A DNA stretch of 64,000 nucleotides from Myxococcota bacterium. GTDB taxonomy: Bacteria > Myxococcota_A > UBA796 > JAJRTE01 > JBJTQF01. Under the pieces are notes generated by a model that worked only from the letters and a program-made list of their open reading frames with translations, was not told where the DNA came from and ran no database searches. This document shows positions 1 through 64,000 of the stretch, one piece after another. The translations under genes were made by a program, and so were the position numbers. Positions within the stretch are counted from its first letter, which is position 1. Each line of letters starts with the position of its first letter. The stretch is taken from contig JBJTQF010000040.1 in the NCBI GenBank assembly GCA_046075485.1, forward strand, positions 7,144 to 71,143. The letters are read 5' to 3'.

Positions 1-4
1 GCGA

Positions 5-1969
5 TTGTTGGCCCTGAGCCTCGCCACTGGACTGGGACTGAGCGCCTGCTCATCCGAGTTTCAAGCGGTCTCGGTCAACCCACGGCGGGCCTGGGACGAC
101 TCACAGCGGCTGCTCTTTTTGTATGGCTCGGGTTTTGAGCAGGGTGTGACCGCCACCGTCTCTTATATCGACCAAGAGGGACAGCCCCAGAACGCCAGCA
201 TCGCCAACGTGCAGGTGCTGGATGGTTATACCCTCGCGGGCTATTTGCCCAACTTGGCCGACCAAGTGAAAGCGGAGATCTTCCCCTACAAAGAATTTGT
301 GGGATACTCCGGCAGCGTGACCCCTGGACTGTACGACTGCTCCAGCGGTGAGCCGATCCTCTATACCCCAGGCTCGACCCTCACCTATTGTAACGCCCTG
401 GGCCAAAGTTTGAGTTATGCCCCCTTTGACGATACTCAGCCCAACGTGCCCCCCGCCAACGGTGAGAGCGCCCTTCGGTACGCCGACTGGTACGACCTCC
501 TGCACACCTGCACCTATTATCTGAGCGGCGAGAGCAGCATCACCGACGAACAACTGGCCCTGCTCATCCCCGATTATGGGCTCGGCTGTTTTTTCACCGA
601 GTCTGAAGGCCAGCGCACCTACGAATATTGTCCGCTCTACATCCCGAACAGCGAAGTGGATGTGATTGTGCAGCAAAATGGTGAGAGCCGGACCCTCTCG
701 CGGGCCCTCTCCCTGCGAAACCACGCCTACGACTACTATTATGACGAGCGATACGGCCAGCGCGTCCAGGGAGGCTTCGGCATCCTGGGAGAGCTGACCG
801 TGGGCATCGAAGAAGGGTTTGGTACACAAGGGGATGTTAACCAAGTCACCTTTGGAGATGGCTCCAGCGTGGGTTTGGTGGCCACCTTCAACACCGTAGA
901 CCAGACGGTCAGCCTGCTCAGCGATGTGTATGGCGGCACCCTCGGAGAAGCCACCGCCTACCGTTTTCTCGAAGGTGCCCCCAGCAGCGTCCGCTTGGGA
1001 CAGCTCAACGGCGACACCGTACCGGACCTGCTGGTCACCGTGCCAGACGACGGCGCCGCTTTTATCATGTACACCAGCGCCCAAGACCCCAGCACCGCCA
1101 GCCCTCTCAGCTTCGCCGGAGAACCCAGCCGCCTTCCCCTCATCGACTTTAAGCCTCAGCTCAGCGCCATTGGAGACGTCAACGGTGATGGGAATACCGA
1201 TATCGTCTTGGCGGGCGTGCGGGTGAGCAACGCCAGCACCGGGCGGATTGCCATCCTGCTTCGAGACGCAGACACCGGCTTGAGCACGCCGACCTATCGT
1301 GACATCGGTGGACCTCCTGCTCAGCTTGTGCTGGGGAGCCTCAACGCCGACTTTGGATTGGATATTGTGCTGCTGGACGCCAACACCCCCGCCCTCACCC
1401 GCGTGTTGAGCCGGAAAGAGCCGACCAGTGGTGCCCTCGAGTTTGTGGTCCAGACCTCCAACCTCTCGACCAGCAGCGAGCCGCTCGGGTTGGGTGTCGC
1501 ACAAGTGGGCTTTGACGACGGCAGCCTGCGCCATCAGCTCATGGACACCACCGGCGACGAAAAGACTGACGTGGTCTTGCTGGAGCGTGATGGAACCGAG
1601 CGCCACGTCTTGGTGTTTGCAGGCAATGGTGCCGGAGAGCTGAGCAATCCGGTCCCGACCGTCCTCCCCATCGCAGCGGAAGCCATCGGGTTGGTGCAGA
1701 CCGATGCCGATGGGCTGATCGATCTGGTCGCGGCGTCCCCGGAGGGTCGTTTGGCCCTGCTGAAGGGCTCCAGCTCCACCCGCTTTAACTTTGTGACCAC
1801 CCTCTACGGTGCCTCCGACGTGGGGCAGCTCTTCAGCTTAGATCTCGACCTGGATGGAGACGAAGACTTGCTCACCCTCAGCCCGCTCTCGGCGTCGCTG
1901 GCCCTCTACAACAACCCCTCCACCTTGTGGGAGTATTTTGAAAGCACCCTCGGCTATTGCACCTACTGA
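5..1969 (+). CDS. FG-GAP/VCBS-repeat lipoprotein (beta-propeller-like); 5' end may lie outside the window
   Basis: The ORF opens with LATGLGLSAC, a lipobox-like signal with no basic n-region, so the true start is probably upstream of position 1. It contains repeated DVNGDGNTDIVLAG / LDIVLLD / DTTGDEKTDVVLL / DLDLDGDEDLL motifs typical of FG-GAP calcium-binding propeller blades. The stop is TGA. Confidence 0.6.
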   Translation: MLALSLATGLGLSACSSEFQAVSVNPRRAWDDSQRLLFLYGSGFEQGVTATVSYIDQEGQPQNASIANVQVLDGYTLAGYLPNLADQVKAEIFPYKEFVGYSGSVTPGLYDCSSGEPILYTPGSTLTYCNALGQSLSYAPFDDTQPNVPPANGESALRYADWYDLLHTCTYYLSGESSITDEQLALLIPDYGLGCFFTESEGQRTYEYCPLYIPNSEVDVIVQQNGESRTLSRALSLRNHAYDYYYDERYGQRVQGGFGILGELTVGIEEGFGTQGDVNQVTFGDGSSVGLVATFNTVDQTVSLLSDVYGGTLGEATAYRFLEGAPSSVRLGQLNGDTVPDLLVTVPDDGAAFIMYTSAQDPSTASPLSFAGEPSRLPLIDFKPQLSAIGDVNGDGNTDIVLAGVRVSNASTGRIAILLRDADTGLSTPTYRDIGGPPAQLVLGSLNADFGLDIVLLDANTPALTRVLSRKEPTSGALEFVVQTSNLSTSSEPLGLGVAQVGFDDGSLRHQLMDTTGDEKTDVVLLERDGTERHVLVFAGNGAGELSNPVPTVLPIAAEAIGLVQTDADGLIDLVAASPEGRLALLKGSSSTRFNFVTTLYGASDVGQLFSLDLDLDGDEDLLTLSPLSASLALYNNPSTLWEYFESTLGYCTY

Positions 1970-2034
1970 CGCAAACCGACGTGCATTTCTCACGGCTGGA
2001 GGATCCTCATATGTATGGTTTTAAGGAGTTGGGC

Positions 2035-4851
2035 ATGCAGAAGTCTCTGATTCGGCTTCTCGCGTTTTTGTTTCTGATGTGGGGTGCCGTAGGGGTCTTT
2101 GCGGCGGAGACCGGCACCTTACGAGGCTCGGTCAAAGATGCCGCCACCCAGACCCCACTCGAAGGGGTGCAAGTGGCCGTCGAAGGCAACGCGCTCCCCG
2201 GTGGGCGCTCTCGGCTGACCGACCCCAAAGGCAATTTCTGGTTTCCGGTGATTCCGCCCGGTGAGTATCGCATCACCTTCTCCAAAGAAGGGTATCAGAA
2301 CCGGGCCTTTAACGCCTCCGTGCGTTTGGACCAGACCACCACCATTCCACCGGTGGAGCTGGCCTTACTCTCTTATACCACCGAAGCCATCGAAGTCGTC
2401 GAGACCGCCCCCGTCATCGACAATACCCAATCGGCGGTCACTCAGAACCTCGACGAAGACTATTTTGATCGCCTGCCGGTGGGACGCAGCTATCAAGCCG
2501 TCATCCAGACCTTGCCCGGCGTCTCGGGACGCATCAACTACTCCGGCGGAGGCCCCTCCACTGGCAACCCCAGCGTGCGCGGTGAAGGTCAGTACGGGAA
2601 CAACTACCTGCTCGAAGGATTCTCGACCCGCGATCCCTTGACCAAAACCACCGGGTTTGACCTCCCGTTTGACGCCCTCCAAGAGATCAACGTCTTCACC
2701 GACGGCGCACCCGCTGAGTATGGCAACTTTACCGGCATGGTGGCCAACATCTTGCTCAAAGCGGGCTCAAACGAGTATCACGGCTCGGCCACCTACGGTT
2801 TTAACACCTCGGCGAGCTGGGGACAGGTGCTGCAAGCCAACCCTGCGCAAGATCTGACCCAGCCGGTATTGGTGGACAAACGTTCGTTCCGCAACCATAA
2901 CCCGGTGCTCTCTCTCTCGGGGCCGGTGGTGCCCGACAAGCTCTGGTTCCTCTCTCTGGTCAACTTTACCACCGGTGAGCAGCGGCTGGAGGGTGCGGCC
3001 AGCTCCACCTATACTCCTTATAATTATCAGGTGCTCAACCGCTTTACGTGGAATCCCTTCCAAGATTCCAGCACCCTGCTCAACTTTACCGTCCAGAAAC
3101 AGCAATATTATCTGGAAGGCGCCGATGCCAGTGCCCTGGTAGCACCCGAAGCCACCACCAACTTTGCTTATGACCTGCTGGCGCTCAACGCGAACCTCAA
3201 GGCCAGCCTCTCTCCTTTTGTGGTGCTCGAGGCGAAGTGGAACAAGACCAATCGTTCCTTCTATGACATCTCGGTGGTCAATGAGTATACCCCCTCCGTT
3301 GAAGACTACGAGACCGGATATGTTTCCGGCAACACTCTGGTGTTGTACTCCACCTTGAGGCAGCGGGAGGGATTTGCCATTCATCTGACCGGTTTTATGA
3401 CCGAGCTGCTGGGCCAGCATGTGGTCAAAGGTGGGTACGAGTACCACAACACCCGCAATACGGACGAGTTTCGGTTCACAGGTGGTATCGGAACTGAAGA
3501 TGCGCCCGCGTATTCCTACGTGACCATCGGGGGCGAGCCCTATCAGCGATATGAGTATTATAACGTGGGGCCACTCTCCCATGAGGGTGACAACCATGTG
3601 CTCTTCTTGCAGGACCAGTGGCAGCCGGTGAGTAACTTGACCCTCAACCTGGGTCTGCGGGGAGACAACGAGACCCTGGTGCAAGACGCGGGACGGCGGG
3701 TGATCGACCAGTGGGCGATCTCTCCTCGTTTTGGTGCCGCTTGGGATATCACCGGCGATGCCTCCAACGTGCTCACCGTCAATGCGGGGCGCTATTACGA
3801 CATCAACGGCCTGACCTTTGCAGCCTGGGCCGATACCCGGAGTGCCTATTATTTTACGCTGTGTGAGTATAATCCGGCGACACAGGCTTACGATCTCAAC
3901 TGCTATACCCAGGATCCGGTGGGGAATCCGCTGGTATATGGCGATGGTTTGGTACCCTATCACCTGGATAAGTTTACCCTCGGCTTTACCCGTGCGGTGA
4001 ACACCGACATTGCGGTGGGCATCAAGGCCATCATCAGCAGCAGCAAGGATCTGCCGGAAGACGCGCAGTTTACCCCTGTGCATTGGGAGATCGTCAACCC
4101 GGAGCTCAAGCGTCGAGACTACCAAGCCCTGGAGCTGACGGTGGACCGTAAATTCCGGGACAACTGGCAGGTGTTGAGCGCACTCACCCTCGCGCGCACG
4201 CGAGGCACCAGCCCTGGATCCTTTGATCAAGGCAACGGTGATGGCAACCAAGTGGGCACCTTCATGGATGATATGGCCGACCCCTGGCAGCGTACCGCCA
4301 ACGATTATTTTGGGTATGACTTTGCCGGGCTGGGTTACAACGACTATACCGCTTTTAACCAGACCTTCGAGGGCAGCACCGAAGGATGGTATGGGTATCT
4401 GCCGGAGCATTCGTTTGTGAACTTTAAGCTCAACGGCTCCTACTTTTTGCCGTTTGGCACGGAGCTGGGCATGGTATACGAGTTTGATTCCGGTCATGCG
4501 TGGCAACGACGAGGCAGTGTGCCTGCTTATGGTTTTACTTCTTTTCCCGAAGGAAGAGGCGCTCGTTTTATGCCACCGGTGCATTATCTCGATGTGCGCG
4601 TGGCCCACAACATCACCCTCAAGAACAACCGTAAGCTCTCCGCTGAGCTGACCCTCTTCAATGTGCTGGACCTGCAAGGGGTGGTCAACTATTACGAGAG
4701 CTGGACGTTGCCCAACGACTACGACATCGACGCCGATGGCAATATCCACTATTACGACCGGAATGGAAACGAGATCAACCAGCTCTTTGGCCAGCCCCTC
4801 TATTATCAAGCCCCACGTTCCTTGCGGGCCTACCTCAAGCTGGAGTTCTGA
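2035..4851 (+). CDS. TonB-dependent-receptor-like outer-membrane beta-barrel with an N-terminal carboxypeptidase-regulatory-like domain
   Basis: ATG at 2035 sits behind AAGGAG (2023-2028) and gives the signal peptide MQKSLIRLLAFLFLMWGAVGVFA. An N-terminal GTLRGSVKD..GEYRITFSKEGY segment looks like a CarbopepD_reg fold. It is followed by a plug-like DNTQSAVTQNLDEDYFDRLP segment and a long Tyr/Gly/Asn-rich region ending in a C-terminal Phe (KLEF). Confidence 0.6.
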   Translation: MQKSLIRLLAFLFLMWGAVGVFAAETGTLRGSVKDAATQTPLEGVQVAVEGNALPGGRSRLTDPKGNFWFPVIPPGEYRITFSKEGYQNRAFNASVRLDQTTTIPPVELALLSYTTEAIEVVETAPVIDNTQSAVTQNLDEDYFDRLPVGRSYQAVIQTLPGVSGRINYSGGGPSTGNPSVRGEGQYGNNYLLEGFSTRDPLTKTTGFDLPFDALQEINVFTDGAPAEYGNFTGMVANILLKAGSNEYHGSATYGFNTSASWGQVLQANPAQDLTQPVLVDKRSFRNHNPVLSLSGPVVPDKLWFLSLVNFTTGEQRLEGAASSTYTPYNYQVLNRFTWNPFQDSSTLLNFTVQKQQYYLEGADASALVAPEATTNFAYDLLALNANLKASLSPFVVLEAKWNKTNRSFYDISVVNEYTPSVEDYETGYVSGNTLVLYSTLRQREGFAIHLTGFMTELLGQHVVKGGYEYHNTRNTDEFRFTGGIGTEDAPAYSYVTIGGEPYQRYEYYNVGPLSHEGDNHVLFLQDQWQPVSNLTLNLGLRGDNETLVQDAGRRVIDQWAISPRFGAAWDITGDASNVLTVNAGRYYDINGLTFAAWADTRSAYYFTLCEYNPATQAYDLNCYTQDPVGNPLVYGDGLVPYHLDKFTLGFTRAVNTDIAVGIKAIISSSKDLPEDAQFTPVHWEIVNPELKRRDYQALELTVDRKFRDNWQVLSALTLARTRGTSPGSFDQGNGDGNQVGTFMDDMADPWQRTANDYFGYDFAGLGYNDYTAFNQTFEGSTEGWYGYLPEHSFVNFKLNGSYFLPFGTELGMVYEFDSGHAWQRRGSVPAYGFTSFPEGRGARFMPPVHYLDVRVAHNITLKNNRKLSAELTLFNVLDLQGVVNYYESWTLPNDYDIDADGNIHYYDRNGNEINQLFGQPLYYQAPRSLRAYLKLEF

Positions 4852-4857
4852 GCCCTC

Positions 4858-6018
4858 ATGCCCTTGCGTGTTGTGCATGTGCTGCTGGAGCCTCGGATGG
4901 GAGGTCCGCAGCTCCGAATTCTCGCGGTGGCGGAGGCGTTGCGGCGAGAGGGCATCGAGAGCCGAGTGGTATTGCCCGAGGGGCCTGCTCCGTTTGAAAC
5001 ATACCTACGAGCCCGGGATTTTGAGGTGGCGCGCGTGCCGCTCACCCGCTTTCGGGGATCCTCTGATCCTCGCCTTCTGCTCGAGAGCCTCAAAAACCTG
5101 CCGCCCGGCACCTCCGCTTTGGTAAGGATTCTTCGCGCCTGTCACGCAGATATTGTACATATACATGGACTGTATCAGCCTCAAGGAGCACTGGCCGCGC
5201 GTATCGTGGGTATCCCGTTGGTATGGCATCTCAACGACCTGCTGCTGCCGCGAGCGTTGGTGCGGGTACTGGCGCCGGGGGTGTTGAAGGTGGCGCAGGC
5301 CGCGATCACGGTCTCTGAAGCGGTGCGTCGGTATCTGTTTGAGGGCTTGGAGACCCACGGGCGGGTGGTGACGATCTACGATCCACCGGTCAGAACGGAG
5401 AATATCTCCGCTCAGCCTGCTCAGCGGTCTCACGAAGGGCTGGAGCTGCTCACGGTGGGCAACTTGTACGCCGTCAAAGGGCAGGATACCCTGGTGGAGG
5501 CCATGCGCTATCTTCGCCTGCCTGCCACCTTGAGGCTGGTCGGCGCGCCGTTGGACACTCAGCCGGAGGTGGCACGTCGGCTGGAGCAGCTTCGTCGGAG
5601 CTTGCCGGATCCTACCCGTGTGCGGCTGGAAGGCTGGCAAGAAGACGTGGCTGGATTTCTGGCTCGGGCGGATGTCTATGTGCATCCCTCTCGCTCTGAA
5701 GCCTGTCCTCTGGCGGTGCTGGAGGCCATGAGCGCCGGAAAAGCGGTGGTGGCCACCCGGGTGGGTGGAGTGCCGGAGCTGGTCCAGGAGCTGCACACCG
5801 GCTTGCTGGTGCCTCCGGGTGAGCCTCGCCTGCTTGCGCTGGCGTTGGAGTCCTTATTGCAAGACGACGGGCGACGGCTGACGTATGGTGTGGCCGCTCA
5901 ACAGCGCGTCACTCGGTATTTTTCGCTGACACGGTGTGCGCAGCGACATGCAGCGATTTATCGAGCGGTCCTCGAGGGCAGGCCCGCTGCGGATTCGGTA
6001 GACCCTCTGATGGGATGA
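4858..6018 (+). CDS. Glycosyltransferase, GT4 family (GT-B fold)
   Basis: The C-terminal motif EACPLAVLEAMSAGKAVVATRVGGVPELV is the classic GT4 E-X7-E region. The length (386 aa) fits the family. Confidence 0.8.
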   Translation: MPLRVVHVLLEPRMGGPQLRILAVAEALRREGIESRVVLPEGPAPFETYLRARDFEVARVPLTRFRGSSDPRLLLESLKNLPPGTSALVRILRACHADIVHIHGLYQPQGALAARIVGIPLVWHLNDLLLPRALVRVLAPGVLKVAQAAITVSEAVRRYLFEGLETHGRVVTIYDPPVRTENISAQPAQRSHEGLELLTVGNLYAVKGQDTLVEAMRYLRLPATLRLVGAPLDTQPEVARRLEQLRRSLPDPTRVRLEGWQEDVAGFLARADVYVHPSRSEACPLAVLEAMSAGKAVVATRVGGVPELVQELHTGLLVPPGEPRLLALALESLLQDDGRRLTYGVAAQQRVTRYFSLTRCAQRHAAIYRAVLEGRPAADSVDPLMG

Positions 6019-6944
6019 GCCGTATGAAGATCTTGGTCACCGGTGGTCTGGGTTTTATTGGGCAGCACTTGGTGCGCACGCTGCGGAGCGATGGGCATGA
6101 AGTGTGGACGCTTGACCTGCTGCACCATCACGATCCTCAGCACTTGCGGGTGGACATGCGCTCGTATCGGGCGCTCGAGCACGCCCTCGCGGGGGGAGGA
6201 TTTGAGCTGGTCTATCAGCTTGCGGCGGAGGCGGGGCGCTGGAACGGCGAAGCGCACTATGAAGCGTTATGGGAAACCAATGTGATAGGAACCAAACATC
6301 TCATCCGGCTTCAAGAAAAGCTCCACTTTCGGATGGTTTTTTTGTCCAGCTCAGAGATCTATGGAGACTTCGACGGCGTGATGTCGGAGGACGTGCCGGA
6401 TCACACACCGATTCGGCTCTTGAACGACTACGCGATGACCAAGTGGGTGGGAGAGTGTCAGATCCGCAACTCTGAGACCATGTTTGGCACGGAGACGGTG
6501 CGGGTGCGCCTCTTTAATGTGTATGGAGCTGGAGAGTATTGGGGAGAAAACCGGGGGGTGGTGGCGCGTTTTTTGTACAGTGCCTATTACGACCTGCCCT
6601 ATACCGTCTATTTGGATCACCATCGGACCTCCACCTATGTCACCGACACGGTGAGAACGCTGGCCAATATCGCCACTCGCTTCCGGCCCGGCGCGGTTTA
6701 TAACGTGGGAGGGCACGAGTATCACGACATCAAGGGGCTCTCCGACCTGATCCTGCACAAGCTGGGCAAGAGTGACGAGCGGGTGACCTATGCGCGGAGT
6801 GAAGCCTTCACGACCCGGGACAAACAAGTGGACATGAGCCGGGCAGAGCGAGAGCTGGCCCATCATCCGCAGATTTCGTTGAGTGAAGGGTTAGATCTTA
6901 CCATTATGTGGCTCAAGGAGCACTGGCCACCCGCACGGCGTTGA
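6015..6944 (+). CDS. NAD-dependent epimerase/dehydratase (SDR family)
   Basis: MKILVTGGLGFIGQHLV is a Rossmann GxxGxxG fold, and YAMTKWVGE supplies the YxxxK catalytic motif. ATG 6015 overlaps the upstream TGA (ATGA), so the start could also be 6024. Confidence 0.8.
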   Translation: MSRMKILVTGGLGFIGQHLVRTLRSDGHEVWTLDLLHHHDPQHLRVDMRSYRALEHALAGGGFELVYQLAAEAGRWNGEAHYEALWETNVIGTKHLIRLQEKLHFRMVFLSSSEIYGDFDGVMSEDVPDHTPIRLLNDYAMTKWVGECQIRNSETMFGTETVRVRLFNVYGAGEYWGENRGVVARFLYSAYYDLPYTVYLDHHRTSTYVTDTVRTLANIATRFRPGAVYNVGGHEYHDIKGLSDLILHKLGKSDERVTYARSEAFTTRDKQVDMSRAERELAHHPQISLSEGLDLTIMWLKEHWPPARR

Positions 6945-6969
6945 GAGCCTCTCAGACTCGCCCCCGTTC

Positions 6970-7035
6970 TACTTCCTTTTTGAAACCGCTCTACCTCCTT
7001 TTTAAAACCGCTCTACTTCCTTTTTGAAACCGCTC
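6970..7035. repeat. Three tandem copies of a 22-bp unit (ctacttcctttttgaaaccgct), just after the epimerase stop and ahead of the AT-rich leader of the giant lipoprotein gene
   Basis: Direct reading of the sequence. Copies 1 and 3 are identical and copy 2 has 2 mismatches. Confidence 0.8.
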
Positions 7036-7282
7036 AAACGGCATGTAAAAGTCCTTTTAAATAGGAATGTTGCCAGGATATCTGCGCACGAAAGAAGGCG
7101 ATTTAAGCTAAAGATACCGACTCACCGGTATTAAATATCGAGTGCCATGTTCAAACTTCTTTTATAAGCCTTCGTAAAAACTTAAAATCTTGTTTGCCCA
7201 TAGAAAGAAGTCTATGCGATGCACGGACTGCTGCTTGTACGTTTCCAGTGGCAGCACCGCAGGCCACAAAGGAGCAGACAAG

Positions 7283-7882
7283 ATGGACAAACAGAGACGC
7301 TGGTTCTTACCCCTCGCCCTGCTCGCCGGACTCACGGCGTGTACGGGCACGGAAGACCCGAGTGAGACCCCCGATCTTTCTCCCACCGGAGAGACGGAGA
7401 GCCCCTCCGAGACCCCGACGAGCGCCACGCCCACCCCGACGAGCGCCACGCCCACCCAAGCGCCCGATACGGATGGAGATGGTCTCTTCGATGGCAACGA
7501 CAACTGTCCACCGCTTGACAATTCAGATCAAGCGGATCTCGATCAGGATGGCATCGGCGATCTCTGCGACGAAGATGTCGATGGAGATGGTTATCTGCCT
7601 GAGAATCCATTGCCCTCTCAGGTAGACTGTGATGACCGTGATGCACAGGTACATCCTTCCGCTGTGGAAGATTCATGCTCTGGCGCTGATACCAACTGTG
7701 ATGGCAGTGTGGCCTTCTGCTTTCCACCCGACGAAGGGGCTCAGCAGCTCCAAGTGGAGAGCTGCATCGGTCCCATGACCTTCACCATTGCCCCCATGCC
7801 GTGCAAGATCTGGAGCATTGTACCACCTATCGAGATGATGGCACCTTACTCTGTCGGGTGGAGCTCACATGCTCCCCCCTGA
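7283..7882 (+). CDS. Lipoprotein N-terminal segment with thrombospondin-type-3-like Asp-rich calcium-binding repeats; probably the first part of a frameshifted giant adhesin
   Basis: AAAGGAG (7268-7274) precedes ATG 7283. The signal MDKQRRWFLPLALLAGLTAC carries a lipobox, followed by a Pro/Thr/Ser-rich linker and DTDGDGLFDGNDNCP..DQDGIGDLCDEDVDGDGY repeats. The frame ends at TGA 7882, right after a C6 run (7873-7878). The +2 frame continues the ORF from there. Confidence 0.55.
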   Translation: MDKQRRWFLPLALLAGLTACTGTEDPSETPDLSPTGETESPSETPTSATPTPTSATPTQAPDTDGDGLFDGNDNCPPLDNSDQADLDQDGIGDLCDEDVDGDGYLPENPLPSQVDCDDRDAQVHPSAVEDSCSGADTNCDGSVAFCFPPDEGAQQLQVESCIGPMTFTIAPMPCKIWSIVPPIEMMAPYSVGWSSHAPP

Positions 7883-8841
7883 ACGACGATGAAGCGGTTC
7901 AGAGCAGCCTTCGCATCGAGCATGAGCTGCTCAGTCCAGCCCTTCAGCTTGAGCCCTTGTTGCAGTTTAACATCCCGGCAGAGGTGAGCTGGCCCTACCA
8001 ATATGATGAAGCCTCCAGCCTGCTCAGCAGCGCCAATGCCAGTGCATATGTAGACTGGCTGGGATTGCTTCAGCTCGATGAGCTGACGGGTGAGGTGCGT
8101 GAGACACTGTCTGCCGCCTCAGCGGGGGTGGATCAGGTGGTCTTTGCCCACGATCACTTCTCTACTTGGCAGGTGGGAACAGGGTCGCGGACCTTTGAGT
8201 TTGAGCCCGTCTATCAGAGCAGCGATCTTTTTCCCGGTGGAGACGCACGGGTGATTCTACCGCCCACGGGGAATGCCAGCCGAGCGTGGCGCTTCACTCA
8301 AAATACCGTGGAGGTGATCGGACGACAGAGTGACTTCCGAGCCATTCCATACTGTGTCTTTGAGACCAGCAGCGGCACGTATACGGCCAACAACTGCTTG
8401 ACCACCACGGTGGATGGAAGTGGCAGCAGTGGTGATCCCTATCTGGTGAAGGTACAACGTAATCCCATCATCAGTGTCACTCGCATTGAACACTTGGTCT
8501 ATGTGCTGGGGACAGCCGCCCTCAGCGCACCGTATGAGACCCACTGCTCCACCGATGCCATCCGTTTTGCCATTCAGAATGCACCGGCGCGAAGCAATGG
8601 GATCAGCGCGGGGTTTGTGCCGTGCAACAATGGTGGCAGTGGGGTGGTGGCACAGAATGATCCCTCCAGCAGCCATCAATGTCTTGATCTGATGGGCGAT
8701 CAACGACCAGAGCTCTTCAACTGTCTCGACCTAGAAGTGTGTACCCCGTCTGTCTTCTATCGTGATGGGGATGGGGATGGTTATGGCGCACTGGGTCAGA
8801 CCTACAGCGGCTGCACACAACCACTCGGCTACGTGATATAA
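7801..8841 (+). CDS. Middle segment of the giant surface protein, ending at an in-frame TAA inside a MopE-type repeat
   Basis: Open frame from GTG 7801, and open further upstream in the same frame. It ends ..DGDGYGALGQTYSGCTQPLGYVI followed by TAA at 8839-8841. The next ORF continues the same repeat in the same frame. Confidence 0.5.
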   Translation: MQDLEHCTTYRDDGTLLCRVELTCSPLNDDEAVQSSLRIEHELLSPALQLEPLLQFNIPAEVSWPYQYDEASSLLSSANASAYVDWLGLLQLDELTGEVRETLSAASAGVDQVVFAHDHFSTWQVGTGSRTFEFEPVYQSSDLFPGGDARVILPPTGNASRAWRFTQNTVEVIGRQSDFRAIPYCVFETSSGTYTANNCLTTTVDGSGSSGDPYLVKVQRNPIISVTRIEHLVYVLGTAALSAPYETHCSTDAIRFAIQNAPARSNGISAGFVPCNNGGSGVVAQNDPSSSHQCLDLMGDQRPELFNCLDLEVCTPSVFYRDGDGDGYGALGQTYSGCTQPLGYVI

Positions 8842-8904
8842 GCAGGAGACTGTGACGACACCGACGCTCAACGTTATCCCGGTCAGACCGAAGAGTGTGA
8901 CGGC

Positions 8905-11900
8905 GTGGACGATAACTGTGATGGTCAGATCGACAATGGCATCAGCTATCGTGACTACTATCGAGATCAGGACGAGGATGGATATGGGGATCCCCAAGTG
9001 ATAGAGTATGCATGTCGCCTCCCCAGCGGTTATGTCTACAATGATGAAGACTGCAACGATCAGAGCGCGAGCATCTCTCCTGCCATCGCAGAGCAGTGTG
9101 ATGGCATCGATCAAGACTGTGATGGCCAAGTGGATGAAGAGGTGGCCGGCGCTCCCGACTGGTATCCCGATGTGGACGAGGATGGAGAAGGTGCCGCCAA
9201 CAGCACACCCGTCTATGCCTGCACCGCACCCGAAGGATATGTGAGCGACAACGATGACTGTGATGACAGCCACTCAGAGGTCTACCCAGGCGCACAGGAG
9301 CTGTGTGATGGACTCGACAATGACTGCGATGAGAGCGTGGATGAGCCCGAAGACTTGGTGCAGCTCTCCTGGTATCCCGATGTCGATCAGGATGGCTTTG
9401 GAGATCAAAATGCCACCCCCACGCTGTCATGTGCAGTGATCTCTGGATCGGTCACCAATCACACGGACTGCGACGACCGCCAACGCACCACCTATCCCGG
9501 TGCGCCTGAGTTTTGTGATCAGCTCGACAACGACTGTGATGGTGTGGTCGATGACAGTGTCGTCACACTCACCTGGTACGAAGATCAAGATGGAGACGGC
9601 TACGGAGATATCGCCGGTGCCACCGTCACCGACTGCAAACCCGTGTCAGGTTACGTCAACAATAGCCTCGACTGCAACGATGCCGACGATGAGATCTATC
9701 CCACGGCATTAGAACGCTGTGATCAGCTCGACAACGACTGTGATGGTGTGATCGATGATTTCTCCGCACAGACCTTTGAAATCTATTGGGCGGATCAAGA
9801 CGGAGACGGTTTTGGAGCAGGGCCCGAAGTGCTCGACTGTGTTCAGCCCGCAGGTCTGGTGACCAATGGCGATGATTGTAATGATGCCGACGATGAAATT
9901 CATCCCCAAGCCCAAGAGATCTGCGATGGAGAAGTGGACAATGACTGCGACACCTTGGCCGATGATGCCGATGCGGATACCTTAGACAGCACCCGCTTAT
10001 CATGGTATCTCGACCAAGACACGGACGGATACGGGGTCACAGGCAACACCATCCGCCGCTGCAACGGCGAATCTCCCTACTTGGCGCTTCAAGGAGCTGA
10101 CTGCGATGACGGGGACCGAACGGTCTATCCAGCAGCCATCGAGCTGTGTGATCAGCAGGACAATGACTGCGACACGCAGGTCGATGAAGGCATCAGCTTT
10201 GTGAATTGGTATCCCGACGTAGACCAAGATGGATATGGCGATCAAAATGCCGCTCAAGTAGACTGCAAAGTCCCTCAAGCTGGCTGGACCACCCAGGGCG
10301 GTGATTGCCGCGACGACCGAGCGGACATCAAACCCGGTGCGCCTGAGTTCTGCGATGGGATCGACACCGACTGCGATGACATTCTGGACGAAGGATATGT
10401 CACCCGCTACTTCCGCGATCAGGACGGGGATGGTTTTGGAGATCCCAAACGTCCATCCTGCGTGGCCGCATCCGGGCATGTACCCGTGCGGGGAGACTGT
10501 GACGATGCACGCCCTGAGATTCATCCGGGTGCAACCGATCCCTCGGATTCCATCGACCAAGACTGTGGTGGAACCACCAAAGCCGATCCCCATGTAGGAT
10601 ACGGTGTGGGCTCCAATACCAAGCTCTCCACCGCCATCTCTTCCGCAGTGAATGGTCAGACCATCTGGGTCAATGCCGGTACTTATCTGGAATACAACCT
10701 CAGCTTCAGTGGAAAGAAGATCACCGTGATCTCCTCCCACTTTGAAGACCAGACCCTCGTGGATGCGCAAAACAAAGGACGAGGCTTCTCATTTGGCAGC
10801 CTTGACACCTCGGAAGCGGTCTTGGATGGATTCACCTTCCAGAACAACAGCAATGCCATCTACAGCATCAGCAGCAGTCCGACGCTGAGGCGGATTCGAG
10901 CTCTGACCAGCAGTGGGAATGCCATTCACATCGAAGGAGGCAAACCCAACCTCTCATACTGCTATGTGAGAGATGCGGCGGGCTCGGGCATCTATGCGTA
11001 CAACTCATCGCCGCTGATCCGATACAGTCAGCTCCTGCGCAACCGCACGGGCATCTGGGTCTATCGAGGCTCCTTCAGCATGGAACACTCTCTGGTGATG
11101 GGTAATACCGGTAACTATCCAGACTATACCGGGATCTATATCATCGAAGGATCGGGCTCCGTCAGCAGCAGCATTGTGGCCTACAATCCGGGACTCAACA
11201 TCGCTTTGCGCAGCTCCGCCTTGGCGATCAGCTACAGCAACATCTACAACCCACTCGGTGCCGCTTATGTGACCACCGATACCACCAATCTCCTCACCGA
11301 GCCGGGTTTTGTCTCGTATCGTCATCGCGCCAATATTGAGGATGCGACCCTCTATCTAGGCCCCTTGTCGAGCCTTCGAGATGCGGGAAACACTGCCGAA
11401 GTGGATCCCGATGGAACACGGGCAGATATCGGTCCATTTGGTGGACCTGAAGCAGAGGCTGCATATTACATCGACGGTGAAGCCGATGGCTCAGGAGATG
11501 GACTCTACGATGGCTGGGAGCGTCAGCACGGTTTAAATCCTTCTACGCTCGATGATGCCACCGATCTCGATGGAGACGGTGTCAGCAACTTTGAGGAGCT
11601 GGAACGTCATCTGCTCCCCAATTCGGCGGATACCGACCTCGATGGTGCCTCCGATGGTATGGAGCTGAGCGCCGGCAGTAATCCGCTGGACTGGTACGAA
11701 CAGCCGGGAGAAACCTATCCGGTTGAAGCACAGGTGCCAGGCGACTTTGCCACCCTTCAAGCCGCTGTGGATGCCATCATCTCTCCGCGTGCAGGTGACA
11801 GCATCATCAGACAAGGTGCGATTGCATTGGGCCCTCTGAGTGTTGGAGGTCAATCGGCAGTGGCATATCAGAAGGTGATGCGCATCTCTGGAGCAGGAGC

Positions 11901-13686
11901 AGATCAGACGGTGCTGGAAGAGAGCTCCATTCGGGTCTATCACAGCACCCTCAAGCTCTCAGACGTGGCGCTCTCTGAGAGCTCCGCCAGTGGGGTTGCC
12001 TGTCTCAATACCTCTGTTTGTACCATCACTGGCGTGGACAGTGATATGCATGCGGTGCATGGCTTTAACCTCCAAGGAGGGAGTCAAGCGACGTTAACCG
12101 ATGTCTCGGCTTCCAACAATGGGGGCACGGGTATTTATGTGTACTCCACCGTCACTGCGACATTGGATGAGGTGCTGCTTTCGGCAAACAAGGCCGCAGC
12201 GGGTGGAGGTCTTGATATCTCGATGGGCTCCACCGTCAACATGACGGACTTCATCATCAGCGACCACTCGAATACACGCGGTGGAGGGATTGTACTCGAG
12301 CGCACGACGCGGGAGGTCTCCACCATCTATGGAGAAGGAGTGCTCAAGGCGGAGCGTGGGTCGATTGTCAAAAATGTGTCGTCCTCTCATGGTGGGGGCG
12401 TCTATATCAACTATGGGACTCCCTCGTTTATCGATGTACTCTTTGAAAAGAATGTCTCCGGGACACATGGGGGAGGTTTTTTCAGTCAATATGCCACCAG
12501 CAACTTCACGGACTGCGACTTTTACGAGAACTCATCCGTGAGTTCGGGAGGGGGAGCCTACCAATATTCTGGGACGATGAACCAGACACGAGGGCGGTTT
12601 CTCGACAATACATCTGCACTGGGAGGAGCCATTCGAGGGAATCAGATGGCCCTTAGCCTCAAAGAAGGCAACTACTTTGAAGGAAACTCGGCAACTCAGG
12701 ATGGAGGCGCGGTGGCCTTCAACGATGGTAGTTTCTCTGCCAATGTCGGCAGTCAGTTCTATCGAAACTCGGCGGGGGGACGAGGAGGAGCCATCCACTT
12801 GTTTAATGCCTCGGGCAGCATGCTCTGGGGCCGCTATATCGAGAACCAGGCACGCGATGCGGGGGCGATCTACTTTCTGAAGTCCACACTCACCCTCAAA
12901 AATGGGCGTTTTATTCAGAATACGGCGGAGTACGACGGCGGTGCCATCTTGATGAATGAGTCGGGCACCTCCACTCAGGTGTTCTCGAACCTGCGTTTTG
13001 AGGGGGGCTCTGCTCGAAAGGGAGGGGCGATGAGGCTGTATCTGTCGAATCCGACCCTCTCCAACCTGCTTTTTATCAACAACCAGGCGTCGGAGCAGGG
13101 CGGGGCGCTCTACATCGACAACGCTTCTCCGCTGCTGAAGCACTTGGTGATGGTGCGGAATCAAGCCGGGCAGGGCGGAGCGGCGCTGCTGGGTGTGGGG
13201 GCTAAACCGACGGCCTCGGAGCTGATCGTGGCGTACAATAGTCCCGACAACCTGCGGCTGGAGGACACGGCAGCACCCACCTTAACGTTCAGTGTGCTCT
13301 ACAATCCTGCTTCTTATTCCAACCACAACCTGAGCAGTCCGGCGGGCACGCTCTATACCTCTGAGCCTGCTTTCTTGCGTTACACAGATGTGACCTCCGG
13401 CGCTAGCTGCTCGCCGGGCAACCACATGAGCTGTCTGCCGGTGGATTACCATCTTGCCAGCGGAGGATTTTCAGTGGGAAAAGGCACCACCGGCGGCAAA
13501 GACGTGGACAACTCCACCCTCGACCTGGGGATTTATGGCGGAGCTCTTGGGGATGACTGGAATCTCGACTACGATAAAGTGGTGGATTGGTTCTGGCCGG
13601 GCCCGATCTCAACGCCGCCTCCCGGTTATAACGTGTTGAACTACGACTGTAATGATCTCTCGGCGAGCCAACAGAGCGGGTGCTGA
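8905..13686 (+). CDS. Giant cell-surface protein: about nine MopE-type putative metal-binding repeats, then a right-handed beta-helix region with Chlamydia-Pmp-like GGA[ILV] repeats
   Basis: Repeats of the form YxDxDGDGYG..C..P.GYV...DC[ND]D....YPGA.E.CDG.DNDCDG.VDE are PF11617-like. Downstream are many GGAI/GGAL/GGAV + FxxN repeats (QDGGAVAF, GRGGAIHLF, DAGAIYF, YDGGAILM, EQGGALYI). It is in frame with the previous ORF, 63 nt after its TAA. Confidence 0.7.
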   Translation: MDDNCDGQIDNGISYRDYYRDQDEDGYGDPQVIEYACRLPSGYVYNDEDCNDQSASISPAIAEQCDGIDQDCDGQVDEEVAGAPDWYPDVDEDGEGAANSTPVYACTAPEGYVSDNDDCDDSHSEVYPGAQELCDGLDNDCDESVDEPEDLVQLSWYPDVDQDGFGDQNATPTLSCAVISGSVTNHTDCDDRQRTTYPGAPEFCDQLDNDCDGVVDDSVVTLTWYEDQDGDGYGDIAGATVTDCKPVSGYVNNSLDCNDADDEIYPTALERCDQLDNDCDGVIDDFSAQTFEIYWADQDGDGFGAGPEVLDCVQPAGLVTNGDDCNDADDEIHPQAQEICDGEVDNDCDTLADDADADTLDSTRLSWYLDQDTDGYGVTGNTIRRCNGESPYLALQGADCDDGDRTVYPAAIELCDQQDNDCDTQVDEGISFVNWYPDVDQDGYGDQNAAQVDCKVPQAGWTTQGGDCRDDRADIKPGAPEFCDGIDTDCDDILDEGYVTRYFRDQDGDGFGDPKRPSCVAASGHVPVRGDCDDARPEIHPGATDPSDSIDQDCGGTTKADPHVGYGVGSNTKLSTAISSAVNGQTIWVNAGTYLEYNLSFSGKKITVISSHFEDQTLVDAQNKGRGFSFGSLDTSEAVLDGFTFQNNSNAIYSISSSPTLRRIRALTSSGNAIHIEGGKPNLSYCYVRDAAGSGIYAYNSSPLIRYSQLLRNRTGIWVYRGSFSMEHSLVMGNTGNYPDYTGIYIIEGSGSVSSSIVAYNPGLNIALRSSALAISYSNIYNPLGAAYVTTDTTNLLTEPGFVSYRHRANIEDATLYLGPLSSLRDAGNTAEVDPDGTRADIGPFGGPEAEAAYYIDGEADGSGDGLYDGWERQHGLNPSTLDDATDLDGDGVSNFEELERHLLPNSADTDLDGASDGMELSAGSNPLDWYEQPGETYPVEAQVPGDFATLQAAVDAIISPRAGDSIIRQGAIALGPLSVGGQSAVAYQKVMRISGAGADQTVLEESSIRVYHSTLKLSDVALSESSASGVACLNTSVCTITGVDSDMHAVHGFNLQGGSQATLTDVSASNNGGTGIYVYSTVTATLDEVLLSANKAAAGGGLDISMGSTVNMTDFIISDHSNTRGGGIVLERTTREVSTIYGEGVLKAERGSIVKNVSSSHGGGVYINYGTPSFIDVLFEKNVSGTHGGGFFSQYATSNFTDCDFYENSSVSSGGGAYQYSGTMNQTRGRFLDNTSALGGAIRGNQMALSLKEGNYFEGNSATQDGGAVAFNDGSFSANVGSQFYRNSAGGRGGAIHLFNASGSMLWGRYIENQARDAGAIYFLKSTLTLKNGRFIQNTAEYDGGAILMNESGTSTQVFSNLRFEGGSARKGGAMRLYLSNPTLSNLLFINNQASEQGGALYIDNASPLLKHLVMVRNQAGQGGAALLGVGAKPTASELIVAYNSPDNLRLEDTAAPTLTFSVLYNPASYSNHNLSSPAGTLYTSEPAFLRYTDVTSGASCSPGNHMSCLPVDYHLASGGFSVGKGTTGGKDVDNSTLDLGIYGGALGDDWNLDYDKVVDWFWPGPISTPPPGYNVLNYDCNDLSASQQSGC

Positions 13687-13697
13687 GGGGGAAGGCT

Positions 13698-13732
13698 GAG
13701 GCGCACCGCGCCGGGTGAGGGCGGTGCGTCCG
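13698..13732 (+). terminator. GC-rich hairpin (gcgcaccgc ... gcggtgcg) just after the giant gene stop; it has no clear U-tract
   Basis: An inverted repeat with an 8-9 bp stem, seen directly. Located in a convergent intergenic region. Confidence 0.3.
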
Positions 13733-13781
13733 AGGCAGTTGGCAAACTCGTTCTGGTGATGGTTTTTGCCACGGACAAAAC

Positions 13782-13835
13782 GTGTCGGATTCAGGAGGCA
13801 GGATTCAGGAGGCAGGATTCAGGAGGCAGGAGTAA
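13782..13835. repeat. Three tandem copies of a 14-bp unit (ggattcaggaggca) in the convergent intergenic region
   Basis: Direct reading: ggattcaggaggcaggattcaggaggcaggattcaggaggcagga. Confidence 0.8.
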
Positions 13836-13841
13836 GGGGGC

Positions 13842-15689
13842 TTATTTCTGCGCGTCGGTGATGTCGTAGATGATATTGCGTGAGAGCCGATACAGCTCCA
13901 CCGTTGAGGCGGCGATGTTTTTCTCGGTGCTGGCGGTATAGGCATCGAAGCTCTGGTCTTGGTTGTCGTATGAGAACAGCTCCCAGTTGACGTAGCGGTC
14001 GCTGCTCAGCCCCACAAACGCGAGAGAATCCGGTAACGTCGGCACCACAAAAGAGGTGGTCTCAGCGGGCAGCCAGAGATCCCACACCAGCTCATCGGTC
14101 CATTTTCCGCTGACCTTTCGTTTCCAGGTGAAGACGGAGCGGTTGATGGAGGTATCCGGCACGGCATACTGCACAAATTTCCGCTCAGCATACTGTGTCT
14201 CGAGCTTGTCCACCTGGAGCAGGGACATAAAGGGAGGGGTGATCACCAGCTCGGAGCCGTTCTGAGGATATCCCTTCACGGCCACATAAGCGCCTTCTTC
14301 GCCCACACCCGCTTCGGCGGCCATCACCAGCCCCAGCACCGGCACACTGTCGAACTCTTTGGGATGCCAGACGCTGACGGTGGAGGACTGACGCGCTCCG
14401 GCCACACCGATGGGCAGGTAGTGGTTGTCTCCCAAATCCGCCAGGGCAAAGGCCACCGGCAGATAGTCCGCGTCGATGCCCGACGGAAGCTGCGGCACGC
14501 GGATGTCGAGCGGGCTATTGGTGACACCATCGGGGGCTTGCAGAACGCCTTCGGTGTTGTTGGGTGCGACAATCTCGATATCATTGCCCACGTCGTAGGC
14601 AAACGTGTTCATGTTGTCGATGGTGATCAGGAGCTTGCCGAGGTTGGTAAAGATGGTCTCATCGGTGAGCCAGGTGAGCACATCGCTGGCGACCAAGTTT
14701 CCGGCCAGCATATAAGAGTCGTAGAAGCCGGTCGGTCCAGGCACGGAGTACTTGAGCAGCTCGGGATCCTGTCCGCAATAGGTGGGCGTCTGACCCACAA
14801 TGTTGGAGGGCAGGGCGGTCGTCGTCCCACACACATCCACCCAGCGGTTTTTGCCGATGATGGTCGCGGTATCCAGCGCAAGCGGATTGCCGACAAAACT
14901 CCGTGTGATGAGTCCCACACGAATTGTCTTGTTATCCGGCAGTGGTCCCATCGCCGAGAAGTCTACATCCCCCTTAAACTGTCCCTGCAAGGCTTCGGCG
15001 GAGGCGCGCATCGGCAGCTCCACCGTGCGCTGGACCACCTGATACAAGGTGGCGTGATAGTACCCGCTGAGGGTGCCGGTGACGATCTGCGGTCCCGAGA
15101 AGTCTCCTTCGATGACCACCACACCGTTTTCGTCGGCGGTGTGGCTCTCGGTGCCATCCAGTCCACGGTAGAGCACAGCGCCGGGAAGGGGTGCGCGGGT
15201 GGTGGCATCGACCAGCTTGACGGTCATCTTGCCATTGGCGAGCACTTCCACCTGAGCGGCGTTGCTGCTGAGCCCTTCGTAGGAGGCGGAGATCTCGGCG
15301 GTGCCGGGTGCCACGGGGGTCAGGCGGCCCGATGCGTCGAGGGTGGCCACCCCTTCGTCAGAGGATGACCAGGTGAGGGTGACGTCGGTTTCTTCGCCGG
15401 AGCGCAGGTAGGCGCGGGCGGTAAACTGCACGGTGGAGGCCAGGTCAAGCTGGAACTGACCGGGGGTGACCACGATGGAGGCGACAGGATTGGGCACCGG
15501 TGTTGGGGTGGGGGTGGGGGTGATCACCCCGCTGTCGGGTGGCTGCGTGGGGGTGGCGGTGGGGGCCTCTGCTTCAGGCGTGGGGGAGGTCGGAGTCGGA
15601 GAGGGATCCGGCTCTTCGGTGCAAGCGGCGAGCAGAACCAGGGCCATCCCAGGCAGCAGGCGCTTATTTCGTTCCAGGTGCTTGTTCAT
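13842..15689 (-). CDS. Lipoprotein with a Pro/Thr-rich linker and a bacterial Ig-like (Big_2) domain
   Basis: AGGAG lies 6 nt upstream of ATG 15689. MNKHLERNKRLLPGMALVLLAAC carries a lipobox, followed by a PTPTSPTPEAEAPTATPTQPP linker. IVVTPGQFQLDLASTVQFTARAYLRSGEETDVTLTWSSSDEGVATLDASGRLTPVAPGTAEISASY fits a Big_2 pattern. Confidence 0.6.
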   Translation of the reverse strand: MNKHLERNKRLLPGMALVLLAACTEEPDPSPTPTSPTPEAEAPTATPTQPPDSGVITPTPTPTPVPNPVASIVVTPGQFQLDLASTVQFTARAYLRSGEETDVTLTWSSSDEGVATLDASGRLTPVAPGTAEISASYEGLSSNAAQVEVLANGKMTVKLVDATTRAPLPGAVLYRGLDGTESHTADENGVVVIEGDFSGPQIVTGTLSGYYHATLYQVVQRTVELPMRASAEALQGQFKGDVDFSAMGPLPDNKTIRVGLITRSFVGNPLALDTATIIGKNRWVDVCGTTTALPSNIVGQTPTYCGQDPELLKYSVPGPTGFYDSYMLAGNLVASDVLTWLTDETIFTNLGKLLITIDNMNTFAYDVGNDIEIVAPNNTEGVLQAPDGVTNSPLDIRVPQLPSGIDADYLPVAFALADLGDNHYLPIGVAGARQSSTVSVWHPKEFDSVPVLGLVMAAEAGVGEEGAYVAVKGYPQNGSELVITPPFMSLLQVDKLETQYAERKFVQYAVPDTSINRSVFTWKRKVSGKWTDELVWDLWLPAETTSFVVPTLPDSLAFVGLSSDRYVNWELFSYDNQDQSFDAYTASTEKNIAASTVELYRLSRNIIYDITDAQK

Positions 15690-15982
15690 GTCATGCTCCT
15701 CATGGGTCTCAAAACGGGGCCGCGATGATCAGGGCAGACGCCCGAGTCTATGTGAAGGGGGCTCGATCCTATGACGAGGATGTCCGAGCGGAGGCTCCAG
15801 CAGGGGCCTTTTGCCAAATGCATGCAATTAATGTGCCGACTTTAAGCACTTTTGCATTACCTGTGCGCGCCTGCGTATGCGTGATGCGCCTTCATGCGTG
15901 TGCGCGCCTGCCTGTGCGCCTGCCTGTGCGCCTGCCTGTGCGGGAGAGCAAAGCACCCACTTATCAGGGTCATGCCATACGC

Positions 15983-16195
15983 TCAGGCGGGCTGAGCGGC
16001 TGTCAGCTCGAAGCCTTCGTCGGCGAGTCGGACTTTGAGCTTCTCCAGCAGGGAGGGTGGGGAGAGCTCCACCCAGGCGCTGCCGACTTCGACTTTTTCG
16101 GCCTTGTCCCCGGTGAGCTCTTGCACGGCGTCTTGGACGGCATGCACGCAGTGTTGGCAGCTCATGCCTTCGATGCGCAGGTGATAGCGTGGCAT
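15983..16195 (-). CDS. copZ: Copper chaperone CopZ (heavy-metal-associated domain)
   Basis: A 70-aa protein, MPRYHLRIEGMSCQHCVHAVQDAV..., with the GMxCxxC metal-binding motif and a ferredoxin-like HMA fold pattern. Confidence 0.85.
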   Translation of the reverse strand: MPRYHLRIEGMSCQHCVHAVQDAVQELTGDKAEKVEVGSAWVELSPPSLLEKLKVRLADEGFELTAAQPA

Positions 16196-16434
16196 AATCT
16201 TCTCCTGTGCTGCTGCATCTCTGGGATGCTTTTTTTGCCATGAGCGGCTGCATCCCTGATCACCGCTGAGACTCAGACCTCGGTCTCGAGTGCGCGTCGG
16301 GATTGACCGGGACAGCCACGTCTGTTACTCTTGAGCCAGATCGAAGGGTACACCGTACCCCCCGCGCTTCACCGGACTTGAAGCGGGGCCCTTCCCAGCT
16401 ACCCCCGGCGACCCAACAGGACGAAGCATCAACT

Positions 16435-17079
16435 ATGTCGGCGGAACCGGAAAAGTCCAAACGCGCTCGCGTTGAAAATCCTACCCTCGAGGCGCTGGCA
16501 CCGGATGAGTTATCCGAGGGAGCGCCCGCCGCAGAGCGCTGGATTCTTCTGGAGGTCAAGCGCATGCAAGGCCACCTCCAGAACGCCGAGACCCACCGCC
16601 GCCGCGCAATGGCCGCCGTCGCCGAACGTTTCCATCAACGCCTCGCCGCTTACTGCCGAACCAAACTCGGCCCCTACCGCAACGAAGCCGATGATATTGT
16701 GCAGGATGTCTATCAGGAGCTGGAAAAACAGCTCGAGAAGGTCCAAGATGAACAACACCTGCGCAACCTGATCTTCCGCATCGCCAAGAGCCGCTGCGCC
16801 GACACCGTCACCCGCCACAGTAAGATCGAGCTCAGCGACGAAATCCGCGCCGTCGCCCCCGATGAGCTCGAAGAAGAAGGCCACGACCCCGAGATCTTGC
16901 GCGCTGCCATCAAAAAACTCAAGAAGCTCGAAGACCGGATCTTACTCACCTTGAGCATCGACTTCCGTATGCCTGCCCGCCAGATCGCTCAGGTACTGGA
17001 GATCTCCGAAGGCGCTTGTAAGATGCGCCGCAGCCGAGCCCGCCAAAAATTACGCGAGCTCATCGAAGAGGAGCTGTAA
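16435..17079 (+). CDS. ECF-type RNA polymerase sigma factor (sigma-70 regions 2 and 4)
   Basis: Region 2 is ADDIVQDVYQELEKQL...LRNLIFRIAKSRCADTVTRH. Region 4 is the HTH LEDRILLTLSIDFRMPARQIAQVLEISEGACKMRRSRARQKLREL. The upstream in-frame start at 16303 is less likely because no SD precedes either start. Confidence 0.7.
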   Translation: MSAEPEKSKRARVENPTLEALAPDELSEGAPAAERWILLEVKRMQGHLQNAETHRRRAMAAVAERFHQRLAAYCRTKLGPYRNEADDIVQDVYQELEKQLEKVQDEQHLRNLIFRIAKSRCADTVTRHSKIELSDEIRAVAPDELEEEGHDPEILRAAIKKLKKLEDRILLTLSIDFRMPARQIAQVLEISEGACKMRRSRARQKLRELIEEEL

Positions 17080-17092
17080 AGCGCCCAGCGCC

Positions 17093-18064
17093 CTACTTCT
17101 GACCAGCCCCCGATTCAGCAGGCACACCAGACGCACCAGCAGCAGGCGCACCAGCAGCAGGCGCACCGGATTCAGCAGACACACCAGCAGCGGGCGCACC
17201 AGCAGCAGCACCTCCCGGAAAGAGGGCCGCCAGTGCAGAAGGCAGGCTCTCTCCCAGCTCTTTGCCACGTTTGGCGTGGGCGATGGCCCCCACCCGATCT
17301 TGCTGACCCAAGAGCAGCTCAGCCAGGGCAACATGGGCTCCGGGCAGGCGCTCATCCAGCGCCAGGGCTTTCTCGAGCGATTTTTTGGCTTGGTCGATGT
17401 CCCCCTGTTTTTTATAGATCAGGCCCAGCAGCTCATGAGCGCGAGGGTTTTGTGGGGCCAGGGTGATCGACTTCTCGGCGGCTTCGATGGCGGTGCGAAG
17501 GGCTCCGATCTCGAGGCGCATGGCCGCCAGGTTATAGTAGAGGTCCGAGGAGGTCGGGAACTTCTCCAGGGTCCGTTCATAGATCTGCACAGCGGTAAAG
17601 GCGTCTCCGCGCATGCTCTGCACGGTGCCCAGGCCGAGGTAGGCGTAGAGCAGGTTGGGATCCAGCTCGGTGGCTTTGCGGAAGGCTTCTTCCGCTTCCG
17701 TCGGAGACTCCAGGATCATCGAACGTCCAAACAGATACCAGGCAACAGCGGAGGTCGGCTGAGCACGCTTGCGGCTCTCGTAGAAGGTGCGGCTTTCGGC
17801 GGCTCTGTTCAGTCCTCTCAGCAGATCTTGGTAGGTACGGTGCAGCTCGATGTCTTCGCCCGGTGCGTTGGCCGGAACCTGGAGCAGGGCCACCGCTTCC
17901 TCGAGCCGACCCTGGGCTTTGAGGGCTTGGGCTTTCCCCAACGGACTGGCGGGATCGACCGTTTCAACCTGCGGGGCTGGAGCAGATGCAGCGGGAGCCG
18001 CCGCTTTTTCACCACAGGCACACAAGCTCAAGCTGATCAACAACAGGAAGCACTGAGCGCGCAT
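17093..18064 (-). CDS. TPR-repeat lipoprotein
   Basis: The signal and lipobox are MRAQCFLLLISLSLCAC. Multiple TPR-like helical repeats follow (AWYLFGRSMIL, YAYLGLGTVQSMRGD, YYNLAAMRLEIG). The tail is low-complexity Ala/Gly/Pro (APAAGASGVPAESGAGQK). Confidence 0.65.
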   Translation of the reverse strand: MRAQCFLLLISLSLCACGEKAAAPAASAPAPQVETVDPASPLGKAQALKAQGRLEEAVALLQVPANAPGEDIELHRTYQDLLRGLNRAAESRTFYESRKRAQPTSAVAWYLFGRSMILESPTEAEEAFRKATELDPNLLYAYLGLGTVQSMRGDAFTAVQIYERTLEKFPTSSDLYYNLAAMRLEIGALRTAIEAAEKSITLAPQNPRAHELLGLIYKKQGDIDQAKKSLEKALALDERLPGAHVALAELLLGQQDRVGAIAHAKRGKELGESLPSALAALFPGGAAAGAPAAGVSAESGAPAAGAPAAGASGVPAESGAGQK

Positions 18065-18090
18065 AAGCACCTCCACAAAGGCAGGCAGCG

Positions 18091-18405
18091 TCAGAAGGCA
18101 AAGAGACGGTGGGCGTCACCTTCTTGAACGTTATAACATGCAGGCTGATTAGGGTTGAGTATGTCCGTACAGGAGGACTCCCCCAGACAGTCGAGCTGAC
18201 GCTGGAAGGCTTCTTTTTCGGAGACCAAGTAGTCGTAGCTGCCGTATTCCTTCTGAACCAGCTCACACTCTTCCTGACAGGTCTCCGCATTATAAGACGG
18301 AAAACCCGCTCCACAGTCCTTGATGAGCTTGTTGCATGCCTGCTCGCAGGTGGTGTCGCATGCGGTGGCCATCAGCAGCACAAAAATACTCAACACACGT
18401 CGCAT
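18091..18405 (-). CDS. Small Cys-rich lipoprotein (8 Cys), paralog of the upstream gene
   Basis: Starts at MRRVLSIFVLLMATAC (lipobox), then CEQACNKLIKDCGAG...CQEECEL...CLGESSCTD...C. Confidence 0.5.
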   Translation of the reverse strand: MRRVLSIFVLLMATACDTTCEQACNKLIKDCGAGFPSYNAETCQEECELVQKEYGSYDYLVSEKEAFQRQLDCLGESSCTDILNPNQPACYNVQEGDAHRLFAF

Positions 18406-18445
18406 AAAGGCACTCTCCAACCTTCCCAGCGTGAGCACGCCGGGT

Positions 18446-18820
18446 TTACCACGCACTGCGCGCGGTGGATTCCGCATAAGTACAAGCCGGAGGCTCCGAG
18501 CGCCCCACATAATAACCTGCTTGGCAGGTCAAACAAAGCTGAAGCCCATCGTCCGTAGAGGAGCACTGAAAAGACTCCACGCAAGCCACCCACCCACCCG
18601 CCTGTGCTTCTTGGTTCACGGTGAGCATATCCGCACTGCACGAGGAAAGGCAGGCTTGATAATGCTCCGCCGGAGTCTTGTCGGCGAGGGTCCAAGTGAC
18701 ACCACAGTCGTTGACCGCTTTACTACAAGCCGTCTCGCAGGTGGACTCCAGACAACCCGTCATGGAGGAGACCGCCAGCAAGCTCAACAGAAGGCGCGTG
18801 GGGATCTTAAAAGCACGCAT
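18446..18820 (-). CDS. Small Cys-rich lipoprotein, paralog of 18091..18405
   Basis: Starts at MRAFKIPTRLLLSLLAVSSMTGC (lipobox), then CETACSKAVNDCG...CLSSCSAD...CVESFQCSS...CLTCQ. It shares the C-E-x-A-C-x-K-x-x-x-D-C-G pattern with the downstream gene. Confidence 0.5.
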   Translation of the reverse strand: MRAFKIPTRLLLSLLAVSSMTGCLESTCETACSKAVNDCGVTWTLADKTPAEHYQACLSSCSADMLTVNQEAQAGGWVACVESFQCSSTDDGLQLCLTCQAGYYVGRSEPPACTYAESTARSAW

Positions 18821-18984
18821 AGACGCCTCACTTTGAAGGGCTTCGAGTGCGGAATCCTGTTCTGCCGGATACCGCTTCAAAACAAGTGGCAGGAACACCC
18901 GCAGCCCAAAGCTCCCTGCACGAGAGAGACTTGGGATAGGCAGAGGCAGAAAAGGTCTCTGCCTCCCGTATGCGCCCGTGAGGA

Positions 18985-19371
18985 TTACGAAATCCCTTGA
19001 AGCAGCTCATCGTACTGCTCTCGAGTCAGCAGCTTATTCAGCTCGTTGGGATCGGCGGCCTCAAACTTCACCATCCACCCGGCGCCCTCGGGGTCGTCGT
19101 TGACAATCGTGGGTTCATCCCTCAGGGCGGTATTTTGTCCCACCACTTTACCGGAGATCGGAGCATACACTTCGGAGGCGGCTTTCACAGACTCCACCAC
19201 ACACAGCTCCCCCTCCGCCTCGAAGGTCCGACCGGTATCCGGCAGCTCTACAAAGACGATGTCTCCAAGCTGTTGGGCGGCGTAAACGGTGATGCCCATG
19301 ACCATCGCGTCCCCGTCAACTCGAACCCACTCATGATCGCGCGTGAACCGCATTTCTCCAGACTGAAACAT
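18985..19371 (-). CDS. gcvH: Glycine cleavage system H protein (lipoyl carrier)
   Basis: The lipoyl-lysine motif ESVKAASEVYAPISGKV is present. The N-terminus MFQSGEMRFTRDHEW matches the GcvH ..HEW start. AAGGAG lies 9 nt upstream of this ATG, so I prefer it to the longer ORF from 19410. Confidence 0.85.
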   Translation of the reverse strand: MFQSGEMRFTRDHEWVRVDGDAMVMGITVYAAQQLGDIVFVELPDTGRTFEAEGELCVVESVKAASEVYAPISGKVVGQNTALRDEPTIVNDDPEGAGWMVKFEAADPNELNKLLTREQYDELLQGIS

Positions 19372-19425
19372 GGCCGCATACTCCTTTAGATCGATGTTTT
19401 GCAGCGCCACCAGCGCAGTGGCAGG

Positions 19426-20520
19426 TCATCCCTTTACAACCTTATAAAACGGCGTCTTGACCACCTGAGCGGCAACAGCCTTGCCTCGGATCTCCACGGA
19501 AAACCGACTTCCCTCTTTGCTCAAGGCGGTCGGAAGGTAAGCCATGCCGATGGACTTGCCCAAGCTGGGAGACATGGTGCCAGAAGTCACTTTGCCCACC
19601 ACCGCGCCAGTCTCGTCGAGGGCCGCACAGTCATGTCGTGCAATGCCCCGCTCCAGCAGCTCAAAGCCGATCAACTTTCGGCTCAGGCCCGCTTCTTTGG
19701 CAGCGACCAGGGCATCACGTCCCACAAAGTCCCCTTTGTTGAGCTTTACCACCCAACCAAGACCCGCTTCCAGTGGGAGGGTGGTGGCATCAATGTCGTT
19801 GCCGTAGAGCGAATATTTCATCTCGAGGCGGAGGGTGTCCCGAGCGCCCAAGCCAATGGGTGCCAGTCCGTAAGGGGCTCCGGCTTCCATCAGGCGCTCC
19901 CACACGCGGTCGGCATGCTCAGGGGCAAAAAAGATCTCGAAGCCATCTTCACCGGTGTATCCGGTACGGGCGATGAGCATCGGCACCTCCGCCAGCTCAC
20001 CCCGACGAAAACGATAATACGCAATGTCATGAAGCGGCACGGAGGTCAGAGCCTGCAAGAGCTTCTCGGCGTGGCGTCCCTGGATGGCAAGCTGGGCATA
20101 CTCGGCGCTCTTGTTGACCAGGGTGAGGTTAAAACCTTTGGCGACCTCCTGCATCCAGGCAAAATCTTTGTCGGTGTTGGAGGCATTGACACAGAAGAGC
20201 AGGTGGTCGTCGGTCAGGCGATAGGTGATCAGGTCATCGACGATGCCACCGTCCGGCTGACACATCACGGCATACTGCGCTTGATCGATGGCACAAGCAC
20301 TCACGTCGTTGCTGACCAGCTTCTGGGCGAAGGCCAGGGCATCCGGGCCCCACACTTCCACTTCACCCATGTGACTGACGTCAAAGAGGCCCACTCCGGA
20401 GCGCACCGTGCGATGCTCTTCCATGAGGCCCACGTACTGCACCGGCATATGCCAGCCGCCAAACTCAATCATGCGCCCACCGGCGCGGACGTGAAGATGA
20501 TGAAAAGGGGTCTGCTTCAA
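19426..20520 (-). CDS. gcvT: Glycine cleavage system aminomethyltransferase T protein
   Basis: The protein matches GcvT throughout (KQTPFHHLH..GGRMIEFGGWHMPVQY..GLFDVSHMG...). A TTG start at the LKQTPF position has GGAGGA 7 nt upstream. The ORF-track start at 20571 adds 17 unconserved residues. Confidence 0.85.
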   Translation of the reverse strand: MKQTPFHHLHVRAGGRMIEFGGWHMPVQYVGLMEEHRTVRSGVGLFDVSHMGEVEVWGPDALAFAQKLVSNDVSACAIDQAQYAVMCQPDGGIVDDLITYRLTDDHLLFCVNASNTDKDFAWMQEVAKGFNLTLVNKSAEYAQLAIQGRHAEKLLQALTSVPLHDIAYYRFRRGELAEVPMLIARTGYTGEDGFEIFFAPEHADRVWERLMEAGAPYGLAPIGLGARDTLRLEMKYSLYGNDIDATTLPLEAGLGWVVKLNKGDFVGRDALVAAKEAGLSRKLIGFELLERGIARHDCAALDETGAVVGKVTSGTMSPSLGKSIGMAYLPTALSKEGSRFSVEIRGKAVAAQVVKTPFYKVVKG

Positions 20521-20628
20521 AGGAGAGTCCTCCGGGAAGGAATCGAGCCTGCCTGTGCGTCTCAGCGGCAAGGGGTGGCGCTCGGGGCGTCACGCGGGTG
20601 AAGTTGTTGTGACTCTGTAAGTCGTTCA

Positions 20629-20657
20629 TGAATAGTGGAGTTGAGGGGCTTTGTCAA
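20629..20657 (-). promoter_or_regulatory. Sigma-70-like promoter candidate for gcvTH (TTGACA-N17-TATTCA on the minus strand)
   Basis: Near-consensus hexamers with 17-nt spacing, about 110 nt upstream of the gcvT start. Read directly. Confidence 0.3.
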
Positions 20658-20751
20658 TACAAATGGCGGTCACTCGAACGTGAGTCCGGAGGGGAAGCGG
20701 CAAGGATCCAGGGTCGTTGAGGCCCTCAGCAGGTTCAGATTTCCAGTAAAG

Positions 20752-21288
20752 TCAGAAAATAGCGGAGAGCACCAGCTTGACGACCAGTGTGCCCAGAAAA
20801 GCCACCACCAGGGTCACGGTCGCCGGTTTTCCCGCCTGGAGGTTCATGCTCGACTGCACCGCCAAATACGCAAACATCACCTGAAGCAGCAGCATGGCAA
20901 TGCCCACCAGGGGCAGCAAGAAGATCCCGATGATGGTGATGGTCAGGATCAAGGCAATCACCGCGCCCACCACGGAGAGCGGCACCCAAAACAAGGAAAA
21001 GGTATAGGCCACCTGATCCAACGAGCCAGTTCCTCCCTGGCCTTTGCCCACCGTATGGACCAAATACGTAAACACCCCAAAACCCACGAGGGTGCTCAAC
21101 ACGCCGCTGAGCAGGCCCATCACGCCACCGCTCAGACCAAAGAGGCCAGAGATCAGCGCGCAGAGGCCCACATACAACATCGCGTCTTGCAGGGTGCCTT
21201 TATTTTCGAGACGCTCAAAGCTGGCCACACTGGGATTGGTGATCACGGCCATCGTGTCACTCAGCATCTGGGATAACTTGTTCGTCAT
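20752..21288 (-). CDS. Yip1-family integral membrane protein
   Basis: AAGGAG lies 8 nt upstream of ATG (MTNKLSQML). A cytoplasmic N-terminus is followed by about five hydrophobic helices rich in Gly/Leu/Val, a pattern like the Yip1/DUF1282 family. Confidence 0.5.
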   Translation of the reverse strand: MTNKLSQMLSDTMAVITNPSVASFERLENKGTLQDAMLYVGLCALISGLFGLSGGVMGLLSGVLSTLVGFGVFTYLVHTVGKGQGGTGSLDQVAYTFSLFWVPLSVVGAVIALILTITIIGIFLLPLVGIAMLLLQVMFAYLAVQSSMNLQAGKPATVTLVVAFLGTLVVKLVLSAIF

Positions 21289-21463
21289 GGATGTTTCTCC
21301 TTGGGGTGAGTTTTGTCTGTCGCTTGACTCCAAGCTCACCGGATCGTATCAGGCTTATCGGCATCGACGCAAAAGGAATCGTGCGCTTCAGCTCGTACTT
21401 GCACCTTCGTTTGAGCTGACGATATATTGCAGGTTTGATGCCCTTCCATGATTTGGAGCCCTC

Positions 21464-22672
21464 ATGTTATCTGAGCACTTGCCCGAGTCCTTGCCCGAGT
21501 CCCTCGTGGAGCCCTCCACCCTGCCAGAGCCCCAGGTGCAGCATGTCTCGGCGGGCGACGAGCGCACGATGTCACGTCCTTCAGAGCCTGAAAGCCTGAG
21601 CGCGGCGGAGCTGGCGGAGCCTCCACGCATCAACCTCAAAAACCACACGCTGGATGAGCTTCAGGCGGCCCTTCAACCGCTGGGAGTGCCCGAGAAACAA
21701 GTACGGCAGCTCATGGCCCGTGTGCTGGGTCGAGAGCTCCCGCTCGAGGGGCTCAAAGGGCTCTCGAAGGTCCGCCAGGCGCTGCTGGAGCAACGCACCG
21801 TCATTCCACGCTTAGAGCTGGTCGAGAAGGTAGTCTCGGCGACAGATGGATTTACGAAGTTTCTGTTTAAAACCCACGACGGCCATTTTGTGGAGGCGGT
21901 GCGGATTCCCTTGCTGGCGCATCGGTTTAGTGTCTGCATCTCCAGTCAGGTGGGCTGTGCGTTGGGCTGTACCTTCTGTGCCACCGGAAAGTTGGGCTTC
22001 CGCCGCAACCTCGAGGCGTGGGAGATGATCGATCAAGTGCTCCAGGTGCGCGAAGGGGCGGAGCGTCCGGTGACCGGGGTGGTCTTCATGGGGCAAGGAG
22101 AGCCTTTTCTCAACTACGACAATGTGCTCAAAGCGGCGGCGATCATGAAATCCCCCACGGGCTTGAGCATTGCAGCGGAGGCCATCACGATCTCGACGGC
22201 GGGCATCTTGCCACGCATCCGGCAGTACACAGCAGAAGGGCATCCGTATCGGCTGATCGTCTCGCTGTCGGCGGGGACTTCAGAGACCCGACGGCAGATC
22301 ATGCCCATCGAGAAAAAATATCCACTCGACGAGCTTATTCCGGCCATTGGGGAGTACGCACGCGCCCGTCGCACCCGCGCGACCATTGCGTGGGTGGCCA
22401 TGAAGGGGATCAATACGACGGCCTCAGAGCTCCAGGCGCTGAAGGCTCGGCTGGGAGATATTCCGATTCGGTTTAACTTAATTGAAGTGAATGATCCCGA
22501 AGGGCAGTTTGTCGCGCCGGTCGGAGAGGATTTCCGGGCTTTTGTGGATGAGCTTCAGCAGCTTCAGGTGCCGATTGCTCGGCGATATACGGGCGGTAAG
22601 GACATCGAGGCGGCGTGTGGTCGATTGGCCAGCACGCGGCAGTCGCCGCTCGAGGCCGAGCTGAGTGTATGA
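21464..22672 (+). CDS. rlmN: Radical-SAM 23S rRNA (A2503-C2) / tRNA methyltransferase RlmN
   Basis: The motifs CISSQVGCALGCTFCATGKLGFRRNL (CxxxCxxC radical-SAM cluster in RlmN/Cfr context), GEPFLNYDNV and the C-terminal Cys are all present. GGAG lies 5 nt upstream of ATG 21464. Confidence 0.8.
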   Translation: MLSEHLPESLPESLVEPSTLPEPQVQHVSAGDERTMSRPSEPESLSAAELAEPPRINLKNHTLDELQAALQPLGVPEKQVRQLMARVLGRELPLEGLKGLSKVRQALLEQRTVIPRLELVEKVVSATDGFTKFLFKTHDGHFVEAVRIPLLAHRFSVCISSQVGCALGCTFCATGKLGFRRNLEAWEMIDQVLQVREGAERPVTGVVFMGQGEPFLNYDNVLKAAAIMKSPTGLSIAAEAITISTAGILPRIRQYTAEGHPYRLIVSLSAGTSETRRQIMPIEKKYPLDELIPAIGEYARARRTRATIAWVAMKGINTTASELQALKARLGDIPIRFNLIEVNDPEGQFVAPVGEDFRAFVDELQQLQVPIARRYTGGKDIEAACGRLASTRQSPLEAELSV

Positions 22673-22745
22673 TGGGCGAAGGTGGCTGGAGGGTTGCTCG
22701 GCAGGCTTCAACACGCGGACGTAACCGAGTTTAGGAGGAGGTCTC

Positions 22746-23399
22746 ATGCTCGCTCGAATGTTGACGACCGTACTGTGTGTGATGGCGCTCAGCGTGCTGA
22801 GTGCGGGATGTTCGACGGTGACGGTGAATGCGCCCTTGACGGCCACGCCGACGGCTCGTGATGTGAGCTGTTTTGAGGGTGTCTGGTTGATGGACAAGGA
22901 GACGCTCACCATCCGATTCGACAAGAATGGAGTGGGGCAGGTGGGGGCGGCGGAGTTTAAGGATGACAAGTTCCAGCTCTTCCGGGCCGAGATCTACCCC
23001 ACACATGGTCAATATCGGCGTTTTTTGGCCTTACGCCTCCAGGAGAATGGGCAGTGGCTGCCGGATTATTATCTGGTGCAATACGACTTTACGGATCAGG
23101 GGGAGCTGCTGATCTGGCAGCCCGAGCTGGATACGTTTGCAACCCTGGTGAATGCCAAGAAGCTCCAGGGAGAGGTGAAGCTGGATGGGATGGCCAAGGA
23201 GGTCCGGCTGACGTCTCCGGGAGAGATGGTGCTGAAGGCGTTGGATACGCCGGGGCTGACGGGGTTGTTCCGCTATCAAAAGCCGAGTGTATTACGTCGG
23301 GTGGCGGGTCCGGCGGTGTGTGTGCCGGAGCCTCTGGTGGTGATCTTGCCTCCGACGCCAGCATCGGGGGCATCGGGGGCTTCGGAAAAGAAGCCGTGA
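22746..23399 (+). CDS. Hypothetical lipoprotein
   Basis: AGGAGGAGG precedes the ATG. MLARMLTTVLCVMALSVLSAGC carries a lipobox. The codon usage is G3-rich. Confidence 0.5.
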   Translation: MLARMLTTVLCVMALSVLSAGCSTVTVNAPLTATPTARDVSCFEGVWLMDKETLTIRFDKNGVGQVGAAEFKDDKFQLFRAEIYPTHGQYRRFLALRLQENGQWLPDYYLVQYDFTDQGELLIWQPELDTFATLVNAKKLQGEVKLDGMAKEVRLTSPGEMVLKALDTPGLTGLFRYQKPSVLRRVAGPAVCVPEPLVVILPPTPASGASGASEKKP

Positions 23400-23536
23400 G
23401 GGTGCCTTGATGCAGCGTCTGGTTTGCTCTCCTCAGAGTTCCCGCCTATTCGGTATCTTTTCTCATGCAAAGATCGACAAGCTGCCAAAGATGATGCTAC
23501 ATCCTCCCGAGATTTTTCTTCTGGAGGGCATCCGGG

Positions 23537-24538
23537 GTGAGTCAAGGGGAACAGATCGACGCTGAGCAAGGCGTCTCAAGCCAAGAGGGCTCGTCGGAGG
23601 CGGTCAATCCACCTCGAGCGCGAGACCGACACGGCAAGCAGGTGCTGCGTATTTTGGCGGCTCCGCGTCTGGTGGAGACGGAGCGGGAGCATACGCCGGT
23701 GGTGCGCACGGATGTGTTGTTGCGTCCGGGGCCCGCGCTGCCGTCGGAGGCGGGGTTGCTGGCTCAGTTTGTGGACCATCGAATGGCGTTGGTGGAGCTG
23801 TTTAGCGGTCGTCCACGTCGTTCGGAGCTGTGGCATGCGCGTGCGAAGGGCTTGCTGGCCCTGGATGAGCTTCCGCTGGTGCCGATGAGTCGGCCTCCCT
23901 TTGGGTTGTGTCAGGTGCTGATTGGGATAGGGTCGCCTCATCGTGCTCTGGAGGGCGCATTTAAAAGCCTGCGGTGGAGGGTGGTCGAGCCGGGGCTTCA
24001 TTGTTATGATGATGTATATGAGCTGGTATACGTGGATCTGCTGCGACTGGGATTGAGGTTGGAGACGGCATGGCTTCACATCTTGGGGGCGGGCCCCTGG
24101 ATGGTAGAGGCATTCGGGCTGCTCCTGCAAACGGGTCGTGAGCTGGATCGACGCTGGATCAACACATTGCTGAGTGAGGGACGAACCATGCCATCTGTTC
24201 AGAGTGCGCTGCGTTCGCCAGAGCTGCTGGCGGAGCAGGAATATGTAACACGAAGCTGGGAGCTGGCGCATGCGAGTGTGCTGGCGGAGCTGAAGGGCAG
24301 GCAGGAAGGTCGGCAGGAAGGACAGGAGGAAGGCACCCTCAAAGGAGAGCGAGAGGCCATCCGCTTGGTGCTCAAGGCTCGGTTTGGTTTTGTCCCTCCA
24401 GACCTCGAGCCGGAGCTGGGGAGGGTCTCCTCACTGGAGGCGCTCAACGAGCTGATCACCGCAGCAGCGACCCGAACAGTGCCGGAGGTGGTCCAGCTTG
24501 CACAACGGCTGGCTCGGCCTCTTCCTTCATCCCCCTGA
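23537..24538 (+). CDS. Hypothetical protein whose C-terminus resembles the DUF4351 tail of Rpn/YhgA-family PD-(D/E)XK recombination-promoting nucleases
   Basis: GGAGGG lies 7 nt upstream of GTG 23537. The C-terminal EGRQEGRQEGQEEGTLKGEREAIRLVLKARFGFVPPDLEPELGRVSSLEALNELITAAATRTVPEVVQL fits the DUF4351 pattern (EG..EG repeat, RFG.vP..l...l......LE.L......A.S..E). The N-terminal part is not recognisable. Confidence 0.4.
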   Translation: MSQGEQIDAEQGVSSQEGSSEAVNPPRARDRHGKQVLRILAAPRLVETEREHTPVVRTDVLLRPGPALPSEAGLLAQFVDHRMALVELFSGRPRRSELWHARAKGLLALDELPLVPMSRPPFGLCQVLIGIGSPHRALEGAFKSLRWRVVEPGLHCYDDVYELVYVDLLRLGLRLETAWLHILGAGPWMVEAFGLLLQTGRELDRRWINTLLSEGRTMPSVQSALRSPELLAEQEYVTRSWELAHASVLAELKGRQEGRQEGQEEGTLKGEREAIRLVLKARFGFVPPDLEPELGRVSSLEALNELITAAATRTVPEVVQLAQRLARPLPSSP

Positions 24539-24590
24539 GTCGAGACCGATCCCCCTGAGTCGAGACCGATCCCCTGAGTCGAGGCCGGTC
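24531..24590. repeat. Three tandem copies of a 20-bp unit (ccccctgagtcgagaccgat), spanning the stop of the upstream gene and the gap before the PilZ gene
   Basis: Direct reading. The third copy is diverged (cccctgagtcgaggccggtc). Confidence 0.8.
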
Positions 24591-24971
24591 TCACGGCCCC
24601 TGCACATGCCCCCACGCACGCGCGTTGAGAATAAAAGCCTGAAGGCGCGTGCGTGCGACCTCATCGAGTGGGCCAAACTGAATGCCCATTCCCGAGAGCG
24701 CCGGAGGAGGTGCCGCTTGTTCTGAGTGCCGTGTCGATGAGCCTGTCTGTCTCCAAGCCACCTGTCCTGATAAGCATAAGGGCGTACCACCGCGTGGATC
24801 CGGCAGCTCCACCTCCACCGGCGTGGACAGTGGAAGGGCAAACTCCGCCTGCAAAAAGAGCCCTCCCAAGCTCAGATTGTGAGCCGGATGAAAATAGTGC
24901 TCATCCAGCCCCCGTAGGCTGACCCGTGCATAATAGGGGACTCGCGGATCACGACGTCGCTCCACATTCAC
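24591..24971 (-). CDS. PilZ-domain protein (c-di-GMP binding)
   Basis: RRRDPRVPYYARVSL...HNLSLGGLFLQAEF...GQVAWRQ...GMGIQF matches the RxxxR and D/NxSxGG PilZ motifs. Confidence 0.7.
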   Translation of the reverse strand: MNVERRRDPRVPYYARVSLRGLDEHYFHPAHNLSLGGLFLQAEFALPLSTPVEVELPDPRGGTPLCLSGQVAWRQTGSSTRHSEQAAPPPALSGMGIQFGPLDEVARTRLQAFILNARAWGHVQGP

Positions 24972-25066
24972 TCCCCGGTGGAGCCATGCCCCACCTCATC
25001 CTTGTGAGCCAGCGGTGATGAGAACAGCGGCACCAGCCGAAGAGCTGCTGCCTTCCGTGGCTGTCT

Positions 25067-25783
25067 TCAGTGGCCGCCGAGATAGGCATGCTGAACGTCT
25101 TCGCTGGCCAGCAGCTCATCTCCAGTGCCCGAGAGCACAATCGCTCCCTGTGCGATCACATATCCACGCTGCGCCACACTCAAGGCCATGCGAGCATTTT
25201 GCTCCACCAACAAGATGGCAGTGCCTTCCTTGTGGATTTCTTTGATGATCTCGAAGACCTGATCCACCAGCGCCGGTGCCAGTCCCATCGACGGCTCATC
25301 CATGAGCAGCAGCTTCGGACGGTTCATCAGAGCCCGTCCAATGGCCAACATCTGCTGCTCTCCGCCCGAGAGGGTGCCGCCGAGCTGCGTTCGTCGCTCG
25401 CGCAGGCGCGGAAAACGTTGGTAGACCCGCTCCATATCCCCCTCAATTTCCTTGTCACGTCGGAGAAAACACCCCAGCTCGAGGTTTTCCTCCACCGTCA
25501 TCCGGGGGAAAATACGACGACCCTCCGGCACTATCGAGAGCCCTTGACGCACGATCTCAGCCGTCGGAAGGTTCTGAATCGGCTTGCCGAGAAACGAGAT
25601 CTGACCGCTCCAGGCAGGATGAGTGCCCATGATGGTCTTCATGGTGGTGGTCTTTCCAGCGGCATTGCCTCCCAACAAACAGACGATCTCAGCGGGATTG
25701 ACCGAGAGGGAGACCGACTTGAGCACCTGGATGGGGCCATAGCCGTTCTGGATATTGCTCAGCTCAAGCATGGGCGGCTGCAC
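25067..25783 (-). CDS. livF: Branched-chain amino acid ABC transporter ATP-binding protein LivF-like
   Basis: Walker A GGNAAGKTT, signature LSGGEQQMLAIGRAL and Walker B LLLMDEP are present. A start at 25771 (MLELS) is also possible. Confidence 0.8.
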   Translation of the reverse strand: MQPPMLELSNIQNGYGPIQVLKSVSLSVNPAEIVCLLGGNAAGKTTTMKTIMGTHPAWSGQISFLGKPIQNLPTAEIVRQGLSIVPEGRRIFPRMTVEENLELGCFLRRDKEIEGDMERVYQRFPRLRERRTQLGGTLSGGEQQMLAIGRALMNRPKLLLMDEPSMGLAPALVDQVFEIIKEIHKEGTAILLVEQNARMALSVAQRGYVIAQGAIVLSGTGDELLASEDVQHAYLGGH

Positions 25784-26576
25784 CGGCGGCTCCTTTCCCG
25801 AGATAGGCTTCGATCACCTGCGGCGTCTGGCGCACTTCGTCAAACGTGCCTTCGGCGATCTTCTCGCCGTGGTCAAACGCGATGGTATGATCCGAAATCG
25901 AACGTACCAGGGTCATATCATGCTCGATGAGCAGGATCGTATACCCTGAGTCACGCAGGCGGCGAATATCGAGCATCAAGCCATGTTTTTCAGTCGGATT
26001 CATACCCGCAGCCGGCTCGTCGAGCAGCAACAACCGAGGACGGGTGGCCATCGCCCGCACGATCTCCAGACGGCGCTGGTTGGCATAACTCAGATTGCGT
26101 GCGGCCTCCTCCCGGACAGGATAGAGCAGCTCCCCAAAAAACTTGAGGAGCTCCGCTGCTTCGTGCCGGATGCGGGCTTCCTCCTCTTTAAAACGTCGCG
26201 TGCGGAGCAGCGCCGCAAAGAGGCCCTCCTGCGTGCGCGCGTGCATGCCCACCATCACGTTCTCCAGCACCGTCATCTGAGGAAAGAGGCGGAGATTCTG
26301 GAAGGTACGGGCCACCCCTTGCTGGGTGATCTCGTAAGGCTTACGTCCGACCAGCTCGACGGTGGTGGCATCGGCTTGACGCAGCAGCAGCCTCCCTTCG
26401 GTGGGCTCATAGAGCCCGCTGATCAGGTTGAAGAAGGTGGTCTTGCCCGAGCCATTGGGTCCAATAATGCTCACCACTTTACAATCGGGCACGTCGAGGT
26501 CAATGCTCTTCACAGCCGTAAGACCCCCAAAACGTTTGGTGAGCCCACGAATCTGGAGCAGCGGGGTTGTGCTCAT
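25764..26576 (-). CDS. livG: Branched-chain amino acid ABC transporter ATP-binding protein LivG-like
   Basis: Walker A GPNGSGKTT, signature ANQRRLEIVRAM and Walker B LLLLDEPAAGMNP are present, with the LivG-type insert. Confidence 0.8.
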   Translation of the reverse strand: MSTTPLLQIRGLTKRFGGLTAVKSIDLDVPDCKVVSIIGPNGSGKTTFFNLISGLYEPTEGRLLLRQADATTVELVGRKPYEITQQGVARTFQNLRLFPQMTVLENVMVGMHARTQEGLFAALLRTRRFKEEEARIRHEAAELLKFFGELLYPVREEAARNLSYANQRRLEIVRAMATRPRLLLLDEPAAGMNPTEKHGLMLDIRRLRDSGYTILLIEHDMTLVRSISDHTIAFDHGEKIAEGTFDEVRQTPQVIEAYLGKGAAGAAAHA

Positions 26577-27313
26577 GCCTTCTCCTGTGAGACAGAGGGG
26601 GATGCCGGGCGAGGCGAACGTGTACCAAACAGCGCCGTCCCCACCCGTACCAGGGTGGCCCCTTCCTCAATGGCCACCTCAAAATCGGCGCTCATGCCCA
26701 TCGAAAGCTCGGGCAGAGGATGTGCATACCGCTGCTGAAGGTCATCCCGAAGCTGCCGGAGCTGGCGAAAATAAGGCCGAACCCGCTCCGCATCGTCCTC
26801 CGGCGGAGGCAAGGTCATCAGCCCCTTCAGCTCCAGATGAGGATTTCTCAGCACCTGCTCGACGAGCGCCGGGAGCTGCTCGAAACGACAGCCACTCTTG
26901 CTCTCTTCTCCGCCGAGGTTGATCTCCAGCAGGATCGGTTGAACAAGCTGAAGGCTGGCGGCTCGTTTTTCCAGGGCGTCGATGAGGCTCTCGCGGTCTA
27001 CCGAGTGGATGAGACGCACATGGGGCAGGATGTTTCGCACCTTGTTGGTCTGGAGATGTCCAATGAAGTGCCACTCGACCTCCGCCATGAGCGGACCTGC
27101 TTGTGGGTGAGTGGGCAGGCGAGAGAGTTTTCCTTCCAGTTCTTGGACGTAATTTTCTCCAAAGAGGCGGCAGCCGTCTTGGAGGGCGTCCACGAGCTTT
27201 TCGTCGGGCTGAGCCTTACTGACGGCCACCAGCCGCACCTGTCCCGCTCTGCCGACGCGGGTGGCGGTGGCCTCCACCCGGGCTTTCAGCGCCTGATATG
27301 CCGTCTGAGACAT
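26573..27313 (-). CDS. yggS: YggS-family pyridoxal-phosphate homeostasis protein (PLPHP)
   Basis: VRLVAVSKAQP (PLP-binding Lys), HFIGHLQTNK and GEESKSG..LKGLMTLPP..LSMGMSADFEVAIEEGATLVRVGTALFG are present. GGAGG lies upstream of ATG 27313, and the gene overlaps the livG start by 4 nt. Confidence 0.8.
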   Translation of the reverse strand: MSQTAYQALKARVEATATRVGRAGQVRLVAVSKAQPDEKLVDALQDGCRLFGENYVQELEGKLSRLPTHPQAGPLMAEVEWHFIGHLQTNKVRNILPHVRLIHSVDRESLIDALEKRAASLQLVQPILLEINLGGEESKSGCRFEQLPALVEQVLRNPHLELKGLMTLPPPEDDAERVRPYFRQLRQLRDDLQQRYAHPLPELSMGMSADFEVAIEEGATLVRVGTALFGTRSPRPASPSVSQEKA

Positions 27314-27500
27314 GGGTCTGCGTCCTCCGTATGAAAAAAGCGTCTCATTATAACGAATCTTGGGCGGATCACGACAGCAGGTGGTGGGGGGCTGGAAATT
27401 TTTTAGCGGGGCGGAGCGGAGAGGCAACGGAGAAGGCATTCAAGCGGGACGATATATCCTAAAGCCTGGCATGATATCCATATGATTTTTAGAGGTTTAT

Positions 27501-36999: not shown

Positions 37000-37459
37000 T
37001 GTTCTTTTGGGCTCAATTCTTTGGGGCTCAATTCTTTGGGGCTGGAGCTTCTTCGGATGCGTCGCTGCGTTCATGGGGCCTCCCGTCTTTCGGTTGTGGA
37101 TCTGCAAGGCGTGGATTTGACGCTTACTTGCATCTGGATGCAGCTTGCAGAACTTTGCAGCGGTGTCAATCAGAGAATGGTGCAGACGCATGAAGCGCAC
37201 GAGCCCAGCGGTAACGCTTCAGTGTAGATGTCATCCACCACCGAGAACAGCTCCAGGCCCCCATTTTCCCTTTACATCTCCCCCTCCTTTTCGATAACAT
37301 CTGCCCCGGTTTTGCGGATCGTAGTTTGGTTGTGTCGCCCCGCGCAGCGCCTCTCGTATGTGCTCTCCCCCTCTTCGTGCGCCCCGAAGAGTCGTCTCTG
37401 TGCCCCAGGCTCGCCCGAGTCTGAGGCACTCTCACGACTACTTTTTGAGGGTGACTGTT

Positions 37460-40400
37460 ATGGAGATCGTCTCTGAGTTTTTAACGCCCCCCACTCACGG
37501 CGCATCCGCCCAGGTCTTGGCCATCGTCGGAGTCGGTGTCTGCTCACCACTCGCGCCTTCGGCGCTCCACACCTGGCGCAGAGCCCGCGCTCAGGCCGAC
37601 GCCCGCCTCGGCTTCCACGTCCGAGCTCGGTATGCGCCGATCATCACCTGCTCGTCGAGGCACCTCCGCCAAAAGCTGGAGCAATACCCCGAGGATCTCC
37701 CCGCCCTCGAGAACCTCCTGCTCCACGCACAGCTCCTCCACCGAGTGATCGAGGAGGCGATGGGGTCTTCTCACACGCTCGCGGATGCACACACAGATGC
37801 GCACACAGATGCGCACACAGATGCGCACACAGATGCGCACACACACGAGCTCTACCTGCTCGGCACACACGCGGAAGCCGTCGAGCTCCATGAGACACTC
37901 TCCGCATTACAATCACCGCTGGCAAGCATCCGCATACGCTGCTTCTCTCCTTCTCTGGAGGGATTCTATCAAGCACTCACCCACGCCACGCAACGCATGA
38001 CGTGTACCACACGCACGCCCACCCGGATCCTCCTGGCGGGCGCATGTCTCACCACCCGCGCACCGTTCTGGAAATCACCCCTCGGATTCCAATGTCTCAA
38101 GCAGGGCTCGACACCCGGAGATGCAGCGGTGGCACTCCTGCTCGAATTGGCTCCCACTCAGACGCCTGCGCTGGCGTATCTGCGCAGCCATAGCCTTGAG
38201 TCGATGCCGCCCGCACCGTCTCCAGAGGTCATCCCCGCTTTTGAGACCCTCTTAACCCTGCTCCAGCATGGAAAGGTAAGGGATGCACCCTCCGAATGGC
38301 AACCCTGGCTTCAAAAGAAGCTCCCCCATCATGCTCAAGCCCTGCTCAAAAAAGAGCTCCGAGACACACTCCTGCTGCAATATGAGCTGCCCGGTCTGCT
38401 GAGACTTAAGGCTCAACTTCGCGCACAACAGATGCTCAAGGAGCCGATTCAAAAACTTCAGACGGTGGTGTCAGAGCTCATCGGATTGCCAGAAGAGTGC
38501 TCCTCTCTGGCACTCGCAAGCTGCCTCGCCGGACCCGTCCCCGTGACACATCACCACCCCCTCTTGAGGATGGGACGAAGCCTGCCCGCCGTCGATGCAC
38601 TGCTGCTGCTGGCGTTCTCTACTCTGGAGCTGTGCAGCGGTATCCAGTGGGAAGAAGTCTCCGATCTCAGCGCAGAAGAAGAGACGCTCCCGCCAGCGCC
38701 TCCAGCACTGCTCATGAGCATCGAACAACGACCGCTGGTGAAGTATGTGGATGCCGATGCCCTGACTCCTTCTCCACATGAAGCGGCGTTTGCAGCGATT
38801 CTCAGCGCAGGAGATGCACCGCTGAAGCAGGTCATATCTGGAGGCATCGAACGTCCCAAGTTTACTACGAACCAGCAGGCAATCTACTACAGAACATTGG
38901 ATATCACACTGCCAGAAGAACGCACGCTCTTTGTACGACTCTGCTCAGGCTCCGTGGTACACTCGCTCCGGCATCCAGGCTTTTCGATGCGGCTCCTCTA
39001 TCCCACACATTCGCAGGAGGATGTGGAGCAGACAGAGCAGCTCTGTCGGCGATATCAGCACATGCTCTCGGATCCATATGCTCTATCTGACGAGCGTTTA
39101 CAGCTCCAGCAGCAGCTTCAGGAGGCACTCAGTCGGGTGCAGCTTGAGCTGGAGACACGGCCTCCCGCTCAGATGATGCTCTCGATCTGGCTGACGGTGG
39201 CGGAGCAACAATGGTGGCGACTGGAATCCACGGAGCCAAGCCTCCATACGCTCAGCGAGCGAGGGCAGGATCAGCTTACACATCTGTCTCGGGTGATGGG
39301 CTTAAGAGCGGGTACACTCCGGCAGACAGAGCGGCTCATACAGTGGCTCAGCGGAGGCAATCCCTTTGAGACACGGGTGGCGCTTCGGGTGCTCACCCAT
39401 CACCATCGGCTGGAGATACTGCCGCAGCTCGAGCGTCTGCTCTCCAGCCCCAATCAAGGACTCCGGGAGGAGGCATTATGGGCACTCTCGTATCTGCTCC
39501 ACGATCACGGACGGCTGATTCCAGAGGCATGGGGAGAAGGAGATCGTGGAGCATGGCTTCGTGGTTTGGCGGAGCGTGTGCAGCAGGCTCAACTGGAGCT
39601 TCTCCAGCAGTGTGACTGTGATTGGACTCAGGAAGGACTGCTCTCACTGGAGAGCCGAACGTTGGCACATCTCCGGGCTGCGTTGCGCCTGCGTCCGTAT
39701 GAGGTCTTACGCTGGGCGATCCAGGTCATGGAGGGGAAGGCGGAGGCTCATGGGCTGGCACCGCTGGTCCTGGCGCTGTGTCATGCACAGACACCTCGGC
39801 TCAAGGAGTGGCTGATCAAGGGGACTCAAACGGAGACGTTTGTGAGAGGTGCGTGGTTGGGATTGGCGCTGGTGGGAAAACGAGGCTGGCTGTTGGAGGC
39901 GCTGAGGCAGGCTCAGGAATATGCAGAGAAGGGCAAGAGACGAGTGGTATATTCCGGGAGATCAGGCTGGACCTACTGGTATCTGATCAGCGGATATACT
40001 CCCGATGCAGTGGCGCGTGAAGTGCCTCTCCCGATGGAGGAGCTGCGTCATCTGCTGGAGCGTTCGCTTCAACAAGAGCAGGTCGAGGGGCAAGATGCAG
40101 CGGAGACACGCTGGAGAATGGGAACAGTATGGCATGGGCTGAGGGTGGCGAATTGTTTGCCGGAGGTCTCGGGAGGGGTTCAGGCGCTGTTTTTGCTGGA
40201 GCTGGCGCAAAAGACGGCGCAAGAGGGGGCCTATCTGTGGACGGGTGCGTTGCCAGATCTCGAAAAGCAGCGTCGATTTTATGTGCAGAGACTGCTGCCG
40301 CGTGCGTTATCGGTGGAGCATCGACTGAAGCTGTTGAAGCGGATTCAGGGGGAGTCCTCGGGGCGGCCTCGTCGAGGTGGGGAGGTGCGGGAGGTGCAGG

Positions 40401-41506
40401 GAGGGCAGGTGGTGGAGGGCATTTCGGTGGTGGGGCGAGGGCAAGGTGGGATGGTGGCGCGAGGGGTGGGTCCATACATCAACAGCAGTGGGGTGCCGGT
40501 GATGGTGCCGACGGAGGGCAAACTGTCGGGTTTGAAGGGGGGTGCGTTGTCGGTGCAGACGGGGGGGCGTCCCTGGATGTTGCAGGGGAGTCGGCTGAAG
40601 ACGGAGGGGGATGCTCTGCCGGGTCTGGTGGGTGCGCTGAGTGGGCAGACGGGGGGTGCGGTGCTGCCTGTGTTTGGAGGGTCGAGGCTGCTGGTGGAGC
40701 GGCAACTTTTCCAGCGAGACGGGGATCTGGTGTTGATGAACGGGGGGAATCACCCGGGGGTGCTGCGGTTGGGTCAAGCTTCGGGAGGAGGAGGGCTGGG
40801 ATTTTCGCAAGGTGGAGGGGAGGCGCTGTGTGAGTATTGTGGGAAGCCGCAGCATACGTTTCCGAAGGGGGGCTCATTGGTGTACAGCTCCCCGTTGCTG
40901 AGAAAGTCGCTGGGTGCGGATGAGTGGTGGATGCCGACTCCGGCGGGGGACGAGCGGGTGAATGCGCATCACCTGCTGGTGGGGGAGGTGATGCGGGCGG
41001 AGGTGGACCGACCTCGGGACTTGGAGACGTTTGGGATCAACATCAACGAGGGATGGAATGGGGTGCTGCTGCCTGCAACGTTGGTTTTGGCGTGTCATTT
41101 TCATCAGCCCTTACATCGGGGCAACCACCGTGCGGGCCAGTCATTTGAAAGCGGGCAGGGCATTCCGATGCAGAGAGAACTAGAGCTGAGGTTGAATAAG
41201 GTCTCCGAGGAGGTGCAGGCGGGGGTATACTGTACCCAACCGGAGCGCCTGAAGCAGCGGCTGGAGGCGTTGGCCCAAGAGGTGTGTGACAAGCTGGCCC
41301 GTTTTGAGTGGACGCTGACCTGGGATGGACGAGACTATCGGGAGGGAGGCCCCGGCTGTGCCGGACACCGAGGGCTGGTGGTCAAACGCAGGGCGTGTGA
41401 AGAAGCCACCCGCGAGAACCAGCCAGATCCCACTTGTCCTCATCAGCGGAAACACGTTACCATCACTCGAGCCAGACCCAGCGGTCCCTTAAAGCCGGGT
41501 CGCTGA
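37460..41506 (+). CDS. Large polymorphic-toxin-like protein with HEAT-like repeats, a Gly-rich pre-toxin region and a C-terminal AHH (HNH/EndoVII-fold) nuclease domain
   Basis: The C-terminus has NAHHLLVGEV ... NINEGWNGVLLPATL ... CHFHQPLHRGNHRAGQ, matching the AHH family signature ([AG]HH, N..LP, H.G.H). The middle has PBS-lyase HEAT-like repeats (LRVLTHHHRLEILPQLERLLSSPNQGLREEALWALSYLL). Start ATG 37460 follows GAGGG; the long ORF opens at 37358. Confidence 0.6.
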   Translation: MEIVSEFLTPPTHGASAQVLAIVGVGVCSPLAPSALHTWRRARAQADARLGFHVRARYAPIITCSSRHLRQKLEQYPEDLPALENLLLHAQLLHRVIEEAMGSSHTLADAHTDAHTDAHTDAHTDAHTHELYLLGTHAEAVELHETLSALQSPLASIRIRCFSPSLEGFYQALTHATQRMTCTTRTPTRILLAGACLTTRAPFWKSPLGFQCLKQGSTPGDAAVALLLELAPTQTPALAYLRSHSLESMPPAPSPEVIPAFETLLTLLQHGKVRDAPSEWQPWLQKKLPHHAQALLKKELRDTLLLQYELPGLLRLKAQLRAQQMLKEPIQKLQTVVSELIGLPEECSSLALASCLAGPVPVTHHHPLLRMGRSLPAVDALLLLAFSTLELCSGIQWEEVSDLSAEEETLPPAPPALLMSIEQRPLVKYVDADALTPSPHEAAFAAILSAGDAPLKQVISGGIERPKFTTNQQAIYYRTLDITLPEERTLFVRLCSGSVVHSLRHPGFSMRLLYPTHSQEDVEQTEQLCRRYQHMLSDPYALSDERLQLQQQLQEALSRVQLELETRPPAQMMLSIWLTVAEQQWWRLESTEPSLHTLSERGQDQLTHLSRVMGLRAGTLRQTERLIQWLSGGNPFETRVALRVLTHHHRLEILPQLERLLSSPNQGLREEALWALSYLLHDHGRLIPEAWGEGDRGAWLRGLAERVQQAQLELLQQCDCDWTQEGLLSLESRTLAHLRAALRLRPYEVLRWAIQVMEGKAEAHGLAPLVLALCHAQTPRLKEWLIKGTQTETFVRGAWLGLALVGKRGWLLEALRQAQEYAEKGKRRVVYSGRSGWTYWYLISGYTPDAVAREVPLPMEELRHLLERSLQQEQVEGQDAAETRWRMGTVWHGLRVANCLPEVSGGVQALFLLELAQKTAQEGAYLWTGALPDLEKQRRFYVQRLLPRALSVEHRLKLLKRIQGESSGRPRRGGEVREVQGGQVVEGISVVGRGQGGMVARGVGPYINSSGVPVMVPTEGKLSGLKGGALSVQTGGRPWMLQGSRLKTEGDALPGLVGALSGQTGGAVLPVFGGSRLLVERQLFQRDGDLVLMNGGNHPGVLRLGQASGGGGLGFSQGGGEALCEYCGKPQHTFPKGGSLVYSSPLLRKSLGADEWWMPTPAGDERVNAHHLLVGEVMRAEVDRPRDLETFGININEGWNGVLLPATLVLACHFHQPLHRGNHRAGQSFESGQGIPMQRELELRLNKVSEEVQAGVYCTQPERLKQRLEALAQEVCDKLARFEWTLTWDGRDYREGGPGCAGHRGLVVKRRACEEATRENQPDPTCPHQRKHVTITRARPSGPLKPGR
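37784..37848 (+). repeat. In-frame 12-bp microsatellite (gatgcgcacaca, about 5 copies) encoding (HTDA)5 inside the toxin gene
   Basis: Direct reading. It translates to AHTDAHTDAHTDAHTDAHTH. Confidence 0.8.
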
Positions 41507-41519
41507 GAGGAGTAGCGCC

Positions 41520-42335
41520 ATGAACGACACCTATGAGCAAGACTATTTTGTCTATTATCCACCGCCCTTCTCAGAGGCATTTCCCTACCCCCGCCTTGCG
41601 TGGGGAGAGACCAGCAGCGGGCCTTTCCACAAAGGTCGGGTGTTGGAACGTAAACAATATCCAGAGTTTGTGGAGTGGACGCGGGTCAAGAAGCCCCAAT
41701 ATCCCGAGTGTTTTAAGCTCAGCGGAACGTGGCCGGTGGTGGCGGAGCGTGTGTGGAGCGTGCTGGCGGCCCTGAATCTGTACGGGATGGACCTGCACCC
41801 AGCCCGAGTCCTGACCCGCAAGAAGGAAAACCTTCCCAACTATAAGCTCGTACATGTCTGGAATAAGTTTCTTTGTATCGACCGGGAACGCTCTCAAGCG
41901 ACTTGGGAGGAATTCCCGGAAAATCGCATCCGTGAGCCGATTTCGCTCCGGCTGGACCGGGAGGTGATGGCCGCCATTCCCCTCGAGCGGCGCCTGGTCT
42001 TTCGCCCTGAAGAAGAGAGCGTCGCCGTGGTCTTTCACCGGACGGTGGTGGAGAAGCTCATGGCGATTCGGCCCACCGGCATCATGTTTGCCCCTTTTGC
42101 GACCGCCAATTATCGCTGGCTCTACCAAGTCTTCGAGACACCCTTTCCACCGGTGGTGCCAGAAAAGCCGTCGCTGCTGCGAAAGCCTCCGACCCTGGCC
42201 AATCAGTTTGCGGCGCGAAAGCTGGAGGTCAAACCGAGCCGTCCGAAGATCGAGCGTCCGCCCCGCATCGAAACCAAAGAGCTGTTTGCTCAGATGAAAG
42301 CGGAGTCCGCCCGGCGTCGAGCTGGGAAAGAGTAA
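41520..42335 (+). CDS. Candidate cognate immunity protein for the upstream AHH toxin
   Basis: It starts 14 nt after the toxin stop on the same strand. It has no signal peptide and is Trp/Tyr/Pro-rich (YEQDYFVYYPPPFSEAFPYPRLAW...). I cannot assign a family by eye. Confidence 0.4.
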   Translation: MNDTYEQDYFVYYPPPFSEAFPYPRLAWGETSSGPFHKGRVLERKQYPEFVEWTRVKKPQYPECFKLSGTWPVVAERVWSVLAALNLYGMDLHPARVLTRKKENLPNYKLVHVWNKFLCIDRERSQATWEEFPENRIREPISLRLDREVMAAIPLERRLVFRPEEESVAVVFHRTVVEKLMAIRPTGIMFAPFATANYRWLYQVFETPFPPVVPEKPSLLRKPPTLANQFAARKLEVKPSRPKIERPPRIETKELFAQMKAESARRRAGKE

Positions 42336-42580
42336 GAAGCCCACCCAGGCGTTCCCGACTCACCCCGAAGGGAGCATGCGAGTGCTTTTTGCGGGAAGGG
42401 GCCCTGGTTTGGGCCTGGGAAACGAACATCACAAGTCGAGACACACCAACCGACAGAGAATAGACACCGCATCAGACGCTGCATCTTAAAGGTGTGCTTT
42501 CACGGGAACCCTTGCACGCTTCGGGCGCTCATGCCACATTACCAACTTCAGCGACCTTGACCCGGAATGCGGAGCGCACC

Positions 42581-43747
42581 ATGAAAAAGCTGTCTCGAGA
42601 TGTGTTAATCGTAGGGGGAGGCATTGCAGGGCTCTGGCTTCAGCAGCGGCTCCATCGAGCGGGTTATCACACCCTGTTGGTAGAGGCGGAAGGGCTGGGA
42701 GGCAAACAAACCAGCCATTCTCAGGGCATCATCCACGGGGGCACCAAGTACACCTTGCAGGGCATGCTCACCCCCGCGTCTCAGGCCATTGCCGGGATGC
42801 CGGATCGCTGGCTCCAGGCCCTGGACACCGGGGCGGAGGTGCCATTGCAGTCGGCTCGTCGGCTCAGCCCTGCGCATTATATGTGGTCCACCGAAGCCGT
42901 GAGCAGCAAGCTCAGCGGATTTCTGGCCAGTCGTGCGCTCCGTGGGCGGGTGGGGCCGGTGGATGCTGCCGAACGCCCCCCCATCTTCCAGCATGAGCAG
43001 TTTCGAGGACATCTCTATCGTCTGCATGAGTTTGTCCTGGAGGTGCCGACCGTGGTGGAGGCGCTGCGGCTCCCAGGGCTCCAGGTGCAGGCGCGCGCAG
43101 GGGACTCCATGTGTTACCGAGCGGGAGGCTGGGAGTTCCCCGCCCATGACCTCCGGGTGGAGGCCCGTCGGACGGTGCTCACCGCTGGAGAAGGGACAGA
43201 GGCCCTGCTGACGCTGCTCGGGCTCGAGGTGCCGATGCAGCGACGTCCGCTTCAGATGGTGATGGTCAAACATCGCACCCCGCTGGCACTCTTCGCGCAC
43301 TGTGTCGGGGCGAGCAGCACACCGTTGTTGACCGTCACCACCCATCCTCATCCCGATGGCAGTACCGTATGGTATCTGGGAGGTCAGCTCTCGGAGCTGG
43401 GCGTCGAGCGTTCGGAAGCCGAGCAGCTTCGTGAAGCGCAGTCGCTCGTGCAGACGTTGTTGCCCTGGGTGAAGCTCGAGTCTCCGAGCTGGGCGACCTT
43501 GCGCATTCAGCGGGCGGAGCCGTTACAAGCAGGCTTTTTGAGACCGGATGGGGTGTTTGTGAAGGCACTCGACCCTTTTTTGGTCTGTTGGCCGACGAAA
43601 CTGGCGCTGGCTCCGGCCCTCAGCGATGAAGTCTTACGCCTCTTGCCGCCGCCTTCGGGCAGGCCGGGTGAAGTGGCAGAGCGGGAGCCGTTGTTGAGTG
43701 TGCTGAATCCGCCGCCGGTGGCTCGACCGGTGTGGGAGCAGCTCTGA
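42581..43747 (+). CDS. FAD-dependent oxidoreductase
   Basis: GGAG lies 7 nt upstream of ATG. The N-terminal dinucleotide fold is MKKLSRDVLIVGGGIAGLWLQQRL, and SHSQGIIHGGTKY is a second FAD-contact motif. Confidence 0.7.
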   Translation: MKKLSRDVLIVGGGIAGLWLQQRLHRAGYHTLLVEAEGLGGKQTSHSQGIIHGGTKYTLQGMLTPASQAIAGMPDRWLQALDTGAEVPLQSARRLSPAHYMWSTEAVSSKLSGFLASRALRGRVGPVDAAERPPIFQHEQFRGHLYRLHEFVLEVPTVVEALRLPGLQVQARAGDSMCYRAGGWEFPAHDLRVEARRTVLTAGEGTEALLTLLGLEVPMQRRPLQMVMVKHRTPLALFAHCVGASSTPLLTVTTHPHPDGSTVWYLGGQLSELGVERSEAEQLREAQSLVQTLLPWVKLESPSWATLRIQRAEPLQAGFLRPDGVFVKALDPFLVCWPTKLALAPALSDEVLRLLPPPSGRPGEVAEREPLLSVLNPPPVARPVWEQL

Positions 43748-43828
43748 TGGCATGAAAGTAGATCTGATGGTGTGATTTTAATGGCACAGATGAGTTTTTA
43801 AATGCGCTCTGAGCATGAGGGAATGGGT

Positions 43829-44629
43829 ATGCCGCCGATTTTACCGCGTCGTAGGTTGGGCAACACGGGGCTGGAGGTCTCGCTCCTGAGCTTGGGGACA
43901 GTGAAGCTGGGGCGCACGGAGGGGGTACGTTATCCCACTCGATTTGAGCTCCCGAGTGATGAGGACTTTCAAGCACTGCTGCGCTTGGCCCGTGACGGCG
44001 GGCTCAACCTGCTGGACACCGCTCCTTCCTATGGGGTGAGTGAGCTGCGCTTGGGTCAGCTCCTGAAGGGGCAGCGTGAACGTTGGTTGTTATGCTCCAA
44101 AGTGGGAGAGGCGTTTGAGCAGGGGCAATCCTCCTATGATTTTCGTCCTGAAGCGATCCGGGCGTCGGTGGAGCGTTCTCTGAGTCGTTTAAACACAGAC
44201 AGATTGGATATTCTACTGATCCACTCCGACGGACAGGACGTAAAGCGGATTGTGGAAGATGGGGCGCTTGAGACCCTCACCCGCTTAAAACAAGAAGGAA
44301 AGACCCGTGCGATTGGGATCTCGAGCAAGACCGTGGAAGGTGGACTGCTGGGGCTCGAGCACAGCGACTGCGTGATGGTGACTTTAAATCTGGGGCATCT
44401 CGACGAGCTCCCGGTGATCACACGGGCTGCGGCACTCCAGAAGGGCGTGCTGATTAAAAAAGCCTTTGCGTATGGCCATGCGTGTGTGAGCGACCTTGTC
44501 GATCCGGTGAGGGCGAGCTTAAAGTTGTGCTTGGACCAGCCAGGGGTGAGCAGTGTGGTGGTGGGCACGATCAACCCGGTCCATCTGCGAGAGAATATAC
44601 AAGCCGCCTGTACGTTGATCACCCCCTAA
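43829..44629 (+). CDS. Aldo/keto reductase
   Basis: LGNTGLEVSLLSLGT, LLDTAPSYG and ILLIHSDG (the LHxPD-like region) are present. GAGGGA lies upstream. Confidence 0.75.
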   Translation: MPPILPRRRLGNTGLEVSLLSLGTVKLGRTEGVRYPTRFELPSDEDFQALLRLARDGGLNLLDTAPSYGVSELRLGQLLKGQRERWLLCSKVGEAFEQGQSSYDFRPEAIRASVERSLSRLNTDRLDILLIHSDGQDVKRIVEDGALETLTRLKQEGKTRAIGISSKTVEGGLLGLEHSDCVMVTLNLGHLDELPVITRAAALQKGVLIKKAFAYGHACVSDLVDPVRASLKLCLDQPGVSSVVVGTINPVHLRENIQAACTLITP

Positions 44630-44677
44630 AACAAACAGCGCGTCTAAAATCTCCCACCTTCTTCTCCGCCCGTCTCT

Positions 44678-46774
44678 TTATCCGCGTTGTTTCTGATACC
44701 GTTTAAGCCCGGGGTAGATGCTGTTGAGCATGGCAGTTCCAAAGCCTGCATAGTAGATCGTCATGGAGGTGAAGAGGCCCCAGTTCAGCACAAAGACGCC
44801 CAAGCCGGTGATGACGGCGGGAAAGACGGACGCCCTCACATTGAGCTGCATGGTGCGGTTAAAGTCTCTGGACAGCTCAAAGAGCAGGGGGATCTTGGAG
44901 AGGCTGCCATCAAGCAGGACCACCTGAGCGGCGTCGGTTGCCACGGTCGAAGCGCCTCGGAGTGAGATGGAGACCTGCGCCTTTTTGAGCACGAGGGCAT
45001 CGTTGATGCCATCCCCAACAAAACAGACGGCGTGCCCTTTGGCCTGGAGGGTCTCGACGAAGTGAGCTTTGTCCAGCGGTGAGGCCGATGCCAGATAGTG
45101 TTTGATGCCGAGCTTCTCGGCGAGGGTCCGAGTCGGTTGTTCCTGATCACCGGAGACAATATACACTTCGAGCCCCCGAGCTTTGAGATGCTGCACCACT
45201 TCTTCGGCTTCAGGACGGAGCGTCGATCCCACCTCGATGCCACCGGCGAGCTGCCCATTAAAAGCAACCAGTACGGGGGTGAGCCCTTGTGTCTCGCAGT
45301 GATGGAGCCACTCGGTGGTCTCCGCGTCGAGTGTGATCTGCGCCTGCTGCATCAGGCGTGCGCTGCCCACGAGCACCACTTGATCTGCAAAGTGCATGCG
45401 GATGCCAAATCCGATCTCCACCTGGATAAAATCCGGCTCGAGCAGGCGGACATTCCATTGTCGAGCCGTCTCCAGGATGGCCTCGGCGATGGGGTGGCTT
45501 TGGTGGAGCTCCGCTGAAGCAGCGAGGGAGAGCACATCTGCCTGCGTAAACAGCTCATGGCAGTGGATATTTTGGACGTGCATTCGATTGAGGGTCAGTG
45601 TACCAGTCTTATCAAAGATGACGGTATCCACGTCGTACAGAAGCTGGAGCGAGCGCCCATCTTTGATGAGGATCGAGGTCTCAGAGGCGACCTGCAAAAA
45701 GTTGAGCATGCTGATGGGGCCCGTAAAGCGGAGATGATACCCCGCCGCCGTATACAGGATGGCGGCAGTGCCGGAGAGCCCGGTCACAAGATAGGCGGCA
45801 CCGCTGGCGGCGAGGGTGGGCAATGCAGCTTTGCGTCCGATCTCGTCACTGGTGGAGATGATCTGGTCTTTGAAGGCGGTTGTCTGTTCCATCATCCGAC
45901 CAAGCTGAGCGGCGACGGTTTCTGTGCCGGGTGCCTCGGCGCGGATCAGCAGGCGACCGGTGACCAGCACGGTAAATGCGAAGACCTCGTCTCCTGCTTT
46001 TCGTTCGACGAGGTACGATTCTCCGGTGAGCATACGCTGATCGATGGCGCCAAAGCCGGACTGAATTTTTCCATCGATGGGAATCCGTTGACCGGCATCG
46101 ACGACCACGATATCTCCGGCCAGAACTTTTTCGACCGGAAGTGGCAGCTCCGCTCCCTGGATGAGAACGCGGGCGGTGAGGCTCTGCGTGCTGAAGATCT
46201 CGACGAGCTTGTGATGTGCAGTGGCTTCTGTGCGGGCCGCGAGCTTTTTGCTCAGCCCGAGTGCCGCCAACCCGATGGAGGCGGCCCCGAGATATCCACC
46301 GGCGAGAATGGTCAGCATCAGGGCCAGATCAACGGCATGAAAGGACACTCTCTTCTCACGCACGAGGGTGTGTGCAGAATGGTAGGCCAGTGTGCAGAGC
46401 TGAGCGAGCATCAGGCCAGCGCCCACATAGGTCAGGGGGGAAAAAAACAGACGTCCAGCCAGGATCAGCCCGCCGGAGGTCAAGGCCAGCCGAATATCGC
46501 GGTCGGCTTCCAGCTCGGCTGGACTGGGGGGAGCTTCGAGCGCCGCATCTCCAGTCTTACGAGAGGAGCGCTCAGGAAGAAGACTCTCCGGTGCTGCATC
46601 GCTGCTGCTGAGAAGGGTGGAGACCGGTTGAGCCGTGGTGCGGGTCTGCTCCGCCATCGGCTGCTTTTGAGGGGGTTGAGCTTGGACGGAAGCGGAGGCC
46701 GTAGGCGTGGTGGAGAGGAGCGCCTTGAGGCCCACGTAGAGCCCACTGGTGATGAAAAACAGCTTAACCAGCAT
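44678..46774 (-). CDS. P1B-type (heavy-metal) P-type ATPase lacking an N-terminal HMA domain and lacking the TM6 CPx motif
   Basis: DKTGTLT, the TGES actuator loop, the P1B-diagnostic HP motif (ELHQSHPIAEAI) and VGDGINDALVLKKAQVSISL are present. TM6 reads ILYTAAGYHLRFTGP where CPC/CPH is expected. Confidence 0.75.
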   Translation of the reverse strand: MLVKLFFITSGLYVGLKALLSTTPTASASVQAQPPQKQPMAEQTRTTAQPVSTLLSSSDAAPESLLPERSSRKTGDAALEAPPSPAELEADRDIRLALTSGGLILAGRLFFSPLTYVGAGLMLAQLCTLAYHSAHTLVREKRVSFHAVDLALMLTILAGGYLGAASIGLAALGLSKKLAARTEATAHHKLVEIFSTQSLTARVLIQGAELPLPVEKVLAGDIVVVDAGQRIPIDGKIQSGFGAIDQRMLTGESYLVERKAGDEVFAFTVLVTGRLLIRAEAPGTETVAAQLGRMMEQTTAFKDQIISTSDEIGRKAALPTLAASGAAYLVTGLSGTAAILYTAAGYHLRFTGPISMLNFLQVASETSILIKDGRSLQLLYDVDTVIFDKTGTLTLNRMHVQNIHCHELFTQADVLSLAASAELHQSHPIAEAILETARQWNVRLLEPDFIQVEIGFGIRMHFADQVVLVGSARLMQQAQITLDAETTEWLHHCETQGLTPVLVAFNGQLAGGIEVGSTLRPEAEEVVQHLKARGLEVYIVSGDQEQPTRTLAEKLGIKHYLASASPLDKAHFVETLQAKGHAVCFVGDGINDALVLKKAQVSISLRGASTVATDAAQVVLLDGSLSKIPLLFELSRDFNRTMQLNVRASVFPAVITGLGVFVLNWGLFTSMTIYYAGFGTAMLNSIYPGLKRYQKQRG

Positions 46775-46971
46775 ACGATGTCTTCCTTACCTGCCCGCGC
46801 AGTGTAGAGAGGTCTGATCGTAAAACGAGCGTTCTACAGTTGCCCGAAGCCGCATTCACTTCTGGAGGACATCATGCTCGATAGTGCATAGATCTGCCAG
46901 GGAGAAGCGAAACCGCAGACAACAAGGTCGATGGACCCACCCCACCTCACGCCAGCCCATCATGCCCGTCT

Positions 46972-48813
46972 TCAGAACATGACCTCAATCGCCGAGCGGT
47001 CGCCGCTCAGGATCTGCTGCGCTTTCCACTCATTCTGAGACAAGATCTGGTGGATAAAGAACTTCGCCGTCTGAACCTTGCTGGCATAAAAACGGGCGCT
47101 GGTGTTGTTCTCCAGCCATGCGGCGAGGGCGGCATTTTCGCTGGGAGCGCCGAGCTCGGCGAGTTTGGCGGAGGCAATGACGGCCTGCTGGAGCAGGAAG
47201 TATCCGACCACGACATTCCCCAACACGGTCAGGTACGGTGAGGCACCGAGGGCGGCGACTTTCACATCATCCTGAGCGCGAGCACCGAGGAAGGCGGTGA
47301 CTTCGGCCACTTGTTTACCCGCTTTGGCGAGCATTCCGACTTCTTTGGCGAGCTGAGCATGGTTGAGCTGGGAGCCGATCCAGCCGCTCATTTCCTTGCT
47401 GAAGCTCTTGAGCAGTGCGCCTCCACCGCTGAGCACCTTTCGGAAGAGCAGGTCGATGGCCTGGATGCCGTTGGTGCCTTCATAGATGGGGGCGATCCGG
47501 GCATCGCGGAAATACTGCTCGGCGGGATAATCGGCGGTATAGCCGCTGCCGCCGTACACTTGGAGGGCAACCGAGCAGGCTTCCACGCCAGAATCAGAGC
47601 CCCACGCCTTACAGATGGGGGTAAGCAGTGCCAAACGACCGGCGGCTTCGTTGCGTGCGCCTTCATCCTCTGCGCTCTCTGAGATGTCGAGCGCCAGGGA
47701 GGTGGCCAGCATGAGGGCGCGGCCTCCTTCGGCGAGGGCCTTCACGGTCATGAGCATGCGGCGCACGTCGGGATGGTTGACGATGGTGACCTTCTTATCG
47801 GAGACGCGCTTTCCTTCCGAGATATCCGAGCCCTGGATGCGCTCTTCGGCGAACTTGAGGGCACTAAAGTACATGGCGGAGGCCAGAGCTTGTCCCTGGA
47901 GACCGACCACAATACGTTCCTCATTCATCATGTGGAACATGCACTTGATGCCTTCGTTCTCGCCGCCGACGAGCCAGCCGATGCAGTTATCCTGGTCTCC
48001 GAAGTTCATGACGCAGGTGGGGGAGCTGTGGATGCCGAGCTTCTCTTCGACTTTGGAGGCGCGCACATCGTTATCGACGCTGAAGTTGCCCTCGGCATCA
48101 GGCCGGAAGCGGGGCACCAAAAACAGCGAGAGGCCCTTCACGCCGCTGGGGGCATTGGGCAACCTGGCCAGCACCAGGTGGATGTGGTTCTCGGCGAGCT
48201 GGTGTTCTCCGCAGGTGATGTAGATCTTGGTGCCTTTGATGGAGAAGCTGCCGTCGCCGACGGGGATGGCGCGGGTGAGGCTGGCGCCGACGTCACTCCC
48301 GGCTCCGGCTTCGGTGAGACACATGGTGCCTTGCCACTCGCCGGAGATGAGGCGGGGCACGTAGGTATCGATCAGCTCTTGGCTGGCGTGGTGGACCAGC
48401 AGGTTGGAGGCGGCGCGGCACAGGCCCAGATAGGTGTGCAGGGCCGGGTTGGAGCCAATGACGAGCTCATCGATGGCGGTGCCGATGGTCTTGGGGAGTG
48501 CTTGGCCGCCCAGCTCGGTGGGGGCGACCAGGCCGATCCAGCCTGCTTCTTTGATGGCGTTCCAGACTTCGCGGTAGTGTTCGGGCACCTTAACGTGGCC
48601 GTCTTCGATCTTGCAGCCGGTGAGGTCTCCAGAGCGATTGGAGGGGGCGACGACGTCGGACGCAAAATCGACACCTGCTTGCAGGATCATGCGCACATCT
48701 TCTTCGCCGACGTGTGCGAAGGCACCCTGGCCCAGAATGGCTTGAAAGGGCAGGTGCTCAAACAGAACGAACTCAAGGTCTCGAAGATTGGCAGTATAGG
48801 TGCTGGTATGCAT
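46972..48813 (-). CDS. Acyl-CoA dehydrogenase (long, FadE/AidB-like with an N-terminal extension)
   Basis: ACAD motifs present: GTMCLTEAGAGSD..., YGGSGYTADYPAEQYFRDARIAPIYEGTN. About 613 aa. Confidence 0.8.
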   Translation of the reverse strand: MHTSTYTANLRDLEFVLFEHLPFQAILGQGAFAHVGEEDVRMILQAGVDFASDVVAPSNRSGDLTGCKIEDGHVKVPEHYREVWNAIKEAGWIGLVAPTELGGQALPKTIGTAIDELVIGSNPALHTYLGLCRAASNLLVHHASQELIDTYVPRLISGEWQGTMCLTEAGAGSDVGASLTRAIPVGDGSFSIKGTKIYITCGEHQLAENHIHLVLARLPNAPSGVKGLSLFLVPRFRPDAEGNFSVDNDVRASKVEEKLGIHSSPTCVMNFGDQDNCIGWLVGGENEGIKCMFHMMNEERIVVGLQGQALASAMYFSALKFAEERIQGSDISEGKRVSDKKVTIVNHPDVRRMLMTVKALAEGGRALMLATSLALDISESAEDEGARNEAAGRLALLTPICKAWGSDSGVEACSVALQVYGGSGYTADYPAEQYFRDARIAPIYEGTNGIQAIDLLFRKVLSGGGALLKSFSKEMSGWIGSQLNHAQLAKEVGMLAKAGKQVAEVTAFLGARAQDDVKVAALGASPYLTVLGNVVVGYFLLQQAVIASAKLAELGAPSENAALAAWLENNTSARFYASKVQTAKFFIHQILSQNEWKAQQILSGDRSAIEVMF

Positions 48814-48995
48814 GTGCGACTCTCTTCCCAAAGGGTTGATGGATGCTGACGTGTCTTAATGGTATCACCGCCGACTCTCTGCAACGAGCACGCGGGCGGC
48901 TTCTCATGCGTGCATCGTGATAGCATCGATTTTGGCTCGAGGATAGCCCTTCGCACACCTCAAGGGACTGTGATGTCGGAAATCGGGGGGAGGAT

Positions 48996-49616
48996 TCAGC
49001 TTTCCGAGGGGGAGGGCACGAGAAAACCGGTGGGACCGCCAAGCTGGTCGAGGGCTTCTAATACTTCGGTGAGGGGGAGGCCGACCACGTTGGTATAGGA
49101 GCCTTCAATCCGACGAACCAAAAACGCGCCGATGCCCTGGATGCCATAACCTCCGGCTTTGTCGAAGGGCTCACCGGTGAGCACATAACCGTGGAGCTCG
49201 CGTAGGCTGAGGCGTTTGAAGGTGACGTGTGTGATCACCCGCTGCTCGATGCGGTGCTCGTGGGTGTGTGCGGGGGGGCCGGTGCGCAGGAGCACGAAGG
49301 CGGTGATCACCTGATGGGTGCGGTCGCTGAGGCGCTCGAGCATCTGTCGGGCGTCTTCGGGGGTGCTGGGTTTGCCGAGGGCGAGTCCTTCGAGGACCAC
49401 TTCGGTGTCCGCGGCGAGCACGATCCGTCCGGGGGGGAGGCGGGCGGCGACGGCTTCGGCTTTGAGGCGTGCGTTGTAGAGGCTGACGAGCTCGGCGGAG
49501 ACCTCTTGGTGGCCGGTTTCTTCGACATCGGCGGTGCAGACTTCCAGCGGGATGCCCAGGCGAGAGAGCATTTCTCGCCGTCGAGGGGAGGCGGAAGCGA
49601 GGACGAGGGGTAACAT
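48996..49616 (-). CDS. maf: Maf-like nucleoside-triphosphate pyrophosphatase
   Basis: MLPLVLASASPRRREMLSRLGIPLEV...ADTEVVLEG...GKPST fits the Maf/YhdE family. Confidence 0.8.
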   Translation of the reverse strand: MLPLVLASASPRRREMLSRLGIPLEVCTADVEETGHQEVSAELVSLYNARLKAEAVAARLPPGRIVLAADTEVVLEGLALGKPSTPEDARQMLERLSDRTHQVITAFVLLRTGPPAHTHEHRIEQRVITHVTFKRLSLRELHGYVLTGEPFDKAGGYGIQGIGAFLVRRIEGSYTNVVGLPLTEVLEALDQLGGPTGFLVPSPSES

Positions 49617-49691
49617 GTTTCCTCCGAGGGGTGAAGCGCGGCTGCGAGGGGCTGGGCAGGCCGGACAAACGATGGTGACGGCGTGGGATGG
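49562..49691. repeat. Left copy of a 130-bp imperfect direct repeat (about 95% identity to 54041..54170); covers the maf 5' end and its upstream region
   Basis: Aligned by eye with 6 mismatches. It contains the maf start (ATGTTACCCCTCGTC on the minus strand). Confidence 0.75.
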
Positions 49692-49792
49692 TTTAGCATA
49701 GGAAAGCGGGCTCGGCTAGGAAAGAGGGCACGGCTAGACTCTGTTTCTCTAGGGAAGAGAGGGGGGCGGGCATGGACTTAATGTTTCAGCAC

Positions 49793-49869
49793 GGACATAA
49801 GTCAAAGTTGACTTATGTGGACATCTCGTATATTCATTGGACATAAGTCAAAGTTGACTTATGTGGACA
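49793..49869. promoter_or_regulatory. Two copies of a 31-bp site ggacataagtcaa-ag-ttgacttatgtggaca (each a palindrome with 11-bp arms), 46 bp apart and overlapping -35/-10-like hexamers
   Basis: Direct reading. TTGACT ... TATATT and TTGACT ... TCATAT hexamer pairs overlap the sites. A third weaker inverted repeat (tagtca-N6-tgacta) follows. Confidence 0.55.
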
Positions 49870-49922
49870 ATTTAGTCATATTACTGACTATTATGTAGAG
49901 CGTATGCTCGACCGGGAGGGAT

Positions 49923-51080
49923 ATGCAGGTCAATCCAGGTGGAATACTTGCCTTAGAGGATGTTCTAGGACGTGATGAGGTGATTGCGCAGCTTTGAAGA
50001 ATCCTCGAGCGACAGTCGGTCCTCTTGACCGCCGAGCGGCGTATGGGTAAGACCAGCGTCATCCGCAAGATGTGCAGTGAGAGCAAGCGTGGATTTCTGA
50101 AGTATCGAGATCTGGAAGGCATTCACACCCCACTGGAGTTTGCGGAGCTGGTCTTGAGTGATGCGCGTGAGGCTTTCACACAAGGGCAAAAGGTGAGCAC
50201 ATTCTTCAAGTCGCTCATCAAGGATCTGGGCGGGGTTGAGGTCGGCGGTCTGATAAAATTTCCAGATGGCAAGCCTCCCTCTTGGAAACAGGTTCTACAA
50301 GAGACACTTCAGGCAATGGTAAGGGCGCAGGAATCAAAGCTCGTAATCTTTTTCTGGGATGAGCTTCCACTGATGCTGCACAACATCGTAAAGCGTGAGG
50401 GTGAAGAGATCGGGATGAGCCTGCTGGATCTGTTGCGGGGCCTTCGTCAAGAGCTTCCGACACTTCGGATGGTCTATACCGGCTCGATTGGACTGCATAA
50501 TGTGCTGAGGTCGCTCAAGCGACAGGGATACGCCAATGCGCCTGTCAACGATATGTACATGTTTCCGTTGCCACACTTCAGCCAGGAACATGCACAAGAG
50601 CTCGCCAGTAAGCTGCTCCAGGCAGAGAAACTCCCGCATCACCTAGAACTTCAACACGCATTGGCGTTGGCTGCCGATCATATCCCCTATTACATTCATC
50701 ATTTGGTAGACCAGCTTCGTCTGCAACGAGATCCCATCACCCCGGAGCTGGTTCAAAAGAGGGTCACGGCCCTGATTCGGTCGCCACAGGATCCCTGGCA
50801 GCTCAAACACTATGTGGAGCGAATTGGCACCTACTACACAGAGACGGAGCAGCAACAGATCTTTGTAATCCTCGACCGCCTCTGTGTGACTTCCAAGGGG
50901 ATGACAACCTCGCAGCTCCGAAAACACCTCGACAAGTCCAGGTGGCCCTCGTCTCCAGCGGGCCTGGCGGAGCTCCTGCAACAACTGGAGCTGGATCACT
51001 ACCTGCGGCCCGTTGATGAGGCTTATGAGCTCAACAACACCATTCTAAAGCAGGGCTGGAGATACCACCGAGGTCTTTAA
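49923..51080 (+). CDS. AAA+ ATPase with C-terminal wHTH (archaeal-ATPase/DUF234-like), interrupted by an in-frame TGA at 49995-49997; possibly a pseudogene or recoded
   Basis: GGGAGGGAT precedes ATG 49923. Translation across the TGA gives LALEDVLGRDEVIAQL-stop-RILERQSVLLTAERRMGKTSVIRKM, matching the F.GRe.EL..L......l.ltG.RR.GKTsL motif. Walker B is KLVIFFWDE. The ORF track only reports 50025..51080 (TTG start). Confidence 0.55.
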
Positions 51081-51108
51081 CCGTCCCCCCCTCTTCTGGA
51101 GCAAGCAG

Positions 51109-54042
51109 ATGCAGATGTTGTCGCCTGAGCTGTCTTACTTTACGCCGAGCATGATGAAACCCGCGCTCTTGGAAGCTGTTTTTGTTAAACGCGCCCCGAT
51201 GCTTGAGCACCTGCTGACGCAAGTACACCAAGGGCTGATGGGTGGGAGTCTCCCCCAGGTCTTGTTGATGGGGCCACGCGGGATGGGCAAGACCCATCTG
51301 ATCAGCTTGCTCTACCATCGAGCAGCCGCCCTCCCCGACGTGCAGGAGCGCGCCTGTATCGCATGGCTCAAAGAAGAAGAATGGAGTGTGGATTCGTGGC
51401 TGGAGCTGCTTCGGGTCATCTTACAAGCCCTGTTGCAGCGAGACCCCCTTGCCAAAGCCTCCGGTGTGTCGCTCAAGGACCAGCTTGCCACCCTCCATCA
51501 TGCGGGAAGTATCGAGGAGGCAACCCGACGTGTTGAGCAGCTTCTGCTGAGCTATTTAGCCGGTCGGCGGATGTTGCTGTTGATGGAAAATCTTGATCAG
51601 ATCTTTGAAGGTCTCCAAGAGGAAGGTCAGCGACGTTGGCGTGCTTTCCTTCAGACCCATGCCAATACCTGCATTGTGGCGACCAGCCAAAGTCTCTTTG
51701 CAGGCATTACCGCACATTCGCAACCTTTCTACGGCTTCTTTCGGCAGGAGCACCTCGAGTCCTTTACCCTCGACGATGCGTGCCAGATGTTGGCAGGGGT
51801 CGCACGGGCGCGCCAGGATGAGCCACTGGCCTGCATTATTGAGCAACCCGAGGGTCGTGCTCGGGTGCGGGCCGTCGGTCATTTTGCCGGGGGGAATCCC
51901 CGTGTATATATGATCCTCTCTCAGTTTTTGACCCGTGAAAACCTAGATGAGCTGGTTCAGCCCTTCATGCGCATGCTCAACGAGCTGACGCCCTATTACC
52001 AGAGCCGGATGCAGACCCTCAGTCCTCAGCAGCGGAAGCTGGTGGAGTACTTGTGCCTAGAGCGAAAGCCGATCTCGGTCAAGGAGATGTCACAAAAGAC
52101 CTTTATCAAGCCGCAGACGGTCAGCTCCCAGCTCCGTCGATTGGAAGAGCTGGGATATGTGGTGGGACGAGAAGCAGGTCGTGAGACCCTCTACGAGCTA
52201 CGGGAACCGCTGATGCGTCTGACCATCGAGGTCAAACTCAACCGGGGCGAGGGAATTCCCATCTTTTTGGACTTCCTGCGGCTTTGGTATCCCCAACAGG
52301 AGCTGAAGCGCCAGCTCGACCGGCTGCCAGCCTTTGGCCTAAGCTGCACAGAGGAACGACGCCACCTTCGGATGGCCCTAGAGCTCACGGAGCAGGCTGG
52401 GGATGATCCTCGGGTCGCTGCATGCCTCCAAGATCTGAAGCAGTATGTACAGCAAGAAAACTGGGCTGATACGCTCAAGGTCACAGAGGAGCTGGTCGCG
52501 TTGAGAGGCAAAGGAGAGGACTATCTGGCTCGTGCCCAAGCCAAGTATGAACTGGATGATGTTTCTGGAGCCACGATGGACCTGGAGGAAGCCCTGAATC
52601 GCGAGCTGTCCCCGCAAGCGAAATGGGAGGCAAAAATGGAGCTGGCGTTCTGCTACTGGCTGGAGGGTGAAAACACCAAGGCCCTCGAACAGCTCCAACG
52701 TATGTCCAAAAAGGTACAGAAAAACGATAACTGGCAGCTCTTGATGATGCGTCTTCAGCTTGAGGAGGGCAACATCTCCACGGGGATGGCGCTGTTCCAG
52801 CAGCTCTTGGAAAAAACAGAGCGAGACTCCTCACGGCTGGAGAACCTCTTGTCTTGGGGCGATCCACGACAATTTGTCAGCTCTCTGACCAAGCTCAACT
52901 CCTTGTGGCTGATCTCCTGTATCAAAGAGGGTCTCTCCTACCTCGAGCTGTATTTGCAGGGGCTCCAGCTCAAGGCACAGCGCGAAGAAACGTTTGAGAA
53001 CGATGAGCTTGAACTCTTTTTTCTATTGTCCATTGTCCTGAGCACTCAGCCAGATGTCTTAGCAGAGCGATGGCGTTTCTGTGACGCCTCCATTCAGCGA
53101 CAAACAGAACATAGCAACGCATTGAGTTATCGGCTCATCACACAGTTTTACCTGGAGAAGTCTGAGAGGCTACCTCTAGGGCTGCTGCTTCACCATCAAG
53201 ACTTGTTCTGGCTGGAAATACTGAGGGGAGTGGTCGAAATCTGGAAACGGGCGCTCCAAGACCCTCGCCTTAATCTCTGGCTGCTCTTGGTGGAGTCTTA
53301 CACCAGTCTCGTAAGTAACATCACAAACATCATGAAGGAAGAAGCGGAACGAGCTCAAGACCCAACGCAGACTCCCACAGAAGAAGGGGCATCTCCAGCC
53401 GCGAGCCCATTTTTTTCGCCCTCCAGCCATGAGAAGCTGCATGAGGTTTTACAACAGGCTCAAGTCTTGACGGGACTTCCCTTTTCAGAGCTGATCTACA
53501 ATATCGCTCAGATGCTCTTATCAGAGGAGCTCTTTAAAGGTCGCCCTCAGCTTCTGGTGGCGTTACTCGTCTTGCGTTATGTGAACCTGGAGGACACCCA
53601 TCGACGCGATCTTCAGGCGCAGCTCATCGAAAAAAGCCAGACGCCAGAGCTACGAAGTATTCTCTCTATCGGGATCGTATTCTTCCATGAGCCTCGGCTG
53701 GCAAATACCTCTGAAGAGCAAACGCCGGAGCTCACGTCTCCCGCTGCTTCGGCATCACTTGGTGAAGTAGATAAAACCTCCCACACAGAGTCCCTCGAAG
53801 CAGCTCTCTCAGACCTGTTCCACCAGATGAAGGGCCATGTTACCCCGGAAGACTGGCGGAGCTTTTGGACTCCAGCCTTCGACAGCCTTCCCGAGCTGGC
53901 CACCTTCTTTCGTATTCTGGAGGTCGCCGAAGCCTACCGGCAAAAGCCTGAACGACGCATCTTACTCACCCTCCCCCTAGAGGAACGCATGATCGTGGCG
54001 GAGTACCTTAAACTTACGCATGAACAAGCAGCCATCGATTGA
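51109..54042 (+). CDS. STAND-like P-loop NTPase with wHTH and a long C-terminal TPR/helical-repeat region; paralogous to the upstream ATPase
   Basis: GGAG lies 7 nt upstream of ATG. FVKRAPMLEHLLTQV...VLLMGPRGMGKTHLISLL is the Walker A region and RMLLLMENLDQIF is Walker B. The wHTH is QQRKLVEYLCLERKPISVKEMSQKTFIKPQTVSSQLRRLEELGYV. About 550 aa of TPR-like repeats follow. Confidence 0.65.
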   Translation: MQMLSPELSYFTPSMMKPALLEAVFVKRAPMLEHLLTQVHQGLMGGSLPQVLLMGPRGMGKTHLISLLYHRAAALPDVQERACIAWLKEEEWSVDSWLELLRVILQALLQRDPLAKASGVSLKDQLATLHHAGSIEEATRRVEQLLLSYLAGRRMLLLMENLDQIFEGLQEEGQRRWRAFLQTHANTCIVATSQSLFAGITAHSQPFYGFFRQEHLESFTLDDACQMLAGVARARQDEPLACIIEQPEGRARVRAVGHFAGGNPRVYMILSQFLTRENLDELVQPFMRMLNELTPYYQSRMQTLSPQQRKLVEYLCLERKPISVKEMSQKTFIKPQTVSSQLRRLEELGYVVGREAGRETLYELREPLMRLTIEVKLNRGEGIPIFLDFLRLWYPQQELKRQLDRLPAFGLSCTEERRHLRMALELTEQAGDDPRVAACLQDLKQYVQQENWADTLKVTEELVALRGKGEDYLARAQAKYELDDVSGATMDLEEALNRELSPQAKWEAKMELAFCYWLEGENTKALEQLQRMSKKVQKNDNWQLLMMRLQLEEGNISTGMALFQQLLEKTERDSSRLENLLSWGDPRQFVSSLTKLNSLWLISCIKEGLSYLELYLQGLQLKAQREETFENDELELFFLLSIVLSTQPDVLAERWRFCDASIQRQTEHSNALSYRLITQFYLEKSERLPLGLLLHHQDLFWLEILRGVVEIWKRALQDPRLNLWLLLVESYTSLVSNITNIMKEEAERAQDPTQTPTEEGASPAASPFFSPSSHEKLHEVLQQAQVLTGLPFSELIYNIAQMLLSEELFKGRPQLLVALLVLRYVNLEDTHRRDLQAQLIEKSQTPELRSILSIGIVFFHEPRLANTSEEQTPELTSPAASASLGEVDKTSHTESLEAALSDLFHQMKGHVTPEDWRSFWTPAFDSLPELATFFRILEVAEAYRQKPERRILLTLPLEERMIVAEYLKLTHEQAAID

Positions 54043-54170
54043 GAGAGCATCTGTCACCGTCGAGGGGATGCGGAAGCGAGGACGAGGGGTAACATGTTTC
54101 CTCCGAGGGGTGAAGAGCGGCTGCGAGGGGCTGTGCAGGCCGGACAAACGATGGTGACGGCGTGGGATGG
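54041..54170. repeat. Right copy of the 130-bp direct repeat; contains a degenerate maf 5' fragment
   Basis: See the left copy. It begins at the stop codon of the 51109..54042 gene. Confidence 0.75.
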
Positions 54171-54478
54171 CCATCAAGGTTTCGATCTCTTTGTCGATGG
54201 TAAGGTGCTGGTAGAAGTGAAGGTCTCAAAATCGTACAACGTTCAGGATGAGGCACAGCTTCTGACGGGAGAGAGTCCCGGTTTTGGACAAGGCTCAGGA
54301 GCTGTTGCCCCCGCTCACCCTCTGCTGAGCCGGATGTTTCGTGAGCCCAAGCCGTCTCTGCTCCGCACACCGCATCAGACTGGCCATCAGCATGCCGAGC
54401 GCCACAAAAACCGCATCACTGGCGTGAGAAAATGTACCGTATTGCCACAAGGTGGGATACAGGCAGGTGCCTCAAGCT

Positions 54479-55105
54479 CTAAAAGCTGCGGCCATAACCA
54501 AACGAACCATAGACGTAAGGAGTGGCGTAGGTGGAAGGAACATTTGAGAGCAAACCATTGAAGGATGAAAAAAAGTCAGCCCCACTCTCAAAATATAAGG
54601 TGGAAGGTCCGTTCTGCCAAGCCAATCCCAGCGGCACACGCATGTAGCCCGTCGCGGCAAACTGAGCCGCCGGTGCCGTATAGAGCCAAAGCGACGGCTT
54701 CAACGCCACCGCCGCCGGGAGACTCAGCCGCCCATAGGCATAACCCCCTTGAAGCTCCAAGCCCATTCGGAATTTGGACTGCTCCAGAAAAGTATACTGA
54801 AGACCAACACCCGCCCCTATAAGGCTGCTCAAACCCATAAACGTGGACACCTGAACATTCAACTTCGGTGTGATCGAGCGAATATACCAAAGCTGCGCAT
54901 TCGGAGAGACTGGCATATTGGCTTCAAAATAGTTGGGATACCCTCCGGTGACAAAGCCTCCCAGCATGTTTTTGTGACCCTCCATCATCGGAAGTGGAGG
55001 GTTCATCATGGCGGCTGGCGCACAGGCGGAGAACATAATAGAAGCCAACACGCTCGTGATGAGTTTACGGGGCAAAACCTGAACACTGCATGAAGCACTC
55101 GTCAT
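54479..55105 (-). CDS. Outer-membrane beta-barrel protein (OmpA/OmpW-like small barrel), hypothetical
   Basis: The signal peptide is MTSASCSVQVLPRKLITSVLASIMFSACAPAA. Alternating aromatic/Gly beta-strand patterns end in a C-terminal ..YGRSF (terminal Phe). Confidence 0.5.
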   Translation of the reverse strand: MTSASCSVQVLPRKLITSVLASIMFSACAPAAMMNPPLPMMEGHKNMLGGFVTGGYPNYFEANMPVSPNAQLWYIRSITPKLNVQVSTFMGLSSLIGAGVGLQYTFLEQSKFRMGLELQGGYAYGRLSLPAAVALKPSLWLYTAPAAQFAATGYMRVPLGLAWQNGPSTLYFESGADFFSSFNGLLSNVPSTYATPYVYGSFGYGRSF

Positions 55106-55649
55106 ATTCTCCTGGAAGCTGAAGGCTGGATGCGCAGCCGTTTCTCTGCGACAGACTGAGCATATCACATCATTCAGTAACTAAAAACTTGTTTTCAATG
55201 TATCATAACTATCCATGTTTTTCATACACGTACACGCAGGCAGCGCACCTGTTCGATACAAAAAGCCCACCCATCCTGGAGACTCTGTCCGCATGAATAG
55301 AGACGCTTTCCGCGTGAATGGCCTTCTTGCCGCTTACGTGTGGTTGCACATGCGCTCCTCTCCGCATCCGCAGCTCCCATGCGAGGCCGTCAGGCTCCTT
55401 TTTTGCTCGAATGTGGTTAAGGGCCTCTAAGGATCGCAGCAGGAGGTGCCGCTCATGGTCGTCGTCCAGCAGAGCATTTCTGAGCCTCGCCGAGCCGGAG
55501 TACCCCGATAAAAGACCCACTCCATCGAATGTGATGCCGTGCTCATGATCATTCTGCTCGACACACCCGATGTCCTTCAGAGAAGGTACTCAGCATGGCA
55601 ATGGTGCCGTGTGTATGTCAAATGCCCCTCGCGTATATAGGAGGTCAAT

Positions 55650-55721
55650 ATGATTCAGGTGACGGTCCTTGTTGAAGTCGAGATGCGGGGCGCAGGTTCT
55701 CAGGTCGTGGGCTCTTTCTGA
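55650..55721 (+). CDS. 23-aa small ORF MIQVTVLVEVEMRGAGSQVVGSF with a near-perfect SD, in a low-GC intergenic islet
   Basis: TATATAGGAGGTCAAT precedes the ATG. No homolog is assignable and it may be non-functional. Confidence 0.2.
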   Translation: MIQVTVLVEVEMRGAGSQVVGSF

Positions 55722-56087
55722 GCCACGGACTGCTGCTGAGCTTCAGCACAGCCATCCAGGTATCGTGACGCCGTCACGGTCCATGTTGAGCAGCGTATGA
55801 TCGTTGCTTGAGGCTGTCGTTGAAGTCCTTCCTGACGCTTCCTGCCCCCGATGTCTCGTAATTTCCCGTATTTATTTTCTTTTGTTCAAAGTTTGGGCGC
55901 TTAGAATGCCTTGACTTCCCCAAGTGCGCGTGTACACAAACGCTCGAGAAGTGTCAACTTCTGGCATGTGTGTCACGCCATACAACAGACTTCTGACAAA
56001 GCAAAAGATAACGTATACCTCCATACTCTCTGCTCTCATGGGGTGATGTGTCACGAGATTCCATCACTCGCGAAGCCCATAGACGTA

Positions 56088-56723
56088 TCAATCACCCATA
56101 AAAAGGGACGCCCCCTGAGCATCCCGTCCATTGCTCAACCGACACCGAAACATCTCGTCCATCTTGATGGCATAGTCGCGGGGGTCAAGGTAATGGACTT
56201 TCACAAGCACTTCGTTGTCTTCATACACGCGAATACTGGCATAATTTAAGACAAACCCGCGAATCGAGATAAGCTTCGTTTCGGAAGCGGCGACATATTC
56301 ACGCTTGTCCGCCCGTTTGCCAGTGATGCCGATGCCAAACTTCTCCCAAGTATCCAACTTCATGCCACCCACGGCATCCATTCCTTCTTTTGAGCTACCA
56401 TAACAGGTCATGGGCTTGGCAGTGCTGGTGAGCTTACATGCGGTGTCGGATGTCTGCTCATCGGGCTTGGTGACAGTTCCCTCGACGAGCTCCTTTAGAA
56501 ACAAGAGCTGACATTTTTGATAATCGATGACAGCGCGAACAGACTTTCCATTCGACAGTGCTTCCATCAGCTCGATGTAGGCGGAGATCCTCGTTTGGGG
56601 CGGGGAGCTGCTGATACCTGAGAGAGGCTTCTCAGCATTCTGGTCTGCTGCGACCGCTGGTGATGAAGTACAGAGAGAGAAGCTGCAGAACAATAACCCA
56701 AAGATGCACAGTTTAATGCTCAT
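56088..56723 (-). CDS. Secreted hypothetical protein in the low-GC islet
   Basis: GAGGA lies 5 nt upstream of ATG (MSIKLCIFGLLFCSFSLCTSSPAVAA signal peptide). Codon usage is AT-richer than in the neighbours (aaa, att, tta). Confidence 0.5.
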   Translation of the reverse strand: MSIKLCIFGLLFCSFSLCTSSPAVAADQNAEKPLSGISSSPPQTRISAYIELMEALSNGKSVRAVIDYQKCQLLFLKELVEGTVTKPDEQTSDTACKLTSTAKPMTCYGSSKEGMDAVGGMKLDTWEKFGIGITGKRADKREYVAASETKLISIRGFVLNYASIRVYEDNEVLVKVHYLDPRDYAIKMDEMFRCRLSNGRDAQGASLFMGD

Positions 56724-56880
56724 GATCGTCCTCATTTGAAGGGATAAGCAGGTCCGACTTCACCTGTCATCCGGGGTCTTTTAACAGGAGGCAGCATGGC
56801 CCACAGCGGAGTCCAATACGGCCAGCGTAATTTGTGTCGCACGTATCGACGGCTTCCAGTGATCGAGGTTCTTCCGAGGC

Positions 56881-64000: not shown

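Follow-up and report, generated by a model that had tools for sequence, protein, structure and literature searches.

A recently disrupted gene for a giant MopE and beta-helix lipoprotein in an uncultured Myxococcota bacterium: a probable young pseudogene

The window, the 64,000-nt stretch of DNA analysed here, comes from an uncultured Myxococcota bacterium (an NCBI MAG). Positions 7283-13686 (+ strand) read as one gene, predicted to encode a cell-surface lipoprotein of roughly 2,134 residues. This region is made up of three consecutive ORFs on the + strand: ORF1 (7283-7882, frame 2), ORF2 (7801-8841, frame 1), and ORF3 (8842/8905-13686, frame 1). The NCBI annotation lists them as separate CDSs, where MFM7199916.1 is ORF1 and MFM7199917.1 is ORF2. 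The complete gene is colinear with a syntenic ortholog that keeps a single frame over both lesion sites, and conceptual translation of the repaired gene gives a product of 2,134 aa. A Shine-Dalgarno (SD) sequence, AGGAG, is located at 7270-7274 (+ strand), 8 nt upstream of the ATG at 7283, and is the only SD-like site ahead of any candidate start. The candidate starts of ORF2 and ORF3 are GTG only, neither an SD nor a signal peptide was found for them, and ORF3 starts within a MopE unit. An earlier note on this DNA described the three ORFs as one architecture split by a poly-C frameshift and an in-frame TAA. The single architecture, the frameshift, and the TAA stand; the C6 tract that it named as the frameshift site does not hold up in alignment to the ortholog.

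Domains were called with Pfam (reporting limit E 0.01) and NCBIfam profile searches. From N- to C-terminus, the protein contains a lipobox, a PT linker, TSP3 repeats, a MopE motif, a 320-aa orphan domain, 9-10 MopE repeats, and two beta-helices with PMP-type GG[AG][ILV] rungs. ORF1 matches TSP_3 and MopE, ORF2 has zero Pfam matches, and ORF3 matches MopE (nine times), Beta_helix (three times), Chlam_PMP, and TSP3_bac. The NCBIfam model TIGR01376 (POMP_repeat) is also matched (E=2.4e-11). The TSP3, MopE, and Pmp/beta-helix content reported earlier is borne out by the Pfam matches. The intact product is predicted to be giant, very acidic, and exported. Such a domain build is typical of Myxococcota surface adhesins or glycan-binding proteins, and the intact protein may have had one of these roles.

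The N-terminus is composed of a lipoprotein signal peptide (7283-7342, + strand), read from the translation, with the lipobox L-T-A-C at residues 17-20 and Cys 20 as the predicted lipidated residue. The lipobox, MDKQRRWFLPLALLAGLTA followed by Cys, agrees with the pattern [LVI][ASTVI][GAS]C, and the protein is predicted to be lipidated. The paralog-like proteins P0125 and P0126 have an N-terminus of the same kind. A Pro/Thr-rich linker (7343-7465, + strand) holds a 21-nt tandem repeat (2.2 copies) at 7412-7457. It is followed by Asp-rich TSP3-type repeats of the calcium-binding type, DTDGDGLFD and DLDQDGIGD (7466-7591, + strand; Pfam TSP_3, E=2.6e-7, and motif map). The lipobox, PT linker, and TSP3 content ascribed to ORF1 is therefore present. 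The first MopE Cys-rich motif lies at 7625-7711 (+ strand), corresponding to ORF1 residues 115-143 (PF11617, E=6.6e-8).

The orphan domain (7798-8751, + strand) is about 320 aa in length and contains cysteines. It has no match in Pfam, NCBIfam, or the PDB, and its only homologue is found at the same locus of the sister lineage. Single-sequence AF2 gave a pLDDT of 35 and no usable model. Judged by these comparisons and a dN/dS of 0.10, the domain is lineage-specific and under purifying selection. The MopE array (8752-10590, + strand) has units of about 68 aa (about 204 nt), with nine motif copies 3' of the TAA (PF11617, E=9.8e-81). The first unit of the array is the one broken by the TAA. In total, the Cys-rich motif DC[DN]D...P...C D..D.DCD is present in eleven copies (Pfam and motif map), and PF11617 exceeds its gathering threshold of 27 in both ORF1 (33.1 bits) and ORF3 (266 bits, 9 copies).

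The first right-handed parallel beta-helix (10627-11319, + strand) is matched by Pfam Beta_helix and modelled by AF2 with a pLDDT of about 80-95 over residues 10-240. Foldseek matched it only to generic beta-helix enzymes and passenger domains. Bacterial TSP3 repeats, DLDGDGVSN and DTDLDGASD, lie between the beta-helices (11563-11691, + strand); the TSP3_bac match is sub-threshold here (17.9 bits) and clear in the ortholog P0124. The second beta-helix (12202-13120, + strand) has about 11 rungs of the PMP/POMP type, with GGG[ILVFA] or GGA[ILVM] per 26-27 residues (Chlam_PMP, E=2.5e-12; TIGR01376; motif map; AF2). The rung motifs number seven GGA[ILVM] and five GGG[ILVFA]. A short conserved tail with a Cys, ...DWFWPG...YDCND..., leads to the stop codon (13540-13686, + strand) and is common to P0125 and P0126. 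At the C-terminus, Pfam did not find an autotransporter barrel (PF03797), and MYXO-CTERM is absent.

The syntenic ortholog is found on Logan contig L003, with about 76% nucleotide identity, and runs in a single frame through both lesions of the window. The same sequence is present in L004 and L005 (three samples). Downstream of it, the order is as in the window: a Big_2 lipoprotein, an ECF sigma factor, a TPR protein, GcvH, and GcvT. The ortholog is without its 5' end, which was lost where the contig breaks off within the PT-linker repeat. At the two lesion sites, one and the same frame of the ortholog encodes ...CIGPMTFTIAPNAVQDLEHCTTHRDDG... and ...GYATQAGDCDD.... The earlier note had allowed that orthologs might be three separate intact genes; this ortholog is instead continuous across both sites.

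The first lesion is a 1-nt deletion at or beside a C5 tract (7791-7797, + strand; GCC CCC -AT), where the gene passes from frame 2 to frame 1. The window reads ATT GCC CCC -AT GCC and L003 reads ATT GCT CCA AAC GCC, with the protein colinear over the site (...MTFTIAP[H/N]AVQDLEHC...). This placement by alignment is independently backed by codon usage, which puts the maximum-likelihood frame junction at 7792-7798, favoured by 14 bits over 7879. The C5 tract itself is 7791-7795; if a C was lost, it would be a C6 when intact. Beyond the lesion, the tail of ORF1 (7798-7882, + strand) is out of frame, the true frame being 1 by codon usage and alignment, and the TGA at 7880-7882 is simply the first stop met there. 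The earlier note had placed the frameshift at a C6 tract at 7873-7878 and proposed that deleting one C joins the frames. The tract is actually at 7874-7879, about 80 nt downstream of the real gap. Deletion of one C results in many stops; the join needs one base added or two removed. In frame 1 the tract is an in-frame Ser-Pro-Leu and not a lesion, and it is of equal length and in frame in the ortholog (TGC TCC CCC CTG in the window vs TGC TCA CCC CTC). The window contains 61 homopolymer runs of at least 6 nt, and the C6 run is thus unremarkable. With 149 G/C runs of at least 5 nt, the C5 tract is not special either.

The second lesion is a nonsense TAA within a MopE unit (8839-8841, + strand), where the ortholog has CAG (Gln). 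The earlier reading of this site, GYVI-stop-AGDCDD in frame within a MopE repeat, is confirmed, and comparison with GYATQAGDCDD of the ortholog identifies a Gln-to-stop change (CAA/CAG to TAA). TAA ends 4 of the 21 neighbouring genes and is an ordinary stop codon in this genome. When frame is restored at the first lesion by one added base, translation still halts at this TAA, at residue 519.

Relative to L003, dN/dS is 0.08 upstream of the frameshift and 0.10 between the lesions. On the 3' side of the TAA, it is 0.17 in the MopE units and 0.12 in the C-terminal 965 codons. The intact neighbour genes have values of 0.03-0.07. Relaxed selection is not seen in any segment (0.08-0.17), and no lesions beyond the two were found in 7283-13686. 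These estimates show purifying selection on the whole gene for nearly all of the divergence from the sister lineage. With dN/dS this low throughout and no more than two lesions, inactivation must have come very late in the divergence from L003.

Both lesions, with the location and nature described above, are shown in two assemblies. Logan contig L002 (run SRR29270176) is identical to the window at the C5 tract, the C6 tract, and the TAA. It otherwise differs from the window by 3 SNPs and by a 204-nt repeat unit, which makes it a slightly different haplotype. A sequencing, assembly, or MAG-consensus artefact, with one or both lesions being errors in a gene that is really intact, is improbable. 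A single-base homopolymer deletion is a classic error type, and repeats do disturb assembly here, as seen in the 204-nt difference and in contig breaks in the PT linker. L002 and the MAG may also come from the same run, in which case the two are not fully independent against systematic sequencing error. However, the lesions are identical from two different assemblers and haplotypes, the second is a substitution rather than an indel, and neither lies within a repeat that could be mis-joined. Moreover, 50 of the 61 runs of at least 6 nt and 115 of the 149 G/C runs of at least 5 nt lie within intact long ORFs, so that indels are not a general problem of this assembly and homopolymers are not systematically undercalled. 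Assembly error is therefore an unlikely cause. Three separate functional genes, as in GenBank (MFM7199916.1, MFM7199917.1, and the next CDS), would account for the long ORFs without further stops and for the three CDSs called both by NCBI and by Prodigal on the Logan contigs. This is highly doubtful given the continuous ortholog and the single-ORF homologues P0125 and P0126. ORF2 and ORF3 also have no SD, ATG, or signal peptide, although they encode Cys-rich modules of extracytoplasmic type; ORF3 starts inside a MopE unit, and the tail of ORF1 is out-of-frame sequence.

Programmed recoding, where a -1 ribosomal frameshift (or transcriptional slippage) and read-through of the TAA would give low-level full-length protein, is barely conceivable. 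The geometry suits a -1 event, as the step from frame 2 to frame 1 re-reads one base, and two sites might allow peptidyl-tRNA(Pro) to re-pair: C CCC C at 7791-7795 and CCC CCC beside the TGA at 7880. The canonical X XXY YYZ heptamer is absent, however, and L003 needs recoding at neither site, although such signals are normally conserved. TAA is also the normal stop of neighbouring genes, and two independent events in one gene would be unprecedented. The earlier note favoured homopolymer slippage at the poly-C tract as a phase-variation switch; in such a model, slipped-strand mispairing would turn the full-length adhesin ON and OFF with high frequency. As in the poly-G/C contingency loci of Campylobacter and Neisseria, a surface-protein ORF is frameshifted beside a homopolymer (PMC6321876), and surface proteins are a class where contingency loci are common. 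A homopolymer is indeed present at the true lesion (C5 now, and C6 before the deletion if a C was lost). The cut-off for calling phase-variable poly-G/C loci is 7, and tracts at the cut-off may switch inefficiently (PMC6321876). The tract of the window is 5 bases, at most 6 when intact, and one of many such runs; the C6 tract originally named is not a lesion, and deletion of a C there fails to join the frames. Furthermore, the tract is unconserved (GCT CCA AAC in L003), has the same length in both haplotypes and assemblies, and is followed by a second, non-reversible nonsense lesion that truncates the protein even in the ON frame. A tract of at least 7, length variation between the two assemblies, a restorable full-length ORF, and conservation of the tract in the ortholog are all lacking, and a phase switch is very unlikely.

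The locus is most probably an ordinary young pseudogene, that is, a single surface-lipoprotein gene recently inactivated by two independent point lesions. The earlier fallback of a decaying pseudogene is thus the best reading, though the decay would be very recent: the ORF is interrupted where L003 is uninterrupted, and the downstream fragments have only GTG starts in place of their own translation and export signals. A dN/dS approaching 1 or extra lesions were not found in the gene, and the term "pseudogene" rests on the two mutations only. The one-base deletion at 7791-7797 and the separate Gln-to-stop change at 8839-8841 would have inactivated the gene. Translation from the one good start, the ATG at 7283 with its SD, would yield a truncated lipoprotein of 199 aa, made up of 171 native and 28 out-of-frame residues. 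The 1,900 codons downstream would be neither productively expressed nor exported, as all candidate starts in that stretch lack both an SD and a signal peptide.

The L003 lineage has its own out-of-frame deletion, of about 1.47 kb, which leaves MopE unit 3 fused to the first beta-helix (three samples). Two sister lineages may thus each have lost this gene very recently and independently of one another, after strong purifying selection up to that point. Such a pattern would fit recurrent selection for loss and not neutral decay, but this reading is considered unlikely. If true, loss of the exposed protein might be selected because it serves, e.g., as an antigen or as a receptor for phages or predators. 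Size variation may also come into play, given that the haplotypes differ by a 204-nt MopE unit.

The window protein shares features with several known systems. Like the Myxococcota MopE proteins (PF11617, "putative metal-binding motif"), it has a repeated Cys-rich motif. The MopE of Methylococcus binds copper; copper binding by the window protein cannot be inferred from the motif. The likeness to MtsC (NF047638), a TSP3 cohesion protein, is a partial match over the TSP3 stretch only (E=1.2e-12). Assignment as an MtsC equivalog was rejected, with 47.5 bits vs a cut-off of 350 and no MYXO-CTERM. Chlamydial Pmp proteins (PF02415/TIGR01376), marked by repeated GGA[ILV]/FxxN motifs, have similar GGA[ILV]-type repeats that form beta-helix rungs in a surface protein. 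They also possess a C-terminal autotransporter beta-barrel and a Pmp middle domain, neither of which is matched in the window protein (Pfam, E 0.01), where N-terminal lipid anchoring is predicted in place of the barrel. The PMP-type repeat is widespread outside Chlamydia, with many matches found, and the likeness is thus one of repeat type and not of family.

The closest relatives are uncharacterised metagenomic lipoproteins that combine MopE and beta-helix modules, namely P0125 (1,435 aa) and P0126 (1,256 aa), and also P0142, P0036, and P0101. P0126 and P0142 carry MopE repeats together with Beta_helix and Chlam_PMP. The pairing of MopE and Pmp repeats had been called unusual; in these sequences the MopE and beta-helix/PMP architecture recurs in intact lipoproteins, so that this description does not hold. 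Unlike the window gene, P0125/P0126-type genes are intact single ORFs, without the eukaryote-type TSP_3 repeats at the N-terminus and without the 320-aa orphan domain that, in the window protein, follows the first MopE motif and precedes the array. The common parts are 29-37% identical and follow the same order, from a lipobox signal, PT linker, PF11617 array, "DQDCGGTT..PHVGY", and beta-helix at the N-terminal end to TSP3_bac "DGWE..GLNP", a second beta-helix, and the "DWFWPG" tail at the C-terminal end.

ORF1 (7283-7882) occupies frame 2 of the + strand, while ORF2 (7801-8841) and ORF3 occupy frame 1 of the same strand. ORF3 is open from 8842, has its first start codon at 8905, and ends at 13686. 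ORF1 begins at ATG 7283, preceded by AGGAG at 7270-7274 (+), and its N-terminus, MDKQRRWFLPLALLAGLTAC, is a lipoprotein signal with the lipobox L-T-A-C, followed by a Pro/Thr-rich linker. Pfam assigns TSP_3 and one MopE motif to ORF1, gives no match for ORF2, and places nine MopE motifs, three Beta_helix stretches, Chlam_PMP, and TSP3_bac in ORF3; NCBIfam additionally matches TIGR01376 POMP_repeat. These matches agree with the domain content listed in an earlier note on this DNA, which is real. The repaired product has 2,134 residues, with 15.6% Asp+Glu, 4.8% Lys+Arg, and 61 Cys.

By sequence comparison, the three ORFs are one gene with two independent, presumably inactivating point lesions. 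The feature is very probably real but ordinary, namely a giant surface lipoprotein gene that has only recently become a pseudogene. A decaying pseudogene was the fallback of the earlier note and is now the favored reading, as both lesion sites are uninterrupted in an ortholog. This ortholog was reached with a C-terminal query, which found a protein of 75% identity (P0124) on L003, an 11.8-kb contig of Logan run ERR14789957. Two further runs yield identical contigs (L004, L005). The window and L003 share, in the same order, an opposite-strand Big_2 lipoprotein, an ECF sigma factor, a TPR protein, GcvH, and GcvT. L003 maintains a single frame through ...CIGPMTFTIAPNAVQDLEHCTTHRDDGTLLCRVELSCSPLNDD... 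and ...GCTQPSGYATQAGDCDDTDAQRYPG..., spanning both lesion sites, and this continuous frame bears out the single architecture proposed for the three ORFs. The 5' end of the ortholog is missing because Logan contigs break at a repeat in the PT linker. This repeat, at 7412-7457, is a perfect 21-nt tandem repeat (x2.2) encoding TPTSATP, and the contigs of both lineages end in it.

The frameshift was originally assigned to a C6 tract at 7873-7878, where removal of one C was said to join the frames. The run actually lies at 7874-7879, and its shortening gives a translation full of stops. Deleting one C from the C5 tract at 7791-7795 was also rejected as a frame join, with many stops and the wrong direction. 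The frames are joined only by adding one base, which equals a -1 reading shift. Frame 1 is stop-free from ~7700; therefore, any position in 7700-7880 is a possible site of the frame loss, with the TGA at 7880 merely the first out-of-frame stop encountered. A codon-usage likelihood, trained on the other long ORFs of the window, places the switch at 7792-7798, 14 bits (about 10^4-fold) better than at 7879. Nucleotide alignment to L003 shows a 1-nt deletion in the window at 7791-7797 (ATT GCC CCC -AT GCC GTG in the window versus ATT GCT CCA AAC GCC GTC). The C6 tract is not a lesion because it has the same length and is in frame in L003 (TGC TCC CCC CTG versus TGC TCA CCC CTC). The ortholog and codon statistics thus place the true lesion 80 nt upstream of the tract.

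The second lesion stands as first described: TAA 8839-8841 aligns with CAG (Gln) in L003. Reassignment of this codon is ruled out, as TAA terminates 4 of the 21 neighboring genes. The gene contains no further stops or frameshifts beyond the two lesions. Taken segment by segment against L003, its Nei-Gojobori dN/dS is 0.08 upstream of the frameshift (7424-7793), 0.10 between the lesions (7798-8838), 0.17 after the TAA (8842-9316), and 0.12 over the C-terminal 965 codons. Three intact neighboring genes have values of 0.03-0.07. All parts of the gene, including those downstream of the lesions, have been coding-constrained for essentially all of this divergence (dS about 1-2). Inactivation is judged recent because coding-type dN/dS holds throughout and further lesions are lacking.

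A sequencing or assembly artefact, in which the gene is truly intact and one or both lesions are erroneous, is unlikely. Three SNPs and one 204-nt MopE unit separate the window from a second haplotype of the species, L002 (4.3 kb, Logan assembly of SRR29270176, covering 7428-11897), which has the C5 tract, the C6 tract, and the TAA exactly as in the window. L002 repeats both lesions, although it may derive from one read set with the NCBI MAG to which the window belongs. No general homopolymer problem is shown by the assembly. Most G/C runs of at least 5 nt (115 of 149) lie inside intact ORFs of at least 250 aa, as do 50 of the 61 homopolymer runs of at least 6 nt. A perfect 41-nt direct repeat (9514-9554 and 9718-9758) borders the 204-nt (68-aa) unit that is absent from L002 (L002:2087-2127 versus window 9514-9758). 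This difference reflects either true variation in repeat number of the surface protein or the collapse of a k=31 graph.

Phase variation by poly-C slippage, the mechanism first suggested, is unsupported and highly improbable. At the true lesion, the tract is a C5 run, or C6 at most if the lost base was a C. Programs for listing phase-variable loci use a poly-G/C cut-off of 7 or more, and tracts at the cut-off may switch inefficiently (PMC6321876). L003 has no tract at the lesion position, tract length is equal in the window and L002, and comparable G/C runs occur all over the window (58.6% GC). Even with the frame restored, translation still ends at the TAA, at residue 519. The case is one of a homopolymer beside the first out-of-frame stop being mistaken for the frameshift site and a phase-variation switch. 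Programmed -1 frameshifting combined with read-through of the TAA is geometrically possible but barely credible, given that a canonical slippery heptamer is absent and L003 needs no recoding. The chance that these are three separate genes is very slight: L003 is continuous, no Shine-Dalgarno sequence, ATG, or signal peptide was found for ORF2 or ORF3, and the ORF3 start falls within a MopE unit.

The main value of the result is annotation hygiene. In GenBank, ORF1 is MFM7199916.1, a "putative metal-binding motif-containing protein" of 199 aa whose last 28 residues are out of frame, and ORF2 is a separate "hypothetical protein", MFM7199917.1 (ACKO6N_03930). These entries ought to be joined and marked as a single pseudogene.

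Between the lesions lies a lineage-specific orphan domain of ~320 aa with conserved cysteines (7798-8751, +). It has no match in Pfam, NCBIfam, or PDB. A search of 5.8 billion clustered proteins and 1.84 billion representatives returned only the same locus (P0121), two marginal matches with E about 1e-4 being disregarded; among about 15 billion proteins, the only homologue is this locus in the sister lineage. A protein search with a query across both lesions was dominated by generic MopE and TSP3 matches, none covering the middle domain. All 80 loci from a JGI metagenome scan with MopE-peptide patterns were generic MopE proteins, none with the orphan domain. Of two GTDB genome scans, the first gave no hit, and the second gave only L008, in a Lujinxingiaceae MAG, which was rejected as an ortholog, having a MopE-like tail only. 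A single-sequence AlphaFold model of the domain was unusable (pLDDT 35). With a dN/dS of 0.10, the domain is still subject to purifying selection.

The sister lineage carries a different lesion. All three of its contigs (L003, L004, and L005) run from the third MopE unit (...ELCDQLD) straight into the mid-part of the first beta-helix (FSFGSSDTSE...). The missing stretch is equivalent to window 9318-10785 (1,468 nt) and shifts frame 0 to 2. The junction, at L003:1880-2090, splits the gene into ORFs of 694 aa (partial) and 918 aa, and the contigs of the three sequencing runs are identical across it. We think this out-of-frame deletion of ~1.47 kb is probably real because the junction has no repeat that would allow a k-mer graph jump and the same contig occurs in three samples; read support is needed. 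Should the deletion hold, both lineages appear to have lost the gene, each independently and recently, a modest hint of surface-protein turnover in these organisms.

The region upstream of the gene (5-6944, +) is a cell-envelope and polysaccharide neighborhood encoding an FG-GAP repeat protein, a CarboxypepD_reg/Plug outer-membrane barrel protein, a GT4 glycosyltransferase, and an NAD-dependent epimerase. The convergent neighbor (13842-15689, -) encodes another lipoprotein, which combines a PT linker with a Big_2 domain. With 90% identity to its sister-lineage counterpart, and intact in both lineages, it may have a functional link to the giant lipoprotein. At 37358-42335 (+), a 1,382-aa protein with Arm repeats and a C-terminal AHH (HNH/EndoVII-type) nuclease domain is immediately followed by a 271-aa ORF, an arrangement that looks like a polymorphic toxin and its immunity gene. 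Scanning the window against Rfam and for tRNAs gave no hits, and a promoter/terminator scan found nothing exceeding shuffled expectation.

Judging by its domain types, the intact protein was most likely a lipid-anchored, calcium-stabilized surface adhesin or a glycan-binding or -modifying protein. From a 13-sequence alignment, AlphaFold predicts two right-handed parallel beta-helices in the C-terminal 1,028 residues (mean pLDDT 64.6; 80-95 across the first helix). A PDB sequence search with this part gave no match. Foldseek against PDB returned only generic right-handed beta-helix proteins with low TM-scores (PL6 alginate lyases, mannuronan epimerases, autotransporter passengers, and tailspikes), and therefore no specific activity can be assigned.

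The protein differs from chlamydial Pmp proteins and is not of that type, because Pfam finds no autotransporter barrel. The combination of Pmp-type and MopE repeats was previously regarded as unusual. It is a recurring architecture rather than an oddity, because MopE and Beta_helix also occur together in the metagenomic lipoproteins P0142, P0036, and P0101, as they do in P0125 (1,435 aa) and P0126 (1,256 aa). The latter two are intact single ORFs, and Chlam_PMP matches lie in the second beta-helix of P0126. Both have their parts in the order of the window gene: a lipobox signal and PT linker, a MopE array, "DQDCGGTT...PHVGY", a beta-helix, TSP3_bac "DGWE..GLNP", a second beta-helix, and a "DWFWPG" tail. 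A family of giant lipoproteins with MopE repeats and a double beta-helix exists in Myxococcota-like bacteria, a modest point in itself.

Follow-up and report, generated by a model that had tools for sequence, protein, structure and literature searches.

In PIPY effectors the P(I/V)P(Y/F) motif forms the hydrophobic core of the PIPY (DUF4150) domain (Sachar 2025, PMC11883445). DUF4150 domains require chaperones, and PIPY/DUF4150 effectors depend on DUF2169/TvpA chaperones (PMC11883445). In Class II systems they also depend on a predicted co-chaperone, TvpD, whose role is so far known only from structural modelling; PA0098, a PRK06147 protein, is the TvpD predicted to assist the PAAR-like domain of Tse7 in this way (PMC13373197). 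Most PRK06147 homologs (74%) adjoin a DUF2169 (TvpA) gene. In 52% of cases a PRK06147 gene directly precedes a PAAR gene (PMC7714669), and PRK06147-TIGR02270 fusions account for 3.8% of the homologs (Liu et al. 2020, PMC7714669). The P. aeruginosa PA0095-PA0101 island, encoding VgrG1b, DUF6484, DUF2169 (TvpA), PRK06147 (TvpD), Tse7, Tsi7 and a HEAT protein, and the Proteus pef cluster are examples of such Class II Tvp, or vgrG1b-type, islands.

AHH nucleases are defined by conserved [AG]HH, N, H and H residues (Zhang 2012, PMC3482391), and their pairing with Imm11 proteins is documented (Zhang 2012, PMC3482391; PMC12077181). In the short PIPY-AHH/Imm11 pairs, the toxin has 331-389 aa and begins with the PIPY domain. 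MXAN_0050/MXAN_0049 of Myxococcus xanthus is such a pair (cited in PMC12077181 and PMC8651086); further short PIPY-AHH proteins come from Archangium (P0061), Myxococcus qinghaiensis (P0069) and Vibrio cholerae (P0059). The AHH and Imm11 families also meet in the SitA5-type outer-membrane-exchange toxins of myxobacteria (PMC12077181).

The locus described here lies in a window of 64 kb, that is, the whole stretch of DNA that was analysed (Table 1). While the AHH/Imm11 toxin-immunity core is well known, what is unusual is that a helper normally encoded by a neighbouring gene appears to be fused to the front of the toxin. The domain order is a TvpD-like thiolase-like domain, a helical HEAT/ARM solenoid, a PIPY (DUF4150) PAAR-like domain and an AHH nuclease, in an ORF of 4047 nt that runs without interruption in the window. 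The longest form of this single frame spans 37358-41506 (+); translation likely starts at 37460, where an ATG is preceded by GAGG and gives an N-terminus that aligns with that of the relative P0004. Promoter and terminator scans of the window performed at chance level, and no Rfam family matched in it.

Table 1 Features of the toxin-immunity locus, in window positions
Feature	Position	Strand	Residues or length	Basis and remarks
Toxin gene	37460..41506	+	1348 aa	ORF and translation, Pfam, alignment with P0001, L002/L003 and L004
Degenerate ketosynthase/thiolase-like domain, TvpD/PRK06147-like	37514..38734	+	aa 19-425	
In-frame 12-nt x 5 tandem repeat (GATGCGCACACA)	37784..37843	+		Encodes (DAHT)n, inside the thiolase-like domain
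All-helical HEAT/ARM-like solenoid	38972..40339	+	aa 505-960	Pfam Arm/HEAT_2 at aa 624-680 (39329-39499)
PIPY (DUF4150) PAAR-like spike-tip domain	40415..40765	+	aa 986-1102	Pfam (sub-cutoff), hhalign, phmmer
AHH His-Me-finger nuclease toxin domain	40823..41503	+	aa 1122-1348	Pfam core aa 1154-1224 (40919-41131)
Spacer	41507..41519	+	13 nt	Carries GAGAGGAG ribosome-binding site; sequence
Immunity gene	41520..42335	+	271 aa	Imm11 domain aa ~1-200; Pfam match aa 61-193

A C-terminal AHH nuclease had been named in a preliminary description of this DNA, and the assignment holds: AHH (PF14412) scores 32.6 bits against a gathering cutoff of 22.3, and the catalytic residues are kept, with A1169-H1170-H1171, N1196/N1200, H1215, H1219 and H1223 all present and invariant in the family alignment. 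The region belongs to a Cys-rich subfamily with a CxxC at 1124/1127, and it has 94 homologs at E <= 1e-5 and an AF2 pLDDT of about 90. The short pairs, e.g., MXAN_0050/MXAN_0049 and those of P0061, P0069 and P0059, belong to the same subfamily (31-40% identity over the 228-aa toxin region) and show the same Cys/His pattern, with a PAAR-like domain in front and an Imm11-type gene behind. As in polymorphic toxin systems, the subfamily is joined to several different N-terminal modules: besides stand-alone forms of ~235-250 aa there are fusions to DUF4150, to DUF4280 and to the long extension, and in Myxococcus, Archangium and Vibrio it forms PF13665+PF14412 proteins of ~360-375 aa.

The ORF just downstream, already put forward as an immunity candidate, matches Imm11 (PF07791) at 22.9 bits, marginally above the cutoff of 22.1. 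Its product carries no signal peptide and is 29-38% identical over ~200 aa to the Imm11 proteins adjoining short PIPY-AHH toxins, from which it differs by a unique C-terminal tail of ~70 aa that is basic and rich in Pro, Lys and Arg. The short spacer with its ribosome-binding site implies a predicted operon with translational linkage. The pairing recurs elsewhere, as an Imm11-type gene (Pfam) lies 3-4 nt 3' of the short relatives in four of the five loci examined (L085, L086, L087 and L089); the fifth, L088 from Vibrio cholerae, has a 197-aa gene at 3 nt with no Pfam match on record. Moreover, the downstream fragment of L003 opens with an Imm11-like N-terminus. The sequence data thus support a predicted polymorphic-toxin-type AHH nuclease with an adjoining immunity gene of cognate type. 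Within the window, neither the toxin nor the immunity gene, whose orphan homologs the preliminary description had suggested looking for, has a paralog or an orphan copy; the exact sequence of the immunity protein has no match on record.

It had further been stated that the toxin lacks RHS, LXG, WXG, haemagglutinin and lipoprotein delivery domains, and indeed no signal was found for the first four or for a lipobox. The window toxin has neither the signal peptide nor the lipobox of the SitA toxins, which are lipoproteins, and carries a PAAR-like domain instead. On this point the preliminary description, which saw no PAAR domain and regarded the delivery route as unclear, needs revision, since the region that it called Gly-rich, with GG[AS]xx, proves to be a full PAAR-like DUF4150/PIPY domain directly before the toxin domain, and the closest proteins to it lie in T6SS clusters, after VgrG and DUF2169. 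Tox-PAAR-like (PF13665) scores 17.2 bits, under its cutoff of 31, over profile positions 20-108 of 108; hhalign against canonical DUF4150 gives a probability of 97.8% and E 1.2e-12 over 116 columns (template columns 9-130 of 133). A phmmer search with the region matched the PF13665 proteins P0005-P0014, and the closest of them, P0005, is encoded directly after VgrG and DUF2169 in a complete T6SS cluster. Because the Gly-rich region is a full DUF4150/PIPY domain, the last ~360 aa are a predicted canonical T6SS PIPY-AHH effector. Compared with the short pairs, the PIPY motif is degenerate: it reads PVMV (aa 1013-1016) in place of the P(I/V)P(Y/F) consensus, as does PVML in the relative P0001 and PVLL in relative B. 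These positions are still hydrophobic, while the third-position Pro and the aromatic residue are gone. A plasmid tblastn search with the canonical PIPY domain returned a sole Pseudoalteromonas locus, which is not a Tvp cluster.

A scan of ~40 ORFs of the window revealed neither T6SS nor VgrG nor DUF2169 genes, and for this reason delivery is something we infer; DUF2169 (TvpA) was likewise missing from the loci L001 and L002. The same toxin-immunity pair could instead be delivered by an extracellular contractile injection system (eCIS) with a PAAR-type spike tip, or by another route with the large N-terminal region as export or targeting module. The missing T6SS genes, the degenerate motif with its Pfam score under cutoff and the poorly sampled lineage would fit such delivery, as would the occurrence of PAAR homologs on eCIS (PMC8651086). 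For the lineage, the best housekeeping match, made with the acyl-CoA dehydrogenase, is 62-64% identical and falls on MAGs whose phylum labels conflict (Planctomycetota, Myxococcota or Gammaproteobacteria). We nevertheless consider such delivery unlikely: all characterised DUF4150 contexts examined are T6SS, the accessory family that the N-terminal domain matches is specific to T6SS, Myxococcota and Planctomycetota are both reported to have DUF2169/Tvp systems (PMC13373197), and the loci of the short relatives, too, are orphans remote from T6SS clusters, so that missing local T6SS genes are normal.

The N-terminal 1100 aa had been described as unusual, which stands for ~985 of them; the remainder belongs to the PIPY domain, which begins at aa 986. 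The ~985-aa part is absent from the short PIPY-AHH proteins and rare, with 14 matches among 1.84 billion representative proteins, and the extension is common to only four relatives. No relative of the toxin was found in a genome-contig collection, and none in two metagenome-contig scans; a word-indexed search with the whole toxin and an alignment search with the N-terminal domain gave no match even at E <= 10, the index seemingly lacking Logan-derived proteins or being saturated by low-complexity words.

Although no Pfam or NCBIfam model matches the first domain, it can be classified. Profile comparison shows residues ~19-425 to be, by prediction, homologous to TvpD/PRK06147 proteins, the thiolase-like accessory proteins of T6SS; they may be as close to true ketosynthases as to TvpD. 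The comparison set comprised four TvpD-type proteins whose genes lie between those for DUF2169 and DUF4150, from Caballeronia, Ralstonia, Paracoccus and Burkholderia; two carry the annotation 'beta-ketoacyl synthase'. Against these, the N-domain family gave hhalign E 7.6e-5, probability 61.9% and a score of 42.0 over ~92 columns (column shuffles 13.6 +/- 2.1, z 13.2), the best-aligned segment being aa 155-251 (37922-38212). Against an approximate E. coli FabF sequence, the probability was 2.9% and z 5.5; colinear motifs were suggestive only, and global mode was uninformative. Structure prediction, also proposed earlier for this region, did not help here: the AF2 model, built with three sequences, had pLDDT 37 and is unreliable, its fold matches are a weak pointer to the thiolase fold, and further independent pointers are weak as well. 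A 12-nt period with 5.0 copies and 97% matches (TRF) underlies the (DAHT)n repeat, which is missing from the relatives at the same position of the family alignment.

The same comparisons show the putative thiolase/ketosynthase-like domain to be catalytically dead, as the catalytic Cys is replaced by R or A in P0001 and P0004, the His-His residues are not conserved, and TvpD proteins likewise have no conserved Cys. One could suppose that the N-terminal region is no delivery adaptor, having an enzymatic or other cytoplasmic role or being an inert fusion relic, given that the TvpD match is partial and that a Cys occupies the catalytic position only in the window toxin (C161, aligned at low confidence, in an extended hhalign path, with Cys163 of the approximate FabF sequence). 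This is improbable in view of the residue losses just listed, and at least three lineages have kept the domain order and the 985-aa extension at 33% identity, which argues for selection.

In gene order, too, the toxin resembles the Class II Tvp islands. The PA0095-PA0101 island has the same building blocks, namely a thiolase-like TvpD, a helical protein of HEAT type, a DUF4150 toxin whose nuclease is of the HNH superfamily, and an immunity gene, and in such islands the TvpD gene directly precedes the DUF4150 effector gene. The comparison loci have this order too, and in the window toxin the TvpD-like domain is N-terminal to the PAAR-like effector part. The islands keep the components as separate genes near vgrG, DUF6484 and DUF2169, whereas in the window they form a single polypeptide, and the locus is an orphan that lacks all three in its vicinity. 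The toxin domain differs as well, Tse7 carrying Tox-GHH2 and the window toxin AHH. In the relative L002 the N-domain (P0004, 416 aa) has an ORF of its own, placed 160 nt before the one for the remainder of the protein. A 400-aa gene upstream of the Archangium relative proved unrelated to the N-domain.

HEAT/PBS-lyase-like repeats had been noted in the N-terminal part, and Pfam agrees, with Arm at 27.7 bits (cutoff 20.6) and HEAT_2 at 22.9-26.6 bits. The AF2 model of this region is all-helical (pLDDT 40-87), and its Foldseek matches in the PDB, weak as they are (best E 0.07), are all HEAT/ARM proteins. The PRK06147-TIGR02270 fusions likewise join a thiolase-like adaptor candidate to a HEAT-type domain, like the first two parts of the window toxin, and TIGR02270 proteins match HEAT_2 and HEAT_PBS; the literature examined reports no continuation of these fusions into a PAAR-like domain and toxin. 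The window solenoid is, however, not detectably related to the TIGR02270 protein of the islands, as hhalign against two such proteins scored 15.5 (z 0.33) and NCBIfam gave no TIGR02270 match at E <= 10. A 517-aa HEAT-like neighbour (33125-34678) is also unrelated to the middle of the toxin.

We consider it probable, on balance, that the locus encodes an Imm11 immunity protein together with a nuclease effector of the T6SS spike-tip kind, whose co-chaperone is fused to it in cis. An upstream tvpD-like gene would have been fused to an effector gene, L002 still having the separate thiolase-like ORF. The N-domain would act in cis as co-chaperone, shielding and positioning the hydrophobic PIPY cone before VgrG loading, and the solenoid (aa ~505-960) may be a spacer, a scaffold or an additional binding surface. 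The cone would then cap a VgrG trimer encoded elsewhere in the genome, T6SS firing would carry the whole protein into a neighbouring cell, and the nuclease would degrade DNA there. The cytoplasmic Imm11 protein, translated along with the toxin from one operon, would bind the nuclease and neutralise it in the producer and in its kin, as the family suggests. A load of 985 aa before a PAAR-type cone is sterically unusual. That the gene is a decaying or phase-variable toxin and not a working weapon is improbable: an in-frame TAG in L003 where L002 has CAG, two frameshifts in L004, the split ORF of L002, the in-frame 12-nt x 5 microsatellite and the extreme G-tract density all fit it, but the 4047-nt ORF is uninterrupted, the catalytic residues and the tightly coupled immunity gene are intact, and the disruptions in relatives, which stem from automatic Logan assemblies, may be assembly errors.

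The preliminary description also reported an extreme G3 bias. This is true of codons ~850-1100, where G3-C3 reaches 0.55-0.61 against a maximum of 0.48 in any other window gene, and the bias is real for codons ~650-1200; it is not true of the gene as a whole, whose values (G3 0.44, C3 0.23) are not more extreme than those of three other window genes and whose first 150 codons are C3-rich. Across the window genes, G3-C3 has a mean of -0.03 and an sd of 0.19. G-ending codons rise in a steep, conserved ramp whose maximum falls immediately ahead of the PIPY domain and over it, with a third-position GC skew that reaches +0.8 to +0.9 in two homologs only 33% identical.

Horizontal acquisition, once offered as the cause, does not follow: the GC content of 0.607 matches the window overall, and other local genes are equally G3-rich. 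Because the 33%-identical homolog in another genome shows the same intragenic gradient, which its own neighbours do not have, a foreign origin alone does not explain the bias. A shadow antisense gene was rejected as the cause, since the antisense frame whose third positions coincide holds no long ORF. The ramp may be a selected feature, such as a translational pause for co-translational capture of the PIPY cone, or a G-rich stretch that serves recombination or regulation at the boundary before the swappable toxin. The joint reading, in which the protein is a self-chaperoning T6SS effector with TvpD domain and solenoid in cis and the ramp is selected, is tentative, with perhaps a minority of the odds in its favour. 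If it were true, an orphan toxin could fold, stay shielded and be placed on VgrG in the absence of trans-acting DUF2169/TvpD genes, on which PIPY effectors otherwise rely. The gradient is in any case a separate, unexplained signal that could bear on the translation or recombination of long toxins.

As 'Rosetta-stone' evidence, the natural fusion between a TvpD-like domain and the PIPY toxin that is its client speaks for a direct action of each on the other, and it offers a single-chain construct for the TvpD/PIPY interaction. An orphan toxin-immunity cassette in a poorly sampled lineage might thus carry its own loading factor.

The toxin gene lies in an uninterrupted single ORF on the + strand (37358 to 41506), and we place its probable start at ATG 37460, giving a protein of 1348 aa, because GAGG stands upstream of this codon and this choice brings the N-terminus into register with that of P0004, a relative found by phmmer search. 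The gap of 13 nt between its stop codon and the immunity ORF contains GAGAGGAG, and the two genes form an operon. The preliminary description had proposed an AHH nuclease at the C-terminus and an immunity candidate beside it, and both proposals are borne out. Toxin aa 1154-1224 match AHH (PF14412) at 32.6 bits (Pfam cutoff 22.3), and all signature residues of the family, which are [AG]HH, N, H and H according to Zhang et al. 2012 (PMC3482391), are present (A1169-H1170-H1171, N1196/N1200, H1215, H1219, H1223) and invariant in the alignment with relatives. The downstream ORF matches Imm11 (PF07791) at 22.9 bits (Pfam cutoff 22.1), and AHH with Imm11 is a documented toxin-immunity pairing (PMC3482391; PMC12077181).

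Coordinates of the features within the window (aa, amino acids)
Feature	Position	Strand	Remarks
230-aa MopE/TSP3 protein	7190-7882	+	precedes the 1593-aa protein
1593-aa protein	8905-13686	+	at least 8 MopE-type 'putative metal-binding motif' repeats, right-handed beta-helix, Chlamydia PMP repeats
517-aa protein	33125-34678	-	after the 718-aa gene; strongly G3-rich; one predicted hydrophobic helix; weak HEAT_2
718-aa protein	35044-37200	-	divergent from toxin; Amidase_2 domain in C-terminal half
Toxin stop codon	41504-41506	+	
Immunity ORF	41520-42335	+	271 aa
Immunity Pro/Lys/Arg-rich tail	42120-42335		aa ~200-271
977-aa AAA_16 ATPase	51109-54042	+	winged-helix (MarR/HTH_24) domain, TPR repeats; STAND-like regulator

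A search with the AHH region returned 94 homologs, all of 146-393 aa: AHH-only proteins of about 235-250 aa (Myxococcus, Pyxidicoccus, Corallococcus), DUF4150+AHH proteins of about 360-375 aa (Myxococcus, Archangium, Vibrio cholerae), and a few DUF4280+AHH proteins. The pairing is conserved among the short DUF4150-AHH loci examined, as an Imm11 gene adjoins the toxin, 3-4 nt downstream, in four of five; in the fifth, from Vibrio cholerae, the neighbouring gene (197 aa) has no recorded Pfam match. All five loci lie outside T6SS clusters. The immunity protein shares 29-38% identity over ~200 aa with the Imm11 proteins of these short relatives, but it alone adds a Pro/Lys/Arg-rich C-terminal tail of ~70 aa, which their 192-195-aa proteins lack. 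The core pair of toxin and immunity protein is of a known, ordinary kind.

It had also been stated that PAAR and other delivery domains are absent and that a 'Gly-rich GG[AS]xx region' is present instead, and in denying a PAAR domain the preliminary description was wrong. In Pfam, the Gly-rich region matches Tox-PAAR-like (DUF4150) at 17.2 bits, below the cutoff of 31, with profile positions 20-108 of 108 covered. When aa 985-1107 from four family members were compared with eight canonical DUF4150 domains, the profile-profile match extended over 116 columns (probability 97.8%, E 1.2e-12), and the region is a PAAR-like DUF4150 domain, not a linker. DUF4150 has recently been given the name PIPY domain and is a PAAR-like cone capping VgrG (PMC11883445). 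Members of the long-toxin family have degenerate forms of its P(I/V)P(Y/F) motif (PVMV, PVML or PVLL). In an AF2 model built from a 43-sequence alignment, confidence is moderate for the PIPY part (pLDDT 53-81) and high for the AHH part (about 90). The gene of P0005, the closest PIPY protein by phmmer, comes immediately after those for VgrG and DUF2169, within a complete T6SS cluster. Another N-terminally extended protein, by ~200 aa, was seen in Pseudoalteromonas piscicida (NZ_CP074588.1; L090, 11440-24235), where a 374-aa protein carries DUF4150 at aa 204-306; a 1075-aa ORF without Pfam hits comes next, followed by eight tandem paralogous ORFs of ~320 aa that look like an immunity-type array in this unannotated record.

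In 'synteny type A' or Class II Tvp islands, DUF6484, DUF2169 and 'thiolase-like' PRK06147 genes precede the DUF4150 effector (PMC11883445; PMC13373197). Examples are P. aeruginosa vgrG1b-Tse7 and Proteus pef, and a HEAT-repeat protein is also part of such islands. [quoted passage not shown] The N-domain of the toxin contains ketosynthase-like motifs (VLAIVGVGVCSPLAPSALHTW, ILLAGACLTTR and PGDAAVALLLE). The sole PDB sequence match of its profile is KAS II (weak, E 0.44), and the sole NCBIfam match of P0004 is beta-ketoacyl-ACP synthase (weak, E 0.15). For comparison with TvpD, DUF2169 genes were located on plasmids (Caballeronia, Ralstonia, Paracoccus and Burkholderia contaminans), and the products of the genes lying between DUF2169 and DUF4150 were taken as the TvpD-position set (alignment A9), two of the four being annotated 'beta-ketoacyl synthase'. 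The N-domain is homologous to these TvpD-type proteins: the two alignments match over 92 columns (toxin aa 155-251) with a score of 42.0 (E 7.6e-5, probability 61.9%), compared with 13.6 +/- 2.1 (max 22.8; z 13.2) for 100 column-shuffled controls and 16.3 for the reversed alignment. The catalytic Cys is conserved neither in the N-domain family nor in the A9 proteins. From these comparisons we conclude that aa ~19-425 probably constitute a catalytically dead TvpD-type thiolase-like domain, the match being of partial coverage and measured against a TvpD-type profile only. Inside this domain lies a perfect-frame tandem repeat of 12 nt x 5 (window 37784-37843) encoding (DAHT)n, perhaps a microsatellite of variable length; in P0001, another part of the domain holds an in-frame repeat of a different kind, (ADR)n.

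The middle of the toxin, aa ~505-960, is all-helical in the AF2 model and gives weak HEAT/ARM fold matches, with Arm/HEAT Pfam matches at aa 624-680. No relation of this region to TIGR02270 was detectable by NCBIfam search or profile comparison, nor to the HEAT-like 517-aa neighbour. The position of TIGR02270 in the islands themselves is variable: two T6SS islands of Burkholderiaceae (L092 6730-8004, L096 1869-3239) have the gene for this HEAT protein upstream of DUF2169, and descriptions of the P. aeruginosa-type island put it after the immunity gene.

Few other proteins share the N-terminal ~985 aa. When aa 1-1200 were used as the query of an exhaustive phmmer search against 1.84 billion representatives, only 14 sequences matched at E <= 0.001. 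Just three of these matches involve the N-terminal part: the fragments P0002 and P0004, and P0001 (1268 aa), which has the architecture of the toxin and is 33% identical to it across aa 634-1348 and aa 158-254. With their contigs re-analysed by tblastn, four toxin relatives carry the extension; no additional family members turned up when GTDB genomes and JGI metagenomes were scanned. The close relative L004 is 60% identical over aligned aa 425-1181, including a frameshifted stretch (two frameshifts, ~360-700). L002 and L003 form a third lineage, beside L004 and P0001. In L002 (1-3677), the first ~416 aa (P0004) are a separate ORF, and a second ORF with the rest starts 160 nt downstream; L003 has an in-frame TAG at 1752-1754, where L002 has CAG, and an Imm11-like N-terminus begins after its toxin stop. 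All metagenomic relatives from runs ERR14822404 and ERR14822417 (L002, L003, L004) are disrupted, and these disruptions may be assembly errors, strain-level toxin inactivation or genuine split genes.

An extreme G3 bias of the coding strand had been read as a possible sign of horizontal acquisition. The bias is real as an intragenic peak, but the whole-gene values (G3 0.44, C3 0.23) have parallels among other window genes. Along the gene, third-position GC skew rises steadily from -0.26 (codons 1-150) to +0.80 (codons 901-1050) and drops to +0.24 after that. The peak, at codons ~850-1100, lies immediately ahead of the PIPY domain and over it, and G3-C3 there reaches 0.61 (at most 0.48 in all other window genes). 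GGG density at 40001-41000 is the window maximum, 85 per kb against a mean of 21 +/- 13, or about 5 sd above it, and the coding strand has a single canonical G4 motif at 40379. Foreign origin alone does not explain the bias, because the P0001 gene (L001 6126-9932), 33% identical and from another genome, has a like gradient (-0.04, +0.89, -0.20) amid flanking genes that are not G3-rich. The short PIPY-AHH genes have no such gradient. Window genes are strikingly heterogeneous in third-position G/C preference: three others, on both strands (23537-24538, 32130-33119 and the 517-aa gene), have G3 about 0.50 and C3 about 0.16-0.21, and they have C3-rich neighbours, e.g., 46972-48831 (C3 0.53).

Among the other genes of the window, the 718-aa protein combines a coiled-coil-like N-terminal half with an N-acetylmuramoyl-L-alanine amidase domain, and with the 517-aa gene it may form another effector-like pair; alternatively, both may be ordinary genes of the cell wall. 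The MopE genes, with an FG-GAP protein and a TonB-dependent receptor upstream, look like a surface-protein cluster. The 351-aa ORF before the 977-aa ATPase has no family hit.

The TonB-dependent receptor indicates a diderm. The best match to a housekeeping protein of the window, an acyl-CoA dehydrogenase, reaches only 62-64% identity, in MAGs that carry the labels Planctomycetota, Myxococcota or Gammaproteobacteria; DUF2169 systems have been reported in Planctomycetota and Myxococcota (PMC13373197). No T6SS genes were found among the ~40 ORFs scanned in the window, and the PIPY cone would be mounted on a VgrG encoded elsewhere, with the fused TvpD-like domain chaperoning it in cis and the solenoid possibly serving as a scaffold. 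The toxin would then be injected by a T6SS, its AHH domain presumably cutting DNA while Imm11 would protect the producer. What is new is a rare cis-fusion that places a TvpD-like adaptor domain and a helical solenoid before a PIPY-AHH effector, a variant of moderate interest to T6SS specialists.

What the first reader, a model, noticed from the sequence alone, without database searches (positions are those of the whole stretch)
49562..54170. Recombinase-less 4.35-kb cassette inserted at the 5' end of maf, bounded by 130-bp direct repeats, carrying a two-ATPase module behind paired palindromic operators
Positions 49562-49691 and 54041-54170 are 130-bp direct repeats with 6 mismatches. The left copy is the true start of maf. 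The right copy keeps a decayed maf start (MLPLVLASASPRR-stop). This is the att-like signature of a site-specific insertion into a gene 5' end. Between the repeats are two 31-bp palindromic sites overlapping sigma-70-like hexamers, an AAA+ ATPase-wHTH gene, and a paralogous 977-aa P-loop NTPase-wHTH-TPR (STAND-like) gene. There is no integrase or transposase. ATPase + wHTH + TPR sensor architectures recur in antiviral STAND (Avs-like) and other defence systems, so this may be a defence or regulatory cassette mobilised in trans. I cannot match the gene pair to a named system.
Basis: partly seen in the sequence, partly recalled or inferred. Interest (0 to 1): 0.8.

Follow-up and report, generated by a model that had tools for sequence, protein, structure and literature searches.

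The report
Decaying two-ATPase operon beside maf
The segment is one damaged copy of a widespread but unnamed two-gene operon with its own conserved DNA control sites, and the 130-base repeats around it look like a scar of recombination, not the footprint of an integrase.

Summary
There are 130-nt direct repeats (6 mismatches), an intact maf, a decayed maf start in the right copy, two identical 31-nt palindromic sites, two P-loop ATPase genes and no recombinase.

Corrections:
- Gene 1 really starts at 49923 and carries an in-frame TGA in place of an invariant Trp, so it is probably dead.
- The right repeat abuts a 5'-truncated PDDEXK_3 gene fragment.

The cassette belongs to a conserved family. 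A ~385-aa NOD-only ATPase (Arch_ATPase fold) sits directly upstream of a NOD-wHTH-TPR protein in all but one of the loci with room downstream. An 18-nt palindromic operator array (TACGTYAA-WW-TTGACGTA) precedes 63 of 67 distinct promoters.

The integrase-type reading is not supported:
- The closest relatives (~93% nt) are colinear across the left repeat and keep one operator plus a 42-nt gene-1 remnant.
- The two repeat copies are much closer to each other than to those relatives.
- A second, unrelated locus has the same module bracketed by a 401-nt repeat of a different gene.

This fits one homologous plus one illegitimate join.

A defence role is unproven. PADLOC gives nothing and the neighbours show no defence-island signal. 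The only hint is a rare TIR fusion.

The parts
48996..49616 (-). maf (Maf-family nucleotide pyrophosphatase), intact. Its first 55 nt lie inside the left repeat.
   Evidence: Pfam Maf 1.7e-60 over profile 1-186/187, TIGR00172 4.7e-46. A 96%-identical orthologue, P0121, sits in the same maf / acyl-CoA dehydrogenase / P-type ATPase synteny.
49562..49691 (.). Left copy of the 130-nt repeat: 55 nt of maf coding sequence plus 75 nt upstream. Both of its borders are continuous sequence in the closest relatives.
49692..49792 (.). Spacer between the left repeat and the first operator. It is colinear with relatives L086-L091 apart from a 30-nt indel.
   Evidence: Alignment A4. 87 matches, 13 mismatches and 32 gap columns over 49692-49823.
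49793..49823 (.). Operator site 1 (31 nt; 24-nt palindrome ACATAAGTCAA-AG-TTGACTTATGT at 49795-49818).
   Evidence: The same site is kept in relatives L086-L091. The family consensus is TACGTYAA-WW-TTGACGTA.
49839..49869 (.). Operator site 2, identical to site 1 (palindrome 49841-49864). It overlaps a -35-like TTGACT.
49854..49882 (+). Sigma-70-like promoter match TTGACT-17-CATATT in front of gene 1.
   Evidence: This is a consensus match only: 1 found against 2.1 expected in shuffles.
49923..51080 (+). Gene 1: small NOD-only P-loop ATPase (385 codons; NBD, helical domain, winged helix). It is interrupted by an in-frame TGA at 49995-49997, so it is a probable pseudogene.
51109..54042 (+). Gene 2: large NOD-wHTH-TPR protein, 977 aa, full length. 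Its stop codon TGA (54040-54042) straddles the junction with the right repeat.
54041..54170 (.). Right copy of the 130-nt repeat. It holds a decayed maf start (13 codons then TGA, - strand, 54054-54095). Neither of its borders could be matched in any relative.
54171..54280 (+). 5'-truncated fragment of a PDDEXK_3 (GxxExxY) gene, starting at the repeat border.
   Evidence: PF13366 positions 63-91 of 117, E 0.0025. Sequence read.
54479..55168 (-). 229-aa ORF with no Pfam match, which I read as outer-membrane beta-barrel-like. It is part of the roughly 5.6-kb stretch absent from the 80% relative.
   Evidence: The beta-barrel reading is my own reading of the sequence (C-terminal Phe, alternating pattern).

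Best explanation
What it is (shown). Positions 49692-54040 hold one copy of a widespread, self-contained two-gene operon. The operon consists of:
- an array of 18-24-nt palindromic operators over the promoter;
- a roughly 385-aa NOD-only P-loop ATPase with the fold of archaeal Arch_ATPase and close to NB-ARC;
- a tightly coupled larger protein made of a related NOD, a MarR/Csa3-type winged helix, a peptide-binding-type TPR array and a conserved C-terminal helical end.

How it works (inferred).
- The winged helix of the large protein, possibly together with that of the small one, binds the operators as dimers or higher oligomers and autoregulates the operon.
- The TPR array senses a ligand.
- ATP-dependent co-assembly of the two NODs, like a sensor and a helper, then changes the output.
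- In the common form the output is unknown. In a rare form it is a TIR domain fused to the small ATPase.

History at this locus (part shown, part inferred).
- The module sat next to maf before this lineage split from its closest sampled relatives.
- It is decaying in both lineages. Here gene 1 has a nonsense codon. In the relatives all is deleted but one operator and 42 nt of gene 1.
- The 130-nt repeat is not an att site. It is a younger recombination scar.
- Most likely a fragment carrying the maf 5' region plus the module integrated by one homologous crossover in the maf region and one illegitimate join (gene-2 end to repeat start). This is Campbell-type integration of a circularised fragment, or homology-facilitated illegitimate recombination.
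For: Module conservation:
- The large-protein N-domain starts 0-380 nt after the small gene in every metagenome locus with at least 255 nt of room downstream, except L140. The same holds in L001, L096, L097 and L099.
- An operator motif lies within 130 nt of the start in 63 of 67 distinct promoters. Neighbouring sites are 16 nt apart in 49 of 59 pairs.
- With a looser count, 72 of 77 upstream regions match, against 13 of 252 control segments.
- The window itself has only the two sites in 64 kb.

Folds:
- The two NODs align colinearly by hhalign, E 2.9e-4.
- The TIR_2 fusion scores E 3e-22 and has the usual large partner downstream.

Family size: 830 representatives at E<=1e-30.

History:
- The relatives are colinear across 49691|49692 and keep an operator and a gene-1 remnant.
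- L-R differ at 6/130 positions, against 19-21 plus an indel to the relatives.
- The TGA replaces an invariant Trp.
- A second module, L152, is bracketed by a 401-nt repeat. Its distal copy runs to its own stop codon and then into different DNA.
- 0 of 217 control segments have such repeats.
- I saw no recombinase in or near either case, from the ORF lists and the ORFs scanned.
Against: - No binding, ATPase or phenotype data exist. Which protein binds the operators is inferred only from domain similarity.
- The sensor-helper idea rests on analogy and on a single TIR-fused variant.
- The Campbell-type route needs the right-hand neighbour (the truncated PDDEXK_3 fragment) to be the recipient's native maf-upstream sequence. 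That implies an earlier deletion there.
- A purely local duplication explains this window about as economically.
- Gene conversion between the copies could mimic a young duplication.
- Only 2 of 26 modules show bracketing repeats.
- The sequence is from a metagenome-assembled genome, and neither the junctions nor the TGA could be checked against reads.
Confidence: 0.5

Rival explanations
1. Local secondary duplication. During a deletion or repair event downstream of gene 2, a 130-nt patch was copied from the nearby maf 5' region. It was pasted between the end of gene 2 and the middle of a PDDEXK_3 gene. This has nothing to do with how the module arrived.
For: - Both borders of the left copy are native in the relatives. 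Neither border of the right copy could be matched in any relative.
- The right border cuts a PDDEXK_3 gene at profile position 63.
- The L-R divergence (6/130) is far below the divergence from the relatives, so the copy is young and derived from this lineage's own sequence.
Against: - It needs two illegitimate junctions in one event.
- It does not explain why an unrelated module (L152) is bracketed in the same way by 401 nt of another gene. There the distal copy runs to a natural stop codon and then into different downstream DNA, as expected for an original gene end.
- Such flanking repeats were absent from 217 control segments.
Confidence: 0.22
2. The cassette is a recombinase-less integrative element (CIME-like). 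Its 130-nt repeats are attL and attR of a site-specific integrase encoded elsewhere, which mobilises it in trans into the 5' end of maf.
For: - Direct repeats bracket exactly the two-gene unit, and the left copy keeps maf intact.
- The module is scattered among unrelated contexts and phyla.
- A relative at 80% identity lacks the whole region.
- GC is slightly lower than the surroundings, 0.54 against 0.59.
Against: - I saw no integrase in the window's island or in L152 among the ORFs listed and scanned.
- The two bracketed cases use different genes, different gene ends and different lengths (130 and 401 nt), so there is no common att.
- 23 other loci have no repeats.
- The closest relatives carry a remnant at the same junction, not an empty site, and the repeat is younger than that shared ancestry.
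- The family is absent from IMG/VR, from phage records and, apart from two remote 22-25% matches, from plasmid records.
- Only 2 of 131 neighbouring ORFs are integrases.
Confidence: 0.08
3. Assembly artefact. The right repeat, or the adjacency of the module to it, is a chimeric join made while assembling a mixed-strain metagenome. The TGA in gene 1 is a consensus error.
For: - The sequence matches an NCBI metagenome-assembled Myxococcota genome (P0001).
- Related strains with different content at this site co-exist in public samples.
- Neither right-copy border could be matched in any other sequence I could find.
Against: - The copies differ at 6 positions. From the mismatch positions I count a longest identical run of about 46 nt, so the copies would be separate nodes at the usual final k-mer sizes.
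- The right copy has its own substitutions, one of which makes a stop codon. That looks like real decay.
- An independent assembly from another project (L152) shows the same kind of structure.
Confidence: 0.08
4. Rival on function. The pair is an ordinary signal-responsive STAND-type transcription regulator, like MalT or LAL/AfsR regulators. It has a housekeeping or developmental role and is not a conflict or defence system.
For: - A genuine DNA-binding-type wHTH is present (MarR_2, HTH_24, ArsR; Csa3-type in 35 of 36 members).
- The operator arrays are strongly conserved.
- Neither protein has an enzymatic effector.
- The neighbours are mostly metabolic genes and few match PADLOC.
- There is no PADLOC system match.
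Against: - The only operators found lie at the module's own promoter, so no regulon is visible.
- There is no conserved third gene.
- Distribution across phyla is patchy, with repeated decay here, in relatives L086-L091 and in Woronichinia L098.
- A TIR fusion exists.
- The neighbour sample was small and had no matched control.
Confidence: 0.35

Closest known systems
Antiviral STAND NTPases (Avs/AVAST, bNACHT) and the wider catalogue of prokaryotic STAND clades (Lee et al. 2026, PMC13581612)
   Same: Both have a P-loop NOD followed by a winged helix and a long TPR-type helical sensor. Distribution is patchy. A TIR domain appears in one variant. According to that paper, defence and non-defence STAND clades are interspersed and most sensors are TPR-like.
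   Different: - The large protein has no N-terminal effector.
- The system has two genes, with a second NOD-only ATPase.
- It carries its own conserved operator array.
- There is no PADLOC match and no defence-island signal in the sampled neighbourhoods.
- Whether the large protein falls in one of the 589 published clades was not checked.
STAND-type transcription regulators (MalT, LAL and AfsR families)
   Different: - The DNA-binding domain here is a MarR/Csa3-type winged helix between the NOD and the TPR. It is not a C-terminal LuxR-type or N-terminal SARP domain.
- There is an obligatory second ATPase.
- Only self-regulation is visible.
Archaeal Arch_ATPase family (PF01637; PABY2304 2qen, SSO1545 2fna)
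   Different: - Sequence identity is only 17%.
- The Pfam model PF01637 did not appear among the matches for the small ATPase (only AAA_16 and AAA_22 did).
- The N-terminal NPGG motif and the pairing with a TPR protein are specific to this family.
- To my knowledge the function of the archaeal proteins is itself unknown.
Sensor-helper NLR pairs (plant sensor/NRC helpers, NAIP-NLRC4)
   Same: Two related NOD proteins work together. One carries the repeat sensor. The other is a shorter executor that carries the output domain in some variants (here TIR).
   Different: This is an analogy only. No interaction or co-assembly has been shown here. In the usual form the small partner has no executor domain.
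Campbell-type (single-crossover) integration and homology-facilitated illegitimate recombination; CIMEs as the integrase-dependent alternative
   Same: An inserted segment is bracketed by direct repeats of the adjacent host gene end. The proximal copy keeps the gene intact, and the segment carries no recombinase.
   Different: - Unlike CIMEs, there is no common att sequence and no integrase remnant.
- No circular intermediate or donor sequence has been observed here.

Membership tests
Avs / antiviral STAND | STAND-type NTPase module (P-loop NBD, helical domain, winged helix) | tested here: met
Avs / antiviral STAND | Fused effector domain (nuclease, protease, TIR, SIR2 and others), usually N-terminal | tested here: not met
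   Pfam finds no enzymatic domain and the model is all-helical after the NOD. Only the rare variant P0317 has TIR, and it is on the small ATPase.
Avs / antiviral STAND | C-terminal repeat sensor (TPR-like) | tested here: met
Avs / antiviral STAND | Match to curated defence-system models, or enrichment next to defence genes | tested here: not met
   In PADLOC only the wHTH matches (Csa3/CasR), plus a marginal PDC-S27 hit. Among 131 neighbouring ORFs there are 151 Pfam families, mostly metabolic, and a handful of PADLOC hits. There was no matched control.
Avs / antiviral STAND | Protection against phage on expression | not testable with these tools
   This needs an experiment.
STAND transcription regulators (MalT / LAL / AfsR) | NOD plus helical sensor plus a DNA-binding domain of LuxR or SARP type | tested here: not met
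   The DNA-binding domain is MarR/ArsR/Csa3-type wHTH at residues 306-364. No LuxR (GerE) or SARP (Trans_reg_C/BTAD) match passed the threshold.
STAND transcription regulators (MalT / LAL / AfsR) | Repeated binding sites in target promoters | tested here: inconclusive
   Conserved palindrome arrays were found, but only at the module's own promoter. Binding was not tested.
Arch_ATPase (PF01637) | Fold: NBD, helical domain and C-terminal winged helix in about 350-400 aa | tested here: met
Arch_ATPase (PF01637) | Significant match to the Pfam model | tested here: not met
   For the small ATPase only AAA_16 (0.0037) and AAA_22 (6.7e-06 to 8.3e-08) appear. A few large-protein homologues carry precomputed PF01637 hits.
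Integrase-dependent integrative element / CIME | Direct repeats (attL/attR) bracketing the element at a gene end | tested here: met
   130-nt repeats, with the left one completing maf.
Integrase-dependent integrative element / CIME | Integrase present, or the same att sequence shared by independent copies | tested here: not met
   No integrase was seen among the ORFs listed and scanned. The only other bracketed copy uses 401 nt of a methylmalonyl-CoA mutase 3' end. 23 loci have no repeats.
Integrase-dependent integrative element / CIME | Empty site with a single repeat copy in close relatives | tested here: not met
   The closest relatives (L086-L091) carry one operator and a gene-1 remnant at the same junction. 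The 80% relative is too diverged upstream of maf to compare.
Transposon / insertion sequence | Transposase, terminal inverted repeats, short target-site duplication | tested here: not met
   No transposase ORF was seen. No terminal inverted repeats lie at 49692/54040 among the inverted pairs listed. The duplication is 130 nt.

The most novel reading that the evidence does not exclude
The two-ATPase operon is a new kind of STAND system, a TPR sensor NOD plus a NOD-only helper, that acts on DNA through its winged helices and operator-like palindromes. It also spreads between related genomes as a discrete 4.2-4.4-kb unit without any dedicated recombinase. It does so by circularising together with a piece of the neighbouring gene and re-entering by homologous recombination, possibly helped by its own ORC/TnsC-like ATPases. 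That would explain why exactly this unit is bracketed by long host-gene repeats in two unrelated genomes.
Probability: 0.12. Interest if true: 0.8.

Novelty: new variant of a known kind. Interest (0 to 1): 0.45.

Why it matters
The specific copy in this window is a decaying one, so it is of limited interest in itself. It does point to a well-defined and widespread family of about 830 clusters at 50% identity. These occur in cyanobacteria, Myxococcota, Acidobacteriota, Bacteroidota and other phyla.

I could find no name, Pfam family or defence-database entry for this family. Its features are:
- two co-translated NOD ATPases, one with a TPR sensor;
- a conserved, 16-nt-periodic palindromic operator array.

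If it proves to be an immune or conflict system, it would be a bacterial counterpart of sensor-helper NLR pairs, with built-in transcriptional control. If it is a regulator, it would be a new architecture of STAND transcription factor.

The bracketing by long host-gene repeats in two independent genomes also gives a concrete case for studying how small gene modules move between close relatives without a recombinase.

Tried and rejected
- Exact look-ups of maf and gene 2 in the assembly index found nothing.
- The single genome-contig scan with maf gave only relatives at 53% identity or less, so no empty site came from there. Relatives were reached instead through the protein search and the contig look-ups.
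- The profile of the small ATPase found no relative among solved structures beyond P-loop matches to Clp proteins.
- Rfam found nothing in 48.5-56.9 kb.
- Viral contigs, phage records and plasmid records gave no true family member.
- Four literature searches or reads found no description of this gene pair.
- I first read the 370-aa gene upstream of maf in L092 as the window's ABC ATPase. It is RsgA and has no counterpart in the window.
- GC content and GC3 are only mildly lower in the cassette and do not mark its borders.
- I dropped tandem duplication followed by precise deletion, because it needs more steps. It also does not fit L152, where the distal copy ends at a natural stop codon.
- I considered reading the TGA as recoding and rejected it, because all homologues have Trp there.

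Full report
**1. Observation**

- The 130-nt direct repeat (49562-49691 and 54041-54170) is 124/130 identical.
- No third copy exists in the window.
- None of 217 random 4-kb segments from other loci and from this window has a flanking direct repeat of 100 nt or more.
- maf (48996-49616, minus strand) is complete: Pfam Maf 1.7e-60, profile 1-186/187.
- The right copy reads MLPLVLASASPRR-stop on the minus strand.
- Two identical 31-nt sites (49793-49823 and 49839-49869) each hold a 24-nt palindrome, ACATAAGTCAA-AG-TTGACTTATGT. They are the only matches in 64 kb.
- A TTGACT-17-CATATT promoter-like match overlaps the second site.
- Gene 2 (51109-54042, 977 aa) has AAA_16, a MarR_2/HTH_24 winged helix and TPR.
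- I saw no integrase or transposase ORF between the repeats or out to about 56.8 kb.

**2. Corrections to the observation**

- Gene 1 begins at ATG 49923, not at the TTG of the 351-aa ORF. It has an in-frame TGA at 49995-49997.
- The closest homologue with known context has Trp at that codon (DLWRILE; 50% identity over 385 aa). That Trp is invariant in 41 aligned family members.
- The public record of this genome, a metagenome-assembled Myxococcota bacterium, annotates only a 345-aa remainder that starts inside the P-loop (P0241). So gene 1 is probably inactive, unless the TGA is a consensus error.
- The two ATPases are only remotely related. BLASTP is not significant. hhalign gives E 2.9e-4 and probability 40%, but the alignment is colinear from the P-loop to the winged helix.
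- Directly after the right repeat lies a 5'-truncated fragment of a PDDEXK_3/GxxExxY gene (PF13366 positions 63-91, E 0.0025).

**3. The cassette is a member of a conserved two-gene family**

- The large protein has more than 1,200 homologues, annotated only as 'tetratricopeptide repeat protein' or 'AAA family ATPase'. They come from cyanobacteria, Armatimonadota, Nitrosomonas, Acidobacteriota and others.
- The small protein family has 830 representatives at E<=1e-30 among 1.84 billion cluster representatives. Their lengths are strikingly uniform, about 385-400 aa.
- I fetched 80 metagenome loci through the small ATPase. The N-domain of the large protein starts 0-380 nt downstream in every locus with at least 255 nt of room except one. 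Most gaps are under 35 nt.
- The same order holds in L001, L096, L097 and L099.
- Upstream, 63 of 67 distinct promoters carry at least one 18-nt palindrome, TACGTYAA-WW-TTGACGTA, within 130 nt of the start. 43 promoters carry two to four.
- Neighbouring sites are 16 nt apart in 49 of 59 pairs. With a looser count, 72 of 77 upstream regions match, against 13 of 252 control segments.
- The flanking genes differ from locus to locus. Among 131 ORFs there are 151 Pfam families, mostly metabolic, and none recurs in more than 5. Few ORFs match PADLOC models.
- The family is absent from IMG/VR contigs and phage records. Plasmids hold only two remote 22-25% matches.

**4. Structures**

- The model of the large protein (pLDDT 70.5) has the following parts:
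  - a similar module at residues 1-380, with the winged helix at 306-364;
  - a low-confidence helical stretch;
  - a C-terminal helical end conserved in all 36 homologues. This shows that gene 2 is full length.
- The winged helix of the large protein matches the DNA-binding winged helix of Csa3 in 35 of 36 members. It also matches ArsR/MarR models. That speaks for real DNA binding.
- Neither protein has an enzymatic effector.
- One variant of the small ATPase (P0317) carries a C-terminal TIR_2 domain (E 3e-22). The usual large partner follows it.

**5. History at this locus**

The protein search with maf found a 96%-identical Maf on six contigs from six sequencing runs (L086-L091). It also found a 79%-identical one on four contigs (L092-L095).

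The 96% group:
- It is about 93% identical in nucleotides through the P-type ATPase, acyl-CoA dehydrogenase and maf genes.
- It then runs colinear with the window through the whole left repeat and across its border (49691|49692). It continues into a single operator, GGACATAAGTCAAGGTTGACTTATGTGGACA.
- 25 nt further on lies a 42-nt stretch identical to window 50962-51003, the 3' part of gene 1. After that comes unrelated DNA with a 348-aa gene on the other strand.
- These relatives are therefore not empty sites. They hold a heavily deleted remnant of the same module at the same junction, so the module was beside maf in the common ancestor.

The 79% group:
- It shares nothing with the window upstream of the maf ATG, apart from a roughly 360-nt element that lies at 55552-55915 in the window.
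- About 5.6 kb, holding the module, the right repeat, the PDDEXK_3 fragment and a 229-aa ORF, is therefore variable.

**6. Age and nature of the repeat**

- The two copies differ at 6 of 130 positions. The left copy differs from the relatives at 21 positions plus a 6-nt indel, and the right copy at 19 plus the indel.
- In the 75 non-coding bases the contrast is 2 against 14-16.
- At four of the six L/R differences the right copy keeps the relatives' base. At the other two the left copy does.
- The duplication is therefore much younger than the split from those relatives, while the module's presence is older. Gene conversion between the copies is the only way round this.
- Both borders of the left copy are ordinary continuous sequence in the relatives. 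Neither border of the right copy could be matched in any relative. One border joins the last base before gene 2's stop codon to maf codon 18. The other joins position -75 of maf to the middle of a PDDEXK_3 gene.

**7. A second bracketed module**

- I tested 24 other loci with both flanks. 23 have no flanking repeat.
- L152, from another project and another organism, has a 401-nt, 99% repeat bracketing exactly the module.
- Its proximal copy is the 3' end of an intact methylmalonyl-CoA mutase gene (profile 3-512/512). TAG and the operators follow it.
- Its distal copy lies 58 nt after gene 2. It runs to its own TGA and then into different DNA.
- This is what one expects if a fragment made of a host-gene end plus the module entered a genome lacking the module, by one homologous crossover and one illegitimate join.
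- The two cases share no target gene, gene end or repeat length. Neither has a recombinase that I could see. That argues against a fixed att site and an integrase acting in trans.
- By analogy, the window's right repeat with its PDDEXK_3 neighbour may be the recipient's original maf-upstream sequence. The left repeat plus module would then be the incoming DNA from a conspecific strain that still had the module beside maf.
- A purely local copy-and-paste during a deletion remains a good alternative for this window. An assembly chimera cannot be excluded without reads. However, from the mismatch positions I count only about 46 nt of uninterrupted identity between the copies.

**8. How it probably works**

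Shown:
- a conserved operator array over a promoter;
- two tightly coupled NOD ATPases;
- a DNA-binding-type winged helix and a peptide-binding-type TPR array in the large protein;
- no effector, except a rare TIR fusion on the small protein.

Inferred:
- The large protein, alone or with the small one, occupies the palindromes and autoregulates the operon.
- Ligand binding to the TPR array and ATP-dependent co-assembly of the two NODs switch the system.
- The small NOD acts as the oligomerising partner. TIR domains depend on such oligomerisation, which is why that fusion is informative.

Whether the output is transcriptional only or an abortive or defence response is open. In my judgement the regulator reading (about 0.35) and a conflict-system reading are of similar weight.

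**9. Comparison with known systems**

- The module works like a STAND system. However, it fails the membership tests for Avs: no fused effector, no curated model match, and no defence-island signal in a small uncontrolled sample.
- It also fails for MalT/LAL/AfsR regulators, because the DNA-binding domain is of a different type and there is an obligatory second ATPase.
- The small protein has the Arch_ATPase fold but does not match PF01637.
- The bracketing repeats resemble Campbell-type integration, not CIMEs or transposons.

I found no name for the pair in Pfam, NCBIfam, PADLOC or the papers searched. The recent catalogue of 589 STAND clades (PMC13581612) may well include the large protein's clade, but that was not checked.

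**10. Verdict**

- The insertion-by-integrase reading is not supported, and the defence reading is unproven.
- The cassette is a decaying copy of an uncharacterised but widespread autoregulated two-NOD operon.
- The 130-nt repeat is most likely a recombination scar.
- Interest is moderate. This copy itself is ordinary decay. The family, and the recurrent bracketing by host-gene repeats, deserve a proper survey and an experiment.

Noticed in passing
window 55552-55915: This stretch of about 360 nt is 68% identical to L092 1276-1638, although everything else upstream of maf differs between the two genomes. It holds a short ORF preceded by a Shine-Dalgarno sequence (MIQVTVLVEVEMRGAGSQVVGSF; in L092 MMQVMFLVDVEVLGAGSQDVAAR). 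There is no Rfam match.
   Followed up: partly
L152 2058-2458 and 6640-7040: A 401-nt, 99% direct repeat of the 3' end of a methylmalonyl-CoA mutase gene brackets another copy of the same two-gene module. The proximal copy ends with TAG and the distal with TGA.
   Followed up: partly
L099 534-2177 (P0317), also L100 and L101: This variant of the small ATPase has a C-terminal TIR_2 domain (E 3e-22). An 830-aa TPR protein follows it, which is the usual large partner by position; it was not scanned on its own.
   Followed up: partly
L098 7613-7888 (Woronichinia naegeliana CP073041): Here the large protein is present, but the small ATPase is reduced to a 91-aa ORF that starts like the family's N-terminus (MVRVNLGGQL...). 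This is another apparently decayed copy.
   Followed up: no
Upstream regions of L102-L181, L001, L096, L099: Operator palindromes often come in arrays of two to four sites exactly 16 nt apart, overlapping by their terminal TA. In the window and in its closest homologue L001 the spacing is 45-46 nt instead.
   Followed up: partly
L152 about 7090-7240: A nearly perfect inverted repeat of about 45 nt per arm lies downstream of the distal mutase-3' copy.
   Followed up: no
window 37358-41506 and 41520-42335: A 1382-aa ORF with a fivefold HTDA repeat near its N-terminus is followed by a 271-aa ORF. Neither was analysed.
   Followed up: no
P0413 (932 aa): One family member has the small-ATPase domain at residues 548-931, behind a 547-aa N-terminal extension with no Pfam match. 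It may be a fusion or a gene-calling artefact.
   Followed up: partly

Follow-up and report, generated by a model that had tools for sequence, protein, structure and literature searches.

The wild-type tRNA-Trp of E. coli naturally suppresses UGA, this near-cognate tRNA inserting Trp at the stop codon, and a passage in PMC5289835 (citing Engelberg-Kulka 1981) describes UGA followed by A as especially prone to such misreading in that bacterium; with reporters, UGA readthrough in E. coli K-12 amounts to ~2-4% (PMC10570021). In prfB (RF2), the site CUU UGA C (as given in PMC5289835) directs a +1 frameshift. Ordinary nonsense pseudogenes, which NCBI places in its 'internal stop' class, show a single base change, homology on both sides of the stop and relatives that are intact. 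At the protein level, the ATPase_2-type AAA+ proteins 2fna (SSO1545) and 2qen (PABY2304), as well as Orc1/Cdc6, have in common an alpha0 element, a P-loop core, a helical lid and a C-terminal winged helix. Gene 1 of the locus described here, which lies in a 64-kb stretch of Myxococcota DNA (the window), touches on each of these systems: it has the same stop and the same +4 base as the suppressed sites of E. coli (UGA followed by A, a leaky context), the hexanucleotide CUU UGA in common with prfB, the single base change, two-sided homology and intact relatives of the nonsense pseudogenes, and the architecture of the ATPases. The features of the locus, with their coordinates in the window, are as follows.

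48996-49616, minus strand: maf (Pfam Maf, E=1.7e-60).
49562-49691, unstranded: left 130-nt direct repeat, made up of the first 18 maf codons and 75 nt upstream of maf.
49793-49823 and 49839-49869, unstranded: two identical 31-bp elements, each with the palindrome ACATAAGTCAA-AG-TTGACTTATGT.
49854-49882, plus strand: sigma-70-like promoter TTGACT-17-CATATT, a consensus match only.
49914-49919, plus strand: SD-like GGGAGG, preceding the ATG at 49923.
49923-49994, plus strand: codons 1-24 of gene 1 (MQVNPGGILALEDVLGRDEVIAQL), the ATG being 49923-49925.
49995-49997, plus strand: in-frame TGA, codon 25, context CTT TGA A, at the site of the invariant Trp25.
49998-51080, plus strand: codons 26-385 of gene 1 and its TAA (51078-51080).
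51109-54042, plus strand: gene 2, intact, encoding a 977-aa AAA_16 / winged-helix (MarR_2, HTH_24) / TPR protein, with its own SD, GGAG, at 51098-51101.
54041-54170, unstranded: right 130-nt direct repeat, which begins within the gene 2 stop codon and is a pseudo-copy of the maf 5' end.

The gene 1 frame runs for 385 codons, unbroken except for one internal stop, the TGA at 49995-49997. From the start the translation reads MQVNPGGILALEDVLGRDEVIAQL, stop, RILERQSVLLTAERRMGKTS and onwards, the residues immediately flanking the stop being DVLGRDEVIAQL and RILERQSVLLTAERRMGKTS; the P-loop GKTS corresponds to codons 42-45 and the Walker B motif WDE to codons 145-147, and two start codons, TTG 50025-50027 (codon 35) and ATG 50043 (codon 41), are found in the same frame downstream of the stop. 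The original prediction, made from the DNA alone, had described an SD and ATG at 49923 opening a frame with a TGA inside its N-terminal motif, and both the coordinates and the peptide were reproduced as given there. It had also proposed that the stop interrupts a once-continuous gene just ahead of Walker A, a proposal borne out by the Pfam AAA_16 match in the translation, which spans the stop (residues 14-71), and by homologs that extend on both sides. Judged from these matches, homology across the stop exceeds chance by far.

Among 5.8 billion proteins searched, 790 relatives of gene 1 were found, and 119 of these were aligned. The sole 100% match is MFM7199950.1, an 'ATP-binding protein' of 345 aa encoded by a Myxococcota MAG; the other relatives listed are mostly ~385-400 aa in length and, with few exceptions, align to the query from its first residue, and among them those of about 385-390 aa do so without exception, with a query coverage of 100%. 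The column occupied by the stop is Trp in all of the 119 aligned homologs, the ATG at 49923 is aligned with M1 in 105 of them, and the 24 codons before the stop retain N4, P5, G6, G7, G16, R17, I21 and L24, all nearly invariant in the family. One outcome contemplated in the original prediction was that orthologs would all begin at the downstream TTG, with an unconserved segment ahead of it; what is seen is that the homologs start upstream and that the upstream segment is conserved. Because gene callers hide interrupted genes, the raw DNA was also examined at 80 homologous loci; their genomes are GTDB representatives and include cyanobacteria, Acidobacteriota, Planctomycetota and Gemmatimonadota, among other groups. 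The codon at the position of the stop is TGG in every one of the 80, across many phyla, and no internal stop was found anywhere in the gene 1 homolog of these loci.

Since Trp occupies the column in 119/119 proteins and TGG the position in 80/80 loci, with no stops among them, the TGA reads as a lineage-specific change from TGG and not as a conserved recoding site; by the same comparison it is a private G-to-A transition at 49997. The closest relative in the collections searched, homolog P0002, is 53% identical. The source MAG is absent from the GTDB representative genomes that were scanned, an exact pattern scan of the JGI metagenomes for a close ortholog or a TGG allele, with N at the variable base, gave no match, and a protein-based scan of the same metagenomes gave no relative. 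The ancestral TGG of this lineage is thus inferred from distant homologs. A single base separates the codon of the homologs from the stop, and on either side of the stop the homology is in one and the same frame. An ordinary lineage-specific nonsense mutation, TGG>TGA at the codon of the invariant Trp25, is in our view very likely what happened here, and of the options listed in the original prediction it is the recent inactivating mutation that the Trp column and the TGG codons favour.

Recoding of other kinds, be it selenocysteine, a prfB-like +1 frameshift or a reassigned code, has almost nothing left to recommend it. TGA terminates 24 of the 40 long ORFs in the window and maf, the adjoining gene, also has TGA as its stop and is matched by Pfam over its full length; because no ordinary stop is more frequent in the window than TGA, the code is standard, and a reassigned code (table 4 or 25, with TGA as Trp or Gly) is ruled out. 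Selenocysteine, already considered unlikely in the original prediction, was rejected on several counts: the homologs have an invariant Trp and not Cys or Sec, the fold of the 80 nt that begin with the UGA (49995-50074) is no better than that of shuffled sequences (z=+0.41) and in this respect not SECIS-like, a search of Rfam at the stop gave no match even at E<=1, and neither tRNA-Sec nor any other tRNA was found in the 64-kb window. It is the resemblance of CTT TGA to the prfB shift site that could speak for a +1 frameshift. However, the homology stays in the 0 frame, the +1 frame is open for only ~10 codons, and an SD-like stimulator is absent from the sequence that precedes CTT, ATTGCGCAG. 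A simple repeat able to drive phase variation was likewise not found at the stop.

The position of Trp25 in the fold can be read from the AlphaFold (AF2) model of P0002 (pLDDT 91.4), in which W25 is part of a helix (residues 18-28) directly before beta1 (33-36), the P-loop residues G42-K43-T44 following; residue 35 lies in the middle of beta1 and residue 41 in the P-loop. G42, K43 and T44, as well as W145, D146 and E147, are invariant in the gene 1 family and are kept in the window. With this model as the query, the top-ranking Foldseek structures are 2fna and 2qen, both archaeal AAA+ ATPases (E=1.5e-12, TMq 0.63), followed by Orc1/Cdc6 proteins (2qby among the matches), RFC/RuvB and the NOD modules of NLR/Avs proteins. 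Searches with gene 1 returned no family above the cut-off in Pfam or NCBIfam (nothing at all in the latter), and a sequence search of the PDB gave a marginal match to ClpB only. Walker A, Walker B, the N-terminal alpha0-beta1 element and a C-terminal winged helix are all present in the sequence and in the model, and on the strength of the modelled fold the gene 1 product is an AAA+ ATPase with a C-terminal winged helix, similar to archaeal ATPase_2 and Orc1-Cdc6.

This fold bears on whether translation could re-initiate at TTG 50025 or ATG 50043 to give a functional shortened ATPase, as the 345-aa annotation in GenBank would have it. Both codons share the frame of gene 1 and lie 28 and 46 nt past the stop, and PGAP called the 345-aa product. 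The homologs, however, start some 34-40 residues further upstream and have a highly conserved N-terminus, the TTG is not preceded by an SD-like sequence and the ATG only by a weak GAG, and in the P0002 model both products are without alpha0 and without beta1 of the core sheet. Functional re-initiation at the TTG, one of the options of the original prediction, is hard to reconcile with a start in the middle of beta1, and we regard a functional product from either codon as highly improbable. Going by the established AAA+ architecture, products that lack alpha0 and beta1 should be non-functional and should neither fold nor bind nucleotide. The GenBank entry MFM7199950.1 corresponds to 50043-51080, its first residue being the P-loop Met (RRMGKTS), and seems to be an erroneous call at a gene interrupted by a stop. 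For annotation, it is almost certain that no such 345-aa protein exists, and an internal-stop mark should be added to the locus.

Another question is whether the base itself is real. The sequence is known from a single sample, as one NCBI contig and one Logan contig (run SRR29270176, 2,537 bp). The latter is identical, base for base and with the TGA included, to positions 49840-52376 of the window; it was produced by a different assembler and is unbroken at the site, and it may well have been built from the reads behind the MAG. It begins exactly at the second copy of the 31-bp repeat, as a k=31 graph would predict. Substitution errors are rare in a short-read consensus. An artefact of sequencing, assembly or consensus, or a mixture of strains such that the organism, or most of the population, truly has TGG, is made conceivable by the single sample and by the capacity of a MAG consensus to mask polymorphism. 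Against it stand the agreement of the Logan assembly over 2,537 bp and the rest of the 64-kb window, which is densely packed with long uninterrupted ORFs. An aldo/keto reductase gene at 43802-44629 was suspected of being a second broken gene, and thus a sign of poor assembly, on account of a half-length Pfam match, but its translation proved intact. The sequencing error that the original prediction had listed is accordingly unlikely given the identical assembly, and for error and strain mixture together a small share of probability is retained.

If the TGA is the nonsense mutation that we favour, ribosomes that start at ATG 49923 would mostly terminate after 24 residues and release a 24-residue peptide. 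A small fraction of ribosomes, at the percent level or less if E. coli is a guide, would read the UGA with tRNA-Trp; because the residue lost is Trp, such readthrough would regenerate the exact wild-type protein. From the leakiness of UGA-A and the insertion of Trp it follows that the gene 1 allele would be either null, that is, a knock-out, or a strong hypomorph, that is, a strong knock-down. Of all nonsense mutations, only TGG>TGA in a UGA-A context is corrected to wild type by basal readthrough, and the term 'pseudogene' may overstate the loss. Gene 2 would still be translatable from its own SD, and may suffer from transcriptional polarity.

As to the age of the lesion, of the 79 columns with a conservation of 95% or more in the family, gene 1 keeps 73. 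Besides W25, there are five departures at conserved columns, all conservative and two of them common to the nearest clade, and no frameshifts were found in gene 1. Since the conserved columns are kept, frameshifts are absent and gene 2 is intact, the mutation is probably young compared with the gene itself. Private changes at highly conserved Leu residues (L85F, L132M and L219F) could, on the other hand, reflect a constraint relaxed for longer than 'recent' implies.

The two genes lie between direct repeats of 130 nt that are identical at 124 positions (95%), and the module differs in composition from its neighbours, with a GC content of 0.54 and a GC3 of 0.62-0.64 versus 0.605 and 0.76-0.77. 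Going by these flanks and this composition, the cassette is horizontally acquired, and because gene 1 sits on acquired DNA a loss-of-function mutation in it is unsurprising. Direct repeats also flank the module in Floridaenema spp. and in a Synechococcales MAG, where they are 105-134 nt long and 89-95% identical, and in an Acidobacteriia MAG, where the repeat is 493 nt long and runs to the contig end (coordinates, by locus: L016, 4763-4896/8864-8996; L067, 832-936/5179-5282; L069, 4003-4495/8641-9133; also L017 and L018). In each lineage the repeats cover the end of a gene and its flank, and no recombinase gene was found between them. That the repeats are ends encoded by the element itself was rejected, because there is no similarity between lineages, and they are taken as host-derived. 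Campbell-type integration of a circle with a copy of the target, or an att-like replacement of the gene end, with an integrase supplied in trans, are candidate mechanisms.

Some features near the edges of the cassette are recorded here. An 18-nt tandem pair, TAGGAAAGCGGGCTCGGC / TAGGAAAGAGGGCACGGC, is found at 49699-49734, 7 nt inside the left edge. To the right, a segment of ~1.9 kb (54171-56087) has the lowest GC content of the window (0.527) and holds ORFs of 229 aa (minus strand, 54479-55168), 103 aa and 112 aa, which have no match in Pfam, NCBIfam or PADLOC. An ORF of 155 aa (54094-54561) starts in the right repeat; it is absent from all of the 80 other loci and, on this comparison, is probably not a gene.

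A homolog of gene 2 lies directly downstream of gene 1 in 79 of the 80 loci, while the genes around the pair vary from locus to locus; because the pair is kept while its surroundings differ, the two genes form a portable module. PADLOC v2 reported no system, with a weak match of gene 1 to PDC-S27 (E=2.6e-4) and matches of gene 2 that involve the wHTH only (Csa3/CasR), and a search of a plasmid collection gave one distant match, with 24% identity. One homolog of gene 1, P0077 (547 aa), is fused to a TIR_2 domain (PF13676), which hints at a possible place for the module among NTPase-based conflict or signalling systems.

The module appears to carry its own regulatory sequence. The candidate operator of the window, TAAGTCAAAGTTGACTTA, is present in two perfect copies, the only ones in the 64 kb, and the -35 hexamer TTGACT of the putative promoter forms the right half of the second palindrome. 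An 18-bp core, TA[C/A]GTCAA-NN-TTGAC[G/T]TA, is found at most 300 bp upstream of gene 1 in 50 of 81 other loci (drawn from the set L002, L006 and L011-L090), in many phyla, the background rate being 3 matches in 759 kb; its median position is -58 from gene 1, and it often forms arrays spaced 16 bp. A literature search for the palindrome returned unrelated primer sequences only. The palindrome has the appearance of an operator carried by the module, which may serve one of the two winged-helix proteins.

With an operator-like palindrome overlapping a -35-like hexamer, a regulatory role for the stop has to be weighed, namely that selection keeps the UGA-A as a leaky attenuator, with the gene 1 product made at ~1% through readthrough by tRNA-Trp. 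The remainder of gene 1 is intact, tRNA-Trp, on reading through the stop, would put the native residue back, and an A at +4 is reported, in the passage of PMC5289835 noted above, as the context most prone to misreading by this tRNA. The stop is, however, absent from all 80 genomic loci and all 119 proteins, the RNA downstream of it has neither a stimulatory structure (z=+0.41) nor an Rfam match, and a new nonsense mutation gives an identical sequence picture and is far more common. We therefore consider selection for an attenuator improbable, and we hold equally doubtful its extension to a newly acquired and possibly costly AAA+/STAND cassette, with possible autoregulatory buffering through the upstream palindromes. 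Were it true, the palindromic operator would raise transcription when the product is scarce, and the dose of gene 1 would be low, noisy and condition-dependent. Programmed or autoregulatory readthrough as a feature of the family, another option of the original prediction, finds no counterpart among the relatives (the stop occurs in 0/80 loci and 0/119 proteins).

Returning to the nonsense mutation, the TGA itself is an ordinary event, and the context of the module, a phylum-spanning and uncharacterised AAA+/STAND pair with its own conserved palindrome, is more interesting than the stop. In comparison with the described systems, suppression of UGA in E. coli is known from reporters and phage genes, whereas the site in gene 1 bears no sign of selection. 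Unlike the prfB site, it has no upstream SD-like stimulator, has A and not C at +4, and is followed by a protein that continues in the 0 frame. The predicted product is only 11-17% identical to 2fna, 2qen and Orc1/Cdc6, and its gene, unlike theirs, is paired with one for a large AAA_16-wHTH-TPR protein. Finally, gene 1 departs from the 'internal stop' class of pseudogenes in that it is unflagged in GenBank and in that basal readthrough, the stop being UGA-A in place of a Trp codon, would yield the wild-type protein again.
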